A stretch of DNA of 51,853 nucleotides from a bacterium (GCA_963663405.2 CAXXSM010000129.1:1-51853); one strand, 5' to 3'; positions 1 through 51,853 are shown, counted from the first letter of the stretch. The notes: generated from the sequence alone by a model not told the origin. Numbers and translations: made by a program.

Positions 1-1785
1 TATGCGGAGTATGACACGGCTGGCGTGGAATCGTTCGGAACGGATAGCAAAGTCATACTCGGTTTGCGGCATCTCGACGCCAATCCAAATAATCGCTTTT
101 TTACTGGTCAAATCGATGACGCCAGGATTTATGATGAAGCGCTTAACGAAGAGACGATCGCCGCATTAAAACCAAACGCGCAATCAGATCCCAAGCCTCT
201 GGCATGGTGGCATTTTGAGGATGGAACTCTCTTTGATTCGATGAAAACCTATTCATCGAGTATGCTCTTTGGTAAAGCAAGCGTGAAGGATGGGAAACTC
301 ATACTTGAAGAGGGAGGCGCGTATATGATGGCTTCGAATTCCGCGGAGCCACTCGAAAATGCAGCGATCGCGCAAAGAACGTCCGCTGATAGTTCCCGCG
401 CCTTTCGTGAGAAACTCCTCCACGATCCTCACCGGCCTGGCTATCACTTTGTAATTCCGGAAGGCGTTTGTATGCCTTTCGATCCGAATGGCGCTATATT
501 CTGGAAGGGCCGGTATCACCTTTTCTATATTTTCCAGGACGATCGTAATGGCCAACAGGATCATCATTGGGGGCATGTATCCAGCACAGATCTGTTCCAC
601 TGGCGTTTTCATGAGACCAACTTGATTGGTGGGATGTTCAGCGGAAACTGTTTTCTCAATAAAGACGGCGTTCCTACGATGTGTTATCACCAGGTGGGTC
701 AAGGGAATGCGTTAGCGGTTGCGCTTGATGATGATTTGAATCAATGGAAAAAACTCGACTCAAATCCGATTACTCCGAAGACAATCGAGGGGGATCCACA
801 TCATGGCAAATACCGGTCGTGGGATCCCTATGGCTGGGTTGAGGATGATTCCTATTATGCGATCTTTGGCGGGAACCGCCCCGCCGTTGTGAAGAGTCTC
901 AGTATGGCAGGGGAATGGAAATACGTTGGCGATTTGATGGCCAATCCCGTTGATGGCGTTTCGATCGATGAGGATGTGTCCTGCGCGGACTTTTTCAAAA
1001 TCGGCAATCGGCGTATGCTTCTTTGCATCAGTCATAAACTCGGATGCCGCTACTATCTTGGCCGTTGGGAGAATGAACAGTTCCATCCAGAATTTCATGA
1101 GAAAATGAGTTGGGTGGATAATTCATTCTTCGCACCGGAGAGTCTGCTTGACGATCGAGGGCGCCGAATCATGTGGGCGTGGATATTTGATACGCCCGGA
1201 TTTGGGGTACGCAAGGATTTCGGCTGGTCGGGCACAATGAGTCTGCCACGTGTATTGTCACTCGCGGAAGATGGCTCTCTCCGCATGGATGTCCCCAAAG
1301 AAATCGAACTCCTCCGGTATAATCCAAAGCGGATAAACAATCTGGTCGTGGATGCAAATTCAGAATTGCGTCTCAATGAAATTCATGGCAATAGTCTAGA
1401 ACTTACCATTCAATTTGAACGGACTGAAGCAAAACAGTATGGTCTCAAGGTCTACGTGGCGCCGGATCGTGAAGAGGAGACGTTAGTTTATTATGACGCA
1501 ACTGACAATAAACTGAAAATTGATACCAACAAATCAGGATTAACGAATAGTCCAAAAGGGATCGAAGCGGGTCCATTCGAATTAAAAGAAAACGAATCTC
1601 TCACACTGCGTGTTTTTATTGATAAATCGGTTGTCGAAGTCTTCGCCAATAGCCGGCAAGCAGTTATGAGGCGGATTTATCCAACACGTAAAGACAGTGT
1701 AGGCGTGACTCTATTCTCGAATGGCGCGCCTGCTCATGTCAAATCAGTCAAGGCGTGGGAAATCATGCCTTCAAATCCATTTTGA
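1..1785 (+). CDS. GH32-family glycoside hydrolase with N-terminal LamG-like domain(s); 5' end lies outside the window
   Basis: Frame 1 is open from base 1. LamG tail 'FFTGQIDDARIYDEAL'; GH32 motifs 'RPGYHF', 'FDPNG', 'YHLFY', 'HWGHVSSTDLFHW', 'FSG', 'GWSGTMSLPRVL'; C-terminal beta-sandwich 'LRVFIDKSVVEVFAN'. Confidence 0.9.
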   Translation, partial: YAEYDTAGVESFGTDSKVILGLRHLDANPNNRFFTGQIDDARIYDEALNEETIAALKPNAQSDPKPLAWWHFEDGTLFDSMKTYSSSMLFGKASVKDGKLILEEGGAYMMASNSAEPLENAAIAQRTSADSSRAFREKLLHDPHRPGYHFVIPEGVCMPFDPNGAIFWKGRYHLFYIFQDDRNGQQDHHWGHVSSTDLFHWRFHETNLIGGMFSGNCFLNKDGVPTMCYHQVGQGNALAVALDDDLNQWKKLDSNPITPKTIEGDPHHGKYRSWDPYGWVEDDSYYAIFGGNRPAVVKSLSMAGEWKYVGDLMANPVDGVSIDEDVSCADFFKIGNRRMLLCISHKLGCRYYLGRWENEQFHPEFHEKMSWVDNSFFAPESLLDDRGRRIMWAWIFDTPGFGVRKDFGWSGTMSLPRVLSLAEDGSLRMDVPKEIELLRYNPKRINNLVVDANSELRLNEIHGNSLELTIQFERTEAKQYGLKVYVAPDREEETLVYYDATDNKLKIDTNKSGLTNSPKGIEAGPFELKENESLTLRVFIDKSVVEVFANSRQAVMRRIYPTRKDSVGVTLFSNGAPAHVKSVKAWEIMPSNPF

Positions 1786-2278
1786 TGAGCTGCCACTCTT
1801 GTTCAATATATTTTTTCAGTTTCATAGTAACAAATACAATGGCTTTTCTTCTTCCAAAGCGGTATAGAATCTGTTTAATCGTATCGTGAATTATCGATCA
1901 ATCAGAGAAAGTTGTATTTACAGGACATGAATTTCAAGATTTGATTAATAAATTTAATAAAAACATCAAACTGCCTTTCATCAAATCTGAAAAAACTGCA
2001 AATAACACTCTTTCAATCGCTATTATGTGGCCTGATTCAAGCATAACAATAGATGTGATCACTGATATTAATGAATATTGTTAACGATATACACGTAATC
2101 CATACAGCCATTCCGTTAATTCTCAAGACGTCTAAACTGTATTCTCGCTGGGCGGGTTAAACAATCCAAAGAATACGAAACTTCTTTGACTGAAATAAAG
2201 GATCGCGAAGTTGAGATTCTTTTTTTACAGTGACAGTTCACCGAAGAAGATTATCTTTTCCAGTGTTCAAATTTCGAG

Positions 2279-4897
2279 TCAATGAGCAGTCATCATTTCA
2301 ATTAGATCGTTATGATCTACCCGTTGATCAAAATTGAAATCATAGTGGGAGTTGGTTGTATAAAATGATTGCCCAAAAAGGAAATAATCCAACCAGTTGA
2401 TCACTCCATCTTGATTGAAATCTCCACGGCGTATATTCAGCAAAGGTTCTTTTTCGAGAGTGAACCATTGATTAACCGCATCGTGTTCATCGCGCACTAT
2501 TAATTGTACAAATACTTGATCCACCGTGAACGCTGAGACCGGCCATTGCAGCAATCCATTTTCATTGATGCTCATCCCTTCCGGACCCGCGATCAATTCA
2601 AATTGAAAGGGATCATCATCTGGATCAAAGGCAATGACTTGATATTCGTACAGGACGTTTTCTCGGAAAAATCTATTAGGATTTGAGAGGATTTGAGGAG
2701 GATTATTACCGGACGAAGGCAAACGGACAAAAAGAGAATAAGATTGCGTTTCTCTTTGCATTCCTTGATTTTGAACTTGCAGTGTAATGGAATGCGTACC
2801 GGTTTGATTCTTACTTGGTTTCCATGTGATTTGCCCTGTATTCCTATCGATTTTCATTCCGGATGGTTTATCGAGTAATGACCAAATCAGCTCGGACGTA
2901 TCAATAGTATCGGAGATTGGTAAATAACGATACTCTTGACCGGCGATCACAACATCAGCAGGATGCGAAATAATTCGAAGAGCATTGGAATCACCACTCT
3001 CTTTCAACATGGTCCATTGAGGTGAAGAAGGAAGGCTTTCTCGACCAGTTTGATCATAGGAAACCACCACCATTCGGTACGCGATTCCAGGTTTTATTTC
3101 TGTCATAGTGAAATGGATTTCATTCCCCACAGCAGTGGATTTGGGAAAATGCGAAGAATCCTCGCTTGTTGAATAATAAATTCGGTACCCTCCATGAGTT
3201 GGATTGGATACAGGCTCCCATTGAGTAACCACTGTACCATTCTGAATATAAGCTTGAAAATGCTGTGGCGTGGGAGGCAGGCTGGTTGGCTCCAGCATGA
3301 TCGGCTTGGAACAATAGTAAAATTGGCTTGCATTCTTCCCATCTCGAATTCGCGCATAGATAAAATAAATTCCTGCGGCGACATGAGAATCTATGCTCCA
3401 CTGATATTTCCCGAGACCATCTTTTTCTAAAAGGCCTTGCACGATGGGAAGACCGTCAACACCTTCAGAATCAATATCATAAAAGAGATCTACGATTGCA
3501 TCATCGTCTTCATCAAACGCTTCCCATTCAATATCAACCGTTTGCTCCTGCTCCGGATCAATGAGCGCATCGAGACGACTGATTCGAGGAGGACGATTCG
3601 GAATTAGTAAATTGACCTCATGATCGCCTATCCGCTCCGGATTCTCGATTTGAATTTCGTAAATTCCAGGTTTCGGTTGTTTCATCGCATACAACGCTCT
3701 TTTAGCCGATGTATTGCGCACATAGTGTCGAGTGGCCGCCGGATCGATCCCAATCGCAGGAGTCAACACACTTCCGTCAGGCGTTCGGACATCGAAGTGA
3801 GTATTACTTTCATTCCATGTCAATTGGATCACGGCCCAATCGACAGGTTCATGAATCACAACTTGATACGCAGAGGGAGATAGGGCTTGTACTCGAGCGA
3901 TTTTACCTGATAAAGTCGAGGGCGTGATCGAACTTAAATTATCTCCAAAATGAATAGAACCAGTATTTTCAATATAAACCGCCGCCGTATAACCAAAAAC
4001 GGAGAGTTCGGTTCCTGCTCCCTCATTTTGAAAGAACAGCGAACAGTCAATCTTGTTCGAGCCCAATAAATCAAATAGAAATCCAATAAAAGGAACATTA
4101 TTTCCGACTTGTAGAGATCCTCGAGCTTCTCCACTCAAGATACCGTCCATCGAGACAGTAAATCCTGGATTCTCGATGGAAAATTCGTCTTCGGCATCCG
4201 ATACATGGCCAAATTCTCCATCAAATGAAAGGATGATTAGATTAAGGTGAATTTCCGCCGCCGCCCGAAACGCCATATCCTTTAAATCAATCTCCGCCGC
4301 TGCTTTGGCCAATGGAAATCCTGAGTAGTTATAGGTGAGAAGATCGGGAATTTCGATTGTTATGTCTTCTTTGGGGACCATTAAATTCAATGCGCCTCCC
4401 AGCCGTACTTTCCCCCCGAGATCGACAACCAACAACAAAGGATCGGCCGATATCAAATACAGTTCATTATCAGGAGAAATCGGAATAACCGCCCCTCCGG
4501 CGATACCGATACCAGCTTTAATAATAAGTTCTGAAGGAGTCGTTAAATTTTCCAATCCTCCCAAAATACGAATGAGATAAAATGGGGTATTTCCGATCGG
4601 AATTTTGATCCCACTGAGTTCAAACTCTACAGTATCCAATTTCTGCTCGATCAATTCGGCGGACGCGGTAAGATCGAAAGTGGGAACGGCAAGTGTCCCA
4701 CTTCCCCGTAAAGCATCCTCGATCGTATCAAAAGAAAATTCGATGTCTTTCAGCGACCAACCGCTTGCGCCAAGTTCCAACTTTTCAAGAGTAAAATCCG
4801 CCGCCACATCCAATCCGTTCAGCCGCGTGATTTGTATCGTATTAATCTGGAATTTCAATCCACCTAAAACAGGTGGAAACGTCAGTGTTCCATCCAC
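2279..4897 (-). CDS. C-terminal part of a large secreted/surface protein (FN3, two putative Ig/He_PIG-like domains, dockerin-like tail)
   Basis: FN3 '[16 protein letters not shown]...[15 protein letters not shown]'; Ig-like '[17 protein letters not shown]' and '[15 protein letters not shown]'; dockerin/EF-hand-like end '[14 protein letters not shown]...[13 protein letters not shown]'. No signal peptide; it joins the upstream ORF if one G of the run at 4897-4900 is removed. Confidence 0.8.
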
Positions 4898-7403
4898 CCC
4901 GGATTCCAGAATCGTTTCCCATGATTAATGAAATTTGATTGATGTCGACCGGCAATCCTGCAATCTCCAAATGGCTGGTAATTCCTTCTAACGAAAAATT
5001 CATGGCCAGCTGACCAGCGTCGAGTTGAAAGAATCCGGAAATTACAGGAATTGAGATTTCTCGATATAGGACCGATAAATCGTTAGGTTCAATCGGTTCG
5101 ATTGTCAGCGTTTCAGGATTCAACACGATATCGTTCGCGCATCGAAGAGCTTGATTAATGGTCACATTGCCCGAGGCGAGAACACAGCCGTTAGACAAAT
5201 TTGAAAATGTATCCGCTTCAATGAGCAATTTTCCGAATATACGTTGATGATCCAGGTTTTGATACGCCTGTCCATCGGGAATACCATCACCGTCACTATC
5301 CGTTTCGAGCGGATTTAATCCGAGAGCGATTTCAAGTCCATCGTCGAGTCCGTCTCCATCCGTGTCACTCGACGCTGGATCGGTCTTGTGGTCATACACC
5401 TCTTCTCCATCTAACAAACCATCGTGGTCTGAATCGCCTTGATTGGGATTCGTTCCCAACGCCAATTCCATTGCATAAATGATTCCATCCCCGTCTTGGT
5501 CATCAAGACTAAATGTTCCTTCGGCAAGTATCTCCAGGTCTTGGTAAAAACTTGGCGTCGCGCCATTGTCGACATAAAGACGTACTCGATATGTTCCGGC
5601 TACATCAGGGACGAAAAAACAGATAGGGGATATGTCATGAATCAACGACGCCCGGCTACTCGATGGACGATCCATCAACAGCCAATGATACTCAATTGCA
5701 AGTCCGTCCGGGTCATGACTAGCCGAACCATCCATCTGGACAAGATCACCCGTGTTTACGATTTCGGGAGCCTGAAAGGAAGCGATCGGCTGTGTTATCT
5801 CCGTATATTGGCGCGTCAGAAAAGGCTCGTAAAGAATATCTCCTTGGATTCGGTCCCCATAAATAGAATCTGCGTCGACAGTGGGTCCTGACGCGTGTCC
5901 CCAATAATTATTGATTGCGTCCAACTCAAATTGCGAAGAGGATTCCGACACAGCGTACGAGTTGCCAAAGAAATCATTTTGATGAACAATAGCAGTTAAA
6001 TTTGGATAGCGCGTTATATTGATATTAAGATAGACGCCAACATAATTGTAAGCGAATAAATTATTTTGTATTGTTGATGAAGCCTTATCTTCGATCCAAA
6101 TCGCACGATTTTGATTTCCGAGAAAAGTAGAGTGAGTAATCGACGTTTCCCCCGATTGCAAGTGGATTCCATCGGTTTGATTACGAAAATTAAGATTGGA
6201 ACCTTGCACGTCCGATATTCCAGATATTTGAATCCCTGTCTTTCCACCTTCAAACGAGCAATGGTTTATACTAGCTTGGATATCGTAAAGCGTCATTCCC
6301 TCCCCACTCGACGCCAGTTCGAACGAGCAGCCGGACATAGTAAATGGCGTATTGTATGCATGAACACAGGTACCTTCCTGCTGATAAAAAGAACTTGCTG
6401 AAATCGTTGTTATTCCTTTTCCCCCCACATTCAGCGCTTCTTTAACGCAATGACTCCAATGACAATCCTGAATTGACAATTGCGAAAAAGACGACACTCT
6501 CAAACCAAAATCACAGTTCCACCATTGGCATGACTCAAAGATAAGCGATGACGTATTGGTAACCGACGTCGTGACTCCCTCTCGCCGATATTGAAAAATT
6601 ACATGACGGAATCGGGACTCTTCGTTTTGGTGATGATCGAGATAGATTTTACCTTCGCTTATTGCTGGTTTTCCCTGCGGGGGGCCATTATTTTCCGTAT
6701 CTCCACCGAATTCGTCATCGTCAATCGAAGAAAAGATGATTGGACTGGATAAAGAACCTTCACAGGCGATCGATCCTTGCACGAGGATATTCCCGGAATC
6801 GGGAAATTCTTTGAAGATTACACCTGGCATGACACGTAAATGAATATTTTCGTGAATGGTCCATCCCATGGGGATATAGGGATAATCAACGGAATCAATT
6901 CTTGCCGGCTCGAGAAGAAATTCCACGTTTGTGGCGCTTGAATAGTCGTAAATTCCTCCCCGCAATCCGATTCCTTGAACGCCGTTGGCGGTGATTTCGT
7001 TATGAGAGGGAAACCTTACGGCGCTCCATTCTTCCAATGTGATAGGAAATTGCAGATTATTCGCGAAGCGGCACTCGTCGCATTCGATTTCGCTGTTGAT
7101 CGCCAATAAGCCATTCATGGAATTTTCAAACACAACATCAGTCATAGTACAAGATCGCGCATTTTGAACGATTAGAACGTAATCTTTTTTCACGCCATAG
7201 TTTTTGCCTCCATATTTAAAGATCACGTGCGCGATAGAAATTTCATCCTGATTGCCATCGATCAAAATTCTTCCCCAATCTCCTGGTTTTGGTGAAGACG
7301 CATCCTCGTCATGATTGGTATCGCCTATGATCTGATCGTCGCAAAGCGATGTGAAAATAACCGGATCTGATTCATTAGATAGAAAAAACAAGTTTTCCTT
7401 CAA
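4842..7403 (-). CDS. Middle part of the same surface protein (right-handed beta-helix, PKD domain, thrombospondin type-3-like Ca-binding repeats)
   Basis: Beta-helix repeats; '[14 protein letters not shown]'; PKD '[11 protein letters not shown]...YHW'; repeats '[12 protein letters not shown]', '[12 protein letters not shown]', '[10 protein letters not shown]'. Confidence 0.8.
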
Positions 7404-7453
7404 CGACGATCAACATACTTTTAGCATTGGCCGTGACCGGCAAGTCTCCTAAC

Positions 7454-8323
7454 TTAAAAACCATTCCGGATGGAATTGTCAGTTCGTGTCCTTCCGTAAT
7501 AGAAAAATCGAAGGGAGTATATGGAAGGAGTAAATCGTCGGCATACACTTTTGAAAGTCGTCCGTAGAAAAAACGGAACTCCCGTTAATCCGATACTTCG
7601 AAGACCATTATCGACAAGCTCATTATCGCCAATATGAGGAAAAGGAAATGGATTTTCGATAAGAAATGGAAATTGAGCCTGTTCCGCTATTCTGTTGTTT
7701 TTGATGATAATCTCACCATTGACAGGTCCTAAAACATGAATTCCATCGCGTGACCGTTCGAGGTCATTGAATTGGATATCAGCAGTCGTGGATACAACCA
7801 TCGAAGCTCCTTGACTTTGAGTGATGACGCAATCCTGGACTGTAAATAACCCTTCTTTCAACCATAGCGCTCCCGATGACGAATAACCGCCGTAATGGAT
7901 TTTGAGATGGTGAAGATAAATCTCATTTTCCGCGGCCGCTAGATACACGCCTCCCCAGCTGCCCGGATAAGGCGCTTCGCTGAATGGTAATGAGTCAGTA
8001 TACCATTCAGTATCAAGGTTTGACGTCATTATAACCGGTTCATTTTCGGTCCCGTCACATTTCAAATTCCCATACACATGAAGCGCGCTTTGAGTTGCAA
8101 ATCGAATGATGGTGCCCGCTTCCAAAATCAAGGTTTTATTGCTTGAAACCGTAATTCTTCCTTCGACCAAATACGGACTCCCCTCTTTCGTCCATGTTCC
8201 TTCCACCCACCCACCGGGGACAGTGGTTGCTGCCAGGCTTGTTGCGGTGAAACATAGAGAACATGCGAAGACAAACCATTTCCAGTAATATCGATTCAGG
8301 AATTTTATTTTTTTGTGATTCAT
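7454..8323 (-). CDS. N-terminal part of the same surface protein (signal peptide, beta-helix)
   Basis: Likely start ATG at 8323 (MNHKKIKF...FACSLCFTATSLAA, signal-peptide-like); 'GTWTKEGSPYLVEG', 'PVIMTS', 'PGSWGG'. The frame turns to nonsense after the T6 run at 7568-7573. Confidence 0.75.
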   Translation of the reverse strand: MNHKKIKFLNRYYWKWFVFACSLCFTATSLAATTVPGGWVEGTWTKEGSPYLVEGRITVSSNKTLILEAGTIIRFATQSALHVYGNLKCDGTENEPVIMTSNLDTEWYTDSLPFSEAPYPGSWGGVYLAAAENEIYLHHLKIHYGGYSSSGALWLKEGLFTVQDCVITQSQGASMVVSTTADIQFNDLERSRDGIHVLGPVNGEIIIKNNRIAEQAQFPFLIENPFPFPHIGDNELVDNGLRSIGLTGVPFFLRTTFKSVCRRFTPSIYSLRFFYYGRTRTDNSIRNGF

Positions 8324-8589
8324 ATAATTTGAGGAGAAAATAGAAAAATGAATAGATTTCACAATTTTACCTTTCAACAGTGATAGACACCAAATGCGTC
8401 TGCCAACCACTACGAAAAAAAGCGCCAGAAAGGGAGGAACACTCATAAAGAAAGTAATCGAACTCGAAGGAAAAATCAAGAAAAAAGAACTTTGGCAACC
8501 CGTGATGAATACCGGAGAGATAGCCTTTAATATATACCAGTTATTCTATGAAGAAAACAACTTGAGGGAGAGCGATCATTGCGCAGAAA

Positions 8590-9100
8590 AATGGAAACCG
8601 GTGAAACAACAGAAATTGTAGGTCACCTGGGAGGAACTGCTAAAATACTCAGACCATCCCTTTTACCAGTGTATGAATACGTTGTTAGCGGCACATAATT
8701 TTGATTCGTTCTGTCAAAAGGAAAGTAAGCCTTTCTACGTGGAAAACTCGATCATCCCAGTTCTCTCCCCGGGATCTATTCCCGCTTGCCAATCGGGGAT
8801 AATATGAAGGGCTTGATTACGAATGAAATATTGCTGGGCGTTATCAAGAATCATTATCATTACGAACCTTCGAATACGACTTGGTGGAATCGCATCCGAA
8901 TTATTCGACTATATCCCATACTCGGCGCTTGACCACAGTGGAGACTCACGTCGAAATTATCAAAAAACTACCCATTTTGACAAAGGAAGGCGTTTCGAAA
9001 AAAGGGAAACACTAGGGATTGACGCAACAACTCTGGTAGCCGACACAGCGATGAAATCCATCATCCAGTGAGAGACAAGTGAAACGCACAACCTGGAAAA
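8590..9100 (+). pseudogene. Degraded IS1182/IS5-like (DUF772-type) transposase, N-terminal half
   Basis: Translated fragments 'QQKL*VTWEELLKYSDHPFYQCMNTLLAAHNFDSFC...PFY', 'EGLDYE*NIAGRYQESLSLR' and 'TLGIDATTLVADTAMKSII' match the family pattern HPFY...FD..., EGLDSER.IAWR..DSLSLR, GIDATTLEANAAMRSI. Stops and frameshifts are present; boundaries approximate. Confidence 0.75.
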
Positions 9101-9592
9101 CTGTAAAAATCTTTTTCGATCTATCTTTCGTGGTCCGATCCAAGCCTGCCCCCCATATTCGGTACCAATTTAGTATTGTGAATTGCGATAGAAACAATAT
9201 CCCTACAATCGCAAAATGCGATTGTATCACTTCACGCAATTTTCCTTCTGCATTTGTATCCTCTATTAATTCAATTGGTTATAAAATTTTTCCTCTATCT
9301 CGGTTTTGGCATAATTTTTGATTTAACAAGGATAGTGATTGCGGTTTGGAATCAAAGAATATTTCCTTTTTTTGACACTGCTACAAAATTACCGTTAGTG
9401 ATGCCAAAGAATAGTAGATCGTACAATTTTAACAAATTGTTCAACAGATTTTGGCTGCGCATGACATTAATATGATTAAAAAAAAAATGAGGCGCCAGCA
9501 TGAGGATGCAATTCTCTTGAGGATGAAACAGGTCAGTCTTCTTTTAGCCATTTGAAGAAGATTGATATTTCTTCATCATAGGAAAGAAAAAT

Positions 9593-10129
9593 ATGCATGG
9601 TTCATTTACGTTGATAGAATTGTTAATCGTCGTAGCCATTATCGGTATTTTGGCCGCTATTGCGGTTCCCAACTTTTTACAAGCTCAGATTCGAGCAAAA
9701 GTCGCTCGAGTAGAGGCGGAACTACGAACGTGTTCTTCCGCCGTAGAGGCTTATCGTTTGGATCACGGCTATTATCCGATATACAACAATCCCAAAGATA
9801 TTAATCCTGCTCCGCATTTTCTTCCCCTGTCTCTTACAACGCCTGTGGTTTATTTGTCTTCGCTCTTCCCTGAGATATTCCCAGCGCGAAATGCCCCAGA
9901 GGGAATTCCACAGGAGCATGAGTTTCACTATTTCAATCGCCGTCAAAGTCCTGAAATTGTTGCAAGTCGAGAAGAAGCCTATTATCAAAAATCTCCAGGC
10001 GGAGGAACTCACTATGAATGGTTTTCATTCAGTCATGGACCTGATACTTGGGGAGATGGAGGATTGATTCCCTATGCCGCATCCAATGGACTGATCAGTG
10101 CTGGAGATATCGCACGATTCGGTCCTTAA
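9593..10129 (+). CDS. Prepilin-type N-terminal cleavage/methylation domain protein (GspG-like pseudopilin)
   Basis: 'SFTLIELLIVVAIIGILAAIAVPNFLQAQIRAKVAR'; C-terminal 'SHGPD...Y..SNGLISAGDI'. Confidence 0.9.
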   Translation: MHGSFTLIELLIVVAIIGILAAIAVPNFLQAQIRAKVARVEAELRTCSSAVEAYRLDHGYYPIYNNPKDINPAPHFLPLSLTTPVVYLSSLFPEIFPARNAPEGIPQEHEFHYFNRRQSPEIVASREEAYYQKSPGGGTHYEWFSFSHGPDTWGDGGLIPYAASNGLISAGDIARFGP

Positions 10130-10345
10130 TTTTCGTCGATTATTGAATCTGTTTTTCATGGAGGAACAAAATGCCAACATATGAATATGAGCGCCAGCAA
10201 TGTGGCTATCGGTTTGTATGTTTTCAACGTATGACGGAAGAGCCTCTGAACACATGTTCTAAATGTTAGAGCGAAATAATCCGCGTAATTGGAATTGTGG
10301 AGGATTCCTGTTCAAAAGTTCCGGTTTTTATAACACGGATTATAA

Positions 10346-10445
10346 ACAATCCTCTACCCGTTGTAACCACAAAGTTCTTTGTTGTGGACGGGAAACGCAA
10401 TGCGTAACCCGTCCTTGTGACGATTAAAAAAGTAGAGAGGATTGT
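10346..10445 (+). promoter_or_regulatory. Candidate structured 5' leader that sequesters the RBS of the radical SAM gene
   Basis: ACAATCCTCT (10346-10355) is the exact reverse complement of AGAGGATTGT (10436-10445), which overlaps the SD. Inner stems: GGACGGG/CCCGTCC (10386-92/10408-14) and CCACAA/TTGTGG. Confidence 0.45.
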
Positions 10446-10450
10446 GAATC

Positions 10451-11410
10451 ATGAATAGTGAAAAAAGACAATATGTTTTCGGTCCCGTCCCTTCCCGGCG
10501 GCTGGGACGTTCTCTAGGAATTGATCTGGTTCCATTCAAAACCTGTTCCTATAATTGCATTTATTGCCAATTGGGGAAAACCACTTGCAAAACAACTACT
10601 CGAAAAGAATGGGTATCACTGGATCATGTGCAGGAAGATCTGCAAAGAAAACTCAATAGCAATCCGGATTATATAACCTTGAGTGGCTCCGGAGAGCCGA
10701 CTCTTTATGCTCGAAACCATGAACTCATCGACCGGATACGGCTAATGACAGATATTCCTATTGCCGTGTTGACAAATGGATCGTTGCTTTGGAAACAAGA
10801 GGTGCGGGATCAGTTGTTGAACGCCGACTTGGTTATTCCATCGTTGGATGCGGGAGATGAAGCTATGTTTCAGATTGTCAATCGCCCTCATCCTCATATC
10901 ACACATGAAAAAATGCTACAAGGTCTGATCGATTTTCAACAGGAATTTCGCGGCCAGTTTTGGCTGGAAATATTTCTATTGGGCGGCCATACCGCCATCG
11001 AATCGGAACTCATAAAATTGAAACAGTGTGTAGAAAAAATCCAGCCGGACCGTCTTCAACTGAATACAGTAACACGACCCCCAGCCGAATACTTCGCCGA
11101 TGGTGTCCCCCTAATACGGCTAAAACAAATCGCCGATTTTTTTAATCCGTCTGCCGAAGTCATCGCCGATTATCGAAAAATTCATCAGCAAGTCGAATTT
11201 GAAGCCAGCCGTGAAGAGATACTCAATATGTTACAACGGCGTCCTTGTTCATTGGAGGATATCGTGAATGGTCTGGGAGTGAATCGAAATGAGATCTTAA
11301 AACATATTGAAGAACTGATCAAAGAGCAAATGATTATTCATTCTTTCCTGAATGGCAAAATCTATTATAAAATACAAAATCAAACGATGTTTACATCGCA
11401 CGCATGCTGA
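10451..11410 (+). CDS. Radical SAM protein (Tyw1-like/MJ0804-type family) with C-terminal wHTH-like region
   Basis: 'YVFGPVPSRRLGRSLGIDL', CxxxCxxC 'CSYNCIYC', 'ITLSGSGEPTL', 'VLTNGSLL', 'PSLDAG', 'QLNTVTRPPAE'. Confidence 0.9.
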   Translation: MNSEKRQYVFGPVPSRRLGRSLGIDLVPFKTCSYNCIYCQLGKTTCKTTTRKEWVSLDHVQEDLQRKLNSNPDYITLSGSGEPTLYARNHELIDRIRLMTDIPIAVLTNGSLLWKQEVRDQLLNADLVIPSLDAGDEAMFQIVNRPHPHITHEKMLQGLIDFQQEFRGQFWLEIFLLGGHTAIESELIKLKQCVEKIQPDRLQLNTVTRPPAEYFADGVPLIRLKQIADFFNPSAEVIADYRKIHQQVEFEASREEILNMLQRRPCSLEDIVNGLGVNRNEILKHIEELIKEQMIIHSFLNGKIYYKIQNQTMFTSHAC

Positions 11411-11435
11411 AATTACTGTTTTGAAGGGAGTAACT

Positions 11436-12032
11436 ATGAAAATTATTGGTGTTAATTGTAGTCCGAGAAAAGGGAAAAGTACGTACCACGCTCTCACCAT
11501 TTGTCTGGAGAGTGTGCGGGAAAGCTATCCCGAAATGGAAACAGAGATTCTTGAATTAGGAGAATTGAATATTCGGGGTTGTAATGGTTGTGGAACATGT
11601 AAAGATGAATTAACGTGTGACATCAAGGATGATTTTATACCACTCATTCCAAAACTTGCCGAGCAAGACATTGTTGGTATAGTCATCGGTACACCAGTCT
11701 ATCTCGGGACAATGACATCTCAATGCAAGGCATTTTTAGATCGAAGTTGTTCTTTTCGCCGGAATGGATTTCTTTTCCGCAACCGTGTAGGTGGTGTCTT
11801 GGCGGTTGGCGGTGTACGGAATGGAGGGCAAGAACTCACGATTCAAGCCGTCCAAGCCTCCATGCTCGGCCATGATATGATCATTGTAGGCGATGGTAAC
11901 GAAACGGCTCATTTTGGTGGAACATTGTGGAATGCGAAAGATCAAGGATTAGAGCCGGATCAGTTCGGCCGGAAATTGGCGAGAAACGTGGGGCTTAGAG
12001 TCGCCGAAGTGGCTTATAAAATTTGGAAATAA
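11436..12032 (+). CDS. Flavodoxin-family iron-sulfur flavoprotein (Isf/WrbA-like)
   Basis: ATG at 11436 after SD AAGGGAG; 'GVNCSPRKGKST', CxxCxxC-x4-C 'CNGCGTCKDELTC', 'GTPVY', 'GGVRNGGQE'. Confidence 0.88.
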   Translation: MKIIGVNCSPRKGKSTYHALTICLESVRESYPEMETEILELGELNIRGCNGCGTCKDELTCDIKDDFIPLIPKLAEQDIVGIVIGTPVYLGTMTSQCKAFLDRSCSFRRNGFLFRNRVGGVLAVGGVRNGGQELTIQAVQASMLGHDMIIVGDGNETAHFGGTLWNAKDQGLEPDQFGRKLARNVGLRVAEVAYKIWK

Positions 12033-12264
12033 TCATTCGATTTCCGTTTTTCCCCCAATTTGACGAGTGTCAATACATCCTATCCGAAACAACTGTATCC
12101 AGGCCTAATCGGACCACTGTTATACAGTTGACAATATTGATGTCTCTTTTCAATTCATACTTGTATAAGAGACCACTGTGGAAATAATACAAGCAGTTAT
12201 TCCATTGCTCCTGAAGGCGCTAATATTGTATGCACGTTGGGCGGATAGGGATCGTATCCGGCAA

Positions 12265-12423
12265 TTACAAAATCCGGACGAGTTCCTCGCTAATGCATTC
12301 TGGTGAGCAATCAAATTCTTGGACGAATGAGGCGACGGCACAGATGTATTCTTGTTGTGCGCCTTCGCTCAGTCCTGCTAAAGTCATGTCTTTGATCATT
12401 CGTTTTCGTAATGAATTCATCAT
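12265..12423 (-). pseudogene. Truncated tyrosine recombinase, N-terminal SAM-like domain only (type found beside IS91-like transposases)
   Basis: Not in the ORF track. AGGAGG SD, then MMNSLRKRMIKDMTLAGLSEGAQQEYICAVASFVQEFDCSPECISEELVRIL*, matching the pattern 'M..LR.RMIEDM.L.GLS..TQ..Y..AV..F......SP'. Hairpin AGGCAGT-N9-ACTGCCT at 12449-12471 lies upstream. Confidence 0.7.
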
Positions 12424-12657
12424 CTTCCTCCTAAATGTATTGGATTGTAGGCAGTCTTACGGTCACTGCCTTCTCAGAAGAAATACAGGACAACTTAGGA
12501 AATATTGCAAGGGGATTGTCCAACCCGATAATCCGGCATACGAAATTCTACGTCGGAGCCACTTCGTCCAATCTCTTTTATTCGATCAATATTCCGTGGA
12601 CCGATCCGAGCATGACACCTACACATAAAGATCGGGCGCTTAAAGAGAACAAGTCGA

Positions 12658-13821
12658 TCACATTCCCAGTAATCTGGGAACGTGGCGAAGTTTTGATCGA
12701 ATGTAATATTTTCCCCATAAGCGTTTCAACCAATGGCCAACGATAGGCAAAGGAATTAACCATTGGCGTCGATGATCCCGATAAACAAATACTCCTCCCT
12801 TCCCTGTATCCATCAGGCAAATGATAGATAAATCGTCAACATAGTTTTTCTTGCCGTTTCCTTTTTGAATATGGATGACGATATTGTGAGCGGCTGTTTT
12901 TGCCATAATTTCAGCTAGATGGCCTTGTTTCGCTTTCCAGTTCGGCCCCTGCAGCGCGGCGGAGTCTCCGGCCGCATAAACGCGAGGAAATCCTTGAACT
13001 TGACAATGATCATCTATTTGAATAAATCCAGCTGCCGACAAAGGAAGATCGGAGTCTTTTAACACTCGATGTCCACTCCGGGCTGAGATAAACACAATTA
13101 GGTCGGATTCCAGTTCGCTCCCGTCCTCGAAACAAACAGAGTTCTCCGAAAACGAATTGATTTTTTTTCCAAAGTGACAGGTTATACTCAGGCGGTCTAA
13201 CATGCGAAAAACTTCACCCGCCGCCTTTTCTCCCAAACGAATCCCGGGATTTGGCATAGGAGCAAAGAAATTCAATTCGAAACGATCACGCAGATTGCGC
13301 TTCTTTAAATGCTCATGAATATTGAATATCAATTCGAACGCAGGCCCACCGCGAACGGCGGATGGATCCTGTGGATTTCCTCCAAAACCTATGGCAATTC
13401 GTCCGGATCCTTGATTCATCAACTGATTGATTTCTTTCCCAAGAGAGAGACATTTCTCTGGTTCATCAGCGATGGAGCGCGTATGTTCAATACCAGGTAA
13501 CGGCAATTTTTCTCCCCCAAGAGTGACGACTAAATAGTCGTATGTTATTTCCGAATTGCTCAGTAACACTTTTGAATTGGCGGCGTCAATCCTCCTTACT
13601 TCGTCGACGATGAAATGAAATCCATGCCGCGCGGCGACGTCGCGCAAAGGTAGACACGTCTTCTCATATCTCCGAAGGTTCACAGGTATCCAGATCGAAA
13701 GAGGGTATATAAATAAAAATTCCCGGTTCGAGATCAAAGTAACGTTTTGATTCTTTTTACGCAATTGGATGGCGCTTTCAACTCCCGCAAAACCTCCTCC
13801 AAGGACGAGGATGTGTTTCAT
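12658..13821 (-). CDS. sqr: Sulfide:quinone oxidoreductase-family flavoprotein (type VI/SqrF-like)
   Basis: Start MKHILVLGGGFAG (Rossmann motif); 'YDYLVVTLG', 'GFGGNPQDPSAVRGGPAFE', 'YAAGDSA', 'KAKQGHLAE', 'IICLMDTG'; amphipathic C-terminus 'GHWLKRLWGKYY'. Confidence 0.8.
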   Translation of the reverse strand: MKHILVLGGGFAGVESAIQLRKKNQNVTLISNREFLFIYPLSIWIPVNLRRYEKTCLPLRDVAARHGFHFIVDEVRRIDAANSKVLLSNSEITYDYLVVTLGGEKLPLPGIEHTRSIADEPEKCLSLGKEINQLMNQGSGRIAIGFGGNPQDPSAVRGGPAFELIFNIHEHLKKRNLRDRFELNFFAPMPNPGIRLGEKAAGEVFRMLDRLSITCHFGKKINSFSENSVCFEDGSELESDLIVFISARSGHRVLKDSDLPLSAAGFIQIDDHCQVQGFPRVYAAGDSAALQGPNWKAKQGHLAEIMAKTAAHNIVIHIQKGNGKKNYVDDLSIICLMDTGKGGVFVYRDHRRQWLIPLPIVGHWLKRLWGKYYIRSKLRHVPRLLGM

Positions 13822-13825
13822 GATT

Positions 13826-16800
13826 TTATTGCCCTTTCTTAATAATCTTTCCAATGTTTTCATGAGTATTTCTAAGCGATGCCTGTAGTTGTTGATGGAT
13901 CTTGAATCGGGAACCGTAATCAATCGGATCACCATGATACCCCAATTTCTCAAAGGGGAAATCGATCCCCTGAGCCGCTTGGCGATGTAGATCCTCGTCA
14001 ACAGATCTCATTCTTTCTTGGCTCTCATTGGATCGAGAATGGTGACAGGAGACACAGGTGGAGGAGGAATCGTGGCATTGATAACAGGATAGAGTTTTTT
14101 CCTTCGGCGCGACCTGGTGGTTGATCTTCCAATACATGGATGTTTGCACAAATTCGTACTGGCCAGAATAGTCTAATCCAACGCTCTTCATTCCGTCTTT
14201 GGACGCGCGATCCCAATCGTAATGTTTCCAATAACCTTTCCAGAGATTGGGAACGATCAGGTATTTGTAAACCGTATCGCTAATCTGCGTCGCTTTGTGA
14301 ATTTTAAAAGGCGCGATCTTGGCGGTTGGATCCTCGATCTCTCCGAGAGGCCTATTCAAGATTGTGACCCCATTGTCCACAATTCGGCCGCCCAATACAT
14401 ATCGTTCGTTTTTATCGTTATCCCATGCGAAGGCGGGAGAAACGTCTTTCTCCCAAACAAACGATCCCTTCTTTTTCGCGAAACGAGGCTTTCCATACGC
14501 ATCGGTTTCTTCGGGATGATCCAAACCGGCCTGAGACCAATCCCACTCCATCTTAGTGGGATTTCCACGAGCGAATTGAGGGATATGGCAGGTCTGACAG
14601 GCTAACGCCTCGGAATGAACGTTTAAGTGGTGATTCAGCATATTCGATCCGGTGTGCGGGTTTGCTGTATGGCAATCCTCACAAGAAATCCGCCCCTCTC
14701 GCGCGGGAATCGCTTGACAGGCTCCAGCAATCAGATGGTCTTCCGTAACGTGACAGTCCTGACACAAAAATCCATATTTACCCATATGAACGTCTAGTTC
14801 GGGCGCCGGTTGGCTTAACGATGAATCCATATCACCATGCTTGACCCCATCACCGCCCCCTCCGTAGAAATGACAAGCGCCACAATTATCCCGCCTGGGA
14901 TGACCAACGTTCTTCGCCACAGCGATCAGATCGATCCCTTCGACAGGGTACCCAGCTCCAGGAGGCGCTTTTTTATAGGTTCCGGTTGTGTCGTGGCAAA
15001 CAAGGCAGTCAATATTTCTCGCATCGCTGAAATCAAATGAATCGTCTTTCCAACCGTAACCGATGTGACACATCGTACACCGTTCCAGGTTTGAACCGAC
15101 GTGAATACAGTAGTTATTCAAAACCTGCTTTTTTCCAAGATCGTTGTGATGTTCGTATCCGCGCGTGTCCGGAGAAAGACCTTCCCAATTCCAATGCGCG
15201 GAACGCAAGATCGATTGACCAACCGAAGAATGACACGAAAGACACTCCATCGTAATCTCCTGCGGCGCCGCGTCATCCGAAAGTTGAATGAAGGATTGGT
15301 GGCCGGGAATATTACGCCGGTGGCATGAGGTACATGTCTGCGGGCCGGAATTTCTCTCGGCGTGGCAGTCGATGCATCGTTGATGAAAGGCGCCTTTGAG
15401 CCCGGGACGCGTAATCGCGTCCGGTTGCGCTGGGGAAGAATGACAAGCGTGACATACAACCGGTTCGATGTGGGAAAGATCGTTGCGCGAGATGGGATTC
15501 CCAACGCGGTCGTTTTCTGTTGCGGACGCGCGATGATGACAGACCGTGCAGTCTCCACTTTCGAGGGAAGCGTGTTTTTTGTGCATGAATCGCACGGTTC
15601 CAAAACGATCGGTCTCCCATTTCTCCGAAGAGCGGTCAAGCAACAATAGCGAGGGCATGGAATCCATTTTGTACGCCTGATCAGAAAACGCAGAGAACGG
15701 GTGAGCGAAATGGATAGCCAGCAAAAATGTAAAAATTGCTATGCTTTTTACACACGAAGAAACGGCGCCCGTTCTCTGCAAGTTGGAATGATCAGTTATT
15801 TTTGAACCTTCTTTTGAAGGTTGAATCGCTGGAAGCACTGGAAACAAGGTAACAAACAGCCGATAAAAGAAAACGATGGCTGAAATCAATCCGGCTGTAA
15901 TGGCGATTTCACCGATTGAAGGGGAATACGATGTTTTCGCGTAAGGGGGATGGTAACCCACGAGAAATACGTTAATGCGATTGAGAACCACGCCGAATAT
16001 AACCAAGGATGACGCAATGAAAAGTCCAGTAGCCGATTTGTATATTTTGGGAATAGTAAAAAGAATCAAGGGAACGGCGGCGCCCATAACAATCTCAACG
16101 ATAAAGGAGACACTATCCATATCAAAACGCATGGATGACCATGCTTGACAAACAAACAGATCGCCCATTTTTAGAATGAAATAGACTCCTAACAAATAAG
16201 GAATAAAACGGGCGAGTGGACTCAGAACGTCCAATTCCGGTTTCTGGCGAAACGAATGGGACGCGATCAGGGATTCGAAGATCACCATGGGAAACCCCAC
16301 CATCACAGCCGATGCGAGAAACAGTAAAGGAAGAATTGGGGTGAACCACAACGGATTGAGTTTTGACGGCGCGATCAATAACAACGCGCCCAGGGATGAT
16401 TGATGCATGCACGATAACACAACGCCCGCCAAAATGAACGCCGGCATAACTTTTTCCAGTTTTTGATGGAGAATACCGGCAGGCTTTTTCATCGATTCCA
16501 CGAACGGCGCCCAAATGCTTCCACGATCGACATGCTGGCGTACGCCTTCCAAGACAGCCGGTAAAAACTCGATAGAAAGAACGGTTAAATAGGTCATCAC
16601 ACAAATTCCGACTTCAAACAACACCGAGTCGCCTTGCCAGAAAATCATGGGATGCCAAATACTGTAATACCGGCCCAGATCAGCCAGCAAACCGATCGAC
16701 ACAAAGAGGTAGCCTAAAAAAGCCGTTAAAAGAGCAGGACGGACCACCCGATGAAAATGTCTGCGGTTAAAAACATATACCAACGCGGCCGTTGTGAAGC

Positions 16801-17011
16801 CGCCCGCCGCCAACGCGACGCCGGAGGCCACATCAATCGCGATCCAAATTCCCCAGGGATGTTGGTTGTCCAAGTTGGTGATTGCTCCCAGCCCAAAAAC
16901 GAACCGTGCGGCGGCGAAACATGCGCCGATGACCATGAACGCGATTAAAACGAATACACCGGCGGTGAAGAACGGACGATTCAAAGGCGCATGCAAAGAT
17001 GTATCGTTCAT
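13826..17011 (-). CDS. Fusion protein: NrfD/HybB(HmcC)-type quinol-interacting membrane domain + tetraheme cytochrome c3-like domain + octaheme tetrathionate reductase (OTR)-family domain; 13 CxxCH
   Basis: Approx. aa 1-395: 'PWGIWIAIDVASGVALAAGGF', 'DLGR', 'SVLFEVGIC', 'LSCMHQSSLGAL'. c3-like: 'VRFMHKKH...CTVCHH', CHACH, 'GLKGAFHQRCIDCH', CTSCH. OTR-like: CLSCH, 'HWNW', 'GKKQVLNNYC', CTMCHIGYGW, CLVCHD, CGACHFYGGGGDGVKHGD, CQDCH, CEDCH, CQTCHIP, 'WDWSQAG', CYQCH, plus one extra CVSCH. Confidence 0.88.
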   Translation of the reverse strand: MNDTSLHAPLNRPFFTAGVFVLIAFMVIGACFAAARFVFGLGAITNLDNQHPWGIWIAIDVASGVALAAGGFTTAALVYVFNRRHFHRVVRPALLTAFLGYLFVSIGLLADLGRYYSIWHPMIFWQGDSVLFEVGICVMTYLTVLSIEFLPAVLEGVRQHVDRGSIWAPFVESMKKPAGILHQKLEKVMPAFILAGVVLSCMHQSSLGALLLIAPSKLNPLWFTPILPLLFLASAVMVGFPMVIFESLIASHSFRQKPELDVLSPLARFIPYLLGVYFILKMGDLFVCQAWSSMRFDMDSVSFIVEIVMGAAVPLILFTIPKIYKSATGLFIASSLVIFGVVLNRINVFLVGYHPPYAKTSYSPSIGEIAITAGLISAIVFFYRLFVTLFPVLPAIQPSKEGSKITDHSNLQRTGAVSSCVKSIAIFTFLLAIHFAHPFSAFSDQAYKMDSMPSLLLLDRSSEKWETDRFGTVRFMHKKHASLESGDCTVCHHRASATENDRVGNPISRNDLSHIEPVVCHACHSSPAQPDAITRPGLKGAFHQRCIDCHAERNSGPQTCTSCHRRNIPGHQSFIQLSDDAAPQEITMECLSCHSSVGQSILRSAHWNWEGLSPDTRGYEHHNDLGKKQVLNNYCIHVGSNLERCTMCHIGYGWKDDSFDFSDARNIDCLVCHDTTGTYKKAPPGAGYPVEGIDLIAVAKNVGHPRRDNCGACHFYGGGGDGVKHGDMDSSLSQPAPELDVHMGKYGFLCQDCHVTEDHLIAGACQAIPAREGRISCEDCHTANPHTGSNMLNHHLNVHSEALACQTCHIPQFARGNPTKMEWDWSQAGLDHPEETDAYGKPRFAKKKGSFVWEKDVSPAFAWDNDKNERYVLGGRIVDNGVTILNRPLGEIEDPTAKIAPFKIHKATQISDTVYKYLIVPNLWKGYWKHYDWDRASKDGMKSVGLDYSGQYEFVQTSMYWKINHQVAPKEKTLSCYQCHDSSSTCVSCHHSRSNESQERMRSVDEDLHRQAAQGIDFPFEKLGYHGDPIDYGSRFKIHQQLQASLRNTHENIGKIIKKGQ

Positions 17012-17934
17012 TCCTGTCCCTCCGATTGGATCTTTTGATCTTCATTAACGGCGTCATTTTTTCTATTCGTAAACCACATGATTCCTCCCAATAATCCGTA
17101 GAGCGCCAAGGGAGGCAAACCGTATTTAAATACTCCATGCTGAATACTCTCGGTTAATTGTGGAGGGACTTTCTCATCAAGCGCGGGCATCCCCAGTTCT
17201 TCCACTGGCTGGCCGGTCAGATACAGCCACGACGTTCCGCCAACCTCCTTTTCTCCATAAATATGATCGTTGTAACGGGCAGGTTTTGCATGAATTTTCT
17301 TTCGGGCCAGTTCGATGAGTTCTTCACGTTTACCGAAAACAATCGCTTCTCTTGGACAGGCTTCCACGCATGCGGGGCGCCGCCCTTCTTTTACTCGTTC
17401 GAAACAGAAATTGCATTTTCGCACACGAGGAGCGATCGGATCGTTGTATTCGTAGGCGGGAATCTGAAAGGGACAGGCCACAAGACAATAACGGCACCCG
17501 ATGCATCGATCCGCATTGTAAGTCACAGGCCCTTCCGGGGTCTTTTGCAATGCGCCCACGATACATGCCGACACGCAAGCAGGTTCCAGGCAATGCATGC
17601 ATTGCGTCTTAATAAACGTCTCCTTGCGTTCTTTTTGTGACAAGGATGGTGGTCCGGGGTAACGATTAACGACAGTAAAATGGTTAGAATTCGGTCTTCG
17701 ATTGTTTTCAAATACTGACCGATCGGAAAACTCCGTTGGTTTGGGTGGAAGATCATTCGCCTGATTGCAAGCCTTCTCGCATTCCCGGCAGCCGACGCAG
17801 AGAGTGGTATCAACAAGACAACCGTATTCGTCATTATTACGAGGAAGGTAGTTTTCTTTGTTCTCGCCTGCTTTCGCTTTTCCGGAACCAAACAATAAGG
17901 TTCCTGCAACGCTGAAGACGTTTCGGCGTTTCAT
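17008..17934 (-). CDS. HybA/HmcB-like 4x[4Fe-4S] electron-transfer subunit with Tat-like signal and C-terminal membrane anchor
   Basis: 'MKRRNVF'; Cys motifs CVGCRECEKAC, CMHCLEPACVSAC, CIGCRYCLVAC, CNFC...PACVEAC; 'HIYGEKEVGGTSWLYL'; ATGA overlap with the next gene at 17008-17011. Confidence 0.9.
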   Translation of the reverse strand: MKRRNVFSVAGTLLFGSGKAKAGENKENYLPRNNDEYGCLVDTTLCVGCRECEKACNQANDLPPKPTEFSDRSVFENNRRPNSNHFTVVNRYPGPPSLSQKERKETFIKTQCMHCLEPACVSACIVGALQKTPEGPVTYNADRCIGCRYCLVACPFQIPAYEYNDPIAPRVRKCNFCFERVKEGRRPACVEACPREAIVFGKREELIELARKKIHAKPARYNDHIYGEKEVGGTSWLYLTGQPVEELGMPALDEKVPPQLTESIQHGVFKYGLPPLALYGLLGGIMWFTNRKNDAVNEDQKIQSEGQE

Positions 17935-17961
17935 ATTGTTTTCCTTTATTGAAACGTGATA

Positions 17962-18327
17962 TTAGACGGAAAGAGTTTTTCTCTTTTGGTTTTCTTGTAC
18001 TTCCAGGACGACGGTCTCCTTAGGCCTTAATTTAAGTGGATGAGGTTTGGCAAATTCTTCCAACAGTTTCTTAACCAACGTGGGCCGGATCAGGTAATAA
18101 CACCGCAACGGGCCGTTCGAGTGGTTGCCGATCAGACCGGCGTTCTTCAAGGCGTTCAAGTGTTGAGATAAATTGGGCTGAGAAATGTCGAACAATTCCT
18201 GCACGTCGCGCACGCATTTCGCGCCCTGAATCAATTCATTCAAAATCATGAGGCGGATAGGATGGCTCATGGAACGCAGGATAGAAGCCATCATTTTCCA
18301 ATCGGCATATTCGGAGGATGATTTCAT
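17962..18327 (-). CDS. ArsR/SmtB-family transcriptional repressor
   Basis: 'LRSMSHPIRLMILNEL...KCVRDV...ISQPNLSQHLNALKNAGLI...RCYYL'. Confidence 0.9.
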   Translation of the reverse strand: MKSSSEYADWKMMASILRSMSHPIRLMILNELIQGAKCVRDVQELFDISQPNLSQHLNALKNAGLIGNHSNGPLRCYYLIRPTLVKKLLEEFAKPHPLKLRPKETVVLEVQENQKRKTLSV

Positions 18328-18577
18328 GGATCACCTTTAGAATTAATACAATTAACAAACTATGGTGCGCGCTCTCAATCGCGCCTCCTAATTACCGGAT
18401 TACCCGGCGCAAAGACAACACTGGTAACGACCTTGCATCGGACATAATAAAGAGGAACAAAAACTCAGTCCCCTTATTTCTTCCGAGAACCATGGTTTAT
18501 GATACGCATGATTCCCAATCTCTGACAATTGGAAAATTTGGCGAATTCACTTTCTGCATCCTACAATCCACGCGGCG

Positions 18578-18763
18578 TTAATCGTTGCGTGTAAAAGCCA
18601 ATTCACCACAATTCCAACATCCCTGCTGAGACAGGTCTTTTTTAGGATCGACGCTGTCATCGCACAACCATCGGTCTCCTTTCTTATCCGTCACCACTTT
18701 CATCGGTCGAGCCGCTTTATGCGGTTTCAGCGAATGGAGTTTTTCCTTCGTCGGAGCAATCAT
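18578..18763 (-). CDS. Small Cys-containing hypothetical protein (WLCD...CWNC), likely first gene of the operon
   Basis: AAGGAGG SD upstream; protein-like 61 aa with CxxC; lies directly downstream of the promoter/operator. Confidence 0.75.
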   Translation of the reverse strand: MIAPTKEKLHSLKPHKAARPMKVVTDKKGDRWLCDDSVDPKKDLSQQGCWNCGELAFTRND

Positions 18764-18802
18764 TTTCAGCCTCCTTATGTTGTCGAAACATCAACTGTTA
18801 AT

Positions 18803-18845
18803 ATATTCTTAATATAAGAATATCTTTATATAATAAAATTGTCAA
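18803..18845 (-). promoter_or_regulatory. Sigma70-type promoter overlapped by a palindromic operator (likely ArsR site)
   Basis: Minus strand TTGACA (18845-18840), 17 nt, TATTCT (18822-18817). Perfect inverted repeat ATATTCTTA-ata-TAAGAATAT at 18803-18823. Confidence 0.7.
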
Positions 18846-19009
18846 TAGTGTTTTGGAAAAATTGTACTTTTCCATTTTTTTTTTGAAATCGAAGTGGACG
18901 CGTTAGGAAAGATAGATATAGAAATCACCCCAAATCGGAACACTGCTAGTTGCTTGGTGATATTGATGTCCCTTTTAATTCAGACTCACAAATGGAACCT
19001 CTTAGTATT

Positions 19010-19669
19010 TTTTGCTGGAGGAATCCGCATCGGTCATCCGACACTTTTCGATGAAACTAAGGACGGTCTCGCATACACGAATGCGGAAAACAACGGAATC
19101 GACATTCGCCACAATCATATCAAGCAAAAGGCAGCCTTAGTGAAGCTGGTGGTGGCATTGGGATTCACACCGGCAGTGACAATTACTCAGTGACCGGCAA
19201 TTACATCATTAGGAACTTCATGGCCGGTTGAGGAGGCGGTATCGGCCATTTGGGGCTTAGTGACGAAGGATTGATCGCTCGTAATACAATCAATTATAAC
19301 AAATCGTTTAGCCAGGGCGTCACTGTTTCCGGCGGTGGAATTCTGATCGCTGGTGGAGTTTCTATCGACTTGCAAACACTGAGTGGTGGTTCAGGTTTAG
19401 TTAGAATCGAGCAAAACCTGATTCAAAATAACTTGGCCGACTCAGGAGACGGTGGCAGTACTCGCCTTGAACGTGTGAACGGTCTGGATGTGAATAAGCA
19501 AAAGGACAACACAGGCAAGTGGAATAAAGTTTCCATTATCGATAATATGATTGTGAACAATGTCACCGCTCTGGCAGAAGGAGGTATCTCCCTGCAGGAC
19601 GCCGCGCTAGTTGATATTCTGCACAATACCATAGTACGTAATCCGCTGACTTTACTGCGCATAAATTAG
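19010..19669 (+). pseudogene. Internal fragment of a large parallel beta-helix secreted protein
   Basis: Pieces across frames: 'GGIRIGHP...NAENNGIDIRHNHI', 'GGGIGIHTGSDNYSVTGNYI', 'GGGIGHLGLSDEGLIARNTI...SGGGILIAG...IIDNMIVNNV..AEGGISLQDA'. No signal peptide; stop and frameshift present. Confidence 0.65.
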
Positions 19670-19686
19670 AAAATTAGAGATCCTCA

Positions 19687-19704
19687 ATGTGCGGAATGTA
19701 GGTT
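19687..19704 (+). repeat. Left copy of an 18-bp inverted repeat (IS-end-like)
   Basis: ATGTGCGGAATGTAGGTT is 17/18 identical to the reverse complement of 23066-23083. Confidence 0.65.
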
Positions 19705-19736
19705 AGAAGAAATTGTTTTAATTTGACCCTACATCC

Positions 19737-20921
19737 TCATCCCAGATCAGCCCCGTTAAAGTAGGCTTCGATTCGGTCGAATGCTCGATTGATCTCGGCG
19801 TCAGGAACGCAAAAGGATAGCCGCAGGTGGTTCTCACCGGTCGGTCCGAACGCAATGCCTGGCGTCGTCGAAACACGGGCCTCGCGAAGCAGTTTCTTGC
19901 AAAAACTCATCGAATCCTGGCCTTCGTCTGCGAGGATTCTAGGGAACATCAGGTACGATCCTGTCGGCTTTTGGTACTCGAAAACGGAGCGGAGCCGATC
20001 AAGCCGGGCGCACATGATGTCCCGTGCCGACCGGTAGTGTTCCCGGAACTCGGCAACATACTCCTGCGGCCCCGTCAACGCAGCCAGCGCCGCATACTGT
20101 GACACAACCGGAGGGCATATGCAGCACGCAATGTGCGCCTTCCCGATCTGCGGTATAAGTGACGCGTCGGCATGCAGATACCCAATACGCCAGCCCGTCA
20201 TGGCATACGTCTTGGTAAATGTGAAGCAGCTCACCACCTTCTTCCTGACTTCAGGGATCGATGCAATGCTGAAATGTTTCTCGCCGTCGTAGGTAAAGTA
20301 TTCATAGGCTTCGTCCATGATAAGCATAAGGTCATACTCGAGCACGAGTTCAGCCAGCCGCCTGAGCTGCTGCTCATCGAAGACTGTGCCGGTGGGATTG
20401 TTTGGCGTGCACAGAATCACCGCTTTCGTTTTTGGCGTGATCGATTCGCGGAATGCGTCAAAATCGAATGCAAAACCTTCTTCCTCGACGGTAGGAACGA
20501 ACACCGGCACGCCAGAAGCCAGCCGCACCTGGAGCACGTGAGTCGAATAGGATGGCGACGGCACGATGATTTCATCGCCGGGATCGAGCAACGCCATGAC
20601 CACGGAGGTCAGCCCCTCCACAGCCCCAACCGTCGTCAGTATCTCCGCGGGATCGGCCGGAATATTGTTGTCGCGTTCGAGTTTCTTGGCGATCTGTTCA
20701 CGCAGCGCAGGTATCCCGGCGTTAGTCGAGTAGCCTGCAGTCAATCCGTCACGAATCGCGCGGACCGCGCCTTCCTTAATATGCTCGGGAGTGTCCGTCG
20801 TCGGCTTCGCCCAAGACAAGAATGCGGGATCCTCGACCTGTTGCGACAAGCGCGTCATCTCATGGATGGCTGACGTGGGAATCTTTTGGACTCGCTGTGA
20901 GACGCAGTGTCTCATATTCAT
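19737..20921 (-). CDS. Class I/II PLP-dependent aminotransferase (aspartate aminotransferase-like)
   Basis: ATG at 20921 after GGAGG; 'YSTNAGIPALRE', 'TPNNPTG', 'MDEAY', 'TFTKTYAMTGWRIGY', 'PGIAFG...HLRLSF'. Visibly higher GC than its flanks. Confidence 0.92.
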   Translation of the reverse strand: MNMRHCVSQRVQKIPTSAIHEMTRLSQQVEDPAFLSWAKPTTDTPEHIKEGAVRAIRDGLTAGYSTNAGIPALREQIAKKLERDNNIPADPAEILTTVGAVEGLTSVVMALLDPGDEIIVPSPSYSTHVLQVRLASGVPVFVPTVEEEGFAFDFDAFRESITPKTKAVILCTPNNPTGTVFDEQQLRRLAELVLEYDLMLIMDEAYEYFTYDGEKHFSIASIPEVRKKVVSCFTFTKTYAMTGWRIGYLHADASLIPQIGKAHIACCICPPVVSQYAALAALTGPQEYVAEFREHYRSARDIMCARLDRLRSVFEYQKPTGSYLMFPRILADEGQDSMSFCKKLLREARVSTTPGIAFGPTGENHLRLSFCVPDAEINRAFDRIEAYFNGADLG

Positions 20922-21236
20922 GATGTGTTTCCTCCAATACAATGGCACGGATGACTTTTCACACGCCATCGGCCTGAAACAGCCTCAACTGGGTGTTTCT
21001 CCTCTACTTATACTTTCTTCTGAGCCTTTCCGGCTAGTCGAACAAATTATTCAGTAGATTCGGGTGTTCATTCCGTATTTTCTTGACTGTTAATATAAAT
21101 ACGAATGCACTTGGTTTGTTTTCAAACTGTTGTTAATCGCAAATGCATCTTGAGACTGTTTTCTTTTGTTTATGAAGAAATTACATCAGTAATTGATCCA
21201 TAACTATTCCATACTATTAACACAGCATCGTGTTTC

Positions 21237-21981
21237 TCAAGCCGGCCGAAGGGATTTTTCAAGTGGTTGCGCTTTTACTTCGACTTTTGCATTCAGTATA
21301 AAAATTTGCTTCGCGATAAGAATAATCTACAAGTTTTTTGAAGAAACTTCAAGAAGAGAATCAGTTGGTCGCATGAAGGATGACGGACCGAGAATTACGG
21401 AGGCGTAGATATTTCCAAGACCGGAAAGCAGTTTATCTATGGTATTGGTTACTATAGATGAGGCTGTTATTATGGCAATGTTGCATACTGTAAGAGATGA
21501 ACGTCCCTCAGAAGGAGAAATCGTACCCGGTTTATCGCTTTTCAATCCCATAATATCCAGACGGCATCCGGTCTGGCGGATTCCTGGGACTAGAGGGCTG
21601 ATAAAAAACTGCCATAACAACATGTTCATTTGGTTGAATATTGATCAGTTCAAGAATTTCAGTTGAAACAGTTCCCCGACGGATTTTTTGGGCCTCGAGG
21701 GCGTTGGTCGTTGCAAGGCCGATTATTTTGCTAAGTAATTATTGCTGTCTGCTAGCATATCAAGAAGTTCCCATGCCAGTCTTCCGGCAAGTGTTCCGGT
21801 TTTCGGTTGGTGAATACATCCTTTGGAGATCCCATCTCCCGATCACGCTATGCCTGTATTTCCGTTATTAAGACACACACTTGTATAAACCTGTCAAATA
21901 CAGACATCAGCAATAGTAAGATCTTTCGAGATGGGGGCATTAAGTTGATTTTTTTGGGGGGGGATGAATTCTGTTATCCAT
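21237..21981 (-). pseudogene. Degraded DUF4213/DUF364 (Rossmann-like, putative metal-binding) gene
   Basis: 'MDNRIHPPPKKNQLNAPISKDLTIADVCI*QVYTSVCLNNGNTGIA*', 'IIGLATTNAL', 'CNIAIITASSIVTNTIDKLL...VILGPSS'; several stops and frameshifts. Confidence 0.7.
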
Positions 21982-22006
21982 GAGCAGCCTTCTTAGAAGT
22001 TTTACA

Positions 22007-22092
22007 CTCTAACACCAAGCTAATCGGCGCTTAAAGTTGGAGCGGCGCAAGAAGCGGAAACTTGAGCGTCCGGGTGCAGCATCAGGTTAGGT
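22007..22092 (-). other. attC-like integron cassette recombination site (solitary)
   Basis: Minus strand: R'' ACCTAAC - ctgatgctgcacccggacgc...gcgccgattagcttggt - R' GTTAGAG. 86-bp imperfect palindrome, 100 nt downstream of the stop of the minus-strand gene 22193-22939. Confidence 0.7.
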
Positions 22093-22192
22093 TTGCTTAT
22101 ACTGCGTATCTGTTTACAGACATATACCTCGACTTAGAGATATTATTTTTTTCTGAGTTTTGAATGATTATTTTCAAAGCAGTCAAATTAAA

Positions 22193-22939
22193 TTATGAGG
22201 CTTTGAAACACAATCTTTTGAGGTTCAAAACAACCGCAGAACCCGCAATCGTTGTACCGTAGACATATATGGATTTATTGTATTTGCCCGCATTGGCGAT
22301 CAGGTTTTTAAGGGTGTTGTTAACTATTGTGGAACCCGTTGCGAGAAGAACATCACTGTTTTTAAAAATTTCTTCTACCATTGTTTTTCCATCCCAGATA
22401 ACAACTCCGTACTTTTCCTTGCCAATGTTATCTTGATCCAGGTCAATAACTCTTATGTTTTTCGGTGAAACGGTTTTTGAAAAGTTATCAATAATTGCAG
22501 GTTGAAATCCAACAATACCTATAGTAATTTCTTTTCCATATTTATTAATAATGTTTTCCACAATTTCCTTTGCACATATTTCAGGCTCTTTATTTTTACA
22601 GTGAATAGTTTTATCCGCTTTTTCAAGATGGCGCATAACCGCATTCAGGGTTGAAATAAAAAGAGCCCGTTTCCCGTTATTACTCAGTTCAATTTCAAGT
22701 ATATCTCTAATCTTTCCTTTAAAACTCATTGGCATATCAGTAAACGCTTGACCAAGCGCGCCTTTGAACTCTGCCTGCATTAGACTTTCCTTCCCTTGCA
22801 AAAGTGGAAAGTCTTTTCTTTCTGTTTTACCTATGGCCTCTCTGGCAGTCAATTGCCTGGCTGTAATATTAACCTCGGTTTCCAGTAGTCCGTTTTCATG
22901 GGCAATTTTGACAAATGCTGATTTAAGTTGATTAAACAT
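22193..22939 (-). CDS. DUF364-family Rossmann-like domain protein
   Basis: 'REAIGKTERKDFPLLQGKE...GQAFTD', 'RALFISTLNAVMRHL', 'IGIVGFQPA', 'DVLLATGSTIVNNT', 'YGTTIAG'; AT-rich gene. Confidence 0.85.
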   Translation of the reverse strand: MFNQLKSAFVKIAHENGLLETEVNITARQLTAREAIGKTERKDFPLLQGKESLMQAEFKGALGQAFTDMPMSFKGKIRDILEIELSNNGKRALFISTLNAVMRHLEKADKTIHCKNKEPEICAKEIVENIINKYGKEITIGIVGFQPAIIDNFSKTVSPKNIRVIDLDQDNIGKEKYGVVIWDGKTMVEEIFKNSDVLLATGSTIVNNTLKNLIANAGKYNKSIYVYGTTIAGSAVVLNLKRLCFKAS

Positions 22940-23065
22940 ATTGAATTACCTCAAGAAAATTGTACTTATAATTTTATAGCGATTCTCTTTAAGATGAAAC
23001 TGCCAAAAGTTATAAACCAAAATTAAGGTCACAAGACCTTGTAGATATTCAAGTGTGCTTAGTAC

Positions 23066-23083
23066 AACCCACATTCCGCACAT
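23066..23083 (-). repeat. Right copy of the 18-bp inverted repeat (IS-end-like, CCCACATTCCGCA)
   Basis: AACCCACATTCCGCACAT; partner at 19687-19704. Confidence 0.65.
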
Positions 23084-23355
23084 CTCGGGTAGGTAATTTG
23101 AGATTTATTTGAGTGGTTATCATAACCATAATTCATTGGTAATGAGCCTGTGACACCTCCAAGAGTGTGAGTATTTCTTTATGAGTTTTAGTGAGATCAG
23201 CCGGAAAAATATTGATTGTATTTCCATCGGATCAAAACCTGACAGGGATATATTATCCCTGTTCAAGTCATACTCGTAAACAGGACCACTATGGAGATCA
23301 TTCAAACCGCTATTCCAATGATTCTGATGGCGCTTATATTGGCCTCTTCGCTATT

Positions 23356-23830
23356 TCATGTGGGTAGAGGGTAGAACCTCGAGAAGATTACATTCCAATT
23401 TTCCTCTGCCAAACAGATGGTTACGATCAACTTGTAGACGTTTCGATATCTGTTAAGCGACAAGTATTTTGCAGTAGGATTGCCCTCCATCGATCCGTTT
23501 GCGGGTCTGGATTTTATCGAAGAAAAAAGAACCATATCTTTATGTGCCGCATGCTTGTGGAGTCTGTGGTCAGGCGCCTCAATAATCTTTCTCATTCCCC
23601 CTAATCTTTCGCAGGTGGCTGTCCAAATCTTGTGGGCAAACCGGCAGGAACTTTCTCTTCTCACCCAGAGTATCGGCGGTTTGTCCATAAGATGGCAGAA
23701 TCCACAAGCCCTCACTCGTTCGGATTACTGATCATGAATCGCAGACCGGAGAGACTCAGCCGGTTTCATCCGGTGTCTTTTGCTTAGTTTGGCGGCTTGC
23801 CTGCAGAAACGGGAACGATTCAAGCCGTAT
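23356..23830 (-). pseudogene. Decayed 3' part of a second, diverged ISL3 transposase
   Basis: 'ANGSMEG...RYRNVYKLIVTICL...LPT*' aligns with the intact copy's 'NNGLLEG...GYRNVNNLITTIYL' and runs into the IR. The upstream boundary is approximate. Confidence 0.7.
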
Positions 23831-23832
23831 TA

Positions 23833-25086
23833 CTATTTCGTGTGGGGCGAGGGAAGAACCTTGGGAAGATTGAATTCCAACTTGCTTCCAATCAAATAGA
23901 TGGTAGTGATTAAATTGTTGACGTTGCGATAGCCTCTCGCACGGGCCTTGGCGGCTTGGATCAGGCTATTCATCCCCTCCAACAGACCATTGTTGATTCG
24001 CGAAGTAAACCAACGCACCACACCAGCCCAGTGCTCCTTGATCGTTTTCGCGGCCTTGATCATAGGCTCAATCCGGCTGTGAGTCGCCCAATAATACCAC
24101 TTTTTAAGAAACGATTCCCCCTCCTCCGGATCGTCGAACGAAAACACGTCTTGGAACACGGATCGCAGATGGTAGGCTTTCACCGTCTTCAATTTGCTCC
24201 CTCGTACATCTTGAAAAATTTCGTTCCGTTTCTTCTCTTGCTTGTCCGTGAGATTCCATTCATTCTTCAGCCAAATATACTTCGTCCCCTTCAATAATTC
24301 GGGATAAATCGCTTGGTCTTGTTTGCGCACTTCGTCCACAGCTTGATTGATAATCCTCATCAGGTGGTATTCATCAAATGTCATTTCGGCGGCCGGGAAA
24401 TTGGCTTCAATCCCGGATTGAAACGCCTGGGACATATCCAAACAAAATTCCTCCACCTGCTCCGCCTTTCCGTTATGCGTCTCTAAATCCTCTTTGAACG
24501 CCCCCACCGTTTGAGCGTCCTTTCCATCGGTGGCAAACATCACGCTGCGCTCGTCCAAATCCATGAATACGCTGACATAATTGTGCCCTTTGGCCTTTGA
24601 GGTCTCATCCACCCCCACCGCCTTCACTCCCGAAAAATCCTCCCTCTCTCGCGCGTCCATCACATAATGAGTCAGCACTCGCCAAATCAGCGTGTCATAT
24701 TCTCCGACCACTCGGCTGATCGCATTGGCCGTCATCCCATTCTCCGCCAGTGCCATGACCAACGCTTCAAATAACAACGTAAATCCCGCCCCCGGACGGG
24801 CCCAGGGAAGATTCACTGTCTTGACTTTATGATTGGGACATTTCACACGAGGTTGCCGGGCGTGTAAATACGTCTCATACTGAAAGAAATTCAGATGCCT
24901 CCAAGTGCGTCGTTTCGTATCATGCACTCCACACAGGTTCCCGCATTCGGGACAGGGAAACAGACTCCCCTCGGGAAAGTCCAGCGTGAGGTGCAAGGTT
25001 TTTTCTTCCTCAGGAAACTCGGCCTGGACGACCTGCCATGGCTCACTCAAACCTAACGCTAACCGGAATAATTCTTGGTTCTTCAT
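23833..25086 (-). CDS. ISL3-family transposase
   Basis: 'LALGLSEPW', Zn finger 'CPECG', 'RTWRHLNFFQYETYLHARQPRVKC', 'VGVDETS', 'LDMSQAF', 'FDEYHL', 'NGLLEGMNSLIQAAKARARGYRN'. Confidence 0.95.
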   Translation of the reverse strand: MKNQELFRLALGLSEPWQVVQAEFPEEEKTLHLTLDFPEGSLFPCPECGNLCGVHDTKRRTWRHLNFFQYETYLHARQPRVKCPNHKVKTVNLPWARPGAGFTLLFEALVMALAENGMTANAISRVVGEYDTLIWRVLTHYVMDAREREDFSGVKAVGVDETSKAKGHNYVSVFMDLDERSVMFATDGKDAQTVGAFKEDLETHNGKAEQVEEFCLDMSQAFQSGIEANFPAAEMTFDEYHLMRIINQAVDEVRKQDQAIYPELLKGTKYIWLKNEWNLTDKQEKKRNEIFQDVRGSKLKTVKAYHLRSVFQDVFSFDDPEEGESFLKKWYYWATHSRIEPMIKAAKTIKEHWAGVVRWFTSRINNGLLEGMNSLIQAAKARARGYRNVNNLITTIYLIGSKLEFNLPKVLPSPHTK

Positions 25087-25618
25087 TCTCTTCCTTCTCT
25101 CTCTCTCTCTCTCTTGGGATTGGGATCTTTGCCTTTAGCCTGGGCGGAGGATCGGACCTTGCGGGGACGCGAACTGAGTGCTGACCAAGAAGACTGTCGA
25201 AGGACGGTCTAGCACCGCCCTTCTTGTTAGTTTATCTCGTCGGGATTGGTACGTAAGCGATATATCTTCGGGAGGATGGAGGAAAGCCTTCCCCAAATCT
25301 ACCCACTCGATTCAGCGAAGAGCCTTATATTGTCTGCGCGTTGGGCGGGTAGGGATCGGATCTGAATATTGCTAAACTTTTTGGGCCGACATGAACTGTA
25401 AACGGCGGACCAAAAAATGAATAAATAATAGAAGAAAAAACGACGGTTCAAAAGTGAAGTATATAAAAGCCGACATCTGGAAGAAACCATCCAAGAGAGA
25501 ATTAATTGGGTAACATTTATAGATAATATGGATTTGGTATATTGCACCCGCATAATGAATTATGATCAACTCGTTTTCGCTGGCAGTTTTCCATAATCCA
25601 AGACAGAGAGAGACAACC

Positions 25619-26599
25619 ATGATGTTCATGATTACATTAATTCTTTTATTAACGATGGGATCGATTGCGACAGCCGAACCTACGGTATTCAAGTCATGGG
25701 AGTTTAATAGGTGGAACGATCCGCAGGGCTGGAATGTGCCTCCAGCGTTTGGAGGATCCATTACCGGAGAGGGGATTTGGCTGCATATCCAAATGATGCC
25801 GGAACATATTCAGGAACTTTCGTGGCGTCAACTCATTTGGTTGCCGCATCCTCCATTGTCTTTAGTCTCACCCTCAGGTCTTAGTATTGATACAACTTGC
25901 GCCTCAAAGGTTCGGTTACGTGTCTTGAACCAATCTCCTGAAACGGATGGCTTGTTGATTTGGCGTACGGCTACTGCGCCGGACACGAATGCGGGCACCG
26001 TGCGTTTCACAATGCATCCGATGTGTAACAGGTGGCAGGATGTGGTGGTTGACCTGGAGAACCAGTGGTCGGGTATTGTGGATCAGATACATATATTGCC
26101 GGCGCTGATTGGCTCTTCGGGTGACATGTGGATCTCGCGGATTGCTGTGACTGACGGAATTCCTGCCCCGAAAAAGGCGCGTCCGGACGTGGCTAGCACA
26201 GCTGTCGTTCCCAGGATTACGTTGCCGTCTATTGACCAGCCGGCATTTGCCGATGCGTTCAAAGTGCTTGACGAGTGCCTAATTAACAATGTACCTGTCC
26301 ACGGTTTTACCGAACCGGTCATGGGACCGGGTGGGGCCTATGGAGAAAACTGGTGGCAACTGGATTCGTCTTTGACGTGCGATGGCGCGAAGTGGGCCAA
26401 CCAGTCTTTCGCGGAAGGAACGCTTCGCGGATTCGCTTCGGTGCAGTCGCAAAATCCGGACGGCAGAATCGATCTGTGGGGTGGCGCTCCAAGCCGGGGA
26501 ATGCCTGCTTTGGCAAGTAGCATTCCACGGCTTTTCGAGGTGGGCTATCGGATAGCGCGACGTAGCAGCGATGACGAGAGTAAGACGATTGGCGTTTGA
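25619..26599 (+). CDS. N-terminal part of a secreted (alpha/alpha)6 glycoside hydrolase (GH63/MGH1-like); frameshifted
   Basis: Signal peptide MMFMITLILLLTMGSIATA; beta-rich N-domain; 'PGGAYGENWWQLDSSL', 'FASVQSQNPDGRI', 'SSIPRLFEV'. Confidence 0.7.
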   Translation: MMFMITLILLLTMGSIATAEPTVFKSWEFNRWNDPQGWNVPPAFGGSITGEGIWLHIQMMPEHIQELSWRQLIWLPHPPLSLVSPSGLSIDTTCASKVRLRVLNQSPETDGLLIWRTATAPDTNAGTVRFTMHPMCNRWQDVVVDLENQWSGIVDQIHILPALIGSSGDMWISRIAVTDGIPAPKKARPDVASTAVVPRITLPSIDQPAFADAFKVLDECLINNVPVHGFTEPVMGPGGAYGENWWQLDSSLTCDGAKWANQSFAEGTLRGFASVQSQNPDGRIDLWGGAPSRGMPALASSIPRLFEVGYRIARRSSDDESKTIGV

Positions 26600-27606
26600 G
26601 GTTCTCAGTAAGTATCTGGATTGGTGGCTTTCTCCGGTCAAGCAGTGACACGCAAACCGGTCTGATTACCTATGTTTTTGAAGAGAGTTTCTGTGAGCCT
26701 ATAGATACTCCGCAGACGATGGCTCCAGTCGATCTGCAGGTAGCCGTTGCGATTGGATGCGCCTACGTGTCTGAACTTGCGGAATGGGTAGGCGAGGCCA
26801 AAGCGGCGGCTCGGTACCGGAAGGCCTTTGAAGATCTGAAGAATGCTATCAATAAGTATTGTTGGGATGAGGATGAAGGAGCGTACTACAACTTTAATGT
26901 AAAGACGTTAACGCGCAGCAAACGTCTGATCGTATCGACGTTTGATCCATTGCGGCTTGGTATTGCGCCAAATGAACGTATTCCACGGCTTTTGGAGAAA
27001 CTTACAGATCCAGCGCTTTTCAATTGGGGTATCCGGCCACTAACGAGCCTTGCTAAGACGGAACAGGACTACGTGGAGGCTGAAGGTCCCTATGACGGCC
27101 GGGCATGGTTTGGTGACATCTGGACGATGCGCAATCTGCCTGTAATTTTTGGGTTGCGAGACTGCGGACAGGACGAACTCGCGGCGCAACTGGCGTGGGA
27201 CACGGTAAGAACTTTTCATGCAAATTATGCTGAATATGTGACACCATCCAACGGGAAGGGAGAAGGTGTTAGGAGGTACGGTTGGTCGGCTTCTCAGTAC
27301 ATTCAGACCGTGATTGAGCATGTTTTTGGCATTGACTATGATGCGGTAAAAAAACGCCTGAGCATTGTACCGCTTCTGGTCCCCGATCTTCGTATGTGTC
27401 GTATTGCGATTGAGGGATTGAAGTTGCCGACACCAGAAAACTCACGGCTATCGGTCGTGATTGTTCCACAGGAAAATGGTGAAACCGTAGTTGAAGTGGC
27501 GGTGGAGTCTGTACCCCTTGGAGTTTCGTTAGTAATTAGGCTTGACGGTGTAGTACATGAAATGCCACTTGGTTCCGATCAACGGATTGTTATTAAGCAG
27601 AGGTAA
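26596..27606 (+). CDS. C-terminal part of the same GH63/MGH1-like hydrolase
   Basis: 'APVDLQ', 'AINKYCWDEDEGAYY', 'FDPLRLG', 'WGIRPLTS', 'WFGDIW', 'YAEY...GEGVRRYGWSAS'. A third frame bridges the two ORFs: 'RRLAFEVLSKYLDWWLSPVK'. Confidence 0.75.
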   Translation: MRFSVSIWIGGFLRSSSDTQTGLITYVFEESFCEPIDTPQTMAPVDLQVAVAIGCAYVSELAEWVGEAKAAARYRKAFEDLKNAINKYCWDEDEGAYYNFNVKTLTRSKRLIVSTFDPLRLGIAPNERIPRLLEKLTDPALFNWGIRPLTSLAKTEQDYVEAEGPYDGRAWFGDIWTMRNLPVIFGLRDCGQDELAAQLAWDTVRTFHANYAEYVTPSNGKGEGVRRYGWSASQYIQTVIEHVFGIDYDAVKKRLSIVPLLVPDLRMCRIAIEGLKLPTPENSRLSVVIVPQENGETVVEVAVESVPLGVSLVIRLDGVVHEMPLGSDQRIVIKQR

Positions 27607-27826
27607 AGCCTATCGTTACATCAGCCCAATGGGATGCTGGCTAAAGTTGTAAGGTCAAAAAAGTCGAGTAAACTGTAACTAACCTTCTTAAAAAGACTTG
27701 GAAAAATGACTCATCCATGATTTCGTCCCATTGACATACTGCTTCCCTGCTTAGATTCTATAGCACTTTGAATACGGGGAAACGATGAATTTCATTTTAC
27801 AGCCATGGCGCCTCTTATTACCCACC

Positions 27827-27868
27827 GTCACAGTAGGGACGCAGGTTTCTCGGCGTTTCTACCGTGAC
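27827..27868. repeat. REP-like (GTAG-type) imperfect palindrome
   Basis: GTCACAGTAGGGACGC-aggtttctcg-GCGTTTCTACCGTGAC; 16-bp arms with 2 GU pairs and 1 mismatch. Confidence 0.5.
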
Positions 27869-28299
27869 ATTGAGATTTACGGCTCTTCAACTTGCGGTTA
27901 AACTGCACCATTACAGAACTATGAGGGACAATTGCAATTAAATTTCTCTCGTTTTCAATCAATTGGAATTGATTAAAATCAAATCCAATACATTTGAAAT
28001 TTAGACGACTGAAAATTTATTCATTTAAAGTGATCCTTGCGGCTACTGGTTTATATGAAAATGAGTTTCTGATTCTTGCTCATTCGAGATTTGAGATATC
28101 ATCCAGGACTCATCTTCATTTGCAGTTGTGATCTCGATCATGATCGCTTATATGAAAGCAATCGGAGAGACGCATTCGCAAATTGGCCTTGGAAGAATCG
28201 AATCAAATTTTGCGTTGAGAGTGGGATTAAATATCTGATGAATGAGTTGACCATTAGGAAAACTGTGAATTTCCTGTTGGGATTGAGGGAGTTGATTTT

Positions 28300-30807
28300 G
28301 TGGCACGGAAGAAGCGCAAGAAAAACAAAACAAAGCAGAACCTTGAACCAGTGACTCTGGAAGGCGTCAAGGAATTACTCGCCGAAAAGAAAATTCCGCA
28401 AGCCTTGGAGATGGCCAAACGGTTAGTGCGGGAATCGCCAAGCCCTGAAGCCGAGACATGCCTGGCGCGGATTTACCAGGAACGAATCCGGGAATTGCAG
28501 GAGGCTGGCTTAACGCAGGACGCCAAAAATCTAATCGAAGTCGCCAAACTTAAGTGTCCCATACACAAGAAGGAATTCGAATCGCTGTTAACGGAAACAT
28601 ATTGTTTTCCTTTATCCCATACTGAAGTCTCAACAATTGTATCGCTTCTGCAACAATCTCAGTGTGATGAAACCACTCGAATCCGTCTTCTCGAAACCTT
28701 GAAGACCGGTTTGTCCGATCCCCGCCATTTACTGAACGCTTCTGGCAATACATTATTCCATGAAGACGCCATCCGGGTTTGGCAAGCGCTGGAAGCCAGT
28801 GGCGCCGCGGTTTCCGAATCGGAACGGAAACGGAGGATGGACCGATTGACGCAAGTGTCCCGGCGATCTCCACTTGCGCCCTGGTGCTTTTTTGTTCGCG
28901 CTTTAGACGCGTACTATCACTTCGAAGACGCGCGCGCAAAGGCGTTTCTTGACCGGATCCCTGATGGGATTGCGCTTTCTCCCGCGAAAACGGTTCTAAT
29001 AAGCAAACTGAATGGGCGGCTAAAACCGGACGCGTTGTCTTCCAAGCCCACCCGGGATTTATGGAAAGCCCTTACGCAGGAGGGGCCGCGAACAGTTTGG
29101 TTTGATCTGATGCGGACGATTGAAACAGAAAACCGGCGCGCGATCCGGACGAAGGTCCGGCAAACCCTGCAAGCGGATTGGTTAGCGTCACCCTACAAGA
29201 TGCGCGCGGCAACGCAGTCAATTCGCGAGAAAATGTTTGACGCCGCTTTTTGCGATTCAGAAATTGAGAAAGAATTAATACACACAATAAAAATGCAATG
29301 GGGGGAAAATGGGGAATTGATCGCCGCTCTAGACGCTCAACGAATATATGGGAGAGTCGAACCGTTTGAAGCCGCCGAATTCCTGGAATTGCTCGAAGAA
29401 AAGTGGGAAAAGTCCCTCTCCAAGAAAGAGCGGGCGATGATTCTTGCCCAGGCGGCGGAATTGTACAAAGTTGATGAAGTCCACTATTCAATGCCTTTTT
29501 CTTTTTTTGATTCTCCTCCTGAAACGGATCATGAAGACTCGATCAATGTATACAAAAAAGTCTGCCGGCTCGATCCCCGGCCGGAATATTTCAGGCCATT
29601 GCTGACCCTTTTGCGGGAAGATGGGAGAAAACTCAAAGAGATTGAATCTCTGCTCACTAAATGGTGTAAAACCAATCCAACCGATTGCGAACCTTGGATT
29701 CGTTTATTCGAGGACGCGGAAAAGCGTGGGGCTCTTCAAAAATCGTTGAAATTCTTAGAAGAAGCCGAACGTCTCGACCGGCTGAATCAAAATGTGCGTG
29801 ACGCCCGTCACCGGTTGGTTTGGCAAATGGCGCTGAAGCATTTCAAACAAAAGAAATTCCATCTTGTAGAGCGGGATCTAAACCATATTCGTTCAAACGA
29901 AATCCCACCGGTTAAACAAGCGTTGTTCCACGGTTTAGAACGCTTTCTTCTCTTATGTCAAGACGAATCCGATCCAGGAACCGGGGAATCCCATCCGGTC
30001 TTTGATGCGATTTTATTGCGCCATCTTAATAATCTCTCGAACGCGGGGCTTGATAAGAAGCTCGATTGTGCGGCGCCATTAGGCGATCTCGATGAGGGCT
30101 CCAAACTGCAGGCGTATTACGATTTGCGGGAGGCGTTGGAAACTGTGGGAGATACGCCATATATGCCGTCGAAATGGTTCGAGCGGTTTCCTGGATGGAT
30201 CGCTGAGGCGCGGGGTCTCACAGATGATCTGCTTCTTCGAATATCGAAAACCATCCTCACCAATGGAATCCCGGATGTCGTCATCGCCGCGACTGCCCGT
30301 GGCTTGGAGAAAGACACCTCCCGTATTCGCGATTATCTGTTTTACCGGGCGCTGGCCTTATGGAAAGATAATCCCTATGAAGAATGGGATGTGGAGGAAT
30401 GTCTGCGAGCCGTCATCACGCTATGCCGCGCGAGAGGGGACTATGAATTGGAACGGCAAGCGATCGACGCGCTGCAAAATATTCGGCGTCATCAGTTAAG
30501 CGCGAGGATTTTTGAGGAGGAGGAAAGCGGTGAACCGGAATTGGAACTGGAGCCGGAAGAATTGTCCCGCGTGATTCAGCGGGAACGCGAACGTTTCAAG
30601 CCACTCACTCCCCAAGAAAAAAAGCGGGCGGAGAAAGCTAGAAGGAAAAAGACGGGTAAGGAATTGTTGAAATTAGTGCGGGCGTTCGAAAAAGCCAAAA
30701 AATTGGAGCGCATGCAATTAGAAGAGGAATTCGAGGAAGAATTGGACGATCTGGATGAAATCGTTGAAGAAAATGACAAAGATGATTTGCAGCCGTTGTT
30801 GTGGTGA
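28300..30807 (+). CDS. Large alpha-helical/TPR-like hypothetical protein, first gene of the Hsp70 operon
   Basis: 835 aa from a GTG start; helical-repeat-like segments ('ALEMAKRL', 'PTDCEPWIRLFEDAEKRGALQKSLKFLEEAERLDRLN'); basic N-terminus and very acidic C-terminus. Confidence 0.8.
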   Translation: MARKKRKKNKTKQNLEPVTLEGVKELLAEKKIPQALEMAKRLVRESPSPEAETCLARIYQERIRELQEAGLTQDAKNLIEVAKLKCPIHKKEFESLLTETYCFPLSHTEVSTIVSLLQQSQCDETTRIRLLETLKTGLSDPRHLLNASGNTLFHEDAIRVWQALEASGAAVSESERKRRMDRLTQVSRRSPLAPWCFFVRALDAYYHFEDARAKAFLDRIPDGIALSPAKTVLISKLNGRLKPDALSSKPTRDLWKALTQEGPRTVWFDLMRTIETENRRAIRTKVRQTLQADWLASPYKMRAATQSIREKMFDAAFCDSEIEKELIHTIKMQWGENGELIAALDAQRIYGRVEPFEAAEFLELLEEKWEKSLSKKERAMILAQAAELYKVDEVHYSMPFSFFDSPPETDHEDSINVYKKVCRLDPRPEYFRPLLTLLREDGRKLKEIESLLTKWCKTNPTDCEPWIRLFEDAEKRGALQKSLKFLEEAERLDRLNQNVRDARHRLVWQMALKHFKQKKFHLVERDLNHIRSNEIPPVKQALFHGLERFLLLCQDESDPGTGESHPVFDAILLRHLNNLSNAGLDKKLDCAAPLGDLDEGSKLQAYYDLREALETVGDTPYMPSKWFERFPGWIAEARGLTDDLLLRISKTILTNGIPDVVIAATARGLEKDTSRIRDYLFYRALALWKDNPYEEWDVEECLRAVITLCRARGDYELERQAIDALQNIRRHQLSARIFEEEESGEPELELEPEELSRVIQRERERFKPLTPQEKKRAEKARRKKTGKELLKLVRAFEKAKKLERMQLEEEFEEELDDLDEIVEENDKDDLQPLLW

Positions 30808-30833
30808 ACGCCGCCAGTGGGGAGGAATGACTG

Positions 30834-31157
30834 ATGTTGGATCCGTATGAAGAACTGGGCATTGATCCAGAGCAGGTGACCGACGAGACGGTCCGTCAAG
30901 CGTATGTGAATTCGATCCGCATGAATCCACCGGACCGTGATCCAGCGGCGTTTGAGCGAATTCAAACCGCGTATGGGTGGATCAAAGACGAGCACAGCCG
31001 CTTGCGTCTTAAATTGTTCGGATTTGAAAGCGATCAAATGGTGTTCGATAATCTCCCGGATTCAAATGAACGGCCCCGTGTGGACGCCGGGAAATGGTTA
31101 ATTGCGATCGAGGCGGAGGCGAAACGGCAGGAAGGTCCGAATCCATATGGAAAATAA
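30834..31157 (+). CDS. Small J-domain (DnaJ-like) protein with non-canonical motif (NPPD)
   Basis: GGAGG SD; 'DPYEELGI...TDETVRQAYVNSIRMNPPDRDPAAFERIQTAYGWIKD...R'. Confidence 0.85.
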   Translation: MLDPYEELGIDPEQVTDETVRQAYVNSIRMNPPDRDPAAFERIQTAYGWIKDEHSRLRLKLFGFESDQMVFDNLPDSNERPRVDAGKWLIAIEAEAKRQEGPNPYGK

Positions 31158-32007
31158 CCAGATGAATCCGGCCGGGAGAGAGCCAGTCAACGCATCCACT
31201 GGAGACGCGGGTGATTGTGGGGATAATCTAGTTAACGGTAGAATCGTTCCGGATGAACTCTTGAAAACGGCGGCGGCGGAGTTGCTCAAGCGCCTCCAAG
31301 AACCAGAATCGTGGCCGGAAGAATTGATCCATCCAGAAGACGAATCTCCGGAAAAGCCCGATGTGTACACGTTGTTTGAAGCGTTAACCGCCTTGCGCCA
31401 AGAAATCTCGATGCAGGGACGCGCGTTTCATAAATTGGAACAAAGTCTCAGTCAGACACTCACTATTCCAGAGCGCGTTCAATCCGTTGAAGAACAAATG
31501 CTTTCATTTCAAGAGGCGTTCATTCAATTGCAAACAACGATTGAGTCGAGCGCTTCTCAAGCATTGGCTGCGGAGCGCCAATCCGGAAGGGACGAGGGCT
31601 GGAAAGAGGCGTTTGATTCGTTCATCGATCCCCTGTTGGATACCCACGACCAGCTATATCGGTTGGTGGAGCGGAATCAGCAACGCTCGCAACAACGCAA
31701 GGGGTGGTTTCCATGGCCGATGACAAAAAGCGATTCAGGAGAACTTCTGGAGACACTTCGCTTAAGCCTGAAGAAAATGGACCAGCGGTTGAGTGTATTC
31801 GGCGTGACTCCGTTGGCCAAAGTTAGTATGGAATTCAATCCCGAAACAATGAAAGCAGTGGAAATGATACAGTCCAATGAATTGCCTGGAAATACAGTCG
31901 TTGAGATTTACCGGCAAGGCTATCAAAAAGATGGCCGGACGCTTCGTTTCGCCGAAGTAAAAGTCGCCTGTCCTTCCCCAAAATGGATAGCGAAGAAAGA
32001 TGAGTGA
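31147..32007 (+). CDS. grpE: GrpE-family nucleotide exchange factor with extended N-terminal coiled coil
   Basis: C-terminal 'FNPETMKAVE...PGNTVVEIYRQGYQKDGRTLRFAEVKVA'; N-terminal 'PDVYTLFEALTALRQEI'. The ATG at 31147 overlaps the end of the J gene. Confidence 0.82.
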   Translation: MENNQMNPAGREPVNASTGDAGDCGDNLVNGRIVPDELLKTAAAELLKRLQEPESWPEELIHPEDESPEKPDVYTLFEALTALRQEISMQGRAFHKLEQSLSQTLTIPERVQSVEEQMLSFQEAFIQLQTTIESSASQALAAERQSGRDEGWKEAFDSFIDPLLDTHDQLYRLVERNQQRSQQRKGWFPWPMTKSDSGELLETLRLSLKKMDQRLSVFGVTPLAKVSMEFNPETMKAVEMIQSNELPGNTVVEIYRQGYQKDGRTLRFAEVKVACPSPKWIAKKDE

Positions 32008-32098
32008 ATCTCATATTCAAATGACTATGAATTAATGGATCGCATTCGGGAGTAGTTAAGAAACGTAGTTTTATCATGAAATTGTGGGGTACGAAATA

Positions 32099-33904
32099 AT
32101 GACACAGAATCCAAATCCTGCCGATGACGGGTCTGATGTGATCGTGGGGATCGACTTGGGCACGACAAACTCTCTCGCCGCAGTTTATGAGAACGGTGAG
32201 GTGAGAATAATTGAAATCGATGGCAGTCCTTTGCTGCCTTCCTATGTAGGTTTATCTCCCTCGGATGAATTATTGGTAGGCCGGCCGGCATTGAACCAGT
32301 ATATCTTGTATCCAGAACGAACGGTCAAATCAGTCAAGCGCCGGATGGGGGGAACGGAGCCGATTGAACTTGGTGAGCGTTCATTGCTTCCGGAAGAGAT
32401 TTCCGCATTGATCTTGGGACGTCTGAAGGCGCAGGTCGAATCAGTCTTGGGTAAACCTGTTAACCAAGCGGTCATTACCATCCCCGCTTATTTTAATGAT
32501 ACGCAACGGCAAGCGACACGCGCGGCGGGTGAGATCGCAGGATTAAAGGTGGCCCGGATTTTCAATGAACCGACCGCCGCGTCTCTCGCGTTCCGCAATA
32601 GTGTTCTTTCTTCAGCCCAAACACAGAGCGAGATTTCCGCCGTGTACGATCTTGGTGGAGGAACGTTTGACGTGTCCATTGTCCGGGAAGAGAATGATGT
32701 GACCGAAGTGCTTGCCAGCCATGGTGACACCCGGTTAGGAGGCGATGATTTCGACCGGATGATACTGGACCATTTTTTAGCGTATATCCAACAAGAGTAC
32801 AAAGTCAATCTGCGGGAAAACCGGCGGGCGTTAAACCGGCTGACCCATGCGGCGGAGGCCGCCAAAATTGAACTGAGTTCTCATCCCTTCGTCCATGTTG
32901 TGGAAGAAGACTTGGGAGAGGGAGATGGCCCTTCGATTCACTTGGATCTTGAGTTAACAAGGGAACAGTACGAAGAGATGATTCGTTCCAAGATTGACCG
33001 GACTGTAGAATGTGTCGAACAGGCGTTGCGGGACGCGAAATTATCCCCCTCGCAGGTTGACAATGTTTTGCTGGTAGGCGGTTCAACCCGGACGCCTCTT
33101 GTCCGGGAAGTCTTGAAGGATTTATTTCAGAAAGAACCGCGTTCAGAAGTGCATCCTGACATGTGTGTGGTGATGGGAGCCGCTTTACTCGCCGCCCGCA
33201 TTCAGGGATTGGAGGTCGAACGGATCCTGGTTGACATCACCCCTTATACGTTTGGTGTCGCCTGTGTTCATATCGAGGAAGATGGATTTCCCAATCCTCA
33301 TTTTTTCTCCCGGATTATCCCCCGCAATACGCCACTGCCAGTAAACCGATCCAATGAATTCAGCACCCTAGTCGATAATCAGGAAGCCGTCCGGATCGAC
33401 ATCTACCAAGGGGAAAACGATGATGTCCGTCATAATACGAAAATCGGAACGTTTCTCGTCGAAGGCTTATCCGCTGTGCCTGCGGGGAACATTATAATTG
33501 ATCGGATGTCGCTCGATCTGAATGGGATTCTTACGGTTACTTCCGTGGAGAAACGGACAGGATTGCAAAAATCGATCAAAATCGAAGGGGCGTATCAACC
33601 GAAAAAAGCCGAAGACATCATCGAATCGCAATCCCGTCTTGCTGATATCATTTCATCGCCTCTTTCAGATCAAACCAGTGCAGTGGAAACGATGACGGAG
33701 GAAGATTCTACGTTTGTCAATCTATCGAACGAGCACCGGGAGATATTGGATAAAGCCCGTTCCATTCTTGACCGGATGCATCCCGACGATAAAGAAGAGG
33801 CGGAGGCGCTCTGCGCTCAAGTCGAACAACTCGCCTCAGAAGGAAAAGAGTACGAAGCGCCTTTGAATGAACTGCAGGAACTTTTGTATTTTGTTGGAGA
33901 ATGA
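32099..33904 (+). CDS. Hsp70/DnaK-family chaperone (specialised paralog)
   Basis: GIDLGTTNS, TIPAYFND, IFNEPTAA, VYDLGGGTFDVSI, LGGDDFD, LLVGGSTRTP; SBD 'IIPRNTPLP...DNQEAVRIDIYQGE'; divergent linker 'ILVDITPYTFG' and short lid. Confidence 0.93.
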   Translation: MTQNPNPADDGSDVIVGIDLGTTNSLAAVYENGEVRIIEIDGSPLLPSYVGLSPSDELLVGRPALNQYILYPERTVKSVKRRMGGTEPIELGERSLLPEEISALILGRLKAQVESVLGKPVNQAVITIPAYFNDTQRQATRAAGEIAGLKVARIFNEPTAASLAFRNSVLSSAQTQSEISAVYDLGGGTFDVSIVREENDVTEVLASHGDTRLGGDDFDRMILDHFLAYIQQEYKVNLRENRRALNRLTHAAEAAKIELSSHPFVHVVEEDLGEGDGPSIHLDLELTREQYEEMIRSKIDRTVECVEQALRDAKLSPSQVDNVLLVGGSTRTPLVREVLKDLFQKEPRSEVHPDMCVVMGAALLAARIQGLEVERILVDITPYTFGVACVHIEEDGFPNPHFFSRIIPRNTPLPVNRSNEFSTLVDNQEAVRIDIYQGENDDVRHNTKIGTFLVEGLSAVPAGNIIIDRMSLDLNGILTVTSVEKRTGLQKSIKIEGAYQPKKAEDIIESQSRLADIISSPLSDQTSAVETMTEEDSTFVNLSNEHREILDKARSILDRMHPDDKEEAEALCAQVEQLASEGKEYEAPLNELQELLYFVGE

Positions 33905-33911
33905 GACCGGG

Positions 33912-34202
33912 ATGGATGCCATAGATCTCAAAAAACTCTTCGAAACGCCAGCGCTCTCCTGTCCCACTTGCGGCGTAAAATGGAGCGGACAGACAAATTG
34001 CAGACGTTGCGGAGCGGATTTATCGTTGTTGCTGAAAACCGCATCCCTGGCGTGGGAATTAAGAAACCGCGCCCGCTTGAATTTATTAGCGGGCGAATTT
34101 GAAAAATCAATTCATTACGCGCGGAAAGCCCAAACATTTCATAAAACCGTGTACGGTGAACTGATCGAACGATTCGCAGCGTACGGGCTGACGATAGTAT
34201 GA
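33912..34202 (+). CDS. Small Zn-ribbon + helical (TPR-like) protein
   Basis: 'CPTCG...CRRCGADLSLL', then the amphipathic helices 'AWELRNRARLNLLAGEFEKSIHYARKAQTFH'; starts 7 nt after the Hsp70 stop. Confidence 0.78.
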   Translation: MDAIDLKKLFETPALSCPTCGVKWSGQTNCRRCGADLSLLLKTASLAWELRNRARLNLLAGEFEKSIHYARKAQTFHKTVYGELIERFAAYGLTIV

Positions 34203-34421
34203 AAAAGGAAGGAACTTTCATTTGAGTTTTAAAACGAAATAGTAGCAGTTTTATCCGTGAAGTTTTGAGATATTATTTTGTTCATATAAAAACAAATCGT
34301 GCAATGATCGTGCAACGTGAGGGGGGTCTGAAGGTACTCTGAGGGTGGTGTCAACGTGAGGGCGAGGTTTTTAAGTGTTTGTAAGTCTTTAATTTACAGC
34401 AAGTTAAAAATTTGATCGAGG

Positions 34422-34469
34422 TGACTCTGGATCAGGAAGCTGCAGGTTCGAGCCCTGCCTCCCCAGCCA
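34422..34469 (+). tRNA. 3' half of tRNA-Gln(CTG): att-site scar, not a full tRNA
   Basis: TGACT-CTG-GATCAGG...GCAGGTTCGAGCCCTGC-CTCCCCAG-CCA gives the anticodon loop, T-arm and 3' acceptor strand with CCA. No D-arm or 5' acceptor strand upstream. Confidence 0.8.
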
Positions 34470-34637
34470 TTCAACTTCCTAGACTTACGTCTCTCAACTC
34501 CAACCGACAAAAAATTCCAAGGTAACCACAGGGTAACTAGATGGGTCTGTCTGGGGCGCATTTCACATGCTTGGCGATGATGTCGCTGGTTTGGGAGCGT
34601 ATTTAGGCTTATAGCTTCCAGGAATCAGTTCCTAAGT

Positions 34638-34796
34638 CTATTCTTCATTATCTACTGGGATATTCATTACAAGTAATTCACCAACTAATTCATCAACATG
34701 CTTTTCTAATTCAATAATCTCTTGTTCTAATTCTTGGTCGTTATATTTAGCAACCAATTCACGAATTCTTTTAAATCTTGATTTTTCATATTTCAT
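34638..34796 (-). CDS. Small AT-rich hypothetical protein (52 aa)
   Basis: Not in the ORF track. MKYEKSRFKRIRELVAKYNDQELEQEIIELEKHVDELVGELLVMNIPVDNEE*, downstream of GAGAGG. Confidence 0.5.
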   Translation of the reverse strand: MKYEKSRFKRIRELVAKYNDQELEQEIIELEKHVDELVGELLVMNIPVDNEE

Positions 34797-34825
34797 TTTT
34801 CACTCATTCCTCTCTTTCTGTTCGC

Positions 34826-35377
34826 TCCATACCGAATCCGGACACGGGCCGTATTTACACTCTAGTACGTCCAGGATGAGGCACCATGTTTGCGTCATTT
34901 TTTTTACTAATCGGAATAACCTCCCTTGGAATGGGGATTAAAATCATCACTGCAATTTCGACTTGGCCCCCTATACTTTCTATTAAACGATCTATCACAT
35001 TTTGGGCAACGAAACGAGTGGTCTCCGTTACTTAATTCTTTCATTCTTAGGTGGATGGCTTTTTTTTCATTATCCCAACACAGAGGGCAATAAGGTGTTT
35101 TTTCTCCTTCAATAAAGTACATTCCCTTATCATCATCGAAATCCATCTTCCCCTTCAATTCGAGTTTCTCTTTAAGTGAATGGATTTCATCCTTAAGAAC
35201 CTGGTTTTCGTTCGTAAGGTCAAATAGTTGTTTCTGTCCTTCAAGGATTTCCTGATTTAATTCTGCGTTTTTATATCCGATTGCAATGTCATAGATAGAT
35301 TTGAAGGTGTCCAAAATCCCCATTCTCTCACCTCTCTTCCTTTTCGTTCCATACCGAATCCGGACACGGGCCGTATT
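34826..35377. repeat. 30-bp exact direct repeat inside ~80-bp similar blocks
   Basis: TCCATACCGAATCCGGACACGGGCCGTATT at 34826-34855 and 35348-35377; partial similarity over about 34803-34887 vs 35327-35409. Confidence 0.9.
34907..35323 (-). CDS. Phage-type hypothetical protein: coiled coil + Zn ribbon
   Basis: 138 aa; 'LFDLTNENQVLKDEIHSLKEKL'; 'PYCPLCWD...FRCPKC'; SD GAGAGG; low GC. Confidence 0.75.
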   Translation of the reverse strand: MGILDTFKSIYDIAIGYKNAELNQEILEGQKQLFDLTNENQVLKDEIHSLKEKLELKGKMDFDDDKGMYFIEGEKTPYCPLCWDNEKKAIHLRMKELSNGDHSFRCPKCDRSFNRKYRGPSRNCSDDFNPHSKGGYSD

Positions 35378-35594
35378 CAGCTTCGAGTTTTTCCAGGATG
35401 AAGCGCCATTGGTTAGGCGTATTTCTCCTCACCCAGCCGTCGAGCGTCTGTTTCGGGATATCCAATACCTTCGAAAGCGTGATAAGGCTCTGTCTGCGGG
35501 ACGGCTCACCAATGTTATCAAGGTACCAGCGGAACTTGGACTGAAACTCATTCTTACCGTCCTCAGGGCGAAGTGTTGGCTCAATCGGTGTCAT
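35328..35594 (-). CDS. Small HTH-like DNA-binding protein (phage repressor-like)
   Basis: 'LITLSKVLDIPKQTLDGWVRRNTP' resembles an HTH; divergent from a consensus promoter. Confidence 0.6.
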   Translation of the reverse strand: MTPIEPTLRPEDGKNEFQSKFRWYLDNIGEPSRRQSLITLSKVLDIPKQTLDGWVRRNTPNQWRFILEKLEAEYGPCPDSVWNEKEER

Positions 35595-35621
35595 TCATAA
35601 ACCTCTCAGTGTTGTATCTCT

Positions 35622-35703
35622 ATAGTATATGCAAGTTCCACAAAGGAAATAGGGGAATTTACAAAAAAGAGGTTGACATATACATGCAACGTGCATATAC
35701 TAT
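35622..35703. promoter_or_regulatory. Divergent promoter/operator region (cI/cro-like)
   Basis: Plus strand TTGACA (35673-78), 17 nt, TATACT (35696-701). The 12-mer TGCATATACTAT at 35692-35703 recurs inverted at 35622-35633; palindrome ATGCA-acg-TGCAT covers the spacer. Confidence 0.65.
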
Positions 35704-35916
35704 TAATGGAAATGAGCAATATGAATTGCTATGGTGGAAAAATGAATTCTTCGTATTCCCAGATTCAAAGTGAATGCCATAGAATCGAGGTAGGGAAGCG
35801 GTATGTCAATTGGCCGAATTCATGGATGTGTCTTTTTTCCAAGTCTTTTATTTGACTATACGCCAAACCTAACAGGGAAAATGTATCCGAATTTGATGAC
35901 TAACTTTCAAGCCTGA

Positions 35917-37269
35917 TCATAACCGAAATGATTCTACTCTCGCTCTGACTTCCTTTCCATCAAGTTCACCCGGTTTGATCCCTTTCTCAAGAGCCATCGC
36001 TGCGGCGATTCCCGCAGCCTCTCCGATAGGCACAGAATCGCCAGTAACACGATAGCTGCCATGAGCGAGGAAAGAGCCGGAGATGCAACGGCCCGCTGTC
36101 AGCAGGTTATCACAATCTTTCGGTTGTAGACATCGGAATGGGATTTGGTATGGTTTAGTCAAAATATTGTCCAGACCGGTACCTATTTTTTTTGTCACAT
36201 GATGGATATCAACGACCATTTCCACGTCACAAATCCCATCTGGAAACTTCTTCCCTTGTTGTAAATCGTCGATGGTCAAATAGTATTGGCCTACGATGCG
36301 CCGTCCTTCTCGAATTCCAATGGCGGGAGCGGTGGCGGCAAGAAAGAAATTACGAAATTTCGGCCCACCATATTTCTTCAATACTTCAACGACATACCGC
36401 ACTTGTCGTCGGCCCTCCATTTCACACTGGGTCAGGCTGTCCGCATCCGTAGGATCTAATCCATACACATGGGATGGCATGAGATACCCCATATTGCGCA
36501 TACCATCCTGCACAAAAATGTAAATCCCTTGATAAGGAAGTTCTTTGCCCGCCTTTTCGAAGATTGCCATCAATTCCTTCCGCGTTGGGAAGGATCCTTC
36601 CCAGCCGCCAACGAGGCCATAGGTTGTCCCCGGTTGCCGTTGTCCATCGGATTCGCGTCCCATGTGGAATTCACAACTGGCCAGGGCGCCGATGTCTCCA
36701 TCTCCGGTACAGTCTAGAAAGACATCCGCTTCCCACTTCTCGAATCCGCTTTTCGATACTGTGGTCAATGAGGATATTTGATTCGAGTTTGTTTCTACAT
36801 CCGCTGCGAATGTATGTAATCGAAGGTAGGCGCCGGAGTCTCCAAGAAGATCATCAAGCAACAATTTCATCGCTTCAACATTGTATACTTTCTTTTTTGG
36901 ATCGTTATAGAAATCGTGAAGATGTCGATCGTTGCGCAGTTTCGTTGTGATCTCGCGCATTAAACCCGTTTTGCTTTGACTGTCGATGATAATGGCCAGC
37001 GCGCCCATCGTCCAAACGCCGCCAAAACACGGGTGCTGTTCGATGAGCGCAACTTTGGCCCCCATTCGCCGGGCCGCTAGCGCCGCTGCGCAACCTGCCG
37101 GTCCACCACCGGCGACTACAATATCATAATTGTGAGCCTTACGTTTTTGAGGGAGCTCTGCGTGTACTTGGTTCGTTGATAATTGTGTGGACGCAAATCC
37201 AAGCGCGCTCATTGATAACAATGATCTACGATCCAGTTTTTTTAGGTTGAATTCCCCATTTGTCTCCAT
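35917..37269 (-). CDS. Tat-exported FAD-dependent oxidoreductase (FAD_oxidored family)
   Basis: Tat 'DRRSLL'; 'YDIVVAGGGPAG', 'FLDCTGDGDI', 'GRESDG', 'IGIREGRRIVG', 'YQIPFRCLQPK...NLLTAGRCIS', 'GEAAGIAAA'. Confidence 0.9.
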   Translation of the reverse strand: METNGEFNLKKLDRRSLLSMSALGFASTQLSTNQVHAELPQKRKAHNYDIVVAGGGPAGCAAALAARRMGAKVALIEQHPCFGGVWTMGALAIIIDSQSKTGLMREITTKLRNDRHLHDFYNDPKKKVYNVEAMKLLLDDLLGDSGAYLRLHTFAADVETNSNQISSLTTVSKSGFEKWEADVFLDCTGDGDIGALASCEFHMGRESDGQRQPGTTYGLVGGWEGSFPTRKELMAIFEKAGKELPYQGIYIFVQDGMRNMGYLMPSHVYGLDPTDADSLTQCEMEGRRQVRYVVEVLKKYGGPKFRNFFLAATAPAIGIREGRRIVGQYYLTIDDLQQGKKFPDGICDVEMVVDIHHVTKKIGTGLDNILTKPYQIPFRCLQPKDCDNLLTAGRCISGSFLAHGSYRVTGDSVPIGEAAGIAAAMALEKGIKPGELDGKEVRARVESFRL

Positions 37270-37350
37270 ACGATTGACTCCTGCTTAGCTTATAACTTAG
37301 AGATCAAACATCTCTTTTTATGAATAACGATTTCACTTTAGAAGAATATA

Positions 37351-38884
37351 TTAACATTCACGAAGCGCCGCGTTCCGGCCTGCGAGGCGTCCACTGGTGA
37401 ATGCCCAGGCCAGGTGCAGGCCATGTCCCCAGATAATGATTCCCCCCATGCCGGTTGATCCACCAGCATATAAACCAGGGATGATCTCCCCATCAGATTT
37501 CATGACTTCCATTTTTTCATTGATCCGCACTCCACCTTCTGTTGTGACGATCCAGCTTTTCACGGGGCCTAGCGCGTAACAGGGCGGTTTCAGAATGGGG
37601 AATCCAAAATTGGTTCGTTGGAATGGATCGTTTTTTTCTTCCATGCAGCGCTTCGTGAAATTCATTGAGAGTCGTATCAAGAATCTCTGGTTTCATATTC
37701 AATTTTTGGGCTAATCCGGCTAGAGTGGGAGATTCCGTATAAATATCCGGTCGAAGGCGTTTGTAATCCTGGATGTAGGCGTACGCGATTTCAGGGGCGG
37801 TGGAGATAAAATTCGGCCAGACGGAAAATACATCCGCCAATTCTTGGCCAAAGACAATATAGGCGATTTTATCCGGTTGCTTTGGGATCACCAGTTCAGG
37901 TTGATCCGTTTCATCTGTAAAGCGCTTACCCTCTCGATTGATGAGAATCGCGCCCTGGTCAAACAGACTTTTTTCTGGATGCTGCCAGGTGACTAAAAGA
38001 CTTTTGATCATCCGGTTGAGAATCGACTGAGGCATAATTCGCATTCCCATGCCCATCACTTTGGCGAGAAATGGATTCGCAGGCAGCAATTGCGCGAAGG
38101 GCGCCTTTGGTGGAGGGATAAACCGGATTTCCGGTCCATAGACAACATCCATGTTGAGCAATTCACCCCCGGCATCTCTCGCCAGCCGATGCCCATCACC
38201 TGTGGCGGTTGGATTGATCCCTTCCACCGCCGCGACCTCCTCGGACAGGAATTCGCTTTTAACAAGGTCGCCATTGGAGTAATCCCCTGTCGCGAGAACG
38301 ATCCCCTTCTGCGCTTGAATCATCCAGCGACCGGATTCTGTTTGGCACTCCAATCCAACCACGGTTCCCGATTCAGACAGAACTAAACGCATCGCCCGGC
38401 AGCCCAATACGATTCGGCCGCCTTGTTTTAAAATGCGTTGATGAAGTATGGCGATATAGGCTTTCGCGTTGGGAACGACATTATGCATGCGTGAAACACG
38501 GTTCGGAGGTTCTGGATTGGGGCCATGAAAAGTCAATCCCAGGCTTTGCAGCCACTCCAGCGTTTCCGCCGCATGGCGCGTGAAAAACTGACGCAAATCC
38601 CAGTTGTTACGCGGTTCCAAATCCGGGGCGAATTTCTCAATGTCTTCATTGTGCCATTCGGGTGAGTCTTCGATGCCGGCCGCTTCTTGCAGAGATGTGC
38701 AAGCGGCGGTCAATGAACCAACAGCGACGCTTGTGGTTCCTCCAAGTTGTGGATTTTTTTCAACCAGAATAACATCGGCTCCGTTGTTTAACGCTTCCAA
38801 CGCCGCAGCTAAGCCGGTTCCACCGGCGCCAACTACGATGACACCGGTTTGATCATCCCATTGTTCTTGATTATTAACTGTCAT
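37351..38884 (-). CDS. Flavoprotein of the fumarate reductase/3-ketosteroid dehydrogenase (FAD_binding_2) family; one frameshift at the A7 run 37631-37637
   Basis: 'VIVVGAGGTG', 'GIVLATGDY', 'GDGHRLA', 'AILINREGKRFTDE'. The C-terminus lies in ORF 37351-37680 ('TTEGGVRIN...IPGLYAGG...GHGLHLAWAFTSGRLAG'). Removing one A gives 510 aa. Confidence 0.85.
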
Positions 38885-39253
38885 AGAGAACGCCCTCCAA
38901 GCGATTGAATGTTGATGATATGGAAATACGGATATAGTGACGCCATTCCACTTTTTTTCTGATTTTAGATCAATTTACTTTGAGCGTATGTATAACGTCA
39001 AGCGTTCTTCTTGAAGATGACAGGCTCCATTAGAAAAATATCGTTTTCGTTCTAATCAATCTATCATTGTCATTTCCTATTTGACACTTCAAGAGTTCTC
39101 TTGCGTGTCCGATTATAAAACACGATAATTTCTTCCTCACGTTTCAGCGCTAGATTCACTGGGGAACCGGTTGGTTTGGCGCTAGGATATGAATGTGATT
39201 TTCATTGTTTAACCTATCTGAATCAGAACCAACTCAAGGAAAGATTGACGCTG

Positions 39254-41551
39254 ATGAATGTAAAAACCAATACGATATTTCTCATTTTCATTATGCAATT
39301 CAGTGTCGGTTTAGCAAACGTGTCATGGTGTGAATCGCAATCGGGAGCCGAGGTTTCGAACGGAGCGCAAGATGAAATACCACCGGTTTTAGGCTGTTGG
39401 TTCTGGCAAGAGCCGGAATTTGAGCCGGATGGATATCGGCCATTTCTTGACATGGTATGCGTTCACACACCGTTCACGAAGCTCACAACAAGCCTGCGCG
39501 TTCCGCATAAAGAAGTGACCGATCCTGATGTCTACGATCAAATCATGGCGGCTGCGACATATGCGCGGGATCATGGTACACCGCTGGTCATGGATTTAGA
39601 TGTTCGTCTTGCGCGTCGGGCGTTTCAACAAGCCTATCCGGAGGAGTTGCAGGAAATGCTGATCCTTCATGAGGAGGCTCTTCCCGCGTCCGGGGAAATA
39701 CAAATTGAGATTCAAAGCCATGATCTCTCCGATCATTACACACACCGAACCACGCATTACATTCCCGTTCGTGGATCGCTCAAACGTGTATACACCTATA
39801 CAAGTGAGGATGGCCTAATTGAAGGGGATTCATTGGAGGATATAACAAACCAATGCGCGCTCATTCACGCGACGGAAAAAAGCGTCCGGATTTCGGTTTC
39901 AGTCGATGAGAAATTACGCGGTCATAAAATCTGTGTTTTAGTTTCCTTCTCGCATCTGGCGCCAGATGTATTTGCGCCACATCTCATACGTTTTCAGCGC
40001 TCGATCATTCAGCAATACGCGGATACGCCGTTAGCTGGTGTATGCAAGGATGAATGGGGATTTCCTCCCAGCTTCGACGGCGCGCCGGAGAAAAATGAAT
40101 TCTGGTATTCACGTTATCGCGCGGAAGCGTACGCTAAACGAACGGGAGGACGAGATTTAATCGCAGATTGTTTATTGATGTACATGGGTATTAAAGGTAG
40201 AGAAAAAGAACGGTTCGCCGCCATCAATCATTTCATGGCGATGTCCTGCGAGAGAAATGGAGCCTTGGAGAGTGATTTCTATCAAGCAGTAAAAAACGTA
40301 TTTGGCTCTGAAGCCGTTGTGGCTACGCATCCGACCTGGTGGCCCTATCCAGACCTGCGGGAATTCAAGAAGAACGGCCTCAGCTGGTGGGGCGCGAGAC
40401 GGGACTGGGCGCAGACGGATGAAACCACGCCATTCGCCGTCCGCACAGCCCTTTCCAAAAAATGGAATAGCCCCGTATGGTTTAATATGTTTTATTCAAG
40501 CAAGAAATCGGATTATGAGCGAAACGTATGGGCTTATGTGTTAGCCGGTGGACGCATAAACTATCACCCGCCTTGGCCTGATCCTTCCGACTTGCTTGAA
40601 CGGCGTCGCGCGCTTTTGCGTGGAGATTTATTCCGCGCGGAAAGCCGAGTTCGTTTAGTAAACTGCATTACAAAAACTCCTCTCGATTGTCCTGTCGCGG
40701 TAATTTTCGGTCACGCTTGCGCGATGAATTGGGCTGGACCCGCCTACAACGATGTGGGGATGGAATTGGCGGATAGACTCTGGAGAGCCGGCTTTCCGAC
40801 CGATTTGATTCCCAGCAGTGAAATCGCTCCGGGGCATCTCTTTGTGAATCAAGAGGGATGGATTCAATACGGCCCTCAGCGTTATTCCGCAGTCGTTCTA
40901 TACCATCCTGAATTCGAGAAACCTTCAACAGCTTCATTGTTCCAACAAGCCGCGAAAGGTCAAACCGCGCTTTTCCGAATGGGAGACTGGACTCGTGATT
41001 TCGATGGAGAATTGTATAAAGGCGACGCGGCGCTGCCAGATTCAATGACGCCAATGATAGATATGGATTCTATGATGGAAGAGATCTGTAATGAGTTAAA
41101 CGCGCGACGCGTCGATCCGCAAACGCCGGCGTCTGCGGATATGATCGGTTTTGAACACACTTCCGTTTCCCCACCGACCGAAGGATTTTGCCGCCTGATC
41201 GATGGAACCATAGTATATGTGGCGGGTACGCGCAGAATAGCGGGAGATCCAATACGAACAGCGTTCAGTATTAATGGATATCCTATCTATTTCGATGCGG
41301 AAGGGATCGCCGCGGTTCGCTTGGATGAGCGCGGCGCTGTGGATGCGTTAGCCGCCGGTGGATTAAAACGATTCAAAGCCGGTGATTTCGATCTCTCACT
41401 CGATCCACCCTTGGATATTGCTCTTTGGCGGAAGAAGGACGGCAGTTATCGTGGCGCCATACAAGATTTTAATGATGCGATACCAGAGCGCCTGTTGGCA
41501 ATAACAACCGATTGGCTTCGTTTTTCACTTGCAAAAGAACTTACTGATTGA
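39254..41551 (+). CDS. Secreted hypothetical protein, possibly a TIM-barrel glycoside hydrolase
   Basis: Likely ATG at 39254 with signal peptide; 'GVCKDEWGFP', 'THPTW', 'AQTDE', 'VAVIFGH'. Family assignment is uncertain. Confidence 0.7.
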   Translation: MNVKTNTIFLIFIMQFSVGLANVSWCESQSGAEVSNGAQDEIPPVLGCWFWQEPEFEPDGYRPFLDMVCVHTPFTKLTTSLRVPHKEVTDPDVYDQIMAAATYARDHGTPLVMDLDVRLARRAFQQAYPEELQEMLILHEEALPASGEIQIEIQSHDLSDHYTHRTTHYIPVRGSLKRVYTYTSEDGLIEGDSLEDITNQCALIHATEKSVRISVSVDEKLRGHKICVLVSFSHLAPDVFAPHLIRFQRSIIQQYADTPLAGVCKDEWGFPPSFDGAPEKNEFWYSRYRAEAYAKRTGGRDLIADCLLMYMGIKGREKERFAAINHFMAMSCERNGALESDFYQAVKNVFGSEAVVATHPTWWPYPDLREFKKNGLSWWGARRDWAQTDETTPFAVRTALSKKWNSPVWFNMFYSSKKSDYERNVWAYVLAGGRINYHPPWPDPSDLLERRRALLRGDLFRAESRVRLVNCITKTPLDCPVAVIFGHACAMNWAGPAYNDVGMELADRLWRAGFPTDLIPSSEIAPGHLFVNQEGWIQYGPQRYSAVVLYHPEFEKPSTASLFQQAAKGQTALFRMGDWTRDFDGELYKGDAALPDSMTPMIDMDSMMEEICNELNARRVDPQTPASADMIGFEHTSVSPPTEGFCRLIDGTIVYVAGTRRIAGDPIRTAFSINGYPIYFDAEGIAAVRLDERGAVDALAAGGLKRFKAGDFDLSLDPPLDIALWRKKDGSYRGAIQDFNDAIPERLLAITTDWLRFSLAKELTD

Positions 41552-41774
41552 TATACAAATTTTTGTTAGGATACAATGTCAAAAACATTTATTGTCATGC
41601 CAATCTCTTCCCACTTAGCGCACAAAAATTTTAATAATATTGATTCCGCGAGAAATACTGATAATCGGGGTCTTGATAGAAGAGGGAGAAATATGATACA
41701 AATAAATAGTCGGCTTCGTCGACCAATCAAAGTGACAAACTAATACATTGTGCTTTTGCAGAAGGAGGATAAAG

Positions 41775-42461
41775 ATGGTTACGCAAAGATTCATAACATT
41801 CGGAATGCTCGCTGTTTTTCTTATCATTCCTCAGTCTTTCTCACCGGTTGCGGCTGAAATTTACTTCCAGGACGATTTCGAGGATCCTGCGGTCTCTGAG
41901 GACAAATGGGAAGTTATTACCGGTGATTGGGAGGTTGGCGGTGGTGTCTACTCCCAGTATAGCACAGCGGATCCGTGGCTCGTGACCATGGTCTCGTCGG
42001 ATTACTGGAACGATGAATGGGTGGAATACACCGTCGAATTCGAGGTCATGCCACTGACCGAAGGGGACGCTCCGGTTAATGTGCTCTTCCGGGTTCAGGA
42101 TCCCGTGCCTTTGATCTGGGATGACCGCCGGGGGGAAAATACCCACATGTATCGATGGATCGTGAACGGCTGGACGAATACGGAATCCCGGCCCTATATC
42201 TACAAACCGGGTGAAAGTGTTATGCTGGCCCAGACAGAGTGCTCACTGGAAGTAGCGATTTGGCATCACATCAAGTTAGAGGTTACCGCGGCTGGCTTCA
42301 CCGGCTATGTGGATGGTGTGGAAATGTTTTCTGTGGAGAATTCGGAATGGACGACTGGCAGGGTTGGACTTCATGCTTACAGCGGTGAGTTGGATGTCGA
42401 TGATTTCGTTATCTATGGACCGGATAATGTGAATGTCAAACGATGGAGTGTTTATGATTAA
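41775..42461 (+). CDS. Secreted concanavalin-like/DUF1080-type domain protein with W-x-x-Y C-terminal tail
   Basis: AGGAGG SD and signal peptide; 'YFQDDFED', 'WHHIKLEV...GYVDG', 'GRVGLHAY...VDDFVIY'; ends 'NVKRWSVYD'. Confidence 0.78.
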   Translation: MVTQRFITFGMLAVFLIIPQSFSPVAAEIYFQDDFEDPAVSEDKWEVITGDWEVGGGVYSQYSTADPWLVTMVSSDYWNDEWVEYTVEFEVMPLTEGDAPVNVLFRVQDPVPLIWDDRRGENTHMYRWIVNGWTNTESRPYIYKPGESVMLAQTECSLEVAIWHHIKLEVTAAGFTGYVDGVEMFSVENSEWTTGRVGLHAYSGELDVDDFVIYGPDNVNVKRWSVYD

Positions 42462-42638
42462 AAAAGAGAATCCCCTGCGACTGTCAACTGAAAATCGAAC
42501 TGATAAATATTGATAAAAAGAGGCTCATCCGGTGAATTGGGCGCAATGCGTTTTTTCTTAGGAAATTTGTATAGTTTAGCCTATTTCCAAATTGAATCCG
42601 TTCAAATTTCTTCGAAAAAAAATCTGCGAATTGTTGGG

Positions 42639-42683
42639 TGGAGCGGGAAACGGGATTCGAATCCGCGACTCTCAGCTTGGGAA
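42639..42683 (-). tRNA. 3' half of tRNA-Gly(CCC): att-site scar, not a full tRNA
   Basis: Minus strand TT-CCC-AAGCTGAGAGTCGCGGATTCGAATCCCGTTTCCCGCTCCA. Begins in the anticodon loop; the 5' half is absent. Confidence 0.8.
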
Positions 42684-43116
42684 TAAGGTCTCCCAATGGT
42701 GGAACATGGAGGAATATCGATTAAAATGACGCACTTTCAAGCCCTTCTGAAAAACAAGAATCCAAAACATAGTTGACTTTAGAGCCCTTAGAGTGAATCG
42801 AAGGATTCCTAAAAAAATTCCTGGCAGAATCACTCAACATTTTCGATAATGAATAACCAATGCATGTCCTACAGCAATTATAACTTGAGACGTATGGATT
42901 GATACACTATAAGAGCCTTGAGGATCAATGGAATGGCTGCATGAATTACGTCCATAGAGGTCCCATTTACGAGTCTGTATTGAAAGGGGATCATATGATA
43001 TAACATTAATAACGTCAAGCGATTAGCAGTGGTTCGATTCTTGGGTGACAGGCACACATAGTTCTACCCATCACAATTATGGTAGAATGTAAGAACGCTT
43101 ATTGAATAGTTTTCGA

Positions 43117-44262
43117 TTATTTTATTTCAATGAGAACGAGCGTTCGGTCGTCTTCCGGTTCACCGGTGCGTAAGGCGTCGATTTCTCGAAACACTTCATT
43201 CAAAAAATCGAGCGAACGCAGTCGAATATGTTTTTTGATCAATTGTTGAAATCTGTCTTTTCCTAAGATTTCCCCATTGTGTTTCATCGTTTCAGGAAAT
43301 CCGTCAGTATAGAGAATCATTCGATCTCCTGATTGAAGCGGGATTTTGGATTCGGTCACATCACCGTCCATCATCATCATCGGAAATCCGACAGCCGGAA
43401 CATGGGCATTGATGGATTCCAACGAGTTGTCGCCATGTTTCCAAATGTATATTTCTGGATGACCGGCATTGCAGATTATTAATGTGTGAGTCATCAGATT
43501 GACGTCGGCAATGGCGAGCGTCAAAAAGATTGATGTATCGCCGATTGTTTTTTCCACGAATCGATGCAGGTGTTGAACAACATTGAAGGGAGGGCGTTCT
43601 TCCTTTAAGCGGCTCATAAGTTCATTATGCAGCATAGTCGCGACCAAAGCGGCGGAAACGCCGTGCCCCATCACATCCAGAAGAGCAATGGCGAAATGAT
43701 CTTCGTCATATTGAAACGCTGCCAGATGATCACCGCCGATGTCGATGAGTGGTTCAAAGCGATAATTCAAACTTAAAAATTGATTATCGATGGGAGGGGG
43801 AAGCAATGTTGTTTGGATTTTACCGGCAAACTGCAAATCCATTTCCATTTGCTGTTGTTGTTCCTTGACTTTTTGCTCAAGCCGGGCGGTACGCAATACA
43901 CGCCGGATTATGGTCAGCATGTGATCGTAATCGAGCGGCTTCGTGATAAAATCCGCCGCGCCTACTTTCATCGCTTTAACGGCATAATCAATGGTTCCAA
44001 ACACTGTCATAATAATGATAGGGATAGGATTTTCTCGTTTTGAAAGTTCTTCTAACAGTTCCATCCCTCCCATTTCGGGCATCATCAAGTCGGAAACGAT
44101 TAAATCCAGTTGTTGCTCTTGTACAATCTGCAACGCCTTGACGCCGTTTTCCGCATTGAGAACTTCGTAACCTTCCAATTCCATAAAATCACATAGGTTC
44201 AAGCGGATATCTTCTTCGTCATCGACGATGATCACTCGATCTTTCTTCACCGGTTCGTGCAT
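43117..44262 (-). CDS. Response regulator receiver + PP2C/SpoIIE phosphatase (RsbU-like)
   Basis: 'IVDDEE...SDLMMPEMGG...DFITKP'; 'IGGD', 'LLDVMGHGVSAA', 'NAGHP', 'LYTDGF', 'EDDRT'. Confidence 0.92.
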   Translation of the reverse strand: MHEPVKKDRVIIVDDEEDIRLNLCDFMELEGYEVLNAENGVKALQIVQEQQLDLIVSDLMMPEMGGMELLEELSKRENPIPIIIMTVFGTIDYAVKAMKVGAADFITKPLDYDHMLTIIRRVLRTARLEQKVKEQQQQMEMDLQFAGKIQTTLLPPPIDNQFLSLNYRFEPLIDIGGDHLAAFQYDEDHFAIALLDVMGHGVSAALVATMLHNELMSRLKEERPPFNVVQHLHRFVEKTIGDTSIFLTLAIADVNLMTHTLIICNAGHPEIYIWKHGDNSLESINAHVPAVGFPMMMMDGDVTESKIPLQSGDRMILYTDGFPETMKHNGEILGKDRFQQLIKKHIRLRSLDFLNEVFREIDALRTGEPEDDRTLVLIEIK

Positions 44263-44636
44263 TATTCTCTACCCCGCGTTAACAGTTCTTCGATCAATTG
44301 CAGCAATTCATCTTGATCGTAGGGTTTCATGATCATCCCGTCTGCGCCATATTCCTTTATTTTCTCTCCCATGCCTCGTTGGGATGAAGCGCTGACCATC
44401 ACAACGGGTAATGTTGGCTGTAACTCTTTTAAGCGGCGGAGTACTTCGATCCCATCAATTTCCGGGAGTTGAATATCCAGAAGAGCAATATCTGGCAAGG
44501 ATGTTTTTATCTCCTCAAGGGCCTCTTCTCCCGAGAGGCAGATTTTGGTTGTGTAGCCTTCGAGTTCCAGTAAATCGGCGAGATTCTCCGCCAAATCTTC
44601 TTCGTCTTCAACGATCAGAATCTTCGGTTCCGGCAT
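44262..44636 (-). CDS. Single-domain response regulator
   Basis: 'ILIVEDEE', 'LLDIQLPEIDG', 'VSA', 'KPY'. Confidence 0.92.
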   Translation of the reverse strand: MPEPKILIVEDEEDLAENLADLLELEGYTTKICLSGEEALEEIKTSLPDIALLDIQLPEIDGIEVLRRLKELQPTLPVVMVSASSQRGMGEKIKEYGADGMIMKPYDQDELLQLIEELLTRGRE

Positions 44637-44656
44637 TTTTTTTCTCCTTCACTCAT

Positions 44657-47600
44657 CTAAACAGGTAACATCATCGTAAATATCGAACCAGAACCATGTT
44701 CGCTCTCAACGATTAACGAGCCATTATGCATTTCTACTAATTCTTTGGCAATCGACAATCCCAAGCTACTCCCCTTCGCGAATTTCTGAGATGCAGAAGT
44801 GCGGTAAAACCGTTCCCAAATCTTCTCACACTCTTCTTTCGTCATACCGATGCCTGAATCGTGAACGATCAGTGCAACTTGATTGTCCTCCTTTCTTAAA
44901 TTGACTTCAACGGTTCCACCCTCCGCTGTGTATTTGATTGCGTTGCTTATCAGTTCCCCTACAACACGCTCCATTTTACCCACATCGACATGGATCGGAT
45001 ATGACTCACTCAATCCATCGGATTTGATGATGATTTTTTTCTGTTCTGCGGCTGGTTGATTCTCATGAATAACACTTTTGGCGAGAGCATCAAAGTGAAT
45101 ATCACTCTTTTCAAGCACCATTCGTCCAGATTCGATACGGTTAATATCGAGGATATCGTTGATGAGATGGGTGAGACGTTCTACGGAATGAAGAGCGCGA
45201 TCGATTAATTTTTGATGTTTGTCATTGGGTTTTCCCCCCACACCGCGGAGAATATTATCCATGCTGCTTTTGATGGCGGTTAATGGCGTGCGGAGATCGT
45301 GAGACGCTTGTGAGACGAACGCGGATTTCATCTGATCGAGCTGCATCAATTCTGCATTGGCTTCCTGCAATTCGGCGTTCATGGTGTTGAGTTGTGTTTT
45401 TGAGAGTTCCAGCCGCTGGGAGTATTTATTGAGTTTTCGATGCCGGTTGATGGCGATCCCTGCAAACAGTAGAACCAGCGTTGAACTGATAACAATAATC
45501 AGCGTCACTTTGGGATCGCGATACCACGGATCCAAGACCTGGAATGTATGTATGGCGGGGCTTTCCGATACATTCCAGTTCATATCCATTGCCTTGACCT
45601 GGAAAGTATGTCTACCCGGCGCTATCGCTTTGAATGCCGCGACGATTTCGTTCTTATATTCCGACCACTCTCCATCATCGATACGATATGAGTATAACAA
45701 GCGTTCTTTTTGTGTTTGCTTCCATTTGTCGATCCCATCAAACACAAATTGCGCGTTACCGTCGGACGTGATGGTATCGCTGTTTTTGCCTTGAACCATC
45801 CACACGATGGGCGGCGACGTATCCGCATCGGGATTGAATCTGCTTACCCCTTTTAGCGTACCCACCCAGATATTGCCTTGACTGTCTTCAAATAATTTAT
45901 GAGTGTAGTTGATCGGCAAACCATCTTCAACGGTGTAGCAAACCCATGCATGGGATTGGTTGGGATTGTAACAATGAACTCCATTTTTCGCCGCCACCCA
46001 AATGCGCCCCTTGCGGTCTTTGATAATATCCCGAGCATAGTCGATGCCCTCCTTAATAATGCGCCAGGCGATTCCATCATACTCCGTGACTTCATTCCCT
46101 CCCACACACCAAGTCCGGTTATTGCCTATATCCACGAGTTTGAAAGCGCCTGTTCCAGGAAAAATCTGTTGATTGTCAAAAAGAACGGTTTCACCGTTTT
46201 TCCGGAGCAACAGTGGGCCTAATGAATGCCATAATCCCATCCAAAGATCGCCGTTCTCCATTTCGATTATATTGGTTATCCTTGGTAACTTGCGATTTTG
46301 CGCGACCTGCTCCAAATCGAGAACGGGTATAAACGATTCTTCATCGTATCGGTATACTTTCTTAAATTGTAGAGAGTCTCTATCAAAGGAGATTACCCAA
46401 ATTGTCTTATTTTGACTAAAAAAATTCTCCAATCTTTCTCCCGTTGGAAGTAGCCAAGGACTAAATGTTTTCTTGGCCGGGTCGAATAAATAAATACCGG
46501 ATTTTACCGCCGAATCGAATTCGATTGCTATTTGATTGTTGGGGAAAGCAAGCACATTATAAGAGCCTATTACCCAGCTAAAATCTGCAGGATCCATTGT
46601 ATAGACGGCAATTTTGTTGCTACGATAAGAAATTAAGCGATTGAAATTCGATATCCATATGGTTCCATTACTGTCTTCGGCGATTCCGAATACACCGCTG
46701 TCAATTTCTTTTAGCGCATACGGAGTTGACCACAACGGTTCGGCATACCGTACCAATCCAAGATTGGAGCCGGCAAAGAAACGGGAATCCGATTCGAACG
46801 CAACATCCCAAAATAAAATGGGAAAAACGACGGTTTCTTTGGTTCCTTCTTGAATAAAGGTTTGCGAGGAGTCGGAATACCAAAGGCGATTCTGAGTATC
46901 TTTCCATCCGAATGAAGTGTTGGTATATTCCTGATCGACGATCGTCATCCAGTGATTCTCGCGAAATTCCAATAATTCTGTTCCTGTTAAACGTGTTGCA
47001 TTGTGGATATAACTTTTTGCATACAACGTTCCATCACTTTGTTCGATCAGGTGGAAAAGATAAAAGTTTGACCGGTTAAATTTGTCAGAGAAAGGATATT
47101 CCTTCCATGTCCATCGAGGAGGAGTGTGCGATGTATCCCAATACCCTTTAATCGCCCCACCGCTTGCAGATATCCATATGCCATTGTCTTTTGCGGAATA
47201 GACGTTCCCCAGATATTGGTTGTTTCCAAAAAGACTGCAGTTCGTGAAAACTGGCAACGACCAATCATAATTTTTTACCATATCCGTATCGGTAGCGCTG
47301 AGAATCACATCCAAGGTTTTTGAATCAGGACGGTACGAATACACCTTGTCGTAATAGGAAAAGATTAATTGCCCACTTGGATGACAGACAAATCGCCCCT
47401 CGGGTCTGTTGCCTATATAACTGACTCGGATTTCCGAAGTGCTGTCGAGAATCTGGTCGCTAAAAGCTGGGATGGGGAAAGGCTCCCATTCCATTCGGGA
47501 TTTATCCAGTCGCTGAAATCCAAGAAATTTTGATGCAGACTCCTTTTTACTAGCTGTCAAGTAACTCCATAGTGTCCCATCCAAATCTTGTTGGAAAAAA

Positions 47601-47848
47601 GCTAAAAAATAGGGAGATGGTAACTTTGTAATTCGATAGCCATCCAACTGATTGAAATAGGTAGTTCCGCCAGTAGCGATCACGTTGCCTTGCTGACTGA
47701 CATGGGCATACACAATAGTCGTTACACTTAAACCGTCTTCCGTCGTCCAAAACCGAAAGCGAGGATCATCGGTGGAAAAAACAGTGAAAGGACAGATAAA
47801 TAGAAGGATTAAACAGAAACAAGAATAGATCGTTTGATAACGCATCAT
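44657..47848 (-). CDS. Sensor histidine kinase with periplasmic beta-propeller (Reg_prop) and Y_Y_Y domains
   Basis: Signal peptide; 'EDSNGTIW', 'DRKGRIWV', 'EDGLP...EDSQGNIWVGT'; Y_Y_Y 'YSYRID...GRHTFQVKAMD'; TM; 'SHDLRTPLT'; 'ELISNAIKYT'; 'DSGIG'; 'KGSSLGLSIAKE'. Confidence 0.92.
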   Translation of the reverse strand: MMRYQTIYSCFCLILLFICPFTVFSTDDPRFRFWTTEDGLSVTTIVYAHVSQQGNVIATGGTTYFNQLDGYRITKLPSPYFLAFFQQDLDGTLWSYLTASKKESASKFLGFQRLDKSRMEWEPFPIPAFSDQILDSTSEIRVSYIGNRPEGRFVCHPSGQLIFSYYDKVYSYRPDSKTLDVILSATDTDMVKNYDWSLPVFTNCSLFGNNQYLGNVYSAKDNGIWISASGGAIKGYWDTSHTPPRWTWKEYPFSDKFNRSNFYLFHLIEQSDGTLYAKSYIHNATRLTGTELLEFRENHWMTIVDQEYTNTSFGWKDTQNRLWYSDSSQTFIQEGTKETVVFPILFWDVAFESDSRFFAGSNLGLVRYAEPLWSTPYALKEIDSGVFGIAEDSNGTIWISNFNRLISYRSNKIAVYTMDPADFSWVIGSYNVLAFPNNQIAIEFDSAVKSGIYLFDPAKKTFSPWLLPTGERLENFFSQNKTIWVISFDRDSLQFKKVYRYDEESFIPVLDLEQVAQNRKLPRITNIIEMENGDLWMGLWHSLGPLLLRKNGETVLFDNQQIFPGTGAFKLVDIGNNRTWCVGGNEVTEYDGIAWRIIKEGIDYARDIIKDRKGRIWVAAKNGVHCYNPNQSHAWVCYTVEDGLPINYTHKLFEDSQGNIWVGTLKGVSRFNPDADTSPPIVWMVQGKNSDTITSDGNAQFVFDGIDKWKQTQKERLLYSYRIDDGEWSEYKNEIVAAFKAIAPGRHTFQVKAMDMNWNVSESPAIHTFQVLDPWYRDPKVTLIIVISSTLVLLFAGIAINRHRKLNKYSQRLELSKTQLNTMNAELQEANAELMQLDQMKSAFVSQASHDLRTPLTAIKSSMDNILRGVGGKPNDKHQKLIDRALHSVERLTHLINDILDINRIESGRMVLEKSDIHFDALAKSVIHENQPAAEQKKIIIKSDGLSESYPIHVDVGKMERVVGELISNAIKYTAEGGTVEVNLRKEDNQVALIVHDSGIGMTKEECEKIWERFYRTSASQKFAKGSSLGLSIAKELVEMHNGSLIVESEHGSGSIFTMMLPV

Positions 47849-50800
47849 TTCTCCTCGACTGACAGCCTCAAAATAAATCTGGTCCCTTTCCCAACCATAC
47901 TTTCTACGTCTATCGTTCCCTCATGCAACTCCACTAACTCTTTGGCGATTGAAAGACCCAATCCGCTGCCCTTGGCGAATTTCCGGGACGCGTTCGTGCG
48001 GTAAAACCGCTCCCAAATCTTCTCACATTCATCCGGTGTCATTCCGATTCCGGAATCCTGTATTGAAAGAACAATTTGATTGTGCTCTTTCCATAAAAGA
48101 ACTTCAACGCTTCCCCCTTCCGGCGTGTACTTGATTGCGTTGCTGATGAGTTCACCCACAACACGCTCCATTTTTCCGACATCGAGGTGGATCGGGCATT
48201 GCTCATTCAATCCATCGGATTTGATGGTGATATCGTTCAAATCCGCGGCGGTTTGGTTTTCATGAATCACATTGCGTACTAACGATTCAAAAAGGACTTC
48301 CGACTTCTCGAGCGCCATCCGGCCTGATTCGATACGGTTAATATCTAGAACATCGTTGACCAGGTGGCCGAGACGATTCACGGAGCGCAACGCGCGATCC
48401 ACGACTTTTTGCTGCCGTTCATTCAGACCACCGCCGACGCCGCGGATCAAATTGTCCAAGCTGCTTTTGATCGCGGTAAGCGGCGTGCGCAAGTCGTGCG
48501 AGGCTTGTGAAACAAAAGCAGATTTCAGTTGATCGAGTTCGCATAACTTTTCATTCGCTTGATGCAGTTGAATGTTGGATGTAACTACCGCACAGTGGCG
48601 GGAAACAGCCAAACAAGCAAAGAAAAGTATTAACAGCGTTCCCGTTCCCGCTAAAAACAGAAATGTCGGTTCTTGATACCACAATCGTGAAACGATGAAG
48701 TCCCACGAAGCGGGATCGGATTCATTCCAATTCCGATCCATCGCACGCACGTCGAAACGATGAGAACCCGCTGGGATGTTGGCATAGGTGGCAATCGTCT
48801 CTTCCTGAAATGGTGACCAGTTCCCATCATCGATTCGATGCGAATAAAGGAGACGGTGTTTTTCGGTAAATTTCCATTTATCCATGCCGGAATAAACGAA
48901 TTGCGCTTCACTATTTGCAGAGATTTCATGCACATTTTTATCTTTGGGAATAAATACGCGGGGCGGATCTTGATCCGCTTCGGGATAGTGGCGGCAGATG
49001 CCGTTGGACGTAGCAATCCAGATTTGTTTCTGGCGATCTTCGATGACATTCCAAACCATCGGTGACGACAATCCATCGTCCTTCGTCAAATGTACCCAGC
49101 TGCCTTTTGCAAAGCGAAACAATCCGTTGAATGCCGTCACCCACACGCTTCCATCCGAGGCCTGAATCATTTTTGTAACACGATCCAATCCCGACCGGAT
49201 CAATGTCCAGCGAGTACCGTCAAACGCGTGAACGCTTCTACGCCCACCCGCCCAAATCGTACCATCCTTTAATTCCAAATAATATATGGCGCCGTCATCG
49301 TTGTATCCATCTTCCGCATCAAAAATCTGCAGGGCGCCGTTTCGATAGCGTATCGGACCGAGAAACGACATATGACCAATCCACACATCTTTGTTTTTGG
49401 ATTGGAAAATGTCACGAATAATCGAGACGCGAGGAAGTTGCGGCTGCGAAAGAGAAAATAAGAATTGATAGGAATTCCCATCGAAAGTTCCGAGTTCATA
49501 CTTTTCTGTTTTCTTATCCTGCGCAATCACGAAAACCAACTGCTTGTCATTCGGAAAAATTCGTCTATAACTTCGTTCTGTATGTTCGATAAATTCATAT
49601 TCTTCAGTATGAGGATTGTAAAATAAAAAAGAAGATTGGTAAGTTCCGAATGCAATTCGACCATCATTGAAAACACAGACATTTTGGGGATTCAATGCAC
49701 CGAAATATCCATCTGCCGAGGCGGGAATAAAAGTCATCTCATTCTGATCATATTTATATAGCCCTTTCCAATTCCCAAACCAAATGGCTCCGTTCTGATC
49801 CTCAAAAAGATACATATATTGTTGTAGGGGAGAAGAAAAAGAAGTGGGCGTGCGCCACGCGGCCGGCATATAACGCGTGCTTCCGCCAAGTGACAAGGCA
49901 AGCCAAAAAACGCCGTGATCACCAATCATTATATCATACAACCGTCCACCCTTTGACAGCGCATTTTCGTTCGGAATTTCCTGGATTTGATCATTTTCGC
50001 ATAATAACAATTGATGAGGACTCGTTTCCAACCAAATTCGATCCAGCGAGTCGCGAAATCCGAGAACAATATCCCGATCCTCCAACTGAAATATCGTTTT
50101 CCATGTCTCCCCCTCCCAGCCCATCAGGATTCTACGTTGATCCGCCATCCGTTGCGCTGTCATATACAAACCGCTGTCAGGAACCACAATAAGTTGAGCC
50201 CCATCTTGCAATCCCATTTCTTTTGGAAATGGATATTCAAACCACTCCCACTGTTTCCGATCACGTTCCGCCCTGTTTAACTGCAATAATCCATTCACAG
50301 ATGGAATCCACAATGATCCATTATTCGCTCTCTGAATATCCTGATTGAATTTGATTAATTCCGTATCGGAGATAGATACAATCAATGCCGACGAATCCAA
50401 TTCGGGTCTATATTCCCAAATCGAATCATGCAAGACATAAATTATAGAATTGTTGTGAAGAGGTATAAAACTAAACCCCCTCCCAAACGGAGTATAATCT
50501 TGTTGTTCGCTTAAATTTTCACTCAGAAACAAGGGGGAATACTGACGCCATCGTTTTTCATTTTCTTCCCAATGCATAAAACCAACATCATTCTCGGATT
50601 CACTTCCATACAAACGGGTGGTTGCATAAACCGACCATAAACCGCCTTCCATATCCACATGTATTTTCGAATGCGGGCAAGGATTGGGGATGTGAGTAAT
50701 CTCATAACCATCCAAAACACTGGCATGTTCGACATCGCCGTGATTGATCAAAATCGTTCCGCCGGGCAATTGCGTAATGGCGCTCGACGGAGTTTCATCC

Positions 50801-50988
50801 ATGCCATCCTCGATTGACCAGGATCGCCAAATTGGTGGTTGCTGAGCGTCCAACATGCCAGCGATCAACACAACAAATCCCATGATGAATGACAATCGAA
50901 TCAGCACCCCAATGATCCTCCATTTCGAATGATATGAAATTCCCAATTTCTCAAAACTGGAATCGAGTTTTGTGAACGGCAGTTTCAA
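47845..50988 (-). CDS. Second sensor histidine kinase with beta-propeller + Y_Y_Y (tandem paralog)
   Basis: Same architecture; 'SHDLRTPLT', 'SNAIKYT', 'GSGLGLSIAKE'. The start may lie downstream of 50988. Confidence 0.9.
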   Translation of the reverse strand: MKLPFTKLDSSFEKLGISYHSKWRIIGVLIRLSFIMGFVVLIAGMLDAQQPPIWRSWSIEDGMDETPSSAITQLPGGTILINHGDVEHASVLDGYEITHIPNPCPHSKIHVDMEGGLWSVYATTRLYGSESENDVGFMHWEENEKRWRQYSPLFLSENLSEQQDYTPFGRGFSFIPLHNNSIIYVLHDSIWEYRPELDSSALIVSISDTELIKFNQDIQRANNGSLWIPSVNGLLQLNRAERDRKQWEWFEYPFPKEMGLQDGAQLIVVPDSGLYMTAQRMADQRRILMGWEGETWKTIFQLEDRDIVLGFRDSLDRIWLETSPHQLLLCENDQIQEIPNENALSKGGRLYDIMIGDHGVFWLALSLGGSTRYMPAAWRTPTSFSSPLQQYMYLFEDQNGAIWFGNWKGLYKYDQNEMTFIPASADGYFGALNPQNVCVFNDGRIAFGTYQSSFLFYNPHTEEYEFIEHTERSYRRIFPNDKQLVFVIAQDKKTEKYELGTFDGNSYQFLFSLSQPQLPRVSIIRDIFQSKNKDVWIGHMSFLGPIRYRNGALQIFDAEDGYNDDGAIYYLELKDGTIWAGGRRSVHAFDGTRWTLIRSGLDRVTKMIQASDGSVWVTAFNGLFRFAKGSWVHLTKDDGLSSPMVWNVIEDRQKQIWIATSNGICRHYPEADQDPPRVFIPKDKNVHEISANSEAQFVYSGMDKWKFTEKHRLLYSHRIDDGNWSPFQEETIATYANIPAGSHRFDVRAMDRNWNESDPASWDFIVSRLWYQEPTFLFLAGTGTLLILFFACLAVSRHCAVVTSNIQLHQANEKLCELDQLKSAFVSQASHDLRTPLTAIKSSLDNLIRGVGGGLNERQQKVVDRALRSVNRLGHLVNDVLDINRIESGRMALEKSEVLFESLVRNVIHENQTAADLNDITIKSDGLNEQCPIHLDVGKMERVVGELISNAIKYTPEGGSVEVLLWKEHNQIVLSIQDSGIGMTPDECEKIWERFYRTNASRKFAKGSGLGLSIAKELVELHEGTIDVESMVGKGTRFILRLSVEEK

Positions 50989-51045
50989 TACGAATGTTGC
51001 GTCTTTCCCTATTTCGCCTCCCGCAGTGATGTCCCATCATGCATT

Positions 51046-51258
51046 TCAACAAGTTTTTTTGCGATGGATAAATCCAAGCCACTCCCCCTTGCGAACGTCT
51101 TTAACACTTTCTTGCGCTAATAACGTTTCCAGATTTTGGAATATTCCTCCTTCGTCATCCCGATGCCAGAATATCCAAAAATAAGCCACTTTCTCCTCTT
51201 CAAATTCGAAAAATACGATACGTTTCTGATTATCCAATAAAACGGCGTTAATGTCCAT
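51046..51258 (-). CDS. Small hypothetical protein
   Basis: 70-aa ORF with plausible composition upstream of the kinases; no clear SD or motif. Confidence 0.3.
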   Translation of the reverse strand: MDINAVLLDNQKRIVFFEFEEEKVAYFWIFWHRDDEGGIFQNLETLLAQESVKDVRKGEWLGFIHRKKTC

Positions 51259-51510
51259 ATGGGGAGAGATGATGCTTGGACGGTTTTACATGCAGATGGC
51301 CTCTGTGGAAGGTCAATGAGGGATCATGGATGGAAAGACTTGATACAGATCAAGGAACACCAGCGATAACGTCCCACTGCTTCAACTCAAATCGAACCTT
51401 TCAATACACGTTCGAAATGCATCCCGATCACTATTTCTTGATTACGGTTGCGACAAAAATTTGACGTAGTCTTTTGGGGTAACCACTTATTCTCTTAATA
51501 AATGGGTAAT

Positions 51511-51853
51511 CAGGGCAATCGCATGAAAAAAGTCAATTATCCAGCTACAATTTTCTTGAAGTAATCATCATCCCATCCAGCCCGCAGACGTTTTGCTTTC
51601 ACACCTACTTTGGTAGTTTTTTCATTCTTAATAAGATTGAGCGCCAATCGTCGAAGGATCGAGAAATTTTCTGCGGCCTGACCTAATCGGATCCGACTTT
51701 CATCTTCTCGAAACGCAACATCTAAAACCCAATGAAGTGAGTTTTCGATCCCCCAATGATTGCGAACGGCTTGGGCAAATTGTTCGACATGACAATCTAA
51801 ACTGGATATATAAAATCGATAATCGTCGATTCTTCACCATTTCGTTTGCAAAT
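51511..51853 (-). mobile_element. 3' end of an ISAs1-family IS (transposase C-terminus 51537-51853, right IR)
   Basis: Not in the ORF track. Minus strand 'RFYISSL...AVRNHWGIENSLHWVLDVAFREDESRIR...ENFSILRRLALNLIK...KRLRAGWDDDY...*'. Terminal ATGCGATTGCCCTG at 51524-51511. Confidence 0.9.

Follow-up and report, generated by a model that had tools for sequence, protein, structure and literature searches.

Gene content and layout of the locus

A 51,853-nt stretch of bacterial DNA (here termed the window) carries genes for an Hsp70, a J-like protein, and a GrpE side by side with two proteins of other kinds, raising the question of whether they encode a chaperone machine separate from the housekeeping DnaK system and, if so, how such a machine may be organized. 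ORF calling placed five genes within positions 28300 to 34202, all on the + strand and tightly packed, the spacings between them being 26, −11, about 91, and 7 nt (Table 1). For three of these, the likely start codon lies inside the open frame: (i) gene 3, whose frame opens at 31102 (301 aa) and whose likely start, M16, coincides with that of its orthologs and leaves an overlap of 11 nt with the J gene; (ii) gene 4, which opens at 32084 (606 aa) with M6 as its likely start; and (iii) gene 5, whose frame of 33867 to 34202 (111 aa) is shortened to 96 aa by a likely start at M16. The preliminary description of this DNA had listed five co-oriented, closely spaced genes with a DnaK/J/GrpE triad, flanked by a helical-repeat protein of 835 aa and a zinc-ribbon/helical protein of 96 aa, and had placed the end of the operon about 220 bp before the 3′ half of a tRNA-Gln; this layout was confirmed, with 219 bp between the last stop codon and the tRNA fragment. 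We take the five genes to be a genuine operon that encodes a private Hsp70 machine.

Table 1. Genes of the cassette and DNA features near it, with coordinates in the window
Feature	Position	Strand	Description	Basis
Gene 1	28300..30807	+	835-aa TPR-like alpha-solenoid, putative platform	ORF, AF2, Foldseek, co-fold
Gene 2	30834..31157	+	107-aa J-like protein, NPPD for HPD	Pfam, alignments, co-fold
Gene 3	31147..32007	+	GrpE paralog with N-terminal extension	Pfam, ortholog starts
Gene 4	32099..33904	+	Divergent full-length Hsp70	Pfam, tree, residue table
Gene 5	33912..34202	+	96-aa zinc-ribbon plus three-helix TPR-like unit	Cysteines, AF2
Dispersed repeat A	27649..27819	+	About 10 genome copies; inverted copy at 35728-35849	
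Repeat B	28047..28157	+	About 110 bp; 141 BLAST matches in genome	
att-arm-like segment	34276..34421	+	Short internal repeats	Nucleotide matches
tRNA-Gln(CTG) 3′ fragment	34422..34469	+	48/48 identical to positions 29-76 of intact gene on contig C28	

Scans for promoters and terminators gave counts at chance level (10 vs. 7.5 ± 2.6 and 6 vs. 9.0 ± 2.8, respectively), Rfam returned nothing on the window apart from one chance-level match, and the G+C content of the region does not stand out. CIRCE was not found at three or fewer mismatches; this absence is uninformative, because HrcA was also not detected in the whole genome assembly (82% complete). The assembly consists of 170 contigs (8.4 Mb) and encodes several Hsp70 relatives. 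A description of the cassette was not found in the literature searched, the coverage of which did not extend to the survey of bacterial J-proteins by Barriot et al. (2020).

Conservation of the five-gene order

The cassette was detected in 8 of the 19 other genomes of the family, in none of 15 from the rest of the phylum, and in one of two in one genus. Within the family, the complete five-gene order was recovered at five loci, while a sixth carried the first four genes followed by the contig end and two further loci were cut inside gene 1. Ten loci were identified in Planctomycetota, two from one homolog and eight from the 9 of 301 sampled genomes that had cassette matches; in all eight of the latter the platform, J-like, and GrpE genes were in order, with the Hsp70 gene present in seven and the eighth locus cut after grpE. 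When 16 loci were compared all against all, the only shared families were those of the five cassette genes (platform, GrpE, and Hsp70 in 16 each; J-like and zinc-ribbon proteins in 15 each). A five-gene order kept across genomes, as had been envisaged, is thereby found in two bacterial phyla, and the status of the five genes as a conserved unit is supported. One Phycisphaerales locus (L050) displayed frame breaks in three genes, which reflect either decay or assembly errors.

The platform family comprises 1267 representative clusters at an E-value ≤ 0.001; nine named members are assigned by their source names to Tepidisphaeraceae, Lentisphaerae, Deltaproteobacteria, and Proteobacteria metagenome-assembled genomes. 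Further relatives were noted as name or database leads in Deltaproteobacteria, Lentisphaerae, Acidobacteriota, and Verrucomicrobiota. No loci were recovered when remote homologs of the platform were used in two scans of metagenomes.

A divergent Hsp70 with its own GrpE

The gene 4 product matched Pfam HSP70 at 470 bits with nucleotide-binding domain (NBD), linker, and substrate-binding domain (SBD) all present, and aligned end to end with solved DnaKs (E-value 1.6e-106, residues 20-503). It scored below the NCBIfam equivalog cut-offs for DnaK (NF001413, 484.5 vs. 648; TIGR02350, 475.7 vs. 822.55) and HscA (391 vs. 708.55), and no isc genes were found among the Pfam-scanned ORFs of the window. 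Sequence identity was 37% to HscC and similar to DnaK and HscA (35-39%). The gene 3 product exceeded the Pfam cut-off for GrpE (PF01025, 79 vs. 25.8 bits, covering profile positions 11-164 of 165) and fell below the cut-offs of all NCBIfam GrpE equivalogs. Elsewhere in the genome, contig C76 encodes a grpE-dnaK pair with a score of 896.8 bits, compared with 416.5 bits for the best-scoring stretch of the cassette Hsp70. Phylogenetic analysis grouped the 15 module Hsp70s of both phyla in one clade (100/100), apart from DnaK and from an Hsp70 paralog on contig C165; the clade held when E. coli DnaK, HscA, and HscC were added (SH-aLRT 97). E. coli HscC joined neither group, with a single HscC sequence in the tree on a branch of about 3. 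The proposal that this Hsp70 is not the housekeeping DnaK is therefore supported by both the C76 pair and the separate clade.

Residue patterns were examined across the 15 module Hsp70s (E. coli numbering). D8, T11, K70, E171, D194, T199, and D201 were kept in all 15, as was R167, so that by residue criteria the module Hsp70 appears ATPase-competent. The J-contact surface was altered: (i) Q378 was replaced by L in 15/15, while all 14 other Hsp70s aligned have Q; (ii) V389 was replaced by Q, R, K, or H in 15/15; (iii) D477 was non-acidic in 14; and (iv) E206 was replaced by R or K in 10. In the review by Mayer (PMC8215388), the changed positions, Q378 among them, are named as DnaJ contacts. All 15 members also retain the 285-295 loop, which is a gap in E. 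coli HscA and HscC, lack segment 76-101, and carry an insertion of 8 to 9 residues in loop L1,2 of SBD-beta; the gene 4 product is without a disordered C-terminal tail. The loop insertion and missing tail of this altered SBD point to one or a few dedicated clients.

The J-like partner lacks the HPD motif

The 107-aa gene 2 product scored 26.5 bits against Pfam DnaJ (PF00226), just under the cut-off of 27.8, and its likeness to a J-domain is clear at the fold level; a word-index search returned only the protein itself. The PPD previously read in this protein is real: N31-P32-P33-D34 aligns to Y32-H33-P34-D35 of E. coli DnaJ, placing P32 opposite H33. None of the 15 J-like partners has HPD, while all 15 have the motif [H/Y/N][P/G]PD, and P32, P33, and D34 were invariant in the 7 J-like sequences aligned. 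The C-terminal tail is also conserved (residues 53-99). According to the Mayer review, the H and D of HPD are essential, and replacement of either abolishes stimulation, in every system tested (PMC8215388).

Compared with the canonical DnaK-DnaJ-GrpE system, the cassette has the same triad of Hsp70, J, and GrpE with the catalytic residues and R167 retained, but it differs in that the J-partner has no HPD, G/F, or zinc-finger domains, the Hsp70 forms a separate clade with Q378L and other J-contact changes, and two extra proteins appear to be obligatory. These features bear on whether the cassette could be a redundant or stress-specific back-up DnaK system for general clients. Such a role would fit an Hsp70 that is full-length, retains its catalytic residues, and has a GrpE of its own, in a large genome that encodes several Hsp70 relatives. 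Large genomes do carry additional DnaK paralogs; one of these, SglK of Myxococcus xanthus, complements a dnaK mutant of E. coli although heat does not induce it (PMC8265645). However, the cassette is without a canonical J-protein, all 15 members show changes in both the J-interface and the substrate-binding loop, the linkage to two unannotated partner proteins is strict across phyla, and the Hsp70 scores under the NCBIfam DnaK cut-offs; we regard a back-up role as very unlikely.

A TPR-like protein predicted to hold the J-like protein

No Pfam family was assigned to the gene 1 product. As had been noted from the sequence, it is a helical-repeat protein: AF2 modeled an all-helical TPR-like solenoid (pLDDT 78.5), and the best Foldseek matches were to TPR solenoids (Ctr9, Ski3, IFT-A, and APC subunits; E-values down to 3e-6, TM low). 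The N-terminus is polybasic and the C-terminal tail is acidic, ending in QPLLW. Co-folding of this protein with the J-like protein gave an ipSAE of 0.77, a score that expresses the confidence of the model and not a measurement (three runs, 0.76-0.78, from 7-row alignments; best of 3 controls 0.00), with at least 79% of the contacts common to the runs and a partner pLDDT of at least 76. In a benchmark, 58 of 80 solved complexes attained this mark, as did 2 of 110 mismatched pairs; the benchmark is only roughly applicable here, because custom alignments were used for the co-fold. In the predicted complex the C-terminal tail of the J-like protein docks in a groove of the N-terminal half of the solenoid (about residues 100-430), while J-like helices I-III and the PPD loop remain free. 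By our count the interface takes in 9 of the 10 invariant J-like residues beyond position 52, and invariant residues of the solenoid are only mildly enriched in it (12/59 vs. 44/332 overall). The TPR-like protein, which had been put forward as the client or sensor of the system, does belong to the machine, but on the co-fold its role looks like that of a platform holding the J-like co-chaperone.

No fusion of the platform to the J-like or zinc-ribbon protein was present among the 169 proteins compared. The genome has a second cluster with the same order of roles as the cassette, on contig C165 and conserved in relatives. Its first protein joins a J-like domain (motif NPE) to TPRs, and is followed by a GrpE, an Hsp70, and a protein that combines a zinc-ribbon with TPRs. 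In hhalign comparisons the J-like and zinc-ribbon domains of the C165 cluster matched the gene 2 and gene 5 profiles at 80% and 85%, respectively, and the J-like motif is degenerate in both clusters. The C165 cluster differs from the cassette in that J and TPR are fused, and its Hsp70 belongs to another clade, nearer DnaK, and retains Q378.

A zinc-ribbon protein as fifth member

The gene 5 product has a CPTC...CRRC zinc-ribbon with invariant cysteines, and AF2 modeled it at a pLDDT of 86.5. For its helices VIA-align showed only generic TPR units, at Z 8.0-8.6, a Z range common for helical repeats. Both the zinc-ribbon and the helices reported earlier were seen. Foldseek returned no match at an E-value ≤ 0.001. 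In Pfam only sub-threshold zinc-ribbon matches were obtained (zf-HYPF and Zn_ribbon_3) and zf-DNL was not matched; the structural searches likewise did not list a DNL zinc finger, which does not exclude one.

Proposed chaperone cycle

Building on the observed gene set, its conservation, the Hsp70 clade, and the residue patterns, and on the predicted platform-J binding, we consider it fairly probable that the cassette encodes an insulated, platform-tethered Hsp70 cycle with a split TPR-J co-chaperone and one or more dedicated clients; we infer the insulation, the role of the zinc-ribbon protein, and the existence of the client. The specialized machine would run beside the housekeeping DnaK system and be insulated from DnaK. 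The platform groove may hold the J-like C-terminal tail, in which case the two proteins would together make up a split TPR-J co-chaperone. The J-like domain itself, left free and with its [H/Y/N][P/G]PD loop, would recruit only the cognate Hsp70, the J-contact surface of which may have changed in step with the loop. Because every catalytic residue is kept, this Hsp70 is proposed to hydrolyse ATP, and its own GrpE would then reset it. The zinc-ribbon/TPR-like protein may be a fifth obligatory subunit, perhaps an Hsp70 escort or adaptor. With a J-like domain that lacks the histidine, stimulation of the ATPase may be absent altogether.

In the mitochondrial import motor, J-like subunits without HPD (Pam16/Tim16) tether or restrain Hsp70, and the J-like protein of the cassette might similarly do no more than hold Hsp70 on the platform, in which case client binding or a different J-protein would drive hydrolysis. 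The histidine is found in none of the 15 J-like partners, three J-proteins with canonical scores are encoded elsewhere in the genome, and the loss of stimulation on H or D replacement described above is in line with such a role. Counter to this, the J-like aspartate and the motif proline are invariant, R167, which is the Hsp70 partner of the J aspartate, is kept in 15/15, the Q378L and linker changes on Hsp70 look like compensation rather than loss, and no second J gene is conserved beside the cassette. We thus consider a purely tethering role rather unlikely and favor the insulated cycle.

Comparison with known Hsp70 systems

HscC and its partners DjlB/DjlC provide a parallel in outline: HscC is a specialized Hsp70 that is not essential, and by annotation its gene lies with those of dedicated J-proteins and of TPR-like (Sel1) proteins (E. 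coli ybeQ-ybeR-djlB-ybeT-ybeU-djlC-hscC). DjlB and DjlC presumably carry HPD, which the cassette J-partner lacks, and the cassette differs further from the HscC locus in its single 835-aa solenoid and its zinc-ribbon protein. HscC, as it is described in the Mayer review (PMC8215388), and the cassette Hsp70 both lack the NBD lobe-I segment 76-101, carry an L1,2 insertion, and have a short tail. HscC is without the GrpE loop and thought to be GrpE-independent, whereas the cassette Hsp70 keeps the loop and is accompanied by its own GrpE at all 16 loci.

The mitochondrial Hsp70 motor and escort set consists of mtHsp70, Mge1/GRPE, J and J-like subunits, the Tim44 scaffold, and the zinc-finger escort Hep1/Zim17. 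The cassette resembles it by role, as an analogy only, with a putative scaffold tether, a dedicated GrpE, a J-like subunit that lacks HPD, and a small partner of the zinc-binding kind. It is unlike this set in that gene 5 has no zf-DNL match and in that the platform, being a TPR solenoid, does not resemble Tim44. DnaK-DnaJ-GrpE takes apart nucleoprotein complexes in lambda and P1 replication, and the platform terminus (Q-x-L-L-W / Q-G-S-L-F) resembles the sliding-clamp-binding motif. Bacterial Hsp70s are grouped in three types, and the HPD motif is treated as indispensable, in reviews (PMC8215388). The cassette might conceivably represent a fourth kind, a platform-tethered remodeling motor with a histidine-free J, although we judge this to be quite unlikely. 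Interchangeable platform tags, either the terminal peptide or a polybasic tail, would serve as addresses directing the motor to DNA or to the replisome, where it would dismantle a specific nucleoprotein complex, and the zinc-ribbon subunit would do in bacteria what the Hsp70 escort proteins do in organelles. HEP1 is a DNL zinc-finger partner that prevents self-aggregation of mtHsp70 and has no known bacterial homologue (PMC8347752).

The cassette is of interest as a widespread, strictly linked unit in which the J-partner never has HPD and the Hsp70 side of the interface is changed in step. It offers (i) a natural test case for the way in which J-domains trigger Hsp70; (ii) a case that bears on how two Hsp70 systems stay apart in one cell; and (iii) a set of four unstudied partner proteins.

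Phage defense and flanking DNA

The preliminary description had also suggested phage defense, a function that is not supported by our analysis. In PADLOC-DB 2.0, no families were matched by four of the five cassette proteins, and the Hsp70 gave only weak matches to PDC-M61B (E-value 1.7e-5, partial stretch) and BrxA (E-value 0.0077). PHROGs matches to the cassette proteins were all weak, no effector-type domain (nuclease, protease, pore, or NTPase) was present in the cassette, and the ten flanking proteins at five other loci were ordinary (RimK, an esterase, an epimerase, AstB, and others), with no defense genes among the neighbors examined.

The flanking DNA was examined for signs of mobility. 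The 48-nt match at the tRNA fragment provides the 3′-end repeat that is a mark of tRNA-integrated islands; the intact tRNA-Gln gene (C28) is on a separate contig from the cassette, a second tRNA-Gln(CTG) fragment is on contig C55, and no tRNA was called in the window by ARAGORN and Rfam. The segment 34276-34457, comprising the arm and part of the tRNA fragment, is 91% identical to C99:42270-42451, and on C99 repeat A and the arm are only 113 bp apart, the 6.5-kb stretch being absent there. A Pfam scan of 30 ORFs of the window detected no integrase, and no direct or inverted repeats of note flank the cassette. There are thus only weak signs of the mobility claimed earlier: next to the operon lie an att-like arm and a tRNA fragment, and C99 is without the 6.5-kb stretch, but no integrase was seen and the neighbors at five other loci are ordinary metabolic genes.

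These data also bear on a role of the cassette in phage defense or another kind of conflict, in which it would be carried by a mobile island and the TPR protein would act as the sensor. The patchy spread in the family, phylum, and sampled Planctomycetota, the arm and tRNA fragment at 73-219 bp past the operon, the short C99 counterpart, and an active ISL3 element 3 kb upstream could all be read in this way. Kaur, Burroughs, Iyer, and Aravind (2020, PMC7159879) describe GAP1-N2 conflict systems in which HSP70 and GrpE likewise occur away from the heat-shock operon, linked to proteins with DnaJ or TPR fusions; GTPases and FNIII-repeat proteins form the core of those systems, which are found mostly in Actinobacteria and Firmicutes, whereas no GTPase or FNIII gene is conserved among the 16 cassette loci and Pfam matched neither in the cassette. 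Together with the PADLOC result, the missing effector and integrase, the ordinary neighbors, and the unremarkable G+C content, this makes a conflict system most improbable in our estimation.

In one run, two joints skipping 27769-34276 were considered as an empty allele; the contigs behind them are from relatives at 90-99% identity, and the joints most likely represent a C99-like paralogous locus instead. The ISL3 element has 13 further near-identical copies. Repeat B, 140-250 bp upstream of gene 1, displayed excess depth and loose ends when contigs of relatives were mapped.

Organization and conservation of the five-gene cassette

The five plus-strand open reading frames placed at 28300-34202 by the preliminary description were confirmed, including that of the 96-aa zinc-ribbon protein, and together they are a conserved, uncharacterised, specialised Hsp70 machine, no description of which was found in the literature searched. 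The genes are closely packed: with its start at M16 the GrpE gene overlaps the J-like gene by 11 nt, and the likely start of the zinc-ribbon gene is 7 nt past the Hsp70 stop codon.

Coordinates and properties of the cassette genes, neighbouring elements and the related cluster on contig C165 of the same genome
Feature	Coordinates	Strand	Remarks
Gene 1, platform	28300-30807	+	835 aa; open reading frame without a Pfam family
Gene 2, J-like	30834-31157	+	107 aa; Pfam DnaJ 26.5 bits, just below the 27.8 cut-off
Gene 3, GrpE	likely start (M16) 31147	+	79 bits (Pfam); start from ortholog starts
Gene 4, full-length Hsp70	probable start 32099	+	470 bits (Pfam)
Gene 5, zinc-ribbon	most likely start 33912, to 34202	+	96 aa; open reading frame
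Dispersed repeat A, ~170 bp	27649-27819 and 35728-35849		Inverted copies; ~10 copies in genome
High-copy repeat, ~110 bp	28047-28157		141 BLAST matches in genome; sometimes tandem (contig C138)
ISL3-family insertion sequence	23336-25325		417-aa transposase; 13 further copies (96.6-100% identity) on other contigs
Three small genes right of the tRNA fragment	34638-35594	-	52 aa, 138 aa and 88 aa
C165 cluster (L015)	C165:4816-10661		J-like (NPE)-TPR 425 aa, GrpE 212 aa, Hsp70 592 aa, zinc-ribbon-TPR 530 aa

The model of the platform (pLDDT 78.5) is an elongated solenoid made up entirely of helices, and its best Foldseek matches were the TPR superhelices of Ctr9, Ski3, IFT-A and APC subunits (E down to 3e-6), with the low TM scores expected of flexible solenoids. 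In the predicted fold of the gene 5 protein (pLDDT 86.5), three helices follow a zinc ribbon; no Foldseek match was found at E ≤ 0.001, and the helices resemble about one and a half TPR units at Z 8.0-8.6, a range common among helical repeats according to the alignment tool.

The platform was present in 8 of 19 other Hinthialibacteraceae genomes; none of 21 more distantly related genomes searched yielded it. When the 35 genomes available for the phylum were all searched with a profile, the same eight and the source genome were returned. One genus was split, with the platform present in one genome and absent from the other (98% complete). The five genes were complete and in the same order in five of the eight family genomes, while the contig ended after Hsp70 in a sixth and inside gene 1 in the other two. 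Of 1.84 billion cluster representatives, 1,267 matched the platform profile at E ≤ 0.001, and 336 did so at E ≤ 1e-30. Named members were found for 7 of 20 representatives looked up, giving nine named proteins, all but one "hypothetical," from Tepidisphaeraceae, Deltaproteobacteria, Proteobacteria and Lentisphaerae MAGs. Two Planctomycetota loci reached from one named homolog carried the same five genes in the same order, and the platform was detected in 9 of 301 sampled Planctomycetota genomes (two candidates scored per genome). At eight new loci from this phylum, platform, J and GrpE stood in order in every case, followed by Hsp70 in seven, with the remaining one cut after GrpE. When 16 loci were compared all against all, the platform, GrpE and Hsp70 were each found in 16 and the J-like and zinc-ribbon proteins in 15; these five were the only families common to more than two phylum-spanning loci, the remaining clusters being antisense ORFs over Hsp70. 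The five-gene order is kept across genomes of two phyla, and the flanks are not conserved save for three upstream genes common to two genera. At one Phycisphaerales MAG locus (L050, 8001-13978), three cassette genes, those for the platform, GrpE and Hsp70, fall into two or three frames apiece, reflecting either decay or assembly indel errors.

The platform termini are also distinctive. In Hinthialibacterota the protein has a polybasic start and, in five of six readable ends (a seventh is masked), an acidic run followed by a terminal Q-x-L-L-W. When 140 full-length platform representatives were surveyed against 3,156 long ORFs of the source genome, endings of the form Q-x(1-2)-L-x(0-1)-[FWLYM] (e.g., QGSLF, QELLF and QLELF) were found in 19 versus 4, and a polybasic tail in 61 versus 18, statistics that overstate the effect because the platform sequences are related. 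The Q-type ending bears an apparent resemblance to the bacterial sliding-clamp-binding motif.

Distinction from the housekeeping Hsp70

The claim that this Hsp70 is not the housekeeping one was upheld. The source assembly (8.44 Mb, 170 contigs, 82% complete), in which the window makes up all of contig C129 (51,853 bases), encodes a separate grpE-dnaK pair on contig C76 (896.8 and 164.4 bits), three J-proteins with canonical scores, the second Hsp70 paralog cluster on C165, and weaker Hsp70-like genes on C40, C89, C45 and C23. The cassette Hsp70 reached neither of the NCBIfam equivalog cut-offs for DnaK (484.5 versus 648 and 475.7 versus 822.55), nor those for HscA. No CIRCE element was found in the window; this and the missing hrcA are uninformative, because no HrcA was found in the whole 82% complete assembly either.

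In a tree of 26 Hsp70 sequences, from which the divergent C40 and C89 proteins and one Tepidisphaeraceae protein (C94 of genome G041) were left out, the 15 Hsp70s of the cassette grouped together irrespective of phylum (100/100); the housekeeping DnaKs of the two phyla (100/99) and the C165-type paralogs (100/100) stood apart from them. With Escherichia coli DnaK, HscA and HscC added, the cassette group stayed intact (SH-aLRT 97); DnaK, HscA and the C165 type fell on the opposite side, and HscC stood alone, on a branch so long that its deep position relative to the cassette group carries little weight. The window Hsp70 shares 44% identity with a planctomycete cassette Hsp70, 39% with its own housekeeping DnaK, and 35%, 37% and 38% with E. 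coli DnaK, HscC and HscA, respectively.

The C165 cluster is likewise non-housekeeping, is kept in three relatives, and has an Hsp70 clade of its own. It repeats the cassette's design with parts fused (J-like with TPRs, and zinc ribbon with TPRs), and the gene 2 and gene 5 profiles matched its J-like and zinc-ribbon ends with hhalign probabilities of 80% and 85%. A third GrpE-like gene was noted at C89:89130-92871 (L016:5130-8871), adjoining a 388-aa Hsp70-NBD-like gene; this locus also encodes a small TPR protein and two proteins without annotation.

Hsp70, the J-like protein and the platform

The 15 cassette Hsp70s were aligned with 14 other Hsp70s (E. coli numbering). Residues D8, T11, K70, E171, D194, T199 and D201 were kept in all 15, as were R167 and N170. 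The Mayer review (PMC8215388) lists R167 and Q378 as contacts of DnaJ D35, L391 as the contact of H33, and E206, D211, E217 and D477 as acidic contacts, and reports that, in all systems tested, stimulation was lost once the H or the D of HPD had been changed. Q378 is L in 15/15 cassette Hsp70s and Q in 14/14 of the others; E206 is R or K in 10/15, D477 is non-acidic in 14/15, and V389, the first linker residue, is Q/R/K/H in 15/15. On the J side, HPD was found in none of the 15 proteins, the loop being [H/Y/N][P/G]PD; in alignment to E. coli DnaJ, P32 occupies the position of H33, and V and N replace the basic K26 and R27. Together, the changes on the two sides suggest that the proteins may be a co-evolved pair without cross-talk with DnaK and DnaJ. 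Like HscC, the cassette Hsp70s lack the lobe-I segment 76-101; unlike HscA and HscC, they retain the 285-295 loop, which fits a dedicated GrpE. An insertion of 8-9 residues lies in loop L1,2 of the substrate-binding domain, and the C-terminus has no disordered tail, ending in a conserved ELLYFVG.

Cofolding supports a predicted binding of the J-like protein by the platform (ipSAE 0.77, 0.76-0.78 over three runs, versus 0.00 for the best of three controls), with at least 79% of contacts in common between runs and partner pLDDT of at least 76. Among 80 solved complexes, 58 attained this mark, as did 2 of 110 mismatched pairs; these counts are only a rough guide here because custom alignments were used. 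The predicted contacts join J-like residues 1-6 and 53-99 to platform residues 103-429, leaving helices I-III and the PPD loop free. Nine of the 10 invariant J-like residues beyond position 52 lie in this interface, and invariant platform residues are mildly enriched in it (12/59 versus 44/332 across that stretch). No fused platform-J protein was present among 169 proteins compared.

Genomic context, phage defence and mobility

The suggested role in phage defence did not find support: PADLOC returned nothing for four cassette proteins and weak partial matches for the Hsp70, and no effector-type domain was found in the cassette. GTPase and FNIII genes, both part of the conflict systems with HSP70 and GrpE that Kaur et al. 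describe (PMC7159879), are absent from the cassette.

Of the signs of the proposed mobility, the tRNA fragment stood: the 48-nt tRNA-Gln 3′ fragment near the cassette end is real, as established by sequence match. In C55:22988-25604, integrase-like ORFs of 380 and 401 aa flank a second tRNA-Gln(CTG) 3′ fragment (46 nt), an arrangement that suggests tandem integrations at tRNA-Gln. Positions 34276-34457 (146 bases before the window fragment and its first 36) are 91% identical to a stretch of contig C99 that runs into a tRNA-like 3′ end diverging from the tRNA-Gln fragment and then a serine-recombinase-like gene; repeat A precedes this arm-like stretch by 113 bp in C99 versus 6.5 kb in the window, where the cassette stands between. 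The geometry usual for tRNA integration would place an element on the same side of the fragment as the cassette. However, no integrase was found among the 30 window ORFs scanned, the sole mobile gene being the ISL3 transposase, the 34 kb left of the fragment hold respiratory, sugar and amino-acid genes, ten flanking proteins from five other loci were ordinary, and G+C content does not stand out. We consider present-day carriage of the cassette by an integrated element rather unlikely, though a reading with a real chance.

The cassette, the tRNA fragment and the small genes all lie between the inverted repeat A copies, which one public contig joins on opposite strands. In public runs, the ~110-bp repeat stands out by excess depth and numerous loose ends. 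With 13 further near-identical copies in the genome, the ISL3 element is apparently active. The three small genes appear to be what is left of a phage-like element; the 138-aa product, which matches phrog_1244 (E 2.6e-8), combines a coiled coil with two CxxC pairs. Farther left, a GH63/MGH1-like glycoside hydrolase lies in two overlapping ORFs (345 and 336 aa) at 25562-27606. The 2.3 kb at 25344-27630 are 93% identical to C20:10389-12635, and window positions 1-2079 are 94% identical to contig C36; either these stretches are genuinely duplicated or the bin contains a second strain. At 13826-17011, an NrfD-like membrane subunit is fused to multihaem cytochrome c domains in a 1,061-aa protein, encoded next to a 4Fe-4S protein.
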